A DNA stretch of 64,000 bases from Catajapyx aquilonaris (Eukaryota): positions 124,001-188,000 of the forward strand of contig KZ538193.1 of NCBI GenBank assembly GCA_000934665.2, in the 5' to 3' direction. The notes below the pieces were generated by a model. That model made no database searches and was not told where the DNA came from. It was given only the letters and a program-made list of their open reading frames with translations. Position 1 is the stretch's first letter; each line of letters opens with the position of its first letter. The translations under genes were made by a program, and so were the position numbers. Positions 1-64,000 of the stretch are shown here, piece after piece.

Positions 1-1948
1 CCGAATGTAAATATTAGCCCCTCGCAGGTGGAAAAGTTTTGGGACAAAAGGCTGTTCGTTCCTCATGCGCGAACAGGACTCTCCCGGTAGTTGGCAAGTA
101 GTTGCGGGACACTCCTTACTTCTCAAAAAAGAACTTCAAAGGTGAATGCCGATCTTGCACCTGCCGCCACTCTTTTGAAAAAAAGATGCGCGCATATTTA
201 TGGTTTGTCCTCTAAGAGGGCTTTTATAGGCTTCTAGCATCCAGCCCCGTTGATGAGATGTTTAACTGCTCGTAGCTTCTTCCATGCGCGACTATCCGCT
301 GACTAATTTTCCTCCCTCGTGCCATATTTCTCTCTCCAAATGAGTGTTATGTCAGGAACGACCGGGGTTGCACTTTTGTCATTTTAGGAAGCAGCAATAG
401 GGCCAATTCGTCACCCTGGACATATCCGGGTTTGACATACTGTCTGTTGAAAACTGGGCAGATTGGCCAGATTTTTTAGTATGTGTTACGCAACATTTGG
501 TGTTAGGAAATACCGTTTTTTTCTGAGCGTATTGGCAACGTTGGTCCAAAGTAGCGGCGTGCTTGCCTTCTTTAATGGCCCGCATGCTGTAGGAAACTCC
601 GCCGCTCCTTCGCTCGTACGTGCGAAGTAATGAAAAGGCTTTTTGACGCCTCAGATGTGTTCGAGCCTCCCTGGCAAGCTACAAAGTACATATCTCCACC
701 TACTCTCTCGGGTCACTAACCACCAGCTTCCCCCATTTTTTTTCTCTTCTGAACGCTCCTCTCCCTTTTCCTACTCAGGCATTTATTCATGCCGGATTGA
801 GCACTATTACTATTACTACATCGGAGTTGATTAAGGATACTGTCTTCCATTAAGGACATCAAGGGCAAAAGGAGGGGAAGAGTAATTAGGTGTTTGAAGA
901 CACACCTAATAAGGTGGCATGAATTTTTGAACATGCCATTAAAACTGGACTCTGGTCAGATAATTTAGCAGGGGGGGAAGTGGTAATTATTCCTTATCAC
1001 ATCCAACATTTTTACCATGGTTCAGGACAGACTGAGACGTGCGGATATATACACACACACCCCTGGATTGGAGGGAGGTTTTGTGTGGCCCAAGGTGTCC
1101 CAGCGGGCCCCCGACTTGATTATGCATTAATCAAGTACATCACAAACACATCTATGGCAAAATGGGCGTTTCGTGTAATCGCAGACTCTCGCAGGGTGGG
1201 TGGGTGGGGGTCGGGTGGTGTGGTTGGAGTTTTCGCTCGATATATCCGCCACGGTTTTGCAGCGCATGGGCGAACGCGTTTCTCAGCCGCCATTGGCCCG
1301 ATAGTCTCCCACTAGACTTGTTTATCATGTCAACCCCTCCTGCGCCTGATGGAAAACAAGCCGCCATGCTACTGCTGACTATACCTCTGCACAAATCCGG
1401 GATTGCTCAATTCCAAGCCTCATTACCTATGCATGGGATTATGTTATGCTGAACGCTTGTTATATTTATAGGCCATGGAAAAGAGCGTTACGATTGTAGT
1501 AATGCAACCGCATGAATGATGTATGCGAATTCTTTTTGGCGCGCAAAATTTTACTAGTGAGGGAGGGGGGTGGAGGAGAAGGATTTTCCGAAACCCTTTT
1601 CTGAACATGACTGCGGTTGGAAGGTGTTAATGATTCAAAGCCAGGCGTTAACCGTGAAAAGGTACATGGCTTGTAAATTTTTTGGGGTGTCGAACCCTAT
1701 GGGGTCAAACGCATAGGAGGGTGAAAATAATATTCGCCGATTGTCAAATAGCTTAGGAGGTTTATTAAAATTCACTGGTTGTCCAAATGGCTAGGAATAA
1801 GGGGAGTCATTAAAAATATAGTGAATCAAATAACATGAAGTGCAGACCATTGCTGATGCATCGAGTATAATTCCCACTGGTTAATTTTATTCAGTGAAAA
1901 ACTTCCACCGGATATCAAATCTCACTGAATGAAAGTAAAATAAAACAT

Positions 1949-2067
1949 TGGGTGGAATTTTCGTCCCGCACTGCTAGTTACTGCTAACTTAGTAGTGAAC
2001 CACACCTTACCAACATTGGTACTGGCAAGTTAGGTGTAAGTAGCAGTGCGAAGAAAATTACACCCAT
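1949..2067. repeat. Imperfect inverted repeat of about 40 bp, probable MITE relic
   Basis: tgggtggaattttcgtcccgcactgctagttac... / ...gtaagtagcagtgcgaagaaaattacaccca. Confidence 0.5.
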
Positions 2068-5000
2068 AATTTCCAATCAATTTTGGTAACTATTAGGGCC
2101 TATATCAGATTTTGGCTGAAACAAATTTTTAATATTCAATCACTGGAGCTACATTCGTGCTCCTAAGCTCCTAATTATCAAAATCATCGGTGATTTTTGG
2201 CAATTTGGTCGTCACTCAAATATACCGCCTTTTAATACCAGAATATCAAATTTGAAAACAATTGTGAGTTAGGATTACGCGAGGGTGTTTTAATTCGCCG
2301 TAATCCCCGTTTTAGACCATCTGTGGCTAGCCCGCATCATTTAATTGCCAATAAATACGGCGATGAATCCTAAGTAATGCTCTGTTATATTTGCACCTAT
2401 ATGAAATCCGGGTGCCAAATGGTGTCGGGGCGTGAAATGTGACACCGGAGCTATTTGGCCCCGGTTAGAGTTTGTGGAGAGGGGAGGGGGGTAAAGTCCG
2501 AGGTAAGTTGTCCGCATTAAGTCAAAGCATGATGGTCTTGCAAGGCCCGCGAGGGAGACGCGAACCGCTCCTCAGTCGCGGTATTGACTCTGTCCAACAT
2601 TATGACGGGCATAAACTGTTTAAGTTCACTGAGGAGCGTGCACTTTGGGGCCTTTTATGCCCATGTACGCAGGCAAATATGAGCCGAGTGGAGGCGGGGA
2701 GCTGGACCAAGAGTCCAGGACAATTTCCGCGACTCACTTTGGCTGAAGAGCCAGCATGGACATCTCATCACTCTTATGGCCAGGGTCGTCATGCCATCAG
2801 AAGGTCTTTCCTTCCATTTTCGAGCATCAATTTGCGCAAAGTTCACCTATATAGGTTCATAAGTTGCCTTTACTGTAAAATGTGTTTCAAACTTTTTTGA
2901 CTGCTGCGGCACACGTATAGGTTGGGGTTAAAAAATGGCCCTGTGAGCAAACAATTATTTGCCAGAAAGTTAGTCAGTAAAGGATTTTAAAGATTTTATG
3001 TCATAAACAAAGTGTCACTCAAAAAAATGGATGCGTTGTTAGTTAGTGTCAATTCAAACACAAAGATCACAAGTCAATTGAAGCAACTGCTCTCGAGTCG
3101 ATGAACTTAGGTGCTGTGTTTAAAAAGTTTTTACCAGCAGGATAGTGAGTAAGAAATTTTCCATGGCGAAACGTAATGTCAATTGCAGAGATTTGACTTC
3201 TTGCGTAATGTTACTAACTTTTACTACAGGATACTCAATGTTTGTCATGAGGATTGTTCATTATATGCCTAATAATTGCTTGGTGCTATTGTTTGCTCAT
3301 CATCTTGGGAAATTTAAATGCTTGTTTGCTCTTTTTAGCCTCGTTGAAAATCCTTTCACTTATTTGCCAATAAACCACACTAGAATAAGTCATAAGGCTG
3401 ATGAAGACGTAAGTTTGAAATAGAGAGTGGCAGGAATTGTACCAAATCACATTATTATAGACATGCTTCATGGTTCCGATTTGTCCGAGACGGCAAAATG
3501 AAGTTGACGTTGTCTCAGATAATTATAAACTCACCCATATGACGGAAATAATATTGAATGCCCTCTACAAAATGTTTCTCACTTTTCCAATTGCTGTAGT
3601 ATAGTGAAGACTGACATACACTGAACAGATCATGCGCGATTTAGTTAAGGATTTACAGAAACCCATTCAATTGCAATAGAGGATAATAATAATTATTGTT
3701 GCCTAAACCGCAGCGTAACGTAGGTATATCGTTAATACATTAAATTACGTAGTCGCAAACATGCAATTGCTCTGAATCACTCAAATGTGGTTTGATCTCA
3801 CAGCGGTAATAAATATGATTATGCACACTCATTAGGCAGTTAAAGAGGCCTACTTCACAGTGATCGTATTTGGACCTGCGCATGCATGAAGATCACAAGA
3901 AGGATAAGTCAAACGGCCTGACACAATATTACTAAGGCACTTGACATTGTTACTTTTTCTCATCTGCCTCTAGCATAGTATTATTCGTTGTACTGCTCTG
4001 CTCATCCTCATTAAGTTTTCCGCTATTTTTCATCGAACAGTGCACCTATACACAGATGTAAAAGATGAGCAGGATCTTTCCGAATGGAAGAAATACCATA
4101 TAATTATGTAATTTATACATTATTTCATAATTATACAGTAAAGGGTGTGATGGAATTAGTTGAATTGGTTACTCAGCATTTATACTGCTAAAGTAATCCT
4201 ATTAGTTTCTTAGGCTGAAAAGAGTATGGAAATGACAATGCATATACGAAAGTCGCATTCATGTATAAGATGGATATAGCATACTCCGAAGAGAAAAAGC
4301 AACAAAAGTTAATTTCATAGAATGTCTTCAGAACACTCCATATAATTATGTACACGATGTGAATGGCAACAAAATAATTGCGTAAATTTAGGAGTCCGTT
4401 TATCTCCAATCATATCTTAAAAACACGTGCAGAATAATCTTAGGAAATTACGATACGAGAAATTATTGATTCTTTCAACAGTCCCTTACTTCTGCACACA
4501 CCTAATCAGTGTATAGCATAGGCCTACTAGTAGTAGATGTTTTACCATAACCAATTCCTGCAAAGTGATGTGTTCGTGTTGTAGCTCATAGGAGCTGAAA
4601 TCACAATTGCAACAATACTTTTTTTAAACATTGAAACTAACAATAATTACAAGCTAATGTACCCAGGTTTCTGATCGGACTGGCTCACTCTATATATAAA
4701 GTGTAGGCCCCAGCATTCTCTCAATTCTTTCTCGCATCTCATTGATGGTGATTATTAAAATCAAAATACTATTGGAGTCTCACTATACAAGCTCTATTTC
4801 CTGCCAAAAAAAAGAGAGAGACGTGCTGGGGTCGCAAATGGCCAAGTGTGGTAGGACCTCCCCATTGTGCCGCGAGTATTCACGCATTCAGATGAGAAAT
4901 GACTGCTGGCTAGTTAGCCGTCCCCAGAAGTTGCGCCCATGAAGATAATTCTACTTGGTGTTGAGACGGGGGAGAAGGGTAGGGGGGAAGTGAAGCTGGG

Positions 5001-6316
5001 AAAATGGGGGGAGGAGAAGAGGGGGGGGGGGANGCGAAAGAGGAAGCAGCAGCAGCAGGAGGATCCTGCTGAGAGGGGGGGGGGGGAGGTGAGGGAAAAG
5101 GGAAGTTGCTGGGCCCAACCCCTAACTCATCAGAAATTAAATGCCTTTCCGCCTAAGGTGTTAATGCTCATGGATTATTTAGAGCCGGCGACAGGCGCAT
5201 CAGGAGGAGGGGAAATGGATAACTAGTGTACCGGGAGCCTCCTGGGACGCCATTATTCAGGCGAGTGACAACATGGCCGCCTCCTTCCTTGTTATGGGGG
5301 AGGGAGGGAGGAAGGAAGGAAGAAGGGATGGGAGGAGAAGGGGGGGGGGGGCGTCTGGTGTAATATATGATTCCTTTCTGCCTCTCGGAATTGCGGCTCT
5401 GGACTTTGGAGTTGTGCATTTCAGCCCTGTTCGCTTATTTGGGAAGGAAAGAAAAGGCGTGTGATAAGCCACCGTATACGAGTATACAGAAAGAAAAATA
5501 AATAAAACAAAATTTTCAGCACATTAATTAATAGCTACAGTTGTATAAGAAATATTAATGTGGGCCTCACATTTTTCACACACTCATGCTATAGCTGTCT
5601 TGATTGGCTTATTTAAATGGTTAAACTTAAAAAGTAAACGGAGATGCCAATGATGATACCTTACCTATAGTGTGCCTTCGCTTTCAAATCAATCAATATA
5701 GGCCTAATGCCAGGATTTGCGCCCCCTCGTTGCCTAATTAATACATGTGATCAGAGGGATTGCTGCAAGTCAACTAGAGTAGATGTGGGCGCCGATATTT
5801 TTAAAACCGGGACATGCGTGCTTACCAAATGACTAATGACTCCAAATTCGGAACGCTGGCCAAAATCCTGACCCGGATAAATTCTTTGGCAGTCCCCGGA
5901 ATGAAAAATGAATGTTCCCGGGCCCATAGTTTTGCCTATGCATGAGGCCTGAACTTTCCAAATATTTATCGGCCGATTATAATGAACCGCTGGGCTATCA
6001 TATTTATGGCCACTAATGCCCGGCAAAGCACGGGTTTTGAATACTGGTGCGATTAACCCACAATAAATCTGAACCCGCAACCAGGCCTACCGACACAAGT
6101 ACTTCATAACAAAAAAAAACCCAACAGGTAAACACCCCTCGGTATTGATATTTAACGACATGATGCGACGGAAAAATAGTCTATAAAATTCGGATACTGT
6201 GTTTCAATCGGTGCCAATGACACGCATATGTAATAACGGAGCCTTGCACATAAATTACGATGGAAAGAACGGGAAGGAGCAAATAATGCCAACAGAAATT
6301 TATTTATTTATTTATT

Positions 6317-6680
6317 TACCGTATTTGACACATTTAAGATCCACTTTTTCCGCAATAAATTGCTCGAAAAATCGCCGTGCGTCTACGTATGCGAAAATAC
6401 ACTTAAAATCTCGCTTAAAACGGGTTTTTCTGAATGTGATTTGCTGAAATGGGGATGCGTCTTATATATGCCTTCAATTACGGTATTTATTTCTTTATTT
6501 ACCGTATTCGAAGGCTTATAAGACTCACTTTTTCCTAGGTGCCTAAGAAATTGCTCAAAAAAATCGCGAAAAATATGCGAAAATACCCTTTAACCGGTTT
6601 TATTTTCTAAATATTTTCCCCGCAATATTTTTCTGAGCTGCTGAAATGGGGGTGCGTCTTATATGACGTCAAATACGGTA
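6317..6680. mobile_element. Two tandem related Tc1/pogo-type MITEs (6317-6485 and 6500-6680) in a (TTTA)n tract
   Basis: Each copy runs taccgta...tacggta. Both share the internal blocks aattgctc-aaaaatcgc, tatgcgaaaatac and gctgaaatgggg-tgcgtcttatat. Confidence 0.75.
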
Positions 6681-7028
6681 TTTATTTATTTACGATATCT
6701 CGTGACAAGGAGACAATTCCTTATCAAATAAGCATCTAAGACTAAAATTATCATTAGTTGCCACAATTGGCATTTAGCGCCTATTAGCTTCTAATTTCGG
6801 CATTAGTTACACCGCATCTTTAGCCGCGGCTGTACCTGCTAATGTACAGTTTAGCAATTTTATCCGGGCAGTAATAAGCCGGACCCCCACCCTGATGATG
6901 TCGATTTTTTTTTTTGGGAGGTGCACCCCCTGCCCCCCATGGGTCCAACCCTGCCATTAGTTTGGAGGGAGGGTAGGGGGGCGCAATAGCCACCGACGTT
7001 TGCCCCCCCCCCCCCCCCCCCCCCCCCC

Positions 7029-7259
7029 NNNNNNNNNNNNNNNNNNNNNNNNNNNNNNNNNNNNNNNNNNNNNNNNNNNNNNNNNNNNNNNNNNNNNNNN
7101 NNNNNNNNNNNNNNNNNNNNNNNNNNNNNNNNNNNNNNNNNNNNNNNNNNNNNNNNNNNNNNNNNNNNNNNNNNNNNNNNNNNNNNNNNNNNNNNNNNNN
7201 NNNNNNNNNNNNNNNNNNNNNNNNNNNNNNNNNNNNNNNNNNNNNNNNNNNNNNNNNNN
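7029..7259. other. Assembly gap flanked by poly-C
   Basis: Run of N bases. Confidence 1.
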
Positions 7260-10008
7260 CCCCCCCTTTTGCCATATACTCTCCCACCCAACCCCAGCAG
7301 ATCGTCGGCGTCGGAATAACACCCCGACGCCTCCCCAAAAACCTCCGCCCCTGTGATGACATACGGGGCATTGGAGGCCCCCGGCGCTTGTAATTGATCC
7401 TCTATCTAATTACGGGGGCCCCGCAGTCCCCGTTTGCAATATTGCCCTAGAGTGCCCTATAAATAATGCCAACATATTACAAGTTTGGACACAGGTATTA
7501 CGCCAACGCGAAGCTTTAGGGCCCAATATACCGCCGAGAAGCTTAGGGTCGAGCGGTTTCGCTGTAATTATATAGGTTGTAGCCCTGATCCGAAATTAAT
7601 GTTGACTGATGCGGGGCATCAGGGCGAGACTTGCCTCTTGATCGCTTCCTAGAAAAAGAGCGGAAGAGATATACACACACACACACACACAGAAGATGGG
7701 CAATCAGCTATTATGGTGAGCTCTTTAAAAAAAAGCAGGGTAAAAAAATGCGGTACATAAAGGTAGCTGAGGCGTCTCCTGGATCCATAACAATAGCGGC
7801 TGTAATGCTAATGTAGTGGATGGTCGTCTCAAGCGCTGCCTCCCCCACACTTATTGCTGTTCCCACAAGATTGCATCCTTTAATGCGTGTCTAAGCAGAC
7901 TTTTCGGGCCTCGTAAACTAAGGGGATAATAGTTTTTTCTCTCACGGTTTTTGCCATTACCGTCGGAGACACTAGATGCCGACGCCAACGACGCTCGGTT
8001 GAACGCCAACCATTTTTAACAGTCAGTTAAGAGCTAACTGGAAGTTAGCTGACAGTTAAGTTATAGAATTGGTTGAGAGGGGGGAAACCTGATTGATGGG
8101 ACCGGCACTAAATAACAGAGCAGGGACTGTGAAATGACGGGTTGACACGCTCGAAACGTGTGCACAACAGCGGTCGTGTCACGAGGCTTGTGGCAGAGAT
8201 CGACAGAATTACATGATGGCTGAAAGGGCCGTGAAATAACGCTCGTAAAACGTGAATTACCCACCTGCAGATCCGTCCGATTGATGTGTGACACCGTGGA
8301 CCATGTGCGAGATTTTTTTTTGCGACTTAAATCGGATGACGGCATGTTGTAATTGCGTTTTTCAACATATTTGGAGGCAAGCACTGTTTGTGGCGAATGT
8401 GATGATGGTCCTGAGAGGGTGTGGGGGAAAAGCAGCAGAAGGCAGCAGACTAACGAGCTCTGGGCTCAGAGACCCCAGCAGATCGCCTGGATTAGGATGG
8501 CAGACACTTGGCAAATGGCCCGGCTCTACTGGCTGATCAGTTGGATCGATCATGGACCATAGGAGAAAACAGCCAGGGAGAACCTCCGCCCAAAGAGAAG
8601 AGAAACCCAAGCACTCACACACACCAGCTAGGTTCAATTTCAACATTATGACTTCCCAATAAGAACGGTTTTATTGCCGTTGGGATGAAAGGAAATCTAA
8701 TCTTATGAGCACTTCAATGGAAGGTCTTCTACTGTACGATTTGATAGTGATTCAACCAGCCAGATGTGGAACTTAATTAAATATTTAACTCTATATATCA
8801 ATACTGCATAAGCAAATTGATGGCGGACATCACTGGTAGCGGTTAGTAGGCCGAGGCTGTTATTCTTTCCTTTTTTTTCCATTTGCTACCCGTGTTAACA
8901 CCATTAGACAAGATGTGCAACTCACTTATTTACCAACACATAATCAAGTTGCGGTAGATGCTGCAGCGGGCGATAATTGGAGAATAATGGCACGCTGCTG
9001 TTGAAAGTTGAGTTTAGCGAGGGCATGGCGAAAACCCCCCCCCACCCAGCAACACACCCCCCACCTCTGAAAGGCTGCTGAGGGATTTCTTAGAAGTGCA
9101 CATGCATATTAAAGGGGTGTTGGGAAAGCACTACATGTATATTTGAAGAATCAGCCATTGAAATATAAACTAGTTCAGCGGTCGGGGAGAGCAAGACTGT
9201 CCCTGCTATGTACATGTACAAGCCAGCCTATGTATACAACCCGTGTTTGTTTTTTTTTTTGCCAACATGCGCATCTCTTAATTTGCGGGCCAGTTTAATT
9301 TTGCATTGTCAGGGACCGGACTGAGCTTTGTCGTGTTTGTCATACTTTGTGGCCTTTTCATTTCGCCGCAGCTGCGAAACTGTTTCAGGGGACGAGGACC
9401 ATGCGGGGAGATGTCACAAAGCACACGACTGTCTAGTATCATATATGCATATTATAATGTACATTGTGTGGGGGAGGAGAATGCTGTTGCATGTCCGACG
9501 AATCTTTGCGGGATGTAAAAAATGCACTGTTGCTTGTAGGCCAGTGGGTTATATAATGAGAATAGCAAAAAAAAAACATTTTGTTAGTTCGAAAAACGGA
9601 CCATTTTGGTTGTAATTGTCATGAAGTATTGAGGGAATATGTGCGTTGATTTTTGGGTCTGCAGGTTTTCTTGTGCTGGTTGCAAAAGGGGAGAGACTGT
9701 GAGCTGCAGCCTTGAGTAGTTGTTCTGGAAAGCGACAAAATCAATATCTCCTAACACGATTCCCGAACTGGTGGAGTCAAACCCCCGCTTTTCTACAAGC
9801 TGGAAATAATAGCCTCCTTTCGAGATAGCAAAAAAACACAACCGCAATGTGCGAATTTCACACCGTCAGATACATACATACACATATACACTTCACCTCG
9901 CAGCAGGGAACAATCAGAGATGCATAATTCATCACCAGGCTGAATGTTTTGAAGGGTGTGAAAATATTCTCTCGTCGGCTGACATTCTTTTGCCATTTTG
10001 TATCGCAG

Positions 10009-10198
10009 GTGTGGTTCCAGAACCGGAGGGCCAAGTGGAAGAAGCGCAAGAAGACCACGAATGTTTTCCGTACGGCCAGCGGCGCCTTGGCCCTTCCGTC
10101 GCATGGTCTGCCGCCCTTCGGCGCCATGTCCGACGGGCTCTGCTCCTCGGGCGTCTTCGGCGCCGACACACGCTGGGGCGTCGCCGGAATGAGTCCAG
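10009..10198 (+). CDS. otp: orthopedia homeobox gene, exon with homeodomain helix 3 (upstream exons not found in the window)
   Basis: Acceptor tcgcag|GTG at the classic PRD-class intron position. Translates to [38 protein letters not shown]..., the Otp-specific sequence after the homeodomain. Donor G|gtacgt, phase 1. Confidence 0.93.
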
Positions 10199-10509
10199 GT
10201 ACGTGACAAACTGTGACGCAATACGTCTGTGTCCTTGGTGGTGGTGGTGCTACCCGGAAATGCGGCCCAGAATAAACGAAGCCGTGACGTCATTTTGACG
10301 CACCTTCTGTTACTCCTTACAGTTATACATATATGCAACAGTGTTTGAACTGTGTTTCAAAATGTTAAACTCTGGATAAAATTTGAAGGGGGTAGACAGC
10401 AAAATATTTTTATACAATCTCGCAACATTTTACTATGAAAGAGGAAGTCAGCGATCAGTATAGGAAAATGCAAGCAAATTCGAAATTAAGTCAAATCCTG
10501 TGCTTGAAA

Positions 10510-10776
10510 TACACTGTACTCCCGATTATCCGGGCTAATGAATTCACGGATGTCGCCGGATAATCCTCAAATGGTCCTAGATACAGTAATAATGAGCTGT
10601 TCACAGGGTTTTAATGGTTTTAATGTACTGCTAAATTATAGGTTTAATAAAAATATGAAAACTCACCATAGATTTTTCGTCTGTCTTGGATTGACATTTT
10701 TCGGACTTTAATTTTGAATTTGAATTTTTAACGATGCAAGGATAATTTGCACCCGGATAATAGGGAGTACAGTGTA
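10510..10776. mobile_element. Tc1/mariner/pogo-type MITE in an otp intron
   Basis: 25-bp inverted ends tacactgtactcccgattatccggg / cccggataatagggagtacagtgta (1 mismatch, TA included). Confidence 0.8.
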
Positions 10777-11266
10777 AGTTAAATAATCAAATTATAACAC
10801 ACAAAACATGACATGTGGCTGCATTGAAAGAAATATATAAATAATGTTTAAAAATATCGAATTCATAAATTGATTTGTTAGTTTTTATTGTATTCTGGAT
10901 ACAGAAAAGTAGCTTCAACGAATTGCGTGAATGAATTGCTCGAAAACACAATTAATTAGGTTAAATTCGAGAGAGCGAGAAGCTGATTACCTGCATTGCA
11001 TCGTTGCTGAGCTGCATGTTTCCATCGATTATTATCGTGAAACGTGGCAGAAGTGGAGATTATTTTTTTTTTGCTCGACTACCCCCTTCATTTTTCTGAA
11101 ATTAGGGACAAGTCTGGCCGTAAATGAAATATTGAAACATTGAAATTAAGAGCATATTGTACAGTATCAGAGCCCATCAATTTTTGCCAGCATTTCATTC
11201 TGACTGCTTGTTTGATAAACAAATAACACCGCGGAAAGCTTTGATAAAAGACAGCATACACGCATC

Positions 11267-11335
11267 TACAGGGTGTCCCACAAGTCTGGAATTATAGGCA
11301 ACTCCTATGATTCCAGACTTTTGGGACACCCTGTA
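11267..11335. mobile_element. Miniature palindromic Tc1-like MITE
   Basis: ta-cagggtgtcccacaagtctggaat...attccagacttttgggacaccctg-ta, with CAGGGTGTCC termini and TA flanks. Confidence 0.75.
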
Positions 11336-11561
11336 GATACATATCACATTGAGCTCCTTTACGCTGAAATTGATGCAATGAGTCCAGATAATTATTTATA
11401 CTGTACATATTTAGTGAGCCGCTTTGTTTCCATTTTCCTGAGCTTATCCTTGCAATACCGCAACCCAAGGGCCACCCTTGCATTGCTGACCTGACTAACT
11501 AGCAGGATAAAAATTTTAACAAACTTCCCAAATATTTTTCTCTCCGTGTTTCTCCTCGCAG

Positions 11562-11864
11562 GTTTGAGCCAACTGGGCCAGCCCGGCGTGACGATGGGCG
11601 GTTTCGGTCAGTCCCTGGGCCAGCTGAACCAGACGACGTCCCCCTTGAGCTCCGGTCTGAACTCGGGGCTGCCCATAGGTTCAGCCATGACCTCCAACGG
11701 TTCCTCCGTGTACCAGCCCCACTACGGCCTTAACTCCTTGGGCACACCCGCGCCAAGACACCCCTTCGCGCAGCTCGAGGCCAACTTCGTGGGTCTCAGC
11801 GTGGAGAAGGAGAAGGGTGGGGGGTGGGCAGGCGGGGGGCAGGACTACCTGGCCTCCCAGGGAG
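11562..11864 (+). CDS. otp: orthopedia internal exon
   Basis: Acceptor tctcctcgcag|GT and donor G|gtacgt, both phase 1 and compatible with the flanking exons. Open Gly/Ser/Gln-rich frame LSQLGQPGVTMGGFGQSLGQLNQ...YQPHYGLNSLG. Confidence 0.82.
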
Positions 11865-14344
11865 GTACGTGTGCTTCTTTTTAAGACCAAAATTATAAAT
11901 CGACAAAACAAAAACCGACAAAACATCACCACATCCGCATCGATAACCCGCCATCGATAATAATTGACACACTTCCTCTTCACTGACAAGTGACAGCCAC
12001 TGAAACATAACCGTTGTTGCTACTACAGGCTATGTTGCATTGAACAGTGCTGGACAGGTGTCGTACTTGTGGCACCACGATCCGTTGGCCGCGAAAGAGC
12101 GAATCGAAATTTGCTCACCTTGTGCCACCTTAATTTGATTGTGATCATGTGAAGGTGGCCATATTAAGAAGAAGAACTTTCGTTTCGCTCTTTCGCCGCC
12201 ATCAACTAGTGGCGCCACAAGTACGACACCATTAACTGAACAATTACTGAACACAGGAATTAGCTCGATTGTATATCAACGCAAATTTGTTATTGCGCTT
12301 GAGGAATATTGCAGATTTTTAGGGTGGATTTTATTTTGAACGAATTGCTGACACGTGGTCGTACCCTTTTAAGTCCCTGCCACATCCGGATGGATTAAGG
12401 TCAGGGTTGCAATTCCTGTCAGAAATGCCCGATTAATCTGATGGCGGGTAACTGTTGAAGTAATAGCCGGTCAGGTCCCAAGAGCTGCGTCCGGGAATCC
12501 CAAGCCCCACCTCCCCATCTAAACGAAACGTGAGCAGAGGCTTCCACAGCCGAAATGATTGGAGCCGCAGGTCGTATTGATTACAACCGCTAAAGAGCTG
12601 CTTAAAAACAGCCATACATTCAAAGAAAAAAAGCGAACAAAAAATTGTAATAAATATAACCAAACGTACGGAAATGTTGAAAGTGGCTTTTTACCTACAC
12701 AAATCCTCCCCCTTCTATCTTTCCTTTCTGTCGGTTTTTTGGGTCCCCATTTTCCTCCCGACTCCTCCGACAGTGCTGGATCGAGGACGATCAATGGAGT
12801 GAGAGAATCCTCTGACGGAGGAAATTTTCAGTGGGGGAAGCACGTTCATGCGCTTCATCTTTTTGGACACTAGCTGAGCTCCTAATTCGTTTGATCTGCT
12901 GGGACAGTGGAGACATACCCCAAACGCCCCCCCCCCCTTTTTGTCAAACTCTATACCATTTTTTGGACCTGGACATTGTTGCTTTTTCAACCTCCCATCC
13001 TTACATTTCTAATGCACTGTGGAGGGAAACCTGGAAAATTGACTTTTTTCATGTTTCCCTCAGCAGCCAAAAAAGCCTGGGAGTTCCAAGAAATATAATC
13101 ATACAGAATGTTCGCAACCCATCACTGTCAGAAACTCACCGCTGAAAGCTAACGCGGCCATCAGAAAGAGAAAAAAAAAAACAGTTCACGGTCAAGTCCA
13201 CGCCCTCCAACGTGAACGCAGGGTGTTACTTTGTTAGCTATTGGGCATTGTTTCATGAAATCCCTTGGGATATCATTAATCTAAGTTTATACACACTTTC
13301 TGCAGTCATAATATTGGTTAAATTCCATCATGTGTGGTGTGCAGTGCGCCTAAATGTATAAAGGGGGTTAAATGGCAAAATCTTGGTTCATGTTTCGTAT
13401 CATTGAGGGAATTAGTAAGGACTGAAAAAAATATTTTAATTGCACAAAAACCCAATGTTTCATGAAATCCATGCACAAACAGGTTTACATAATTTTTCCC
13501 ATCTGGACACATTTTGTGCCATTCAAATGTGGAAAACCCATACATGCCAATTAATTACAAAATCCTCGTCGAATATGTAAGTCAATTGAAGCTGATTGTA
13601 ATTAAGATTCATTAATCAAGGAGGCTCCGCATGACACACCTTATTTTTATACTGTATAGTTATTCCATACAATCCTGTATAATATGTCGGAATGTGAGGT
13701 ATAGCTTGTGGTCCTTTTTAGCCATTTATTTTGCAAACTCTTCGGGGACACCACCAACAGGATGGATTCTGCCAAGACCGACGTAACAACAGATTGTTGC
13801 TGCAATCATAGATGAAATAGCTCGTTCCAGATACTTTACTATGTCAGCAGTGAAATTTCGGTAATAGTTTTGCTCCTTTTGAATATTGTGTTACATACAC
13901 CAATCTGGAACTAACGATTGCATGATTTGATTCAGTTTGAAAAAAATGTTTGTCGAATATTTTGGCTGCCTTGAGGCTCCCTAGTGCATGCAACCGAGAT
14001 TGTAAGCAAAATCCATCAGTGGAGGTGGCCTTTTTATGTCCCCCACCATGAGATCAAAAAAAAAAGTTGTCACATTTTATATTACATATATTTTTTGTTT
14101 CTTCCCACCACCGCAGTTCCGGATGGAGATGGCCAGGTTCGCTTTCAGTGGTGACTGTTGGAGTAGGGGAGGTGGTGTGGGGGCGATGTAACTTAAGTAT
14201 TTAAAAAACAAAAACAATACACATGTAGTGCTGTGTTTTGTGAGACCACAGACTGTGCTCAGATGTTGTGATTGAGATTGTCTTCTCATCCAAATGAAAA
14301 TGCATCATCGCGACTGACTGGCTGCTGCTTCTATTACACCGTAG

Positions 14345-14544
14345 GCACCGCGTTGTCCTCTAGTACCACCAGTCTGAGTTCGCCCCCGCCTCCTAACAGC
14401 GGCTCCTCCTCTCCTCCCCAGATCCAGTGTTCTATGGGCATGACGGGGGTGACGCAATCAACTGAGGAGGACATGTGGCGCGGGAACAGTATCGCGTCGC
14501 TGCGTAGAAAGGCCATTGAGCATAGCATGTCCGTCTTCATATAG
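14345..14544 (+). CDS. otp: orthopedia last coding exon with OAR motif
   Basis: Acceptor ccgtag|GC (phase 1). Ends EEDMWRGNSIASLRRKAIEHSMSVFI*; SIASLRRKAxEH is the OAR motif and the preceding WRG is typical of Otp. Candidate AATAAA near 15486. Confidence 0.92.
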
Positions 14545-16960
14545 CCACGTTGAGATGGTGGTGGTCACAAACTCATTATTATGGTGACGCTGGCAAATGG
14601 TCACATTTTTTTCCATATGAAAAAAAAATAAATTTAAATGTGTGTGTATGTGTGTGTACAGGACGATTCCTGGCAGGCCACCAGGGGGCAACAAAAAAAA
14701 CGTTGTGAATTTCGGAAAATGTCATTTTGTGATTTGATGCCCCTTTGCAGATCACAGGAACCGTCTGGAGACACAAGAGTTGGTTCGTCGCCACTACGCA
14801 TCCTTCTCACCTTACATGTAGCTTGCATTAAAAAAAAGAAACAACAAATTTATTATTATTAATGATTAATAATGTTTAAGGGCACTTGTACATACAGTAC
14901 AGCACTATGTGTGTCACATTATGTGTATCTCCTCTCCATGGTGTACAGTACAACTAATGTTTCATTTTGGGTATAGTGGACAAGCCTTTTTTTTCTAATT
15001 TCCGAAAAGTGGCGACAAGAACATTGTAACTTCCCCCCCAAACCCTCCTTTTTTGGAATTGTTAAAAACTGTAGCGGAAAAAAAGTGCACGGTTGGTAGG
15101 TTTTGTATTCTATGTAATTCTGTCCCCCCCTCGACCCTTACTCCCCTCTCCAATTGTACGAGTGGAATTTGTGCATGTCATGACTTCTTTCCACCTGAAA
15201 TGTCTGGGTTGTGCCACTTCATGTACATAGTCGGATAAAAACAGCCGGACTCACTTCTTGTCCAAAATTCGGCTAAAGACACAGCCACTTTTTATCGGGA
15301 TCCGGAATTTTTAATTATTTGGAGTAAAAAAATTATTTCAGTTCCTGTGTAGCGATATAGAATAGAATGGACAAAAAAAACCAATAAAAATGTGTAAATA
15401 ATGTAGCTCCTTTCAGCACACCTGTTCCATTTACTTTCTGACATGAATTGAATAACTACTCGCAGCTTTATTATTTGATCCAGCAAATAAAGCCACGAGT
15501 AGGCCAGACCACATGTGTAATAATATCTGTTTATTTAATGAATTTGGTTTCATTTCGATTCTTCCATACAGCATACTTGTACCGTAATGTCTATATTAAT
15601 CGCCAATTTTATCACTAATCAGTTTTAGTAAAATCTGGAAGTAATTGGCAAAATACCTGAAAGTGCTGGAAAATTTCGGGCATTTTCGATTCTTTAATTT
15701 TCAAATTTGTGATAGTTTTTGTCTCCTTTGTTTTGCATTTCCTTTTGAAAAAAATTGGCCGATTATATTGCTCAAATGCATCCGGGGTTGAAGTGATTTT
15801 TTTTTTTTTTTTGCTTCCGCATGATAGTAACTTGTTAATAAAAATGAACCTCGTATCTTCAATTTCTTCAGCTAATGTAGGCATATCAGTGCAATGATGT
15901 CACAATTTTGTCCATAATTTTTTTGCTAAATTATTTGTCTTTCTCAACACAAGGAAGCAGCTGAGTTTTCAATATTGTGTCCCTGATAACACGCACAGTA
16001 CATTATAAAACCTATTCCGCATGATTCATCTGCGGTTTTCCCTGGAAACGTCTGCTCCTGAAGATTTTGACAAGATTTCTCCCTCCCGGTTTCCAGCTAG
16101 GAATAAGGAGGGACATAATAATAAGGAGGGAAAAGGAGTGGGCGATAACAATCAGCGTAACAGCAAGGGGCAAATGCGACTGGGAAAGGGGACGTCCCCG
16201 AGAGACAATGCAGCCGAGTCCCTAAGGAACTCCGCGGGAGAACCCAGCCTGCGACTGACACTCAACCGCCTCTCTTTATTTTTCACAGGAAAAAAAAGCG
16301 GGGAGAATCCCTCCCACCCACCCACAAATTCCATCTCCAAACGGGAGAGACTGATTTTTTTGCAAAACTTTTTCTTAAAAAAAAAGAGCCGGCAAGACGT
16401 TGACTCTTATGAGACTGCGTTGATTAGTCGACGTCTTGACAAAACCCTCGGGGCAACAATTATTAAGATTGCCTTGACAACCTGTTTAGGTGCACACCGC
16501 CATTGTTGAGCCTAGTTTCAGGCTATCTGTGGCTACGGCTGGGCAACATTTTACATCCGGTTGGGTCCAGAGCTTACGAACGGTGAGTTTAGTTAATTGA
16601 CTGTTAGACAGCATTGTATAGATCAAAAGCGGTTGTTAATTAGATATGGAATTTGTCACCAAACTCAATAAGACATTTCCTGCTCTTGTTAATTGTTGAC
16701 GAATTGATCAATTGACCAGTACCCCGCTCAAAAGTCCCCACCAGACACCCTAAGCCGCGATCTGATTGGTGGAGCAGAGGCCACCAATCAGATCGGTGGG
16801 TACAGTGCGGTACAAAAGAAATGCTCCTTTGAAACCCTACCGTGCAGAGGTCGCAATAACTATCTAGGTGGCCTATATAGCCTACCTTTTTTATTTTTTA
16901 GAACTAGGATGTGGGTACTGTAGAGCACTGTTTAAAACTATCTGATGCACAGTTGGCAGA

Positions 16961-17671
16961 ATGGATGACCCCAATTTGCCGTCCACTTCCACCGTGGATC
17001 CCTCGACTGCAGGCCAGCAGTCCAAACAGCCAAAAGACCTGACCGTCGATGACTTGCTGAAAATGACGGCCGATGACGTGGAACAAATGTCCGGAGAAGA
17101 ACTGGACGAGCTGACCGACAGAGCCTTGACACTCCTGAAGCATGACCTGAAGGACATGTCAGATGCTGAGATCAGAGATCTGGCGGACAAGTTGAGCAGT
17201 CTTCCTGAAGACGACGAAGACCTGAAGGCCCTTCGTGAACTTGACCTGAGTGATGACGGCGAGGACTTCACCGCCGCAGAGCTGCAGGACATTACATTAC
17301 ACATGAAGGACCTCTCGATGGAAGACGTGAACGAGATTTCCGACGACGAGATGAGGGAACTCGCCATCAGCTGGAAGAAACTACACCGCATCCCTGGTGC
17401 TGGTGGCCCCGTCGCTCTTGAGACGGAACAGGCTTCAGAATCCTCAGAATCCGACCTGGAGGAAGAATCTCCGGTAAAGTGCATATATTGTGACATTACA
17501 GTAACGAGACTTATTACTATCCCGATAATTGCATTCTCATGCGGCAGCTTGATGATCCGGAACTGGATCCCGTGAATTACCTGGCCGGAGTAGTCGAACG
17601 TGCGCAAGAAATAAAAGAGCGGTCTGCAGGCCTGAAGGTATATACGGGATGGCTGCAAACACCGATATACG

Positions 17672-17752
<81 letters not shown>

Positions 17753-18080
17753 TGGTTTTTCAGGCTCTGAGTGGACACACTCAAGTTTCATCCCTGTCTG
17801 ATGCGGGAACGAGCAGCAGCTCCGGCCTGAAAGACTTGAAGTTGCATTATTTGGTACGTAGCTACACTTTGTCAAAATATGATGTCGTGAAAATGAGCCC
17901 ATTGATTAATCACACCCACACGGGAAAAATGTATTGTTGGAAGTAATTGTCTGCAGCTATTGTTTTCTTATTCAGACTGTTGCAAATGAGACGGACAATA
18001 AGGTCTCCGATGTCCATCAGCAGGAGGTGAAGTCAGCTGAAACAAAGGTGGACCTGACGCCCACCAAGGACAAGGAGTGA
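16961..18080 (+). CDS. Uncharacterised acidic protein, 4 exons (16961-17473, 17548-17637, 17764-17853, 17976-18080), about 265 aa
   Basis: All three introns are GT-AG and phase 0, and the joined frame is open to TGA at 18078-18080. GC-rich coding-like composition. AATAAA at 18124-18129. No family recognised. Confidence 0.7.
17672..17750. repeat. (TAT)n microsatellite in intron 2 of the acidic gene
   Basis: Read directly from the sequence. Confidence 0.98.
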
Positions 18081-18194
18081 TCTTGCCGGTAGCATGTATC
18101 GCAAGACTGTCTCGCTGAGACGAAATAAAAAAATTTGTTTACTTTTGCCCAAACTGTACGGTTATGACCTGTTCGAACTTGGATTGGACTAAAG

Positions 18195-21100
18195 ATGGCG
18201 GCGCACATGGTTTGCTTGATATCAGAATTTGGCCAACTCCCTGTGCTTGCGAGCTGGCATGGACACTGGTAGTAGGCCACGTGTTCAGTTTGTTCACTTA
18301 ATACGTGAGCACATGGCTCTCTCGCTGTGCTTGTAATATTAATTGTAATTAGGTCGTAAAACCGTTAATGAGCGTGGATATGGAGGCGGCTGAAGGTGGA
18401 GAGGAGGGCGGCCCAGGGGCCAAGCGGAAGAGGCAGGAGGAGGTGAGTTACAAGCCGGAATATGTGGCTCGTGTACTGAATCTTTAAAGTGTAAAATCAA
18501 AGGGTAAAAAAAAGGGTAAATCTTCAAAGGGTACATATTAATTTAATTGTAATTATTAATATTAATTGAAGGCTGGAATGGAGACGAGTTCGGCCAAGCT
18601 GAGCAGACAGGAGCTGTACCGTGCCCCGACGGGAGAGGAGCTGAGCCAGCTGAAGGAGACGGAGCGTCTTTTCCACTCCAACATCTTCAGGATGCAGGCG
18701 GAGGAGATGCTGAAGGAGATGCGGATGAAGGAGCAGCATTCGAGGGAGATCCGGGAGTGGGTCGGGAAGCTGAGGGAGCATCTGACCGGGTTGGACGACA
18801 CGGAGAAGACGGAGATGTCGGACAGGAGCTGGCTGGAGGGGCTGGGAGTCGCAGTACCCATGGACGTATCGGGAGAAGGATGGTTCAAGTTTGCACGGCC
18901 CATTGTCTCGATTGTTGGTTCGCATGCGTGCGGGACTTGCTTGGGTCGTGACATGGTTGTGGACGTACGGCTTGAAATTCCGAAGAAGGTGTTCCAGTCG
19001 AGTGACAGCTGGGATCGGCGATATCACATGAAAAGAGCGATGTATCTGGCGTACGTGGCGTCCAAGCTGGGCGATTGCGACTTTGTGGGTCAAGTATGTT
19101 ACCGCCATTTACATGGCGATGTGCTGAAGCCGGTACTGGAAGTTAAGCCACCCCAAGGCCGGATCACGTACCAGTTGTTGCCGACTATGCATTCGGATGT
19201 GTTCAAGCCAAGCAAGTTCAACCCCAGCAAATCAAACTTGCACGGAACTGACATGAGTCCGCATTACAATGCGTCAGTACTTGTTGATCTCACAATGGCG
19301 GCACAGGAAGAGGTGCGGGGCAGCCTGTACGGCGATGGTCGTACACTACAAGAAGCGGTTCTTCTTCTCAAGGTGTGGTTGCGCCAACGTGGATTGAAGG
19401 TTGGGTTCGGAGGCGTGTCCGGATTCATAATCTCGATGTACGTCGTGTACTTGGTTAGAACGAGGAAAGTCAACTCGTTAATGAGCAATTATCAGGTGGT
19501 ACGTAACGTGTGGACCAACATTGCCGCAGCAGACTGGACGACTAAGGGTATAACTTTATGCCACAACAAAGACGGGCAAGACGTCGCCGAGTTTCACAAA
19601 CACTACGAGGTCGTATTTGTCGATTCGTCTGGATGCTTGAATCTGTGTGCAACTATGAGTCGGTGCACCTTCATGCGATTGAAGCACGAAGCGACTAGAG
19701 CTGTGGCTATTTTGGACGATGCGAACGCCGATGGGTTTGAAGCACTCTTCATGAATCAGGTTCAGTTCTCACGCACCTTTGATCACATTGTGCGCATCCG
19801 CATTGATGACGACAATATTGAGGCAGCCATTCTGGAACATGAGTCAGCCGCTTTGAACAATTCTGGTAATGCAGACGCATCTGCAACCAAAAATGTGTTG
19901 AAACCACGACCGGAAACGATACTGGACTGTGCCCATTCTCGACCTGGCATAGTTCAGGCTGTTCAGAACATCCTGACTAAAGGATTGGGCGACCGCGTGC
20001 ACCTTTTGGATGTCAACTTGACGCCAAGTCGGGCCTGGAGCATCCAAGAAAAGTTCCCTCGCAAAGTGGATCCCATTACGTTCGGACTCATCCTAGATCC
20101 GGATGCTTCCACACGTATCCTTGATCGTGGACCGCCTCCAGATGACCCTACGTCTCGCCAGTTCCGTGCATTTTGGGGCACCAAGTCGGAGCTGCGTCGG
20201 TTTCGGGATGGATCCGTGTGTGAGGCTGTGGTTTGGGAAGCATCCAACGCATCCCAGAAACGGATGGTGTGTCGCCAGATTGTCCTCTACCTGCTTGAAA
20301 CCAATGGAATTTCCCCGGAGCTGGTTCAGTACGTGGGTAACCAGATAGAACCCGTATTAACGCTTGTACGAGAAGGTTACGGGACTGGAGAAGAGGAGCG
20401 AGTGTCTGCGGTGAGAGCGTACGAATCAATTGCAAGTGAACTGAGGGAAATGAAGGGTCTTCCTCTGGGAATCAGCAGTGTGCAGGGCGTTTCGGAAGTA
20501 ATCCGTGGCACTCAGGTGTTCCCACCGCTCGAACGGCTCAAGCTTCGGGAGAAGAGTAAGGACATTGGGATGCGAGACATGTGCCAGGTGTTCACAAGCA
20601 TCGGGAAGACCGTACCTCCATGGATGGAACCAATTGAGCGTAAGTTTCAAGCGACTGAAGAATTTTCATATGTCTAATGCTTACCTTTCATTCCAGTTCA
20701 TCTAACCCTTGAGGGGAGCAGCAAATGGCCGGATGATCCCGAAGCAATTCGACGTGTGAAAGCCGCCTTTTATCTGGAGATGTCCAAGCATTTCCGCACA
20801 AGACATGTTGCTGCCCATGCGCACCAAGACCACCTGGATGTCCTTCGAGGCGGATACATTTTCCGTATTCGAGTTGTGTACCATCGGGAAGGGATCCTGC
20901 TGCGGACTCGAACTAATCCGGACGGCTCCAAAGAAGTGGTTCCTATTCATCAAGAGCCAAAGGCACTGAAACTGGAGCTGGAAACAGTGTTGAAGCCACG
21001 GCTCGGTGCCGCACTTCAAGGAGTCGGACAGCGATTTGGAGCATTCGGACCGTCCTGTGCACTGGCAAAACGTTGGATCCATGCTCATCTGTTGGGTGGA

Positions 21101-22180
21101 CAGGTGTCCGACCAGTGCATTGAACTGATGATGGCTCGGATCTTCTTGCATCCAGCGCCGTACGTGGCACCATTCCAGCCGCAGGTGGCTCTAATGAGGC
21201 TTTTCTGCCTGATTGCCTTCACTGACTGGAACGTGACGCCAATAGTCGTCAACTGGAATGACGATCTGTCAAGTAAGTAGCGTGAACTGTGTTAACAAAC
21301 CGTGCTAACGTTTCTAATTGTTTGCAGAGGAAGACTTAAGTGGCGTGCACAACCATTTTGTGGAGAACAGATCCACCTTGCCGCCTATGTTCATCGCAAC
21401 TCCGATGGACCGCACCGACTCTATCTGGACCCGTGACATGCCCAAAGTGATACTGGTCCGGCTCGTTCAACTGGCCCTGAAGTCGCTTGGAGTACTGGAG
21501 TCGCAACTGGAATCGTTCAACAGCGAGACTGACTTCAAACAGATCTTCCGTACTCCGCTTGATCCTTACGATGTCGTGATCAACCTTAGACCATACTGGC
21601 TGCCCAGGAGGTTCCAGGGGATTGATGCGACTAAAGGAGAGTATGAAGGGAAAGGCTGGAGGGAACCGGAAAAAGGAGAGACGCAGGTGATGCCTCCCAT
21701 TGAGTTCGATCCCGTCCAGTGCTACCTCAGAGAGTTGCGGGCCGGCTTTGGGCATCTGGCGCTATTTTTTCATGACAAGTTTGGCGGGAAGATCATCGGA
21801 GTCGTGTGGAAACCAAATGCTTGCAAGCAGGCAGAGTTTAAGGTCAGTGAAGTGTACGAACTAGTACCCAAAAAAGTATACAGTGAAATCTCAATATAAT
21901 GCTTTTCAAGGGACCAGAAAAAAAAGGGGCGTTAAAACCGGAAAAGAGTTATATAGATGTGGGAGCGTTATATCGAGGTTTTACTGTATTTAAATTCCCC
22001 AAATACATAAAATATAATTTATTTCAGGTAAATGAGATGCAAGCAAAGATGATCACATCTGTTAACAACAAGAAGGCGAAGGCTGTCCCCAATTACGAAG
22101 CAATTATCCAGGATTTCCGCATCATCGGAGATAGTCTTGTTCGTACAATTGACGTTCACTCGGAGCGGTGGACAGTCTGA
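18195..22180 (+). CDS. NOL6: Nucleolar protein 6 (Nrap/Utp22), exons 18195-18209, 18353-18442, 18572-20639, 20697-21272, 21328-21842, 22028-22180, about 1138 aa
   Basis: Nrap motifs LYRAPTGEEL..LKETERLFHSN, RYHMKRAMYLA, LLKVWLRQR, FRAFWGTKSELRRFRDGSVCEAVVW, SKWPDDPEAIRRVKAAF and FDPVQCYLREL. GT-AG introns are phase-consistent. The 15-bp first exon is the least certain. Confidence 0.95.
21881..21986. mobile_element. Tigger/pogo-like MITE in the last NOL6 intron
   Basis: cagtgaaatctcaatataa...ttatatcgaggttttactg with TA on both sides. The paralogous intron in the pseudogene (about 30213-30235) shows the empty site aaaaaagtata|tttgaattccc. Confidence 0.85.
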
Positions 22181-22258
22181 TTAAATTTTTTATTCGACTG
22201 GATTTATTTCAATTGCAGCTTCCTCTTCCATCTTTTTAATATCCGCATGCGAATAGCC
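22181..22258 (-). pseudogene. AMACR: Remnant of the AMACR 3' coding end
   Basis: ttaaattttttattcgactggatttatttcaattgcagcttcctcttccatctttttaatatccg aligns with 30409-30474 of intact AMACR, and similarity decays after that. Confidence 0.88.
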
Positions 22259-22849
22259 TGTGTGGTGTTGCGGAATGGTGCCGCAGATGTCTCGAGTGTC
22301 ATTGCGGGTGCTCAGGTTAGAATCTGGGGGCTAAATTATGAATGGCTGGGGATTGCAACAGATGAGTGTTGACAATCGCAGTCGTCAGTTGGCAGGGAGA
22401 CATGCACAACAATGGTGCCTGCCAAATGCTTTTTATACAGCTGAAGGTGACAAGCGATGACATCGCTGAGCAATAATATCGGATGTTCAATTGATTTTCG
22501 CCTCAAACAATATTGGTTACTCAGCAAAGTATTTGATCGTCTAATCACTCGCATGTAAATGCAGCTTGAGTTGCATTTTGTCACAGTTATGTGCTACGTC
22601 ACTCACATTGGAAGTAGACTTTCAATAGGTGGATCACGACCAGCAAAGAGATCACTGAGACCAGGATTTTATGTCTCAATCATGTCCATCTGATGTACTA
22701 TATATTGATTTCAAAGAAAAATCGTCTTTTCGAGTGATAACGGTGCCTAATGTGTACGCTTGATTAGTTTTTCCATTCATTAGTGTTTTGACCAGATGTG
22801 TCACTGATAGCTATACATTTTATAGCTTTATTTTTCTGGTGTGTTCAAG

Positions 22850-23119
22850 ACTATTCAGATGTTTGGACGTGAGGGGGAGAGTTCCCTGTTCCAGCTGCTC
22901 CAGATGGACCGACTGGAAGGCCAGAGAGACCACATCCACCAGCTCCTTGCCGGTTACGACACAACATTTGCTGGTGCTCTTGTTCGGAACCTTCGCCACC
23001 AATGCAGAGAGGGCCAACACAGGGATGACTTCCGAAGCGCTGGGTGTGTCCGTGGCACCATCTTCCTTCCACAGCTGCGTGTCAGACGGAAAGAGAGCCA
23101 AGGTGGAGGATGTCATGCG
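22850..23119 (+). pseudogene. Isolated RhoGAP-domain exon fragment (C-terminal half of the domain), frameshifted
   Basis: Two frames join as ...SSLFQLLQMDRLEGQRDHIHQL / SSLPVTTQHLLVLLFGTF...TGMTSEALGVSVAPS..HSCVSDGK, which matches the RhoGAP M-T-x-x-x-L-x-x-x-x-x-P motif. Flanked by ag| and |gtcagc. No other exons found nearby. Confidence 0.7.
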
Positions 23120-24161
23120 GTCAGCAGTGCGTAAGACCATTGCCGCACGTGGGGATGAAGGCCAGTTATTAATTGTAGAGCAGGGAGACGGAGTGGCGGT
23201 GCAGTAATGTAATGTATGCAGCAAATTCATCAAAGAACTTGTGCATAAAGTGAAGCGGAAGTCCTCTGCCACCCACCCACTACAGTATGAATCAGATTAA
23301 TTTCTCCTTAACAATACTGGCTACACATTTCGTCATTTCTGATTGATAATAATCCGCTGAATTAAAAAGCGGCATTGCTTGTGACCAATCTATTCACACC
23401 TTTTTCTTACATGGAATTGCTGAGATGGCTGCGAGGAATGTTATCCTTATTGACATAAATATTTATCCAAATATCTTGCAGCATAATTTCTTCATGTTAA
23501 GCAGCTAACACTTACAAAACTATCACACTTCATTAATAAACCAACACCACTGCAACTATTGCAACGAGACGGGTAACGAGTCTTAACATTTTAAATCATT
23601 ACCTACTAAAATGGAGGCTTGGATAAAAATAATAGTGAATCTATCCTCTCATAATACACTAATGCCCAATAATATTAATACACTTTTACATTAATATTGT
23701 ACTGTAACAGCTGTACGCTCGGCCCAGGGTTTTGGCATTGATATCCCAGTGTGCCATTCATTTGCCTTGGGATTAAAATGGACAACTTCAGAAGTAAATC
23801 CCTGCTTCCCCTTATACTCGTCTCCCACAATGACAAACAGGCAGCCATTAGCAGCTGCCACTGCTGGGGTTGAGACCGCCCGCATCATAGGAGTGACTTT
23901 TGTCCACTCATTTCTCTCAAAAGAGTATCTGTCCACCTCACGTGAAGATACAGTATATCCCTGGTCATTCTCTGTTTCACCTCCAACAATGTACAAGTGG
24001 TCATCTAGCAGTACTAGCACAGCAACTCCCATGGAGTAGCGTGGTTTAAACCAGATGGTTCATTCCACTCTTTTGTTTGTGGATTGTAAGACATAAACAG
24101 TGATTTATTGAAAGACATCAAGTATTGATACGCACCATCACAAAAATCATAGGTCCCACCT

Positions 24162-24242
24162 ATCATATAAATCAGACCAGCATAAGTAACTACACGCATG
24201 CCGCATGCGTGTAGTTACTTATGCTGGTCTGATTTATATGAT
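24162..24242. repeat. Perfect palindrome, 40-bp arms, 1-bp spacer
   Basis: atcatataaatcagaccagcataagtaactacacgcatgc c gcatgcgtgtagttacttatgctggtctgatttatatgat. Confidence 0.97.
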
Positions 24243-24324
24243 TGACCACATGCCATTCAGCACTCTTGGGATCAAACTTTTCAATGCTTCCAAGGACAGT
24301 ACGATTCACATCTATCCCACCGAG

Positions 24325-24496
24325 TGCATATAAGCAGTCATTGAATTCTAGCAGACCAAAATTTCGCCAAATTATTATTTAATACATATTACTCTTACAA
24401 CACACGTGAGGAAACTTCCGGGTTAAGGGTGAGGGCAGACTGGAAGTTGGAAGGCGAAATTTTGGTCTGCTAGAATATAATGACTGCTTATATGCA
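24325..24496. repeat. Inverted repeat, 44-bp arms, 84-bp spacer, 2 mismatches
   Basis: 24325-24368 matches the reverse complement of 24453-24496. Confidence 0.93.
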
Positions 24497-25018
24497 TTTA
24501 TGTATCCAACACAGTTTTATAATCATCAGTGCTGAGACCACCTATCATTCAGGTAAACAGTGGATCCAATGGCAGCAATGCCAGGGTCCTGTCTAACGTC
24601 TGGAGTAACATGCCGGTCATCACTTGACCTCACACCCTCTGACTCGTGCCAACTGTCATAACACGTGTTTAAATAGCGCACAGCAGTTTTGGATAACTTT
24701 CTGCTTCCATAATATGTGTCATTCACCCGCCCTGCAGCAATATATTATGACAGTTGTCATCCAAGATATTTCTTCTACCACTGATTCTCCCATATCCCCA
24801 AACTTACTCTTCAAAATGCTTTTCAGGGCAGCATCATTAATTGCGCATGGCATCACATGGTACTCTCACATGGTATCAGTGATAATTTTACACACTTGAA
24901 CAGTTCATGAACATAAGTCCGCCTCTCCTCTACTGACTTTTCAATCCAGGCAATGACAGCTCGCATGACTTTTTCCTCCCTTTGGGAGCTTATTTTAGTG
25001 CTCATCAAGTACTGTGGC

Positions 25019-25106
25019 ACATCCTCCTTTGACAGGTCCATAAACGCGTCTGAAGTAGTAACGTTACTACTTCAGACGCGTTTATGGACCTGTCAAAGGA
25101 GGATGT
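25019..25106. repeat. Perfect 88-bp palindrome, no spacer
   Basis: acatcctcctttgacaggtccataaacgcgtctgaagtagtaac|gttactacttcagacgcgtttatggacctgtcaaaggaggatgt. Confidence 0.97.
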
Positions 25107-25584
25107 TAACAGCATCCAAGGTGTCCTCAATAAATATGGATGCCAAATTTGCCAACTTGGTGTAGTTGCATGCAGTGGCCAGTCTGTGCACATCAGCGTT
25201 GGACTTGTCCAGATGTTGGCTCATCAACTTGTTGCACAAAACTTGAGCTCTGGGTATCTGCAGCATGTTGGCTGCCGCGGCCACCTCCTCCACATTACCT
25301 TGCCACAACGTCTCCATGCGTCCGGTACACAGGCAATCAATCAGCATATTCAGGGCTGCAGACGACACCCCCTTGATGGGAACCTGAGACTGCCCCTCTT
25401 CCGCCAGCCCCCCAGAAAACATGGCCTTGAAGTGGAGAGCAGATGCTGCAAGTACAGCTCGGTGAGCCTTAACAGAAGTCCCATCCTCACATGTCAGCTC
25501 GACGTCACAGAAATGGAAGAGTGCCGGAAGTCATGCAGTTGGCGCAATATGTCCAACTGATGAGAGTGAGGGACATTGCAATTA

Positions 25585-25806
25585 GCGTGGGTATGGAGGC
25601 GGCTGAAGGTGGAGAGGAGGAGGGCGGCGGCAAGGGCGGCCCTGGGGCCATGCGGAAGAGGCAGGAGGAGGTGAGTTGCAAGTCGGAATGTGGCTCAAGC
25701 CTACATGAAATTTTGGATGATTAATTTATGTAATTAATATTAATTGCAGGATGGAATTGAGACGAGTTCACAACGTCGCCGAGTTTCACAAACACTACCA
25801 GGTCGT
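25585..25806 (+). pseudogene. NOL6: 5' fragment of a duplicated NOL6 (exon 2, intron 2, start of exon 3, joined to an internal exon 3 patch)
   Basis: Matches about 18372-18470, about 18540-18591 and about 19581-19615 of intact NOL6, e.g. atggaggcggctgaaggtggagaggag, gcggaagaggcaggaggaggtgagtt and acgtcgccgagtttcacaaacactac. Confidence 0.88.
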
Positions 25807-26551
25807 TATTCGTGAAGCCCCTCTCGAAGGCAAGATCAGCTTAGAAAATCTGGGCGACCAACGGTCGACACTAGGTCGACTGCCTCGGTTAGAGGCCGAC
25901 CGTCGTGCAATCATCATCACAATCAACTCGTTCGGCACCGAACTTACTAAGGATGGCAGGGCAAAGTTGTATCCACGCTGACGACGGCTAAACCCAGATG
26001 GGCGGCTGGCAGCCTTAGCTCGAGCAGATGACTACGAGCAGGTTAAAGCAGTGGCTGCTGAGTATTACGCTGTAAGTTCAATCCCACCAAAAACCTTTCT
26101 GTAAAAAAAGGCCAAGTTCTCCTGACTGCTTGGCCGTCAAAAGTGGTGAGATCTGAAATGCGGCCAAGTTCAACGTCGTTGTCAATTACTGGCATTCTCA
26201 ACTTCCTCAACCTAAACCACAAACTTTGTTTTTCCAGGTCGACCTTAAGTTTAATCATCAAAAAATTTTAATCGAATTTCTCTTGGTGTAACTTGATGTT
26301 TGTTTGACAAGCTCTACCAGCGTACCAAATTTCAGCATCCTAGGACCACTGGAAGTTCCCTTTAATTTTGATGATCAGTCAGTCAGTCACTCATTTGGCC
26401 CATACGTTTGTGTACAGTGGAAAAACAATATGTGTAGATAATGTTAAAATCGCATTGTTGTCATTTCAGTTCCTTGATGAGATCTAAAGAGTTAATAATT
26501 ATAATGTGCAGATGTCCAGTTCATTAACATCCTTTTAATATTGTCTTGATG

Positions 26552-27364
26552 TCAATCAAGTATTTCAGGGTTTTCCTCCCAGAAGGAGCCATCGATTATG
26601 TCGCAGTGGCGCGAGAGAATTGTTGAGCGAGCTTTTCCTCCTCCGGGTGGAAGAACTTTCTTGCGGAACAGCACCGTCCCCTTGCGGTAAATCTCGGGCT
26701 CATTGTTGTAGTTGCAGCCAAACTTGGAGAATAGTATGTCGTGCTGATCCTTTTTACCGGTGCCACGGAGACGTTTCTCAGCCTGATGGTGTAAGAGTTG
26801 TTATTATTATGATACGTTTCAGCCATCAATCGCACTTACTCCTGCATGTGTTAACCCTCCTTGATTCACCAGTGCCCAGAACACAGTGTTGTATTGGTTG
26901 CTTATGTGGCAATCAACCTGCCGCCAGCTCAGATAATCCCTAATATCCGTATCAGTAGGGTACTCGACCACTCGTGCGTCAAACCCAGGCGGATACTGGA
27001 GCTTCACGTTGTCACCAAATTCAGAGTCCCAATGGAAAACGAAGGCGGAAGCGAACTGACTGCACAGATTGGTTTCAATTTTGGCTCGTCTCCGCTTGTA
27101 CAACTGAGCTTTCCGACTGAGTACGAAGCTGTACTCATCGCTCTGGCCGTATGCGATGCACACTTCTCTGTATTCCATCATTACTGTTTGGGCCGCCCGG
27201 GTCATGAGCTGCAAGCATCGTTGGTCGTTGGGTTTGTCCAAGCCATGCTGCTCGGAGAATCGATGGAAAGCACGGCCATCCACACGTACCGCCAGGAAGC
27301 AACCAGGGAGGCAGCGGGAATTGTTCTCGTACTCACGCACGCGCGCAAATACGCTATTTGCCAT
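26552..27364 (-). CDS. THG1L: tRNA(His) guanylyltransferase / Thg1-family 3'-5' polymerase, exons 27364-26840 and 26782-26552, 251 aa
   Basis: Motifs VRVDGRAFHRFS, KPND, AYGQSDEYSF, FDARVV, DYLSWRQVDCH, NYNNEPEIYRKGT and HCDII..FWEENPEIL. A 57-bp GTAAGT...CAG phase 0 intron restores the full frame. An acceptor upstream of the ATG suggests a 5'UTR intron. Confidence 0.93.
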
Positions 27365-28631
27365 GGTGCGTGACACAGACAGATGTTTCTGAAAATGAGC
27401 AAAAATGTAATTAACTGACATTGAGCATTTCTTCCAACATTTTCATACTGATTATTCTCGATTAATGTATTTTTGATGCCCCGTGTTAGAGCCTTTGCAG
27501 GTTGATTTTAAACCACTGTATGGTGCTGCACATGTACTTATCGCAATAATATTTACAATTGCAGCAATGTAATTTTGCAGACAGGTAGTATGATGCAACA
27601 TTGAATTTAACTCCGGTATCGTCCAAAATTCTTAATATAAAGCGATGCAAAATCGCGCAATTGTTCAGCACGAATACGTACGCAATTAATCGTCCAGTAT
27701 TTCTTTTTTTTGCAAAATATGTTTTTTCGCAATAATTTCCAGACAGAAACACGCGTGACATTTTCACGTGGAGGACGCCATCTTGGATTTATAGCAATAA
27801 TGCGATCACGTCGCGTTTGAAATTAGCCGTTATTTGGCACATTGCAAACGGGGCAAATTATACCTAATTAAATTAATGTAATCACGTTGCCACACACCGT
27901 GGTCATACTTTGGTTCATGTAGTTAAACTGCGACAGTGACGTCGTGCAATATATCACAGTTTTGGTACAGAAAAGTGATTGTCAATTCACTGCTATTGTA
28001 AAAAAAAGCGCTTAGTGAGCAGCAGTTAGTCGGTTTAATAATTATAATTAACTATTCTTAACATTATTAATTTGCCATCCACGTGCATTAAAACTAATTA
28101 CTTTGCACCTAATTGTGATAATCTGACGCTCAGAGTGCCATGTTTGGTGCAAATGAAGGACATGTTTGGTGCAAATGAAGGACATTTTTGCTGCTTACTG
28201 CTCTCGTTTCTGGGTAATTAATTTAATTTAACCACATTTGACACTTAAAATTGGTAACTGGATAATTACACATGAGCCCAAGAGTGTATACACAACGATA
28301 CGCAATAATGGAAAGTATTTTTCCTGCCTTAATAATTAGCCATCGTACTTTGCTGACTTGTGCTGCTTATTGTGTCTAGTTAATTAATTATTTTAATTAT
28401 CTTACTCTTAATGAGCCATTAGGTCGTGTCCAGTTGTGTATTAATTTATTAACTATCTTTACTCTCCATGGGCCGTTCAGCTGTGTCCAGTTAAGTGTTC
28501 ATTAAATTGCCTTATTCTCTCGGTGCGTCATTGTGCCAATTTCTTCAACCTTTTAAATGACAGTTAAAGTTAACTACAGTTAATCAACTGAAACTGCATT
28601 TTATTATTTTTATGATTCTATTTTTATTACA

Positions 28632-30408
28632 GGCGATAGTCGTACTCTACGAGAAGCTGGTAGTTCTTCTGAAGGTGTGGTTGCGTCAACGTGGATTGAA
28701 GGTTGGGTTTGGATGCGTGTCCGGATTCATAATCTCAATGTACGTCATGTACTTGGTTAGAACAAGGAAAGTCAACTCGTTAATGAGCAATTATCAGGTG
28801 GTACGTAACGTGTGGACCAACATTGCCGCAGCAGACTGGACGACTCGGGGCATAACTTGACGCCACGACGACAAAGACGGACCAGACGTCGCCGGGTTTC
28901 ACAAACACTACCAGGTCGCGTTTGTCGATTCATCTGGATGTTTGAATCTATGCGCAAATATGAGTCGCTGCACCTTCATGCAATTGAAGGACAAAGCGAC
29001 TAGAGTGGCGGGATGATCCCGAAGCAGTTGGACGCGTGAAAGCCGCCTTTTATCTGGAGAAAACCAAGCATTTCCGTAGTGGACATGTTGCTGCCCAGAC
29101 GCATCAAGACCACCTGGAGGTTCTTCCTGGTGGATACATTTTCCATATTTGGGTTGCGTACCATCGGGAATAGATCCTGCTGCGGACTCGAACTACGCTG
29201 GACAGCTCCAAAGAAGTTGTTCCCATCCTTCAAGAGCCAAAGGTGCTGAAACTTGAGTAAGAAACAGTGCTGAAACCAAGGCTCGGTGCCGCACTTCAAG
29301 GAGTTGGCCAGCGTTTTGGGGCTTTCGGACCGTCCTGTGCATTGGCCAAATGTTGGATCCAAGCACATCTTTTCGGAGGGCATGTGTCTGACCAGTACGT
29401 CAAATTGCTGATAGCTCGGACCTTCTTGCACCCAGCATCGTACGTGTCCCCATTCCAGCCGCAGATGACTCTAATGAGGCTTCTCTGCCTGATTGCCGTC
29501 ACTGACAGGAATGTGACGCCACGAGTCGCCAACTGGAATGACGATCTGTCAAGTAAGTACCCAGTTGGAAGTATTGTTCTCATGCTAACATTTTAATTGT
29601 TTGCAGAGGAAGACTGCAGCGGTGTGCGCAACCATTTTGTGGAGAACAGATCCACCTATCCACCGATGTTCATCGCAACTCCGGTGGACCACACCGAGTC
29701 TATATCTGGACCCATGACATGCCCAAAGTGATTCTGGTCCGGCTCATTCAACTGGCCCTGAAGTTGCTTGGAGTACTGGAGTCACAGCTGGAAATGTTCA
29801 ACTGCAAGACCAACTTCAAACAGATCTTCCGCACTCTTCTTGATCCGTAGGATGTTGTAATCAACCTTAGACCATACTGGCTGCCCAGGAGGTTCCAGGG
29901 GATCGATGCGACTAAGGGAGAGTATGAAGGGAAAGGCTGGAGGGAACCGGAAAAAGGAGAGACGCAGGTGATGCCTCCCGTCAAGTTCGATCCCGTCCAG
30001 TGCTACCTCAGAGAGTTGCGGGCCGGCTTTGGGCATCTGGCACTATTTTTTCATGACAAGTTTGGCGGGAAGATCATCGGAGTTGTGTGGAAACAAAATG
30101 TTTGCAAGGAGGCAGAGTTTAAGGTCAGTATTTTACTGTACAATTCCTGTCGTATGTATCTGCAAATAATCATAATACAATGGGAACAAGTGATGTGTAT
30201 GAACTAGTGCCCAAAAAAGTATATTTGAATTCCCAGTACATGTAACAATATAAATCATTTCAGGTAAACGAGATGCAAGCGAAGATGATCTCATCTTTTA
30301 ACAACAAGAAGGCGAAGGCTGTCCCCAATTACGATCCAGGATTTCCGCATCATTGGAGATAGTCTTGTTCGTACAATTGACATTCACTTGGAATGGTGGA
30401 CAGTCTGA
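28632..30408 (+). pseudogene. NOL6: Unprocessed NOL6 pseudogene (3' part)
   Basis: Colinear with about 19330-19700 and about 20728-22180 of intact NOL6, with a deletion of about 1 kb between them. Introns 4 and 5 are retained. Contains in-frame stops (e.g. TAG at 29171 and 29848) and frameshifts. Confidence 0.95.
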
Positions 30409-31548
30409 TTAAATTTTTGATTCAACCGGATTTATTTCAATTGCGCCTTCCTCTTCCATCTTTTTAATATCCGAAGCTGAGTAGCCCATCTCCAGCAGGA
30501 TCTCCCGAGTGTGCTGTCCAACTTGCAATGGTGTTGATGGAATTTTAGCTTCGCCTGGGGTTGCACTCAGTTGCGGTGCTGGCACTGGTTCGTACTGGTC
30601 ATGCACACCCTTGACAAAAGCATTTCGGTGCTTTGAAAGAGGGTGTTCGGCCGCTTCGTTCGTCGTAAGCACAGGCTGAACGCATGCGTCTGTATCTCCG
30701 AAAATCTTGGTCCATTCATCTCGTGTCTTTTCCTTAAATCTCGCTGCCACCTTCGCCTTCTCCGCAGCAAAGTCGGCCATTTGCGGCATCTCATCCTCAG
30801 TAAATCCCAGCCCGGCCAGAAACTGGCTGTAAAACTGCGGTTCTAATGCGCCAACCGACATGTGCCCGCCGTCCTTAGTTTCATACACATCATAAAAGTG
30901 TGTACCAGTATCCAAGAAGTTATGACCTCTCGGAGCAGCGAACAGGTAATCGCCCTGGTGCGCAAACAGGAAGCTGCTGACATACGCCGCTCCTTCGACC
31001 ATTGACGAATCTACGACCTGCCCTTGACCTGATTTGGTCCGGTGGAAAAGGGCTAAGAGTATGCCCAAAGCGCATGTTAACCCACCGCCAGCAAAATCAG
31101 CCAGGAGGTTAACAGGTGGTGTTGGATTAGATCCGGCGCGACCAAGCAGCGAGAGTACGCCTGACATCGCAACGTAATTAATATCATGGCCTGCCCGATC
31201 TTTGAGCGGTCCGGTCTGTCCGAACCCAGTCAGTCTTGCGTATACCAGCCGAGGATTCTTGGCCATCAGTTCGCGAGGTCCGAGCCCCAGCCGTTCCATA
31301 ACCCCAGGTCGGAATGGCTCGATCAGCACGTCCGCATTGGCGCACAGCTTCGATACGACCGAGAGTCCAGCAGGCGACTTGAGGTTGACAGCGACGGACC
31401 GCTTCCCTCGGTTCAGGCGGTCCTGGTTGCCATGAGCCACCCTGTCCACACGCAGCACAGACGCACCAAAGTCGCTCAGGATCATCCCGCAGAAAGGGGC
31501 CGGAGCCAGCCCAGCCATCTCCACAACCTTTACGCCCTTCAGCGCCAT
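30409..31548 (-). CDS. AMACR: Alpha-methylacyl-CoA racemase (CaiB/BaiF CoA-transferase family III), single coding exon, 379 aa
   Basis: MALKGVKVVEMAGLAPAPFCGMILSDFGA, LIEPFRPGVMERLGLGP, AGHDINY (catalytic His) and NLLADFAGGG (catalytic Asp). C-terminal SKI is a PTS1-like signal. Acceptor ttgcag just upstream of the ATG indicates a 5'UTR intron. Confidence 0.96.
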   Translation of the reverse strand: MALKGVKVVEMAGLAPAPFCGMILSDFGASVLRVDRVAHGNQDRLNRGKRSVAVNLKSPAGLSVVSKLCANADVLIEPFRPGVMERLGLGPRELMAKNPRLVYARLTGFGQTGPLKDRAGHDINYVAMSGVLSLLGRAGSNPTPPVNLLADFAGGGLTCALGILLALFHRTKSGQGQVVDSSMVEGAAYVSSFLFAHQGDYLFAAPRGHNFLDTGTHFYDVYETKDGGHMSVGALEPQFYSQFLAGLGFTEDEMPQMADFAAEKAKVAARFKEKTRDEWTKIFGDTDACVQPVLTTNEAAEHPLSKHRNAFVKGVHDQYEPVPAPQLSATPGEAKIPSTPLQVGQHTREILLEMGYSASDIKKMEEEGAIEINPVESKI

Positions 31549-31699
31549 CACCTGCAATGTCAAGCGAAAATTAGCCACAAGATAACGTAATTTCAGGCGT
31601 TTCAAGTTGTGCAAAATTTAACTTCAAAAACTAATGAATCTTACGTACAGTATATGAGGAAAAGTTTGTCTGTTATTACCACTAACCACATGGCAATGC

Positions 31700-32309
31700 C
31701 AAATCCCTGATTTTTATGCTGTACTTTCAGGAAGCCGGCTCTTCACACGGTTGCCATGGAATATATCGTAGCAACCGATTGCCATGGAAGTACAAAAACA
31801 CCAAACTTTCTCCTATGAATGATCTCATAGCAACTGGTTGCAATGGTCAAACAAACCAATCAGCAGATTATTAGGCAGCAGCTTGCCCATTATGAATGAA
31901 CTCATAGCAACTGGTTGCAACAGTATAACCCATGGACAACTTGGGGCCATGGACTGAATACATAAAGTACATAAAGATTAATAATTAATAATGATTAAAC
32001 GTACAGAGAAATGTGCGTTAAACTGTGCTCTTTGTCCAGTAGTCGTACTGCAAGTATGTGAGTGCAACTTGTTCAGAAAATATCTCTCGCGCGATAAGGC
32101 CGGCAAGGACATGGTGAGGAAACATGTCCCTATAAATTTGTTCCGCAATATTTTAGAATTATATCGTAAATAATTTCAAATTTTCATAAATCAAAATAAA
32201 ATAATTGTGACCCTGATTGGTGTCGCCGACTGGTGGCCAGCCGTGGAAGTCTTCCTTGAGTTGGCCACGAGATGTCTCTAGCGTCGCATCGCAATAGGCG
32301 GCATCCAAG
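31700..32309. promoter_or_regulatory. Probable bidirectional promoter shared by AMACR and RBM8A, with clustered RFX X-box-like half sites and a CCAAT box
   Basis: The two genes are head-to-head with start codons about 760 bp apart. Contains gttgccatgg (31750), tagcaac (x3) and a 30-bp direct repeat at 31814-31843 and 31891-31920. Confidence 0.6.
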
Positions 32310-34355
32310 ATGGCGGACGTTCTGGACATCGAGAATGCGGAGGAGTTCGAGGTAGACGACGAAGGAGACCGTGAGTAGGGCTTCTTGGAGGGGAGGAGAG
32401 CACTGGACGGATTCTGCGGAGTCTGGAGCACAGTTTGAGCCCACATTTGTGGAGGAGGGCCGTTTGCCTGATGCGTGTTCCTCCATTCATTCCGCAGAGG
32501 GCATAGCCCGGCTGAAGGAGAAGGCGAAGAAGAGGAAGGGAAGAGGGTTCGGAGCGGACAACCCGACCAGGGACGAGGTCAGGGAGTACGAGTCCGTCGA
32601 TCCGGATGGGGACGGGAAGGAACCAGGACCGCAGCGGTGTAAGTATACGTGAAGGACAAAAGCAGGGGGAAATGCAAGTCGCAGGCTTAGTTGCTCCATA
32701 CATTCCCAATAGAGTGTGTCGGTACCATAAATGTCTCCTGATAGACTGGAAGAATCATCATATCTCAAGTCTAGTTTAGAAAACTTACATTTCTAACAGA
32801 TCTTGCAAGAAAGTCGCTCCCGATATGAAAAATTGAATGTTGGTTTTTAAATATGTTCTCCGAGTAATGAAAACGTGGCTTTAAAATTGAGAATTAGCCA
32901 TTTTTGTGCATTTCAAATAGCCACAGAAGTAGCCAGGGACATGCATTAATTTTAATTCTAGCGTGTATGGCAATTTCAGCTGATGGCCCATTTTTCTACG
33001 TACATATTCCTCACAGATAATAATTCTAGTATAATTAAAAATGGACAGAAGAGTGATTGCCCATTGTAAGGCCCCATTTACATTGTCGACTGTCTGCAGC
33101 AGGCATTCCTTCTTAAACACAAATTAGGGCAGGCTTTATTTCCTTTCGACTGGGAGGCTCTCCACTCAGGATGTCTGATTGATGGAGCGCCTGCGCACTG
33201 CAAACAGTCGCTTCGACTAAGTCATCAATGTAAACAGGGCCCAATACCCTGTTTGAGTTGTTGCTACATTATTCACATGTCCATGATTTGATGTTTCAGT
33301 GACCAATAGATGAGGGCCATACTTACAGTATATTGATTTAGAGTTAATTTTTGTGCAACAAATACAGGTCGGCAGAAAGTCACACATTATCGATAAAAAC
33401 CTCCTGGAACCACTGGTGTGGCTGCCTCTCCAATCTCTTCAAGAACCATTTTTGGAGGTGCGGCGTACCCACTCCCGCACAACTGCTCGCAGTTCAACAA
33501 TGTCCTTAAAATAGCTTCTGTGCAGGGGGTTTTTCACGGCTCTGAACAGGTGAAAGTCACTGGGGGCCAGGTCAGGGAGTACGATTGGTGTGGAAACACT
33601 TGGAACCCAGACTTGGCAATGGCAGCCATTATTTCTCCTGGCTCGTGTGGGACCACGTGTTGTCATGATGCAAGAACACACCTTTCACCCATTTCCCTGT
33701 CTCTCTTTTCTGGGTGGCACACCACAAGCTAAGGAGGGTCACCATGTATGTGGGGCTGTTGATGGTAGTGGCTGGTTCCAGCCAGTCAATGAGAATGATG
33801 CCCTCCATGTCCCAATACACCATGGCCATGCACTGATAGGATGCCATGTCGAGGACATTGTTGAACTGCGAGCAGTTGTCTGGGATTGGGTGTCTGGCAC
33901 ACCTCCAAAATGCAGTTCCTGGAGGGCCTGGAGAGGCTTCCACACCCATGGTGCCAGTGTATTTGGCTCCAGGAGGATTCTAATGAGTAATGATGTGTGC
34001 CTGTCGGCCAACTTGTGTAGGCCCTCTATTTGTAGAAAAAAAATATTGTAAATCAGTACATACAACTGGAAAAATTGGCCATGATCTATATAGTCAGTAG
34101 CAGAGGGCGACACAGTGGCGGAGTGGTTAGCGCCACAGCCTTCCACCTCTAAGGTCCTGAGTTCGATCCCCGGGTCGGATGGAGGATACTTATATGGATA
34201 GGGTTTTGATGGGTTCTCTCCGTGCTTGCGTGAGTTTTTTCGGGGTTCTCCCGTTTCCTCCCGCAATCAAAATCCATCACAGTGCAGGGAATTATTAAAG
34301 ACGGTTGACGAAAAGATGATCCCCTAAGATGCCCAAGAAGGCCTATCACAGGGTA

Positions 34356-34438
<83 letters not shown>

Positions 34439-36900
34439 TATTTACACATGATTAGCCTATTCATCACTACTTCTCACGGAACCCCTGGCTATTGGTTGTG
34501 GAACCCCAGTTGAGAAACCTTGGTCTCTACCATCATCATAAGAATAAAAATACCAATTCTGGCACATTTCTAGCACCTGTGCTCATTTCAAATTCGAATA
34601 TTTCAACTCTTGAGGCCAGGTTTACACTATGCAAGGAACAGATATTTAAGGGCCTGGCCACACTTGGCGGAATCTCCGCGACAAAAATTCTGTCGTGGTT
34701 TGATTTTGCAACGTTTTGTCACGCAGAATTTCCATTGACCGGGCTGCCACCCTGCGGCCCTTTCAGCTACCAATCCCCCTGGTTTCCATGCCATCGAACC
34801 CGCTTTTTCTGTCGGTAGTGTAGCATTCGCCCGGCGAAATCAATGTAATGCAGTGGGACTATTGTCCCCGATGGAAAACTGAGCCAATTTTTTCAGCTGT
34901 GTCTTCGGCTGGTGCTCGACGGAACGACGGAAAAACCATTGTGTCTCGTCCCGACGGAATCCCATTTCCTACCATGTGTTTGATTTTTTTGAGCAGACTG
35001 CAACGGAAATTCCGTCCCGGAAATTCCGCCTGGTGTGGCAAGGGCCTAAGAAAAAACTGAGCTTTGCTTTTCCATCTAGCATTAGAAGGGTCATTCAAAT
35101 GAAAAAGAGCCAAGGCCACAGAAAATATACGAATGGGTTTACTCTGGGCATCGCCTCCCTAAAACGAAGGTTGCGGCACTGGAGTGTTATGATGCCCTGA
35201 CAGGGGCGCTTCCATCATGTGACAGAATGGTTGTGTGCCTTGGGCCTTTGTTTAGGACCCCCTGTCGACCGTCCAGTCAGATAAGGACGCAAGGAACATT
35301 GAGCGGCTTGCAGCTGTCTGTTTTTGAACCACTGAAGGTGTCATGAGTATAGAAATCCATCGCCTCATGAGTACCATGAATGAAAACTGCATGTCTTCGT
35401 CACATGTTAACGCCTGGAGGAAGTGGTTTGCATGTCCTAGCCTGGAATAACCTGGAAATGACGACAGCCCCCTCATGGAATGGCTTAGTCCAAGCTACAG
35501 CACGTAGCAAAGACGTGCCATTTTCATACTTGTTACTTATACTGCGATGAATTTCAGTATTCCTGACGCCTCAAAACCGGATTACCACAAGGTGCTCTAT
35601 GTTTCTTGCTTCCATATATGACTGGATAGTCTATTTGATAGGGGTCCTGAACAGAGGCACACTACATATTGGGTCACATCATAGAATCACCACCTGTCAG
35701 TGTGTCATAACACTACACTGGTTCCACCTTCATCTTGTGTTGAAGATGCCATAAGAAACCCTCAGCAATTTACTAAAAATAACCTGGTTCATTTTCATTG
35801 GTATGACCCTTGTATTAGGAGGAACTTTCAGCAAAATTTGTCATTCCTTACAACAAAATCAATCCTGGAAGAAATCCATTATTTTTGGGGACACCATTCT
35901 TTTGTGTGTGTGTGTGTGTGCAGTGCATGACAATTAATTATATCTGAAGCTGAAAACAGTTATTTTTGGGTAGGATACGTTAATGAGGTTTGGAGGTCGC
36001 CATCATGGTGAAATTGGGAAGTCACTATGAGCAACATATTTTGATTGGATTTTTTTTTATTCAAGGGGTGAAAAATGCTGATGTCGGCAAAATGTGTTTG
36101 GGGCTCATTTTTGATACCCTTTGCGTTTAGAAGATGCAATTTTTTGTTAGTGCAACAATGAAAAAAGCCACAGAGAAACTGCCTTACTTTGCATTGGAAA
36201 TATTTCTGTAGTGTATTTTAAAAACTACTGATGGAGCATATTTCCTTGCAGTCCAGCTACTGTAAGGACATGTATGTGGAAATAGGGCACTCATAAACAT
36301 GCATGTGAAACTACATTGCTGGCTTACTGTATGGTGGATGATGAAACCAAAGTTTATGAAGCTGCGGAAAGTCCATTATCATCGATCATTTAATAGCGAA
36401 TTTTGCAAGCAGATTTTATTGAGGCAACAAAACATTTTGAAATTTATATAATGCAGGTGACAGGGGATTAGATACTGGAATTCTTTTTAATTGTCTTTTC
36501 CGGCTCTTGCATCATGATTTCTTTTTACCTTTCAGCGGTGGAGGGTTGGATCCTGTTTGTGACAGGGGTGAACGAAGAGGCACAGGAGGATGATATCCAT
36601 GATAAGTTTCTGGAGTATGGAGACATAAAGAACCTGCACCTGAACCTTGACCGAAGGACTGGGTTCCTGAAGGGTTATGCTCTGGTGGAGTATGAGACCT
36701 TCACGGAGGCAGAGGCGGCCAGGGGAGCCCTCAACGGAACTGACATCCTTGGGCAGACCATATCCGTTGACTGGAGCTTTGTCCAGGGACCCAAAAAGTG
36801 AGTTCATATTTTGTAAGAGTCGATCTCTTCATTTTAAAGATACCAATAATTGCTTTTGTGATTCAGGGTCAAGAGCAGCCGGAGGAGTCGGAGGCGATGA
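32310..36900 (+). CDS. RBM8A: RNA-binding protein 8A (Y14/tsunagi, exon junction complex), exons 32310-32370, 32498-32638, 36536-36797, 36867-36900, 165 aa
   Basis: [39 protein letters not shown]...[18 protein letters not shown]...[18 protein letters not shown]...[11 protein letters not shown]. All splice sites are canonical and phase-consistent. Confidence 0.97.
33328..34062 (-). mobile_element. Degenerate mariner transposon derivative in RBM8A intron 2
   Basis: Transposase remnants [29 protein letters not shown] and [11 protein letters not shown]. Long imperfect inverted arms at about 33328-33507 and about 33852-34062. Confidence 0.85.
34105..34438 (+). mobile_element. tRNA-derived SINE with a V/Meta-like central domain and a (CAT)n tail
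   Basis: A box TGGCGGAGTGG (34116), B box GAGTTCGATCC (34159), central ctccgtgcttgcgtgagttttttcggggttctcccgtttcctcccgca, and a 3' (CAT)n microsatellite tail. Confidence 0.85.
34650..35046. mobile_element. PIF/Harbinger-type MITE
   Basis: Imperfect TIRs gggcctggccacacttggcggaat / attccgcctggtgtggcaagggcc, with TAA on both sides. Confidence 0.7.
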
Positions 36901-37639
36901 TTTTCTTTACCATCAGATGTTTCTTTTCCCCCTTTTTATCCCATTTGTGAAAGTCCAAAACACATATTGCCTTCCTAAAATTCCTTACAATTTTTTTTTT
37001 TTAAAAAAATGTATTCAGGTCAAGTTTGATGAAACACGTAGTGTAGATATATCTTTTGTATTTTCTGTTCGAAATAAAGAAGGCATCCATGTGGTTTGTA
37101 ATTAAAATAGTTGGGAAGTCCGAGGTTGAATGCACCAGCATGAGACCCTGAAAATCTCAATTTGCGTACCTCTGAGATCATGCCCTGTGTGTGTGTGAAC
37201 CCGGTTTTTAAATTGTTAAAGCCCCCAAAAAATGGCAAAAATTACAGTACAATGGCTACGTCAGTTTGCATCAGTTCTAACAGGCCATTTGTTCCCTAAT
37301 GTTTTCAACATCGCATCTAATTTTGATAATGGCTCTAACTGCTTTCAGTGACAGTCTGCTCACAGTAACTGACTATTATATTATATAATATGCGGTATAT
37401 AAATATTTTATATATGGTATCTGCTTGAAAGGACAGGTTTGATTAGTGTGTTTCCCAGGCGGTAGATGCCACTGGGGTTGCAGTCCGCATTGGACCCTTG
37501 TCCGTTTTAGTTCCTTCCCCTCCCGCCAGACGGTTTCCCGCGCATTCAAAATGGCTGTCCAAGCGCCAGATTGGCCTTATTGATTATGTTCGGCTCTCCG
37601 GGAGGAGGAGGGATATAAGGTTAGGGAGGTTTTGCGGGG

Positions 37640-38640
37640 GAAGGTGTGACGTCGAGGCTCAACCCCCCCACCCCACCGAATCAATACCGACGTCAACCTA
37701 ATAAACGCCTGGAATACACCTAAAATCCGGGGGCCGCCCTTGGGTCCGACTTGACCCGAAACACATGAGCCAATATCTGCAGACTCCAAAAAGCGCGGTG
37801 CCCATATCTGGTGTCGTCATCAGTAAAAAATCCAGGGGCTGTGCCAGTGACGTCAGTACAGACGTCGGTAGGTGGTGGGGGGTGGGTAACAGTGGGGTGT
37901 GCGGGGGGCAGTCGACGGCTGCTACCCCACTTGACTGAAAACATGGCGGCTGTGTGTACGCGTGCGGGCGATGCGACGGTGAGGATCACAAGTGCGGCGC
38001 TCGCCGGGTTGTGACCTCGCGACTCTCTGTCACAGACTGGGATAAGAGAGATCACATAAACCAGCCGGTGTTGCCCCCCCCCACTTGGACAAAAAAAAAA
38101 CATTAGTGTAGGAACACGATGAGATGTGACCCCGACACGGTGTCGGTCCGCCCCGGGGTGTCTCCGAGGGCAATATGTCCTTGCTCAGTGTCACTGGTGA
38201 GTACCTGACATTTTCAACCTCAAAAGGTCATCTAGTTACATAACACTACATTTTTTTTTTACACTTCAAACGATGTGTCCGCAACAATACTGCAGTGACG
38301 TCACAAGCCGGATACCTGGCGATAACTAGAAAATATATAGGTCACCCGGAACCGATTTTCGGGAGTGGGCCAAACTGGGTCGCTCTTTTTTTTGGGAAGC
38401 TTGCAGGGGGTCCGGATACCCCCCTCTCCGGAAAATGTAGGTCAACGTTCACACGGTGCAGGAGGCAACCTTGATCGGCTTTTTTTTATGCGTACGTGTA
38501 CATGCGCACACGTGTCATACACACCTGTGCACAAATTTGCATAATATTGCCCAGGTGCGATATTGGCGTTTTCTGCACAGTTGGAATCGTGCCCAAATTT
38601 AGGCCATCCACACACACACAAAAAATTGCGGGTGACGTCA
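37640..38640 (+). promoter_or_regulatory. Candidate promoter or first exon of an unidentified gene
   Basis: GC- and CpG-rich. TGACGTCA at 37848, 38296 and 38633; AAACATGGCGGC (TISU/YY1-like) at 37939; donor-like gtgagg at 37979 and gtgagt at 38197. Confidence 0.35.
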
Positions 38641-41600
38641 CTATTGCACGTTTTTTTTGCGGGTTTTATCCGGGACACTACCGCAAAGACAATTTTGCAA
38701 TGTGCACATTAGTTAATAAGGACACAACAGGTGCATCGGGTTTGTTGCGGTATTGTTGTTGAAGTGCGATATCCACCAATTTGCAACTCGACACCCCGGT
38801 TTTCAGACGCTCGATTGACCCGCCATTGACCGAACCAGATTTTTATTACATAATTTTTAATAATATTCGGATAACAATTGAGTATTGATCCCAGCATTTC
38901 AATTGCATCGTGGTATTGATAGATTGGAATTGGCGAAATTCTTCCTATAGTTCCTTGTACTGTATACAATGTACAGTGGTGTAATTGAAACAATTTTTTT
39001 TGGCCAATTTGGTGCTTATTTTTCATGGCTATCAATATTAGCTGCTAATAATAGGTCGGGTGGACCCCATCCTTTTTATAGCGTGCAAATATGGGTTCTA
39101 TTATTGGCGGTCGAAGTCAATTGTACGAATTGGCCATTCCATATCGGAATTGCATTGCAAGTCGTAGGTTAAGTACGTAATTTAATGCAGCCTAATATTA
39201 GCAGCTAATTTTGATAACCAATATGCAATGAAATACTTAATAATAAGCAGTTTAGAGTGAGAGAAAAAAAAGCAACAGCATATTAATTCACACGTTCGAC
39301 TAATATTAGCAGCTGTAACTGAAAACTGCTTTAAAATCAAACAGCTTAGACCGAAACTGTTGCTAATTGAAACGTCACACTTGACCTGGAACATTCTGTA
39401 TAATTTTGCCTTTTGACCCAGTGTCCCATGAAAAATCCTTGAAGTAAGTCAGTGTGATTTGAGGTCTCAGAATGAAACAATTACGCCATTTTTTTTATCC
39501 TAGGGAAGCTTAATGCCGTGATTAATTAGCGGGCCCGGTTTGTGAGCGAGGCTCCCCCCTGGAATGTCCCCTGAGTTGGAAATAACCGGACCTAAAAAAA
39601 AAAGGAGAGAGAGAGAGGATGAGTCAAAAGCAGTGTCCGGAGATTTATAGGTGCTTAGAGAAAAAGTGGGGATGGAAGACTCATTGCAAACACAACGCTG
39701 TACGAGGCCAATTGTCTTGTGCACTCCAGCTGAGAGAAGCCAGCTCTTGGCAGAGGGGGGGAGCTTATGTCTATGGGCCCATATCGCGAACACTTTTTTT
39801 TTTTCTCGGAGGGGGCTTTTTCGGGACAAATTAACTGGGGAAAAGTTTGCGGAGAAGGTGCTGGAGCTGTCATGGAAACTTATGCAAACGGTGTTGGCGA
39901 ATTTGCAAAATGTATGGAGAACTTGAGGTGATGTTTGGAGATGCTTATACACCACCTCTGGGTTGTTACTTGTAGCTTATAACATGGGAGAATGGGTATG
40001 GATATCTCCTTGCATATCAAAATTACAGTTCTATTTAATCTTCAAGGTAATTACTGATGACTCATGTTTAAAAGGTACTATAAAAAAAGTTACAAAAGGG
40101 GTCATATTATCTCCAATTACTCGAGCACAGAAATGAGGAACCTGCAGGAATGCTAATATTAACATTATTTTTTCACCCTGGAAGGAACAGTTCGAATGTA
40201 ACATTGCTGGAGAGCAGATTAGTGGAAAATTTCCCATTGCTATAATGAAGAGCTTATTAGGAACATCATGTATTTAACTCTACAGTACTCAGTACATGTT
40301 TTGGAGAAGTCTGTTCGTGCTCGAAGCAATGCTAGTTTTTTTTTGTCCAATTGTATTATTTTAATAATAGCCATGGAGGATGTTAAAAGTAGTCCTGAGA
40401 ACTGCTTAAGGGGGGTAGTTTAGGCTTGGTGGCAATTTTTTTAAATGTGAAAAGTTTGCATTTTTGATCTCCCATTCCTTTTTGCGACTGCTTGCAGAGC
40501 ACTGCAGGGATTTATACTGTAAACCCTCCTATTGCACAGCGAACACATAATTACTGCTGCACTGTATGACGCGGAATTACACAACTTAAGCCTGTTTTCA
40601 AGAGTGACATTTTAATTCACGTACAAATCTAATTTGAGGCAGGCTTATTTGCCGCCTACACGTTGCTGTCAGAAATGTTTGTTAAATTATTTATTAATGA
40701 TTTTATTATTATGAAAGCCGGCTAAGTACTCTTCACGACGATTATTACCTGCAGGAAATTTAAAAAAATAAATACTGCGCAACAAATAAATCACATGAAT
40801 ATGCCTAATATTCACGTTGGCGATATTGGGCCTGGAAAAACTGCGCAATAGTATTTCGACAACGTAGGATAGAGCAACAGATCCCAGTCACGTGTCCGTA
40901 TGCGCTTGAATGGAACCATTATCTCTGCACTGTAAGGCATAATCTCATCCTTCCAAAGGTCGTCGGTGCAGCATACGGGCCTAATTAAATTAATTAAGCA
41001 TTTTGCCAGTCACGATTGAAAGCGAAATACCTCGAAGCCAACTATATACCAATAGCATGGAAGGATTTTTTTTCCCCTTCTCAGGGCCATTGCACCATGA
41101 TACGCAACTCACCTGAAACTCTAGACAATTGCGGGCTGCCAGCAGTCGAAACAAGGACATCAATGACACACCATTTTCTACTCGAACTGAACCCTCTCAT
41201 TTGTGCTGAAAGTCTGCAATTTTTAATAAAAAGGCAATGAACTGTGATATGAAGGTGATTGTACACCTGCTGAGAGAGAAAAGTTTGTGAGGCATAACCA
41301 GTCGCATACTAAAAAAATACAAGCCTATGATTCGATTGTGTACATAAACTGGAGGAATTCTGTTGGTACATTATGACAGCGATTTACTGCCCTGTTATAC
41401 TGAAAAATAGACATTACTAGCAGTTACAGCAGTATAGCAGCGATTTGTAGCATAATTTTTCTGCGTACAGATTCCCCTACAGATTCATGTGAACTTGCAA
41501 GTTTCAGCCGTCACAAACTTGGGTTAGAAGTCTACAGTCTATGTACCTTTTTCAACTCATCCTTCAGGTTTGTTTTGGTACAAACAATTTGGCAAATTGC

Positions 41601-44600
41601 AAAGCCCGGTTCAAGGTATGTACTTAACACTTGTACAACCATCCTCTCTGAAAGTGTCATTCCCGTCCGAAGGAGATCGCGAGCGCAACTCGAGAAAATC
41701 AAAGGCAACTAACTCGCTTGCAATCTTGACCTCCAAATTAGAGCAAACTTACTTCCAAAGTGTTTAGAGGTACACACTACACTTACCCGGTCCTGGATCC
41801 CATCAGAAACAATTAGAGCAAGATTGGAGACACAGTCACGCTCGATTGCGTTTCGTCTCCAGAAGCCATTGTTGGGAAAGGTGGAGGTTCCCCTGAAAGA
41901 ATCTCCCAGAATCAATCTCAGAGTTAGGGAGTAAGTGTTTCTTCTTCTTTCCTGCCCTGCCCCTGCCTCCCCAATTTTTTTTTTCTGAGGAAAGAGCATT
42001 TTCCGAGGAATAGTGGGACCCATTTCTCAAAGTTCGTCAAGAGCAATTCTTCCTCTATCGATTCGGACCATTTTCTTCTGTTCCGGAGGCTACTGATGGA
42101 TATTCCTCCCTTGGGGTAACTGAGAAAGAGAGAATAGCTCAAGGGGATAATTGTTAAAACGTCCAGCAGAGTTCAAGTGGCCTGTCTTATGCACTTCAGG
42201 TCACTCCCCTTGGAGCCAACAATTATATTGGTGAATTCGCAATGAGGGAAAGGCTGGTCCCCATTTATTTTCCCACCTGTCTGATGATCAGGTGGCAGAA
42301 AATGAGATCAGCTGTTGTGGGATATCGAGGTTGCTCAGATTAGATATGCAGGATGTGTGTAGCCTGAATAATAATGATGTGTGTCTGGTGCAGGATGATT
42401 CACTAGGATGAGTTGGCTTTATACGAAGCGTAACATTCACTTCCGCAATAAATTTTTGATCCGAGAGACTTTTAGACAGAATTGTGAATCATACATCAAG
42501 AAAGATGGCGCAGTATTTTTTCGCATTCTTTTATGCAGCCTTTTTTTTCATAGAGGTCAGTCCACCAGTTCCTTATCAGGACGCGTCTCCTAATGAGACG
42601 TCCGCTTCCTTTCATATCCTTTTCTCTCCGGGAATTATCGCAGGAAACCAGACGGTTTCTTTTCACCCAGAAATCCAATTCGCTCCGAAGAAGAAGCAGA
42701 AGAATGATTGCTGTGGCGTGCATTGTGACTTTATCTGGCCCGGAAAAAAAAGACTCTCCGGATCATAATACGGACGCGTTCAAAAGAAAGTTTTCGTTCC
42801 CGTTAGACAAATCTGGTAATGAATATCCTAGCGGTGTATAAGTGTCAAAAAAATATTTGAGCAGTGCGGCATTGCGTGTCTGGCACATTGTTTATCAACG
42901 CGTGACATTTCGGCACAAATCCGAGGAAATTTCATTATCGCAAAAATGTTATTTTTATTTCGTCGACTGCATTGCACTGGGCAGCAATGATTCAGAAGAA
43001 AAACTGTTACAAAGTACAGAGGACAACGTTGTCATAATCCAATGCAAACCACCCGATAAAGCCGGCTGATAAAATTCCGCACATGCAAAAACCCAAACAA
43101 TCAGTTTATAACGGATCGATTATAACGTGATTAGCGAGGGTCGACACGCCAAAAATAAAAAGAAAGGAAAAAAAATTGTTAGTCGAAGTAGAAAAGGGGG
43201 AACTAGAACATATATCTTTCCAGCAATTGAATGAGGCTAAGGCTGAGCGAACGCCAATGGAAATTCAATTTTCTCCGAGGCTGATGTGAAATTTAGGTCT
43301 AGCGGAAAATACGTCGCGGAATAGCTGGATTATGAAGGGACCTAATTTTATCTGGGCGTCATAATATGCATGAAGTGCGTAGGTTTTTTTTGAAATTTTA
43401 TTTTGAGCGCCCAGATACAGATTTAGATCCACACTTTTTCTTAGAATGGAAACCAAAGGGTGTTAGAGACATAACTCGGTCGCCGTCTTCATAAGTTGAG
43501 TTCGTATAAAAGGCCATTGCCAGCAGGATTCGATCGCTTTCTGTTCCTCAGAGAATATATGGGACGACCTATTTTCGAAGAGAATTTTTGTTGAAGCTGG
43601 CCTTAGTGGAGGAGAAGTAGTGATGGTGGAAAAATTGTTTAAAAAATATAATCGAGCCTTATTTCCTTTCAATTATTTTATATTGCATGTTGGCTTGAAG
43701 TACTTTTTGGCCCATATTTCAATATCACGACGGATAAAGGCGTGTGGGCGATACAGGCCATATGTGCACTGATTTAGTACAGGATGTGCCCTGTTTGGTC
43801 TGGAGATAATAAAAGCCAACAGCTATAATGCCGTCCAGTTTTAATCGCGTCTGCATCCAATAACATTTGGCTCCACTTAAAAAAAAAAAAAGCGCTGAAA
43901 CATTCACATGGTGCAATATTGGCCCCAAATTCCTACAATTTTTGGACGCCCTTTGAAGCATTAACACGATTATATTTGCCCTCGACGTAGGGGTCACATG
44001 ACGTCAAGCTGAAGCCCTATCCCATCAAAAGGGGGGTTGACGAACGGCTGGACATTACTGCCTAGTGTCCTGCAAAAAAGTAGATGGGCCCAGTACGTGA
44101 TGAGCTTAGTGTCAGGCTTCGAAAGCCCTGGGAATTGTTCTGCTCTTACTCATTTCGCAGGCTAGGGTCCCCCATTTCAACTCTGGAGAGCCTGCTTCTC
44201 CAGAGGAATTCTCGAGGACGGAACCTATTATAAATATTTGCGGGTCATGTCCGAGTCTCCCCGTCCTCCCTAGAAAATATATTTAAGAAAAAGGACCTTG
44301 GGCAGCCTGAATAATAATTAAAGGGTGGGTGTCATTTGAATGAATTATTTAGCGGCTTCTGGAACACATTAAGGAGATTGGGCCAAGAGGTCAGCTATAG
44401 TTGTTTGCAAGGGGACCACTGCCGGAGAGCCGTACTTTTCTTTATAGCCGGGTGATTAACTTTCTTGTTAATGGCGCTTGCCAACTGGAGAAGTTAAGAC
44501 CACTGCGTTGTGGAAACAGGACGAGGAACTTTTTCCAATTAAGAGTATCTCACTCTGGAGAGGAATTCGCCTCATTAGCTCATTTGTTCCTGTTGTGAAC

Positions 44601-47600
44601 TTATGGAAACTTTTGGCCCTACTTCTTCTCCCTTTTTTTCTGTGGGGAAGGCGGAAAGAAATTTGTGGTGTAAATCTGAACTGCCAACTCGAATTAGCAT
44701 TTTTTTTCCTTGGGCTACTATGCATTTTTAGCAATTCTGGATGCGTGCTGCGATTATTCCGCGCCAGACTTAACCAGAATTTGTGTTCATTTTAGCTGCT
44801 TAAGAATCAAGGAGGCTCGTTTGGAGAGTCCGGCTTTAAAGGGTGATTCAGTAAATTGCCTGACAGCTACGTAAGAGCAACATGAAATGTGGTATCCAGC
44901 AATTGAACCACACTTTGAAACTCAGGCACTACTCCAATCAGTTTTTTGGGATGTTCTTTTCGAAAAGTCTCTTGCTGTTTAATTATGAGGTTGCCGCTTG
45001 CATAATGCTTTTTTGATACACAATTTCCTGTGCAGGCTAGGCAATGGTTTTGACAAGAGTATCTCAAAGCTAACCCCCCAAACTACGCCTGTGAGAGCTC
45101 CTAATTGGCGCATAATATCCTCCGCATTAAAAATGAGCTCATCCAAGTAAAAGTTGTGCCGCCAGGGCATCACGTATACAACTTATGTATGGATCCACTT
45201 GTTTATAATATTCAGTGTGTTCAGAGTTCAGGCCCCCCCAACTAATTTTGGGACTGTTCTGATCCCTTGGTAGAGAGCTTGTTGAACCCAGAGGGATATA
45301 CTCTCTGAAAAGCATTGCAAATAGTAGAGTAATCAATGATCCTGGACCGCCTCTCATCTATGTCTGTGGCTTCAAAGAGCAGGGAAAAAAGGGGGATAGG
45401 ATATAGTAGTTGCTATAATGGCTTCTAGGCTTGGCTCTAGTCATCAAAGATCCTGATGGTCTATATCCTATCTATTTTTTACTTCCTTTTTTTTCAACTT
45501 CCAAGGCACGTTGACAAGGATGAAAAATGCGGGGGTGGTGGTGAGGTGTAGTTATGGCAACTCCTGATAGGAAAAGCCTTGCGTAATTTTTTGTAATCTG
45601 TAGCCCCTTTTCTTTTCCTCACGAGGGTCTAGCCTTCCATCCAGAAGCTTTAGCGGCATATCCGCAATAAATCCTTTTCCGCAAGGCCCCCTCCGATAAA
45701 GTGGGGCAGCGCCAAAGTGGCCTTCATCCTCAAGGCAAGAAAAAGCGAAAAGAAAAAGAGAGAGAAAAAAAATCCTCCAGAGACCCACCTTATAACGTAT
45801 AACCCCCAAAATAATTCGTGGATCCACGTAAACTCGCAATTAATTTCTTGCAAGGTTTGTACTATCGACTTTGCCAGGGGCACGTAATCGCGTGCAGGTG
45901 CTGAAACACTTCCTATTGCTAAAGTGCTGTTCGGTTACAAAGTATTCCTTATCTGTGTGCAAGGGTCATTACACCAAGTGCATTGCCTCCAAAAATGCAT
46001 CATGTACATTTGGGCCAACTCAATCCGATACTCGACTGTATGGGGCTAATTAGCCGGTTGTATAAAGTTACAACAGGTGATTACTGTACCATCCTGTTTT
46101 ATTTTTACCGTACAAATATTTATGGCAGGCATCAGTTTAATAATGCAATTTAATACATTGAGCCGCTTGATTGTGGATTTAAAAAGTGAAAATAAGGTTT
46201 GCTGACAGGGTAGGGGGCACAGTGTAGCTCAGGCTTGTTTATTAGAGAAATTAAGCTCATTAAGCTTGATAGTTTAGTGGGGCGTAAAATGGATCCTTCC
46301 CCACCTGAGGCGTCCGTTTCAGGAACAGCCAAGTGCTGAGGGCTGGAGCTCGATAAGGCGAGATGATAAGAAAAAGGAATTGAATTGCGCTCAGGGTAGG
46401 CCACCTGCGGCCACTTCTTCCATTTCGGCCTGATGCTGCTGTGTGCTGAAATTCATCCAGCAAGTTCTACGACCTGATAATCCACGTGACGGAAGTTTCT
46501 AAGCCCACTTAGTTCTTTGTTGAAAGGGAGGCAAAAACGCAGAGGGGGGAAAAACCCCCTTTTATCACTGAAGGTCATTCTTCTCTGTAAATATTGACTA
46601 ATTCGATGGCGTAGGCGGGCCCTTATAGCCGAAATGAAAATATTGGAACAGTTACAGGGAAAAACGTGGATATTCTCAGAATAGAATATCAAGACAAATT
46701 AGTAGCATCGCCGGTAGGAAGCACAGTTATCGAAATGTTAAAAATGCGATAGTCGTTATTCCTTCTCATTGGAGATGAAAAGCTAAGAAAGAGTAAAAGT
46801 TTTTGCAAAACTTTCCAATACCTATTTCAAGTATTGTATTTCGCCCAAAGCATGTTTTAATGACATTTGCAGGCAAAAGTGAAGCCTCAATCGATTTCAT
46901 TTTGAATAAATTACAGTGCGTAGGCTTAGCATATAACAAAAATATTGATTAATAATTTTAAACAATGATCCATTTGAAAAATACTCATTATTAAATCAGG
47001 AATCTAAAATGAATATAATTGATATTATTAATACACAGATGTATTAACTGGTAAAATATAAATAAGTCATTCTCACCAGAGGTTCACCTCATTAGCTTGA
47101 ATAAGCTGCGTGCAATTATTAAATCAGTTTTGTGTAAACTGTGCTGTCTCCTTTGTTGGAAAGTGGGACAAATGGCCCGGGCTAGGCCTAGCTCCTTGTG
47201 GCCCTGAGAGCTTTTATCCGGGGAGGTTGGCCACAAGGGATTACTGAAAACCCAAATATCCTCGTAGCAATTGACCCATAATTCTTTATGCGATACTGTA
47301 CATGCAAACAAAATTTTAAAAAATAAGGCCTGGAATGCACAAAGGCACGAACCAGAGCCAATATTAGCAAAATGTTTGAATGAGTTATCCCTATTTTCTC
47401 CCGCACGCAATCGGCAAATGACGAAATAACGGGGCGCCTGAACAATTAATTCCCCAACTCCCCTTGAGCGGCTCCCGAGTTGAGAAAATGGTAAACAAGT
47501 AAAACTTCCCTGGAGGGAGGGTTTATTGGCGTAGGACTTGATTACAGCTGGGCGTATCTTTTAATCCCTGGGCTGTAGTCAGCCCTCTTGCACAATGCGC

Positions 47601-50600
47601 ATGTCAATTGGGAAGGAGCTTTATTCAATCGAGCTGCTTCTCATTTGGAGAAGTTAGTCGTAATCTCTTTTTCGAGATGGGCAAGAAGAAGAAGAAGAAG
47701 AAGCCGCCTTTTACGGTCGGAAGGAGACGGGGGCGCGTGGGAAGACGACCTGATCAGACAGAAGAAGGTCAAAGGGCACGTCTGGTCAGCTCATATCGTA
47801 ACACCCACGCTGTGCGGCAGGTTACATCATGCGTGAATGTAACATGACACGATTAAGCCAGAATATGCGCAGAATTTAGGCATATTAATATCGATTCAAT
47901 ATTTTCGTTCAAAAATTATGTAAAATTGCTAATACTTTAGAAGTAAACATACACAATTTCTAAGAATTCATTGAACGTTTCTAGAGCTTTCCTTGCGGTC
48001 GGAAACTCTCACCCTGCGAAAAGGGGTATATAGGTAGTTGCTTAGCGATTTATACTGATTCGCGACGGCGTTTGCTGAAGCGCGCGAGGAAGGCAGTTTT
48101 AGCAACGAGATATCCCCGAGACCTTTAGAGGGACAGTAAACACTCTCTTTCCTGACTGCTCCATTTCTCCCCATCCGAGTGGCACAAGTGGCAGGATGGG
48201 GAAGCCATTCCTATGCGGGCCAATCCATATGACATTGTCTCTCAGGAAAAGGAAACCTGAAAAAAAAAGAAAAGAAAAATGCTGCATAATCTGTGGAAAG
48301 AAATAAAAATGTGATCCTCAGTGGGACGCTTTTTATTGTAAATGGGATTGCCATTATGTGTCAGTTTCAAGACGTCGGTTTTATTTCGAGAGGGGAGCAA
48401 TTTTTGCCGCAAAGTTTGAGAAAACTTTGAAGAAACTGTACCGTGAAGGATTTTTCCAAGGTTCCTCATACTTTGTGCTGAATGGGACGTTTTTTTTGTG
48501 TGTGTGTGTGACACAATTGGGAGACTGTAGTGATTCTTTTAATGGCATCGCCGCACGGTATATTACGATTTGTGTCCCTACGACAGAGTAAACCTTCCTT
48601 CTTTTTTTTTTTTGCAGCCGATAGAGAAACCTTGAGAGAAAAACACACAAAAACCCGATAGTCTGATATCAAGTTGAGGCGGGGATTTGGGGAGAAAAGG
48701 CTAGAAATAATCTGGCTGGGTTCAAGTAATGATGTTGAAATATGGACATTGCTGCCACATGCAATAAAGATCGTGCCACTATTGCGTGATATGTCGTCTG
48801 TCATACTTTCAGACGTCTGTATAAGACCATACGTCATGTTGATATTATGATAGTGTCATGTTTATTTGGCACGTGTAATACCGTAAAGATGCAATGCACA
48901 AATCAAATCAAATATAGCCACGTTGACGTACGTTTGGCATTACACGGCAAAATAAAATTTAAATCCAACATATGTTTTAAAGATATAAACTGAAAGCCTT
49001 TAAAGGCATGCTGACTACCGAATATTGCTTGGAATATTTCTTTAGGTCGATTTTATTTTAAACAGTTGGAAACATTTATTCAAGGCCTGTATCATTTCAT
49101 ATTTAAACATGACTGCAAGGGGATCTGGTATAAGTCGAAAAATATATATATTTTTTCAATTTATTATTCCTCTTGACATTGTGATACACATTGCGGCCAG
49201 TGCCTTTCAGCTACACTGTACATCGTATCCCAGTAATAGTGTTGCTGGTGGGCGGGTCAGCACAGTATAAAAAAAGCGCAAAGTCAATTTTGCACGGCCC
49301 CCCTGCAGTGCGACATGATAGCCCCGCCGCGAAACTGCATCATTAACATTACACCGACTCAATTTTAGAGTTACTTCCAACGTCATAAACCCAGGTTTAT
49401 TAGTAGCCACGTGTTAGGAAAAGAAACTTGCAACACACCACGTGGACACGATACTGTACGTACATATTTTTTGTCCAACATTTCTCTTACAAATTACTTG
49501 TTGCAGTAACACATGTTGCTGCCAGCATAGTTTCCCGCAGCTGCAGCTATTTGTTGCCCTCTGAACACCTTTCCATTTCCTCCGAGCGATGCAACTTTCT
49601 ACCCACTAAATTACCCCCAAAAGCATCCCAGATGTCTGTGCATCACTGGTAGACTCAGTGATTACAATTATTGCAAGTTTCTCCCTTTCTCAGAGCGATA
49701 ATAATTACATCGGCGATGAATTACTGCACCTGAAAAGTTTTCGGAGGAGGGCTGCTGGAGAGAAACTTTCCTCTTGAAACTAGGTTTTGTAGCCCTCATA
49801 TAAAGCGGGGGCTGATGCGAAATTAACCAACTCCACACAATAGAAAGGCATTTTTATCCTCCCTAGCAAGTCGCATAGGAACCTCATTAACAGCATGCTC
49901 TTGACGCAGTTTAAATAAGCTAATCTAAACAAGCCTAGTCCTTAATTAGGTCTATCCAAGGGGGTTTCCGGTCTGGCAACCCAACTTCCTTTAGGCTGGG
50001 GAAAGGATGCATATGTGTTAGAGCTGCATACTAGAGTAATACGTGTGCGTTTTTCGTTTATTTGCAAAACTACGGCGCATTTTCGCTGACTGCGGATTTT
50101 AATCAGAGTGCTGCAGCTTACACTCGGGCTGTCATAATTTTCGCGGTAATTTAGAAAAGGCAAAGCCTTTTCGCCCAGTTCGTTTTCAAACCCGGAGCTT
50201 CAATTACCATTCCCGGAGAGCACACATGGAAAAACCTCATTTCGTCATGTTTTTGTTGTACGCCTGATGAACGTGAGTGTTCGGTTTGCACCTGGAAGAA
50301 TAAAGTCGAGGCAAATAGTTCAGTAATTGATTTATGTGATAGAGCAGACATTTCCTGCATTATGTTTAATCTTATCTGAGTGATCCGAGTGTACAAAAAC
50401 AAATGATTAGATTAGGGCAAATCCAACATTTTCGACCTTCATCCTGCTGGCTGACTGTACCCATTTGTTTGCCCATCATACTTGCAACAAATGCAGTACC
50501 AAACTGGACAGAAAAATCAGACCAAATGTGTTAGAAAACGACGCTGCTCGAGCACAAACAGCACCAAGTGGAGCGTAAATTACCGTGTACTTTCTGACCT

Positions 50601-51901
50601 TTCCTACTCGTATTTTGTTTCCTGATTTTTACGTCCTGCAACATCTGCGTCCCCGGTTTAGCCCATATATATAGCCCTGTGGATATAAACGGAAAAGCCT
50701 GTGAGGAAGGGAAAGAGGCCCTGACCGGTGGGCGTTATAGCTCTCTAATGCTTTCCGGGGGGTAGTTTCGCGGTTGTCGGAAGTTGTTTACTGCCTTCGA
50801 CTTGTAGCCGAGCTTCCGACCACATACAACCAATCGTCAAGCCTTCACTTCCGACATCATCTCCAGGTCCAATAGGTTAAAAGTAGACACTTTTTCCCAG
50901 TCCGGATGTTTACTCCCGGAAAAAAAAATCATTTTGCAAAGTGCCCGGATTCTCTGTTATGTTCTGCGTAGGTAGGTTAATAAATTTTGCGATATGTCAA
51001 GGGTCAGGTGCGTGGGAAGAGGACGGATTATGCAGTGTCCGTGTTGGACAAGGTGGGAAAGTGAGGCTGTAATTACATGACAAAAAATCCGATTTATGTG
51101 GATGTGGGTCACCCTTCTTACGAGAGTCAGGCCGCATTTTTTGGGTGGACCATTGTATACTGCACGCGGGTGTGGATAATAATATCGACCAGTAATTAGG
51201 ATTATGTAACCTCAGGAGTACTGTAATCCGTATAGCGGTTGATTTGCAGTTCACGGGTACTGCTGCTTGTATGCATGTATATACACGTATATAGTAGACC
51301 TGTATAATACATAATATTATAGGCGGCTGCGACCATTTTCAATATTACATGATGAAAACGATTGGTTCGGTGACAATTAGCGTGGTGGATAATTAATGGG
51401 AAGGGCAAATTTGTAATTGCATTAGGGTCTTATGTTTGTCAGATCACAAGCCAGATTTAGTTTGCTCGTGATGGCGTGGGCAATATATTCGTTTGACTTC
51501 CGGTGATAATTGGGCTGAAATATATTGCACAGGGATTGGACATTTGCGTGACGTTTGTGTTGTCGACGGAGCCGTGAAATATATGTCAGGATTTCTGTTT
51601 GGAGAACTTCAGTTTCCGCGGGTTTGAAGAGTTTCTAAAATATTTATTCTATTCCGAGCGAATATAAATGCGTTATATGGATGCATAGATGGCAATAATA
51701 TTTTTATTTCAGATGACCTGAAGCATTTATAAAACTGACTTATATCAGATTAACACAGTATTAAAAACAGGAAGGGTTGGAATTTTCTCAAAAATGGTAA
51801 AATGGGTTAATAGTGTAGAGTTAGTAGAGTAGTGTAGAGTGATCAAAATATTCATTGTAATTTTCTGCTGGGTAATAACAACAAGCATACGAAAGAAGCC
51901 C

Positions 51902-52090
51902 ATATAATACTCGAAGGCAAAGTTTGAGAAAAATAATTTTTCTCAAACTTTGCCGTCGAGTATTATATAAGGGCTTAGATTTTATAAGGGATAGATTTTC
52001 TTTCTCAGGCAAAATCTTACAAGTGCAGCACCAATAATTAGAATTATTGGTGCTGCACTTGTAAGATTTTGCCTTAGGAAGAAAATCTAT
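51902..52090. repeat. Two adjacent long hairpins (33-bp arms at 51902-51968; 49-bp arms at 51991-52090)
   Basis: The arms are reverse complements with 1 and 2 mismatches, and loops of 1 and 2 nt, respectively. Confidence 0.92.
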
Positions 52091-55000
52091 ACACTACCAG
52101 TATATTTGTCTAGGATTTTATAGGAGGGAACGGTACTTTTGCAAGTCTGCATCTATCGCAGAAAATATTTAAACATCACTGTCAGTGTATATTTTGCATT
52201 ATTCGGATGGTAGGACTATACATACAGTAGGCCTATGTTATTGAACAAGTGCGCATTGCAGCTGTTGTAACAGCGGAGATATTCCCTTTTTTTCATAACT
52301 TAATGAATAATACACTGGATTTCCGCATGATTACGACCAGAAACTGGAAATTTCATACATCAAAATCGGTTTATACTATGCGTATTCGGATTGCGTTATT
52401 TCAAAGGTGAAGGTTTAAAACCTTCTCTCAACATAATTATATTATCATTATATTTTAATGTGCTCATTCTAGCGAGACCGACAATGAATATTTATGTTTA
52501 AAAGAAAAAACGATGACGGTTTACTTGAAAAGCACGAACGCAGCTATAGTGTTTCTCTGGCCACAGGCACAGAAAAATGCGAGCGAAGTGAGGGTTTCCC
52601 TAGTGAAAGTTTATCTCTGCAATTATGTAATCCAAATAGTAATTATGACACCTTCATCTTAAAATGCTATTTTTTGCAAGGGCTTTGATGTTGGAATACC
52701 ATAATTGTGCGAGTGCTACAGACGCACGGATATTTACTCGACTGAGTTTCTGCCGTCTGGCTTATTTCGGATGTGAACTATTGATTTGATATTATTATAC
52801 GCACCGAAGGTATTTTTATCTCCTTTTGCTGACTGTACAGTTACGCTCGTGCAAAAATGGGACGTCCCCGGCTGCTCTCAGATATTTTCTTCCTTCGTCA
52901 TAATTTAATGCGGTATATGACTACACTAATTGCCCTTGATAATTTTCAACCCTGTCATTCTTAACGGATGAATGCGCAATATTGCTGGCAGCTACAATCC
53001 TGATCGATAGCATTGTATTTACGCAATAACATTCTGCCAATTAGCACGCACTATCACTTTGTTGCAACACTAAACCACATTGTCAGGGTGGCTTGGACCC
53101 CAACTCATTTTTTATGGCTCTTCAACCTCTGTCTCGGGGAATCCTAGAAATATTTTGAGGGTAACGGATTTTTAGGTGGAAAATTATAGCCTCTCCGGCG
53201 CACTTTTGATGAATGTTTTAAGCGTTTCGGTGCAAATTTAATGGCTCCGGATTAAGGTCGCCAACCCCTAGCTTCCTGTATAGAGTAATCCAGTATCGCG
53301 CGTCCAGTTTTGCAGACCTCTGGTCTAAAGAAGTATAGTGTTTCGCTGGCTCGGTCATCGCCAGACCAGAAGTCCAGACCATTATTTTGTCCTCCCACTA
53401 AAATCGATGGCTTCTGAGTGCCATTGTTCCGCTTTTGACCGAAGATGGAAGATATAGTAGGCTACACCGCACTGCCCTGGTGTAACTGTAGCTCATGGCC
53501 GATATGTCCTCCATTTGTAAGTAATATCGAGGGAGCAACACGAAGGTTGGCATGGGAACCGAAGCTTTCCAGAGAGGATGCTAAAAGGATATTTCTGGTG
53601 AAAGAGTGGGGAGTAAAATTATCCGGAGGAAAAAGAGATGTTCATTGACCCGAATCCTCTCTCCATCCTCAGTGTTTGGTTCAGCTAATCTTCCAGGGAG
53701 GATTTCCAAAAGGGCTGAATTAGACGGGAAAAAAAATCATTTCCAACAAGAGTCGTACCGCAACGCCATTTCCAGACTGCCTGGAAATCAAAAAGAGTAT
53801 TACAAAAAAAAGGGAAAGGAAGGAAGAGTCTGGAGCTGGATATGAAAGATCTTCCTTCCTATAGGGGGCGAACTTTACAATGTTGGGTGCAGACTATACG
53901 AGCCTAAAGCACCTGCTGCCTCCCAATTTCGCGTAGACTCATCTCAAGGTAAGGAAAGTGCCAAGTTGGAGATGACAGATCGAGTTATTAACTCTCTATT
54001 GGCGAACCTGTCAGTCCCTGCGGAATTACAAGCCACAAACCTGATGAGTCTAATAAACATGTCTCGGGAATATCAAATTATTTTGGGGGGAAAAATATTG
54101 TTGGAAATATTTGGGCATTTTCCATCTTCCACCGACCTACTCCAAAAAATAGGGGTATAATTTTTTAGGGCTATAATGATGCGGAATCATACGGGCGTAA
54201 TGGTTAAACTGTGTCGGGCCGCACGTAATGGAGCGTTCAATATGTGCCACTTTCGAGGGGGCGGGTTGATGTGGTGGTGGGGTGACCTGCCAATTATGAT
54301 TGGCTGCTATTTTGACAGTTCCTGAAAATTCATGTTCACGAAAATTGTTGACCGCGTCATGATAGCTTTATTAGTTTGCTACCAAAAAAAAAAAAAAAAT
54401 TGGGGCCACACGCATGTCACAAACTGTTGGTTCATATCCATCCATACAAAGTAATGAAATCAACGTAGTCCCTGAACTTGTGAATGAACCCGGGTCAAGT
54501 GTGGCACGTTATACGCCCAAGGCCGTTTTGTGTGTGGATGGGGTGTATTGTGGGAGAGAGACGCAAGCCACCCACGTATAGTCACAGAGACCCCAGCCTC
54601 CCGAGGCTTCTATAATCAGATTGAAAAGGGGCCTGCTGCACTGGGAGGAAAATGGAAGCTCGGCAATGAAATTTAGCTGCCGACAGTGAACAGGTTCTAT
54701 ATTAGGACGGAGGATAAATTAATATATCGCAGTGGTCTTGTGGGGAAATAACCACTGGAGAATTTGGAGCTGGGAAAAAGAGATAGTCACTTTTGTTTCG
54801 GTATACAAACGGAAAAGGTTCTGAGCGCTTCTTTAAATAATTTGATTTTTTTTTACAAGTTGCCAGCATTTCAAAGGCATGCATATGAAAGACTAGCAGG
54901 GGACCGGTTCTTCGCACGGGGATTCTGGAGTGCCATCTGTGGTGGGAGTGAAATTGCAGCAGATTAATACCAGACTTTGTACCGTAAAAAGACTCAAAAA

Positions 55001-55388
55001 ACAATAATAACTTTTGGGTATTTAAACACAAAACGGACTTTTCCCTGAATCATCAGCACAGTGCTAAGTTTCAGCTACATCAGAGGTGTGGAAGTGGGTT
55101 AGGTAGCCGAGACATACAAACAGAGAAACTTTCTGCTTTATGTACGAAATTGCAGTCAATAACCTTATTGTGGAAAAACTATGGGACATTCAATAACGCT
55201 GATTGGCAAGTAAAACCTTTAAACCTTAAAGAAAAATATGCGCATGCTCATCTGCGGCTAGAAGGAGTAGGCGTCGCATTACGTGTAGTAATTACGTGAT
55301 CAAAAGGGAAGTGACCCGCGGAATACGCGCGACCAAGCGCAATGCATGCATATTGCGAGAGAATGCCACGATAATTCCCGCCCACACA

Positions 55389-55645
55389 CAGCAAATTTCA
55401 TCAAAGATCTTGCGCGTAAAGTGAAGCGGAAGTCCTCTGCCATTCACCCACTTATTGAGTACGTCAGTACCGACCTGTAAGTTCCTGTTGCGGATATGGT
55501 TCAACGAACAACCCAAAGATTTCTATGAGCAGGCCATTGGATGCCTAATGTCTCAGTGGGATAGATGTCTAAATTATCACAGGGAATACTTTTGAAAAAA
55601 GTCACATTGATATTATAGCCTCAGCCCGTTTTTTATTGACTGGAT
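55389..55645 (+). mobile_element. Mariner 3' relic preceded by a dispersed repeat also present at 23219-23281
   Basis: WFNEQPKDFYEQAIGCLMSQWDRCLNYHREYF* resembles a mariner transposase C-terminus. The block aaagtgaagcggaagtcctctgcc is shared with about 23247-23270. Confidence 0.6.
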
Positions 55646-58600
55646 GGCGCTTTGGGTTGCTTCCTTTCAGATCACGTGATGCTCCCTCCAGCCGAACATG
55701 CGCATGCGCATAAGTGTCTTTAACATCCGTGCCAATCGGCGTCATTGCATATTTTCTCCACAATAAATACAGCTCGTTATTTACTGACTTCACCTAATTT
55801 TAAAATATTTGTTCAGTTGTTGAATGGCGACTGTTATGCGTCATTGTTTAATTATTGCGAAATATTTTCTCTTACAGTATAAATGGGAGAGTTTTTCTGT
55901 GTGTTTGTATGTCCAGGTTGTCTAACGCACATCCGGACTACTGAAAGTGCTGAAACTTTGCACACTCACGGTTTAGGTGCCTCTGATTGAGGGAAAAGTC
56001 CGAAACCCAATATTTTTTTAGTATAAGCCCGAAAGATGTACGATTCTTGAATTTTGGGGGTTCTGGTTTGCCCGAATATGTAAAAAAAAAGTCTCATGAG
56101 GTTAATAACTGGGAATCCAATGGGCAGAGGTGCAATTCTGCAGGTAATACCAGCCGCTGCTAATTCAGGAAACGTACAGTGAGTGATTAGCTTCTGGTCT
56201 CGTCGAAAAGCAATCGGTGCACTCTTCTCCGAGAGTTTAATCACTGGACCCGGGGTTTTGATGCTGGTGCAAAAAAGAGCAACAGTTTTTCGGGGGGCGG
56301 CATCACTTTGAAACTAGGGCTTGAAATGAGTCTCCCGCAAACCACATCTGGAGCAAGTCTTGGAAACGTTCCGACGGTGCCATCGATCTATCTCAAGAAA
56401 CTCGCAGCTTTTCAAAGACACTGGGAGGGAAAAGCTAATTGATAAAACTCAAACGCCCTGGCAAAAGTCGACTTCCCAGCAGGGTCTTATCGATTGCCAC
56501 GTCACCTCGAACTCAACGAAAATCATCAGAATGCAATATGGAATCCGGGTTCCGGAGCCCTTCTTCCATCTGGAATGCTCCGCTTGGACTGATAGAATTA
56601 ATCAGCATTATATACCGGGGTTTTTTCCAGCTGAAGAATGCTATTGGGTCTTACAGTATAAAAGGGCTGTGGAAAAGTGGAACTTGGACTTTTTTTGTAT
56701 CCTGACAGGCGGACAACCCTAATTGCTCTTCTGAGTCAAAAGTTGCCTAACAGTGAAGGATAAAACTGGAGCAGAGTAAACTTTAAGATTTACAAAAAGC
56801 ACTGCGATCTTGTCCACTTTTGGATAAATGATAATATAATCAATTGATCTTAAACTGTACTTTTGAATATACATAATAATATTCTATGAAGAAAATTATG
56901 CAAGTGTTGAAAATTAAAAAAAATTAATTTTTGGAGGTATATTAGTTAAAAATGATACCGTCGTTGCAGGTAATAGTGGTTCAATATTCGCTAAATTTAT
57001 TCTGTAAGTGATCAGCACTGTTTTGGTCAATGCGACGAATTTATAGGATGGGCATTGTTTACAGGGCATGGGCATAATGCTGCATGATGTGGGATTTGAG
57101 TGCACCTGTACTGTACATTAAGTATGGGTTGTTAATGGCAGCTTATATACATTAGCATGCAATGTTTAAGCTCTGTGTAAATTTAATAAACTCTACTGAA
57201 GAGAATAATTGACATCCGAGCGGGATTTTTTGATGCATTGTGGAAGATGATACACACAACATGCATGAGGTATTTTTTTTTTTTGCCTGTGCCTCACATA
57301 CAATGCATGATTGTGTATAGCTTCAAGGGTTGCGTTGTGCCTCACTGCGCCACATATCACATGCAGTGTCTGCATGAGGTAAAAATAAATGTTCTTATCC
57401 AACTTTTCTGACGTCAGACGTTTGAGAGATATAATTCGGCCAATGCAGATGATATATATGTATAAATATACATCAGCTTGCAGTTCAAAATTAGTTGCTA
57501 TATTCATATGATGAAAGGTTATAAATAATGCATCAACTCTTTGCCCAATATTGTTCAGAATATTTTATATACTGTAAATTGCAGGGCACCCGGCAGGCTT
57601 TTATTCGTCCAACAAATAGCATTATATTTCATTTGGTCCGTCATATTGCAGTAGTGACCTACTCTGTCGTACGTACATTTTTTGTGTGTCGCAGCATCGA
57701 ATCGAAACAGTTGCAACCTGAGCCCCAGCTGCAGATTCTGCTCAACTTATCAAGGTTGATAAATCGGATTCTTTGTGGTGAAATATTCTGAGCCAGTGAC
57801 TGCTCCTTTCGTGGGGTGGAACCGATCCTCCTTTGCACTTTTAGTGTCAGAACGCACGATCGCACCCATTCAACGGATCAGATAATACGTATTCTTTCTG
57901 CAAGGGCTCGAAAGGCAACCCTCCTTTTTTCCAGTCGGTTGGGTGGAGACTGCACGGAAGAAAGTCGTCCCAGTTATTTTTTTTTCTCTCTCTCTTCTTC
58001 CTTTTCTTTCTATTTTTTGAAACCCGCCCTTCATGGATGCCATTTAGACCAGAAAGCAAACATTGCACTTTATGGTTTCATTCTTCACACCAAACACGGA
58101 ACGAATTCCGGTCCTATGGAATTAGGCGTGTCAGCAAAGACAATACTGAGGCTTCCAGAGAAGTAGCGAAGCCTTGATTTATGGTCGAGCTACCTTTAAG
58201 CGAAAGCCAGCAGTTGTGCAACGTATGTACTACCACGCAGTATGATCCGACATCGTGGAAACTGCAAATCGGATTTAATGAATATGTACCGGTATCGATC
58301 AAGGTTGTCCTGTAAATAGTGGTCATGACTTTTGTGGGAGGTCTTAAGTCATGTGAAGGTCGTCACAGCAGTATCTCTTACGTAAGATTGGTATATTGCA
58401 TTAGGGTAGATTGAAGTTAAAGATGGGATTCGTATGCGACGACACGGACGAAGACAAGTCTCGAATTAATTTCTATGAACACGTCTCGAAAAAAGAAGTT
58501 GCACTTTTTAATATAAAAAATTAAGTTGTTTCCGCGAGGTAATGACTGGGATTGTACGATGCTGTATTGCAGGATCGAAATGTCTCGCAGGAAAAACCTA

Positions 58601-60023
58601 AACACGTATCAAACTTGAGCACGTACAGTGCAAAAACCAGGCTATAGTTTTAGAGAAAAAGGAGTGTAGAAAATAACTTGATCCTGAAGTTATTCCGTTG
58701 GAAAAAGCCAGTGTTCATTTCTTATCTCTTTATCCGATTGTTGGATTGGTATAGCTGGACTTGTGTGTACATTTGGAAACGTCAATCCTTCAGAGAGCGG
58801 AGATGAAAAGCTGGCCACAAACCGGTGATTGTCCTAAATATAGTCTGGCGCTCTGCTGGACGAGCAATGAAAATTCTAATTCTCCGAGCCCTCAGGAAGA
58901 CAGTTTTGCTGAAAATTTTTGTGCGAGTAATTTACTCTAAGCGTATATAGTGAAGACCATAATGACACAGTTTATTAACTCTGCTAATTCGATTTTCTCC
59001 CCTTTCCCTTCCAGTAAAGAAAGCACGTTTCGTAGGAGTTCAAGGTAAGCACTCCATCGCCTTCTGTGCGTGAGTATAGTAGTTTAGTCTATGAGTACTG
59101 CACGAGCCATAAATTCTTACAGTGAGGTATTTTTCCACATCACGCTTTTTTGCTCTACGGAAGCTAGAAGCATTGGGAAAAATGCCAAGTCAATTTTTTT
59201 AAGCAGATAGCCTATAGGGAGGAGAGGAGCAGTTAGATAACTGAGCAATAATGTAATTGTCGTACATGATCACTCCCGTCTGCAAATAGCAATCATCTGA
59301 AAAGGGGCAAAATGGAAGTAAAAGACGGGATTAAAAACTGACGCAGTGTTTGCCCACGGTGGAATTTTTTTGGGGGACAATTTTAAGTAGCATTAATGTA
59401 ATGATTTTGTTATTCGAAACTAGGAGGAATTGTCGAAGTGTTGACCAGAAATCCCTATTATCTAAAGTTATTGGAAGCAAGATAATAACCATCATGTGCA
59501 TACAACAAGTGGGGTAATTTTTTTGTACCTAGAAGAGAAATTGCGGTAATAGACGTTAATTAGTGAGAAAATCGATGCTCTCTCGCAAGCAACCATTAAT
59601 AATGTACTGTACAAGATAAGGTTCAAGCGTTGATTTTCTGCACAGAACTGTTCCTCTCCTCTGCTTAAAAATAAGTAGATCCTCAGTTACAGGTTTACAA
59701 GGAATAGCGGCTGCTTATGATTTTGCTAAATATAGTTCTTACTGTGAATGAAGTGTGTATGAAATAATCCTCAATAAATTGATCTACACTGTCTTATTGC
59801 CTTCTTAACTAGCTGTCTAGGGTTCTACAACATCTAAAGCTGCCATTGAATTAATTTGAACCCCGAGAAGCGCCAAAGAAAGCCAAAAAAAGTACAATAC
59901 AATTTAAAATCTTTTGATGTATGATCTTTGGTAATTTTGTAATCAGATAACTGTTCATATCAATTCAGGAATATTCTGCAGAATGTGTCTTCATTATTCA
60001 TATGAGCGTAAGAAACTGGTGTG

Positions 60024-60024
<1 letters not shown>

Positions 60025-60110
<86 letters not shown>
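60025..60110. repeat. Compound (TAT)n(TAG)n microsatellite
   Basis: Read directly from the sequence. Confidence 0.98.
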
Positions 60111-60111
<1 letters not shown>

Positions 60112-63100
60112 TCAGCGTACTTAATTGCCAATTGATGGTACTGTACATGATGTGCATGTGACACTGTATAACCTGATGGAATACAGTGCTTATACGAGGC
60201 TACAGGTTAACAGCTTCGACAAACCGTTTGCCAGTAATATTGGTCGTAAATCGTGATGTAGCCCTCTTGAATGTTTCTTATTGCCGTTTGAGGAGTCTTA
60301 TGAAGAATGGTGGTTCTAATAGTGCCCTATTTCACCAGCCCCATATATCTTTAGTGCTGTTGGCGATAATAAGTCTCATTATAAGCAGGACTGCTGGTAC
60401 ACATATTATTTTAATGTTATTTTAAATGTTGGAAAACTGTACCCAGTGTTCGTACTTTGTGAAAAAAACATCCGCTACACTACTTGTAATTATTAGTGTA
60501 TCATGTCTTGTTCTCAGGATTTGACCCACATAAACATCATTTATAAAATTATACTAGCCGACTTTATAGTGGGAGACTACCATGTTTGACTGGTCAGTTC
60601 TCATGGGTTTTAGAGCCTGAAGATTGTCTCTTGTCTCAAGCTTCAACCTCATGGGTTAGGTGCCTATTAGGTTGCCTTCAAGTCTATACTTGTACATGCA
60701 ATGCAAATTTTGACCAGAGAGTAAGGAAACTATCCTGAGAACAGAACACCCGGTTACAGTAATACAACTGTTGTTTTCAGATTGTTGGGCACTTGGAAAA
60801 GAAGAGTTGACAGTTTACATGAATAATTGATAATGAAGGTGGCTAGTCCGCACCAATTTCTCTGACATAACAAGGACTATTTTTCCGCCTGTACAACCCA
60901 GCTTTCCTGACTGTTCTAGTTATTTTCACTGCCAGCCTGCGTCTGTTCTTCCATCAAATATTGACTCTCACCTGGGCCAGAGCAGTTTTCACCTGTAGCG
61001 TTTCAAAATCCTGTGCATGTTAAGGTGGAAAAAATGGTGCAGGTATAACCTAGTTGTTCCAGTAAAACCGATTTTCCGGGCTGCTGGGCTGGGCTGGCTG
61101 GCACCGTCCCCCAAGGTCCTGCTTATCTGACACCGCAGGATTTTTGTTGTCGTCGGCATAGCATGCCCCGGAAGCCCAGGTCTTTACCGGAACTGAGAGA
61201 GAAGATCACAGAGAGAAAGTCTCTTGTAATTTCTGCCGACTCGTGTGCAGTGTGACCCACAGTAACAAAAGCTATCCGGATTATTTCTGGAGGCTCTCAC
61301 CTTTTATTCGGTACTACATGGCCCACCTGTGGGTTGGAATCTGCGATACAGCAAGTAGAATCAGTGGTTATGAGGCAAAAACAATGATAACGGCGATGCA
61401 TATCAAAGCCAGTGCAGTCATACATTTTTCAGTTACGTAACTGGCATTACTAAGTATCCCCCGTGAAAATATTACGCACGTAGGCTTACCCTCCAGCCTA
61501 AAAGCTCTACTGCAATGCGTACTGGAATGTAATTATTATAGAACTACTTGCTGCAACTTACATCCGCTGTTATCCTTATGCGGAATATTCTGAGACCTCG
61601 TTGCATTTGAGCTGCAATCTGGCTGCAATGCTAATAATAGTGATATATCTAAACGGGTTACTAGGCATTCATTGTAACATAGGTCTAACGTTCTAGTCTG
61701 TTTAATATTTGAACGCTTTCTAGGGCTCGGTACTGGGCCCCGGTAAATTTAACGGTGAGTTTAGTATTGATCAGAAATTAGGCTCTATAATTAAATGCCG
61801 GAGGCTGCTTCGTTTGTGTGGTCTTTGCAGCCAGCAGCTTCCCTTTAAAATGTAATGCATGTGTGCTTTACCTGCACCTGTGTACCTGAAAATGATGTGC
61901 TGGGGCTGGCCTACAGTGTAGTTTTCTGCCAGTCAACGTTGCACATCTTTGGCACAAGCAGATTAGATATTTATCAGAGGATATGATGTGTATTATTATC
62001 ATCAGGCGACTGTCATAAGTAATCTCTCGGTAAGAATTATTATTCAAGGGCATAATTATACCATATAAAAAGCGAAGACTGAGTTCCTCCATTTTTGATG
62101 ACTGAAATATTGTCAAAATTTATTTTATAACATTAAATATACCGGTACTGGTATTATAAGCGGAAGTTGTGCATTGTCGGGAAGTTTTCCGCCCCTTATC
62201 ACACATTCAGCAAGTGACTCAGTTTCTTCTGTCAAAAACTCAACTTACGAAAATATGGGTATGAGAATTGCGACATGGAAGAATTATCGGCTTCCAACGG
62301 CCACAAAAATGCATAACGTGTGCGGTAATTTATTATTGTTCGCTGCTGGGAGACTGCATCGTACAGTTCGAATGACGTGAATTCAGAGTTTGCAGTGCTG
62401 GTTGCCTAGACTACGATCTCTCAGATTTATTCAGGATTATCCCGCAGCCAACGTTGCATATTAGCCCTAAATTATTGCAATGCAGACTATTTGAACCCCA
62501 AGCACCATGTAAAGTAATCATAAATGAATGGGTCTTCTTCCTTCTGCAAAGATTAATCAACAGGTAGTCCTTACCATGAAATTATGCGAGAAACCTTATG
62601 AGAGAACCAGGCTGCTAGTATAGTGATTAGCATAAAAAGGGAAGACACCCACACCTATATCTTTACACCTTACAGAGAGTATCCTTCACAATAGATACTA
62701 TGAGGGTTCAAACCCGGAATAGATTCTCTCAATGCCTCAGCTTGGTCGCCTGGATAATAACCATGACAACCACGGATGCGAAACAGGCTGCTTTAGTCGT
62801 GTCTATTACTTCCTAGAAAGACAGCCTTTGATTAATTCAATCTCCGATCAAACATTCATTTCTGTCTTATCATAACAGGAATCAAACTATAAGTATATAG
62901 GTGTACTATGGAAGAGATTAATTCGCATATTTTGGTCGGAAGCAGCTTAATCTTAATATGACTCGCTGTTATTTGCTCTATAGGTCCGAGAAGGGTGTTA
63001 TTGGGGACAGATGCCTTTAAAATTGTGGGGACTTGAAGGGTGGGCCTAAATCCCCAACGATGAGAGTTCCTGCGGCACTTAATAAAGGTGGGCAGTGAGT

Positions 63101-64000
63101 GAGTCCCCTGTGAGGAGAATCCCCCCTCCTTTTCCAAGCAGGGCGTCGTCTGTGGGATAAGCGTTACGGGGTATAACATTTCGGCCCACACGCTTTACGA
63201 CCGTAATTAAGCGGCAGTTAAGAGGACGCCAACATTGTCGCAAGGTCGACAGAGTCGTTTGGGGGAGACCACTACTCGATCCAGGTTTTAGGTGATATTG
63301 AATATTAAGTATAATTATGGATCAAGGAGTGGTTTTTTTAAAGTGTCGGGGATTCTTTTGTACGCAAGGCGTCTCTTATAAGAAAGAAGGATCCGGATGT
63401 CTTTTTTATGTGCGGTGACACATGTCATTTCCTCTTCATTGGCCTGTCCTGGCGATAATTTGACGCCTCGTTTGACATGATCAGTCGCAACCGTCATCTT
63501 CTTCCTACGTAATAATGACGTCGCATCCGCACAGCCCAAACTTGTGTTGTTTCCGGAATCCACAAGCTTTGAGAAAGCGGTTCGCATAACAATGTATACA
63601 GGGTGTATGGCAATCAAACGAAATGTCTGGAGACAACTCAATGCCTGCCAGTTATTTACGATACACCCTGTAGACCGGATTGCAAATGCAAGGCAAGGTT
63701 TGAAGGCTTCTTTTGGTTGTCCCCGAGAACTCTTAGCATTCAGCCCGACGTTTCACTTTGCAGTCGTTCATGCTTTCCCAGAATAGTCGTGGCGCTTAAC
63801 AAGCCCAACATTGTGTGGAGATGATGGTCTTGAGCCTGAGGAGGAAATGCGGGGAATCCTTCTCTCTCTCTTCATCTCTTTCCTTTTCTAATCGATAGTT
63901 TGTGTACTGCTTCCGGGGCGTGAAGTGATTTATATCCGATCGGGGCTGATCAGAAGAGCGTTGTAGGAAACGGTTCGGGTATAACCACTCCCTGAGGACA

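Follow-up and report, generated by a model that had tools for sequence, protein, structure and literature searches.

Convergent genes that overlap at their 3' ends are represented by ACAT2-TCP1, a pair treated by Makalowska et al. 2007 (PMC2151771); in the excerpted text of that paper, overlap is lost as splice variants or poly(A) signals disappear, and duplication followed by decay is not among the routes named. The locus described here lies in a 64,000-nt stretch of the Catajapyx aquilonaris contig KZ538193.1 (the window) and involves the genes NOL6 and AMACR. As far as ACAT2-TCP1 is described in that excerpt, the two pairs are alike in that coding genes lie on opposite strands and that the 3'-end signals of each gene lie in the sequence of its partner. 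Unlike ACAT2-TCP1-type pairs so described, the coding sequences of NOL6 and AMACR abut with zero spacer, and the pair was caught by a duplication. Because there is no spacer, the whole 3'UTR of each gene must lie in the coding exon of its partner.

Two further systems are close to this locus. It resembles unprocessed pseudogenes, the products of segmental duplication, in its retained introns, the lack of a poly(A) tail at the junction, the stops, frameshifts and deletions, the relaxed constraint and the residual transcription; unlike the usual case, the dead copy stands beside its original neighbour AMACR, the survivor has truncated flanks, and the pseudogene is split by another expressed gene. 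As in duplication-degeneration-complementation, or reciprocal gene loss, a different gene of the ancestral pair is intact at each copy; however, the evidence for duplication of an entire gene concerns NOL6 alone, and does not support a complementary loss of AMACR. A literature search on NOL6 together with AMACR returned only unrelated work, and a search on overlapping tail-to-tail genes combined with duplication and pseudogene found no such case.

A repeat with two stop-codon junctions

Two convergent genes with touching stop codons, NOL6 and AMACR, are present in this animal genome, and their junction occurs twice in the window. The relevant features are as follows, in window positions.

18380..22180, plus strand: NOL6 copy 1, functional, Nrap/Utp22 family, 1124 aa, with five exons (18380-18442, 18572-20639, 20697-21272, 21328-21842 and 22028-22180)
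21909..22010 (boundaries approximate), no strand: copy-1-specific insertion in intron 4, placed by local alignment
22178-22183: junction 1, NOL6 TGA (22178-22180) followed by TTA (22181-22183), the reverse complement of the AMACR TAA
22181..22258, minus strand: AMACR 3' stub, last 25 codons plus stop, 68/78 identical to 30409-30486
23691..25579, minus strand: KLHL-like gene (BTB and Kelch) between the NOL6 copies; Pfam BTB 1.1e-21, Kelch_1 6.3e-12
25580..25806, plus strand: NOL6 pseudogene piece psi-a, with exon 1 (+15 bp, its ATG preserved), intron 1 and ~26 nt from the start of exon 2
26552..27364, minus strand: coding sequence of THG1 (tRNA-His guanylyltransferase), between psi-a and psi-b; Pfam Thg1 1e-46, Thg1C 9.6e-18
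28632..30408, plus strand: NOL6 pseudogene piece psi-b, corresponding to 19331-19700 and 20726-22180 of copy 1
30406-30411: junction 2, pseudogene TGA (30406-30408) followed by TTA (30409-30411), the reverse complement of the TAA of intact AMACR
30409..31548, minus strand: intact AMACR, family III CoA-transferase fold, single coding exon, 379 aa, ending in -SKI

At both junctions TGA is followed directly by TTA and both stops stand at conserved C-termini, with the genes on opposite strands, their 3' ends facing and no spacer between them. The junctions are embedded in a long repeat of ~87% identity, which rules out a chance hexamer. Self-blastn aligned 19331-19700 with 28632-29005 (90% identity), 20726-21848 with 29006-30129 (87.6%) and 21987-22258 with 30222-30486 (86.5%, E 9e-90), and these blocks contain both junctions. 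The homology starts at 18367/25580 and stops at 22258/30486, and the unit in copy 1 therefore covers 3.9 kb (18367-22258), from 13 bp 5' of the NOL6 ATG to 78 bp past the NOL6 stop. The working and dead copies of NOL6 are 8 kb apart in direct orientation. Since the abutting-stop junction is common to both copies, it is older than the duplication; on the double junction and on an ancestor with abutting stop codons, the first-pass annotation was right.

Intact and broken genes at the two copies

NOL6 copy 1 has an uninterrupted coding sequence of 3375 nt with one terminal stop and four GT..AG introns, and its product matched the Pfam Nrap domains D1-D6 and ends in ...SERWTV, in line with the ends of its homologues, the closest of which in the protein database is 39% identical. 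The position of intron 1 is predicted from the sequence, and introns 2, 3 and 4 were found spliced in X5, a single run with unstranded contigs that was classed as RNA-like from its spliced contigs alone. The copy-1-specific insertion in intron 4 contains a high-copy repeat flanked by two AATATAAT..TTTCA motifs; the DNA runs show a depth of 300-1250x in this region and loose ends at 21957-21995.

Copy 2 of NOL6 is a pseudogene in two pieces. Psi-b carries four in-frame stops (at 28858, 29171, 29258 and 29848) and exon indels of +1, +2, -8 and +3 relative to copy 1 (at 28658, 28865, 29698 and 30333), three of which shift the frame, and ~1.8 kb of copy 1 is missing from copy 2, namely 18592-19330 (739 bp) and 19701-20725 (1025 bp). 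Introns 1, 3 and 4 align in copy 2 with GT..AG kept (3 and 4 in psi-b) and intron 2 falls in the deleted part; this retention of introns indicates that the duplication took place at the DNA level. A processed pseudogene or retrocopy does not fit, given the introns and the AMACR stop directly after the NOL6 stop, and the retained introns, disabling lesions and relaxed constraint identify copy 2 as an unprocessed pseudogene. When 81 scorable amino-acid differences were compared with 27 homologues, copy 1 was nearer to the homologues at 58 and the pseudogene at 15, with 8 ties (p 4e-7).

A comparison of the copies over 520 codons gave a Ka/Ks of 0.31; a copy 2 that had evolved neutrally from the start should give at least 0.5, and this roughly suggests a past period in which both NOL6 copies worked; divergence is uneven along the pseudogene (5% to 14.6%), and gene conversion could distort this reasoning. 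A very old duplication, proposed from a first global alignment (intron 4 59% and intron 3 65% identical), was dropped for intron 4 because copy-specific insertions had made its low identity an alignment artefact; the local alignment gave 32/35 in the first block and 54/75 overall.

AMACR is intact at junction 2, where one open frame of 379 codons matched CoA_transf_3 over 366/366 profile positions (Pfam, E 4.8e-83). It is 55-61% identical to named animal AMACRs, and its best homologues in the protein database are 60% identical. Homologues end in SKL (56/120) or AKL (29/120), and SKI stands here at the aligned position, an ending that we take to be a predicted peroxisome-targeting signal (PTS1). 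A retrogene origin of this single-exon gene was considered and dropped, since the junction leaves no space in which a copied 3'UTR or a poly(A) tail could lie; it is also weakened by NOL6 and THG1, which are likewise intron-poor here.

At junction 1, only the 78-bp stub of AMACR was found. It has a premature stop (TCA>TAA at the third-last codon; translation GYSHADIKKMEEEAAIEINPVE*KI*). Similarity past 22258 was not above chance (the observed score was reached in 66/300 shuffles), and an extension of the stub to 22327, hinted at by tblastn, was dropped for this reason. No further AMACR remnant was found in the window by tblastn or by a six-frame search with a profile from 119 AMACR sequences. 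The assignment of an intact NOL6 with about 80 bp of AMACR to one junction, and of an intact AMACR with a NOL6 pseudogene copied as DNA to the other, had been made in the first-pass annotation and agrees with these results.

In X5, NOL6 copy 1, THG1 and AMACR are all seen in spliced form, and the pseudogene's last intron (about 30124-30263; joint 30121/30262, GT..AG) is still removed as well. AMACR is expressed, with one contig over 30298-31549 and a 5'UTR intron at about 31550-32002 (joint 31549/32003), and THG1 is likewise expressed, with X5 joints showing the splicing of its introns at 26782-26838 and 27389-27681. None of the longest X5 pieces listed spans junction 1.

The gap between the stub and psi-a (22259-25579, 3.3 kb) contains the KLHL-like gene, for which no start codon was found when the frames were read and in which the reading frame changes near 25500-25530. 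Perfect palindromes lie in this region at 25019-25106 and 24162-24242, and DNA contigs skip 24583-24793. No Pfam family was matched by the ORFs that separate the KLHL-like gene from the stub (22764-23296), no second copy of KLHL or THG1 was found in the window, and Rfam and tRNA scans of the window returned nothing.

Origin of the two copies

We consider it likely that a 3.9-kb DNA-level duplication of NOL6 with the AMACR tail was followed by decay of the copy beside AMACR. In the ancestor, NOL6 (plus strand) and AMACR (minus strand) would have been convergent with their stops touching. The duplicated unit would correspond to 18367-22258, that is, all of NOL6 and the last 26 AMACR codons (stop included), with a breakpoint inside AMACR; a complete second copy of AMACR was most likely never made. 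For some time both NOL6 genes were probably functional, after which the AMACR-side copy would have decayed by stops, frameshifts and two large gaps into the two pieces that now lie around THG1, leaving copy 1 as the sole working NOL6. If copy 2 is the parent, NOL6 has in effect moved.

The alternative favoured in the first-pass annotation, in which the whole pair was duplicated and reciprocal loss then deleted all but 78 bp of AMACR from copy 1 while NOL6 decayed in copy 2, seems unlikely to us. It fits the end state of one intact gene per copy, and kilobase-scale deletions are known here, since 18592-19330 and 19701-20725 are gone from copy 2; however, it requires an extra deletion that starts exactly where the homology ends, and no trace of the AMACR body, 5'UTR exon or upstream sequence was found near copy 1, although the repeat is elsewhere 85-90% identical. 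A second AMACR would still be visible at ~13-20% divergence unless it had been cleanly deleted. Because the homology ends 78 bp into AMACR with no remnant beyond, a breakpoint inside AMACR is the simpler reading. An assembly artefact, with the two junctions as alleles or haplotigs or as a chimeric join of one locus, is extremely improbable. The palindromes and skipped segment of the neighbouring KLHL-like region speak for it, but the copies are merely ~87% identical with differing lesions and flanks, distinct RNA contigs carry copy-specific variants, and no N lies between the copies (the only Ns of the window are at 5033 and 7029-7259). Moreover, depth in X1, which like the other DNA runs X3 and X4 comes from one sample that may be the assembly's own source, is even rather than halved (~30-43x over copy 1, 19-40x over copy 2 and ~35x over the flanks); the haplotype mis-assembly against which the first-pass annotation had warned is thus not what is found.

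The duplication was also described in that annotation as tandem. The copies are direct, but the KLHL-like gene separates the units and THG1, in 25807-28631, splits copy 2 into two overlapping pieces. No simple tandem or insertion model accounts for the 3.3-kb gap between the stub and psi-a. In addition, a 34-nt segment (19581-19614 of copy 1) is joined to the start of exon 2 in psi-a and is present in psi-b as well; its presence in both pieces calls for at least two events or for a complex rearrangement.

The 3' ends and the meaning of the locus

Each of the two junctions is bridged by an ATTAAA poly(A) hexamer (TGATTAAA), at 22180-22185 and 30408-30413. Because of this position, the 3' end of NOL6 is presumably formed inside AMACR-derived sequence; judged from the sequence, NOL6 presumably uses this signal, which would place the end of its transcript within the dead AMACR stub. 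On the other side, the X5 contig 30298-31549 does not stop with the AMACR frame but continues for 111 nt in the pseudogene exon; a spliced contig of plus-strand type reaches the same exon. These contigs are unstranded, and no poly(A) ends were seen in them. AMACR transcripts would still have to enter the last exon of the pseudogene, itself transcribed and spliced towards AMACR, and with the pseudogene 3' end still transcribed in that direction, antisense overlap probably persists on the AMACR side.

That the duplication was kept for removing sense-antisense interference between NOL6 and AMACR, with the tails conserved only as terminators, is in our judgement very unlikely. The ATTAAA is kept at both junctions, and the 3' 430 nt of the pseudogene are its least diverged part (5-6%) and still transcribed. 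Yet the stub differs from intact AMACR at 10/78 sites, close to what neutral change along a single branch would give (pS 0.20 from copy to copy), and so gives no sign of constraint, and the low-divergence tract of the pseudogene has 8 synonymous and 5 non-synonymous changes, which is conservation of the coding type and not of the UTR type. Convergent transcription still appears to get to the AMACR 3' end, and neutral duplication and decay account for all these points. Nothing here shows an adaptive escape from overlap. Of the interpretation given in the first-pass annotation, the abutting ancestral stops, the DNA-level copy and one intact gene at each copy therefore stand; reciprocal loss, a tandem arrangement, the retention of the partner's tail as each copy's own 3' end and an escape from overlap are not supported. 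We regard as quite unlikely a further proposal, in which the duplication would have resolved a zero-spacer antisense conflict: NOL6 would now terminate in the dead AMACR fragment and AMACR in the dead NOL6 exon, both fragments being retained solely as terminators, and the spliced pseudogene transcript would be an antisense regulator of AMACR. If true, duplication-degeneration-complementation would here have acted on 3'-end signals that two genes share, not on coding or enhancer functions.

The events seen here are ordinary duplication and decay, with no new element or mechanism. The locus is a well-resolved example of how local DNA duplication can separate genes that share 3' ends, and it demonstrates that survival can fall to the copy with a mere fragment of its former neighbour. 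It may be of use in teaching, or as a test case, for the inheritance of terminators in duplications and, if relatives keep a single abutting pair, could help to test the expression cost of convergent overlap.

Two copies of the NOL6-AMACR junction

The sequence GGTGGACAGTCTGATTAAATTTTT was found twice, at 22170-22190 and 30398-30418. In both places a TGA closes the NOL6 frame, and the adjoining TTA is the reverse complement of the TAA that closes the minus-strand AMACR frame, so that the first-pass annotation, which had placed this junction at 22178-22183 and 30406-30411, described it accurately. Plus-strand ORFs at 18566-21899 matched Nrap domains 1 to 6 (Pfam), which identifies the gene at the first junction as NOL6/Utp22.

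Gene models and NOL6 pseudogene pieces
18380-18442, 18572-20639, 20697-21272, 21328-21842, 22028-22180; plus strand; exons of NOL6 copy 1 (X5 splice joints; intron 1 inferred from sequence)
25580-25806; pseudogene piece psi-a; exon 1 (still with its ATG, 15 bases longer), intron 1 and the first ~26 nt of exon 2
28632-30408; pseudogene piece psi-b; matches 19331-19700 and 20726-22180 of copy 1
31548-30409; minus strand; AMACR coding sequence, single exon

The coding sequence of NOL6 copy 1 (3375 nt) has one stop, which is terminal, and 4/4 introns are GT..AG. Its closest protein match was 39% identical, with 33 proteins at E <= 0.001 among 8000 candidates scored; its C-terminal SERWTV aligned with the C-termini of seven homologues, and one mammalian sequence also ends in SERWTV. 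This uninterrupted frame to a conserved C-terminus confirms that NOL6 is intact at junction 1. The minus-strand ORF at 30412-31617 matched CoA_transf_3 across the whole profile (Pfam, E 4.8e-83), and its closest matches in the protein database were animal AMACRs at 55-61% identity; the open single-exon frame and the full-profile match likewise uphold an intact AMACR at junction 2. The -SKI end of AMACR aligned with homologue ends (-SKL in 56/120, -AKL in 29/120). Both stop codons thus lie at conserved positions, and the abutment is not the product of an extended or truncated reading frame.

NOL6 at junction 2 proved to be a pseudogene, as had been claimed: relative to copy 1, psi-b carries in-frame stops at 28858, 29171, 29258 and 29848 and exon indels of +1 (28658), +3 (28865), +2 (29698) and -8 (30333), and it lacks the copy-1 stretches 18592-19330 and 19701-20725, with introns 3 and 4 in place. 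In psi-a the exon 2 fragment runs on into 34 nt that match 19581-19614, a segment also present in psi-b.

Matching blocks (self-blastn)
copy 1 19331-19700 = copy 2 28632-29005; repeat block, 90% identity
copy 1 20726-21848 = copy 2 29006-30129; repeat block, 87.6% identity
copy 1 21987-22258 = copy 2 30222-30486; repeat block, 86.5% identity, E 9e-90
copy 1 18367-18470 = copy 2 25580-25696; short 5' match
copy 1 18537-18591 = copy 2 25720-25769; short 5' match
copy 1 19581-19614 = copy 2 25773-25806; short 5' match

Both junctions lie inside one long direct repeat (self-blastn). Its 5' edge (18367/25580) is 13 bp ahead of the NOL6 ATG and its 3' edge (22258/30486) is 78 bp beyond the NOL6 stop, with 68/78 bases identical over those 78 bp; past this edge local similarity was at chance level (best score matched by 66/300 shuffles). 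These edges define a repeated unit of ~3.9 kb, comprising NOL6 and AMACR's last 25 codons and stop. The AMACR stub after copy 1, estimated earlier at about 80 bp, thus measures 78 bp; it translates as GYSHADIKKMEEEAAIEINPVE*KI*, with a premature stop, versus GYSASDIKKMEEEGAIEINPVESKI* in intact AMACR, and its 10 differences in 78 sites match a neutral single-branch rate, so that constraint on the stub is not shown. Because the junction is common to both copies, the abutting stops are older than the duplication, and the proposal of ancestral touching stop codons stands.

Intron 4 of copy 1 (21897-22028) also contains a ~100-nt insertion that copy 2 lacks. Two AATATAAT..TTTCA motifs flank it, a repeated element lies inside and loose ends fall at 21957-21995; it resembles a short SINE- or MITE-like element with a target-site duplication. 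Three genes are intron-poor: NOL6 has four introns and an exon of 2068 nt, THG1 has a single intron in its coding sequence and AMACR has none there; intron sizes are 55-57 nt.

Transcription and 3' ends

X5 is a run from another study whose kind is unrecorded; we regard it as RNA-like because its contigs are spliced. Joints were found in NOL6 copy 1 (20639/20697, 21272/21328, 21840/22026), in THG1 (26781/26839, 27388/27682) and at AMACR (31549/32003, together with a contig over 30298-31549). A separate contig joins 30121/30262 with plus-strand GT..AG, corresponding to the pseudogene's last intron. The contigs of the two junctions are distinct (depths 10.3 and 20 for copies 1 and 2), and both end in a 35-nt stretch identical between copies (22063-22097 = 30299-30333), as expected of k-mer contigs. 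Transcription towards AMACR thus persists in the 3' part of the pseudogene, the strand being given by splice-site orientation alone and transcript ends being absent from the contigs.

ATTAAA at 22180 and 30408 takes in the final base of TGA, the TTA and two following bases; of eight common poly(A) hexamers, it alone occurs within about 300 nt past the NOL6 stop. The NOL6 poly(A) site, whichever is used, must fall within sequence derived from AMACR. Past the AMACR stop, the pseudogene exon contains neither AATAAA nor ATTAAA; the closest variants, AATATA and AGTAAA, lie 186 nt and 274 nt away, respectively.

Intervening genes and assembly

Minus-strand ORFs at 23691-25530 encode BTB and Kelch domains (Pfam), and this KLHL-like gene separates the stub from psi-a; an expressed and spliced THG1 gene (minus-strand ORF 26819-27442, Thg1 in Pfam) sits between psi-a and psi-b. 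Each of the two genes is present only once in the window. Given these genes, the copies are in direct orientation yet form no plain tandem repeat, contrary to the annotation's 'tandem'. Further rearrangement is evident from the intervening genes and from the 34-nt segment that occurs twice.

Palindromes, perfect or nearly so, lie within the KLHL-like gene (40-nt arms with a 1-nt spacer; 44-nt arms with a 0-nt spacer), as does a further 95% palindromic pair 84 nt apart, the sites overall being 24162-24242, 24325-24496 and 25019-25106. The stretch 24583-24793 is skipped by the DNA contigs, and over 24534-25495 depth roughly doubles. These features reflect either genuine fold-back rearrangement of a dead gene or errors in the local assembly. 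The frame shifts between ...QLHDFRHS and FHFCDVELT (25494-25700, minus strand), no upstream ATG was found before the frame runs antisense into psi-a, and no expression was seen in X5; this may mean that the gene is a pseudogene, or that 5' exons escaped detection.

Nine of ten ORFs scanned against Pfam had a family match, the exception being 16946-17575. Among 33 further long ORFs of the window, the sole match was a mariner/Tc1-type transposase remnant (33404-33979; Transposase_1, E 2.5e-9) with an inverted pair 33404-33506 / 33852-33957 (79% identical); outside NOL6, THG1 and AMACR the 64-kb window is nearly without Pfam-matching long ORFs. Immediately past the 3' end of THG1 there is a very high-copy repeat (26079-26300; summed contig depth ~12,000-27,000x versus ~30x in single-copy sequence). 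Long trinucleotide microsatellites occur at 17672-17753, 34328-34451 and 60025-60112; in ORF translations the 34.3-kb one appears as poly-Asp or poly-His, and the 17.7-kb and 60-kb ones match each other.

Haplotype mis-assembly could in principle yield two junctions. The DNA evidence consists of contigs from three runs of one sample, possibly the assembly's own source; a contig (30305-32200) spans junction 2, and none among the longest pieces listed crosses junction 1. However, the copies are ~87% identical with differing lesions and differing flanks, and depth in the DNA run X1 is similar over copy 1 (about 30-43x), copy 2 (19-40x) and flanks (about 35x). DNA depth is even except at high-copy repeats near 21957-21995, 22488-22524 and 26079-26300, and no assembly gap separates the copies (window Ns occur solely at 5033 and 7029-7259). 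For practical purposes, this rules out a haplotig or collapse artefact.

Decay of one NOL6 copy and origin of the arrangement

Over 520 aligned codons, copy 1 and the pseudogene differ with pS 0.204, pN 0.069 and Ka/Ks 0.31. At 81 scorable amino-acid differences compared with 27 homologues, copy 1 was closer at 58 and the pseudogene at 15, the remaining 8 being ties (p 4e-7; 25 versus 3 in well-conserved columns); therefore, most changes fell on the pseudogene lineage. Had that lineage been neutral since the duplication, a Ka/Ks of at least 0.5 would be expected; the lower value suggests either a spell in which both copies worked or gene conversion. Divergence is uneven along the pseudogene: 8.9% in the exon 2 part, 14.6% in exon 3, 11.6% and 5.0% in the 5' and 3' halves of exon 4, and 6.2% in exon 5. 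In the 3' half of exon 4, 8 changes are synonymous and 5 non-synonymous (p 0.002 against neutrality), reflecting either conversion or residual function.

The 'reciprocal loss' proposed earlier would require duplication of the whole pair and later deletion. However, AMACR homology ends at 78 bp, tblastn of the window for AMACR gave no match other than the intact gene and the stub, and a profile from 119 AMACR sequences, run over all six frames, matched only at the gene itself. The unit boundaries and this lack of further AMACR sequence in the window favour a duplication breakpoint that would lie inside AMACR, and 'reciprocal loss' is not supported by these results. The surviving NOL6 is the copy with truncated flanks and the dead one adjoins intact AMACR; the latter presumably holds the parental position.

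Both unprocessed pseudogenes and convergent gene pairs that overlap at their 3' ends are familiar phenomena. The part of Makalowska et al. 2007 (PMC2151771) consulted here describes ACAT2-TCP1, in which one gene's poly(A) signal sits on the other's non-coding strand, and attributes overlap loss mainly to lost splice variants or signals. Our literature search did not find NOL6-AMACR adjacency described, nor, in the portions of sources consulted, a duplicated tail-to-tail pair of this kind.

The earlier reading as an 'escape from overlap' was not supported, the stub diverging at a neutral rate and the 3' part of the pseudogene being transcribed towards AMACR. Neutral duplication and subsequent decay account for the data, and selected escape from overlap is not demonstrated. 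The event is real and tidy, yet of an ordinary kind.
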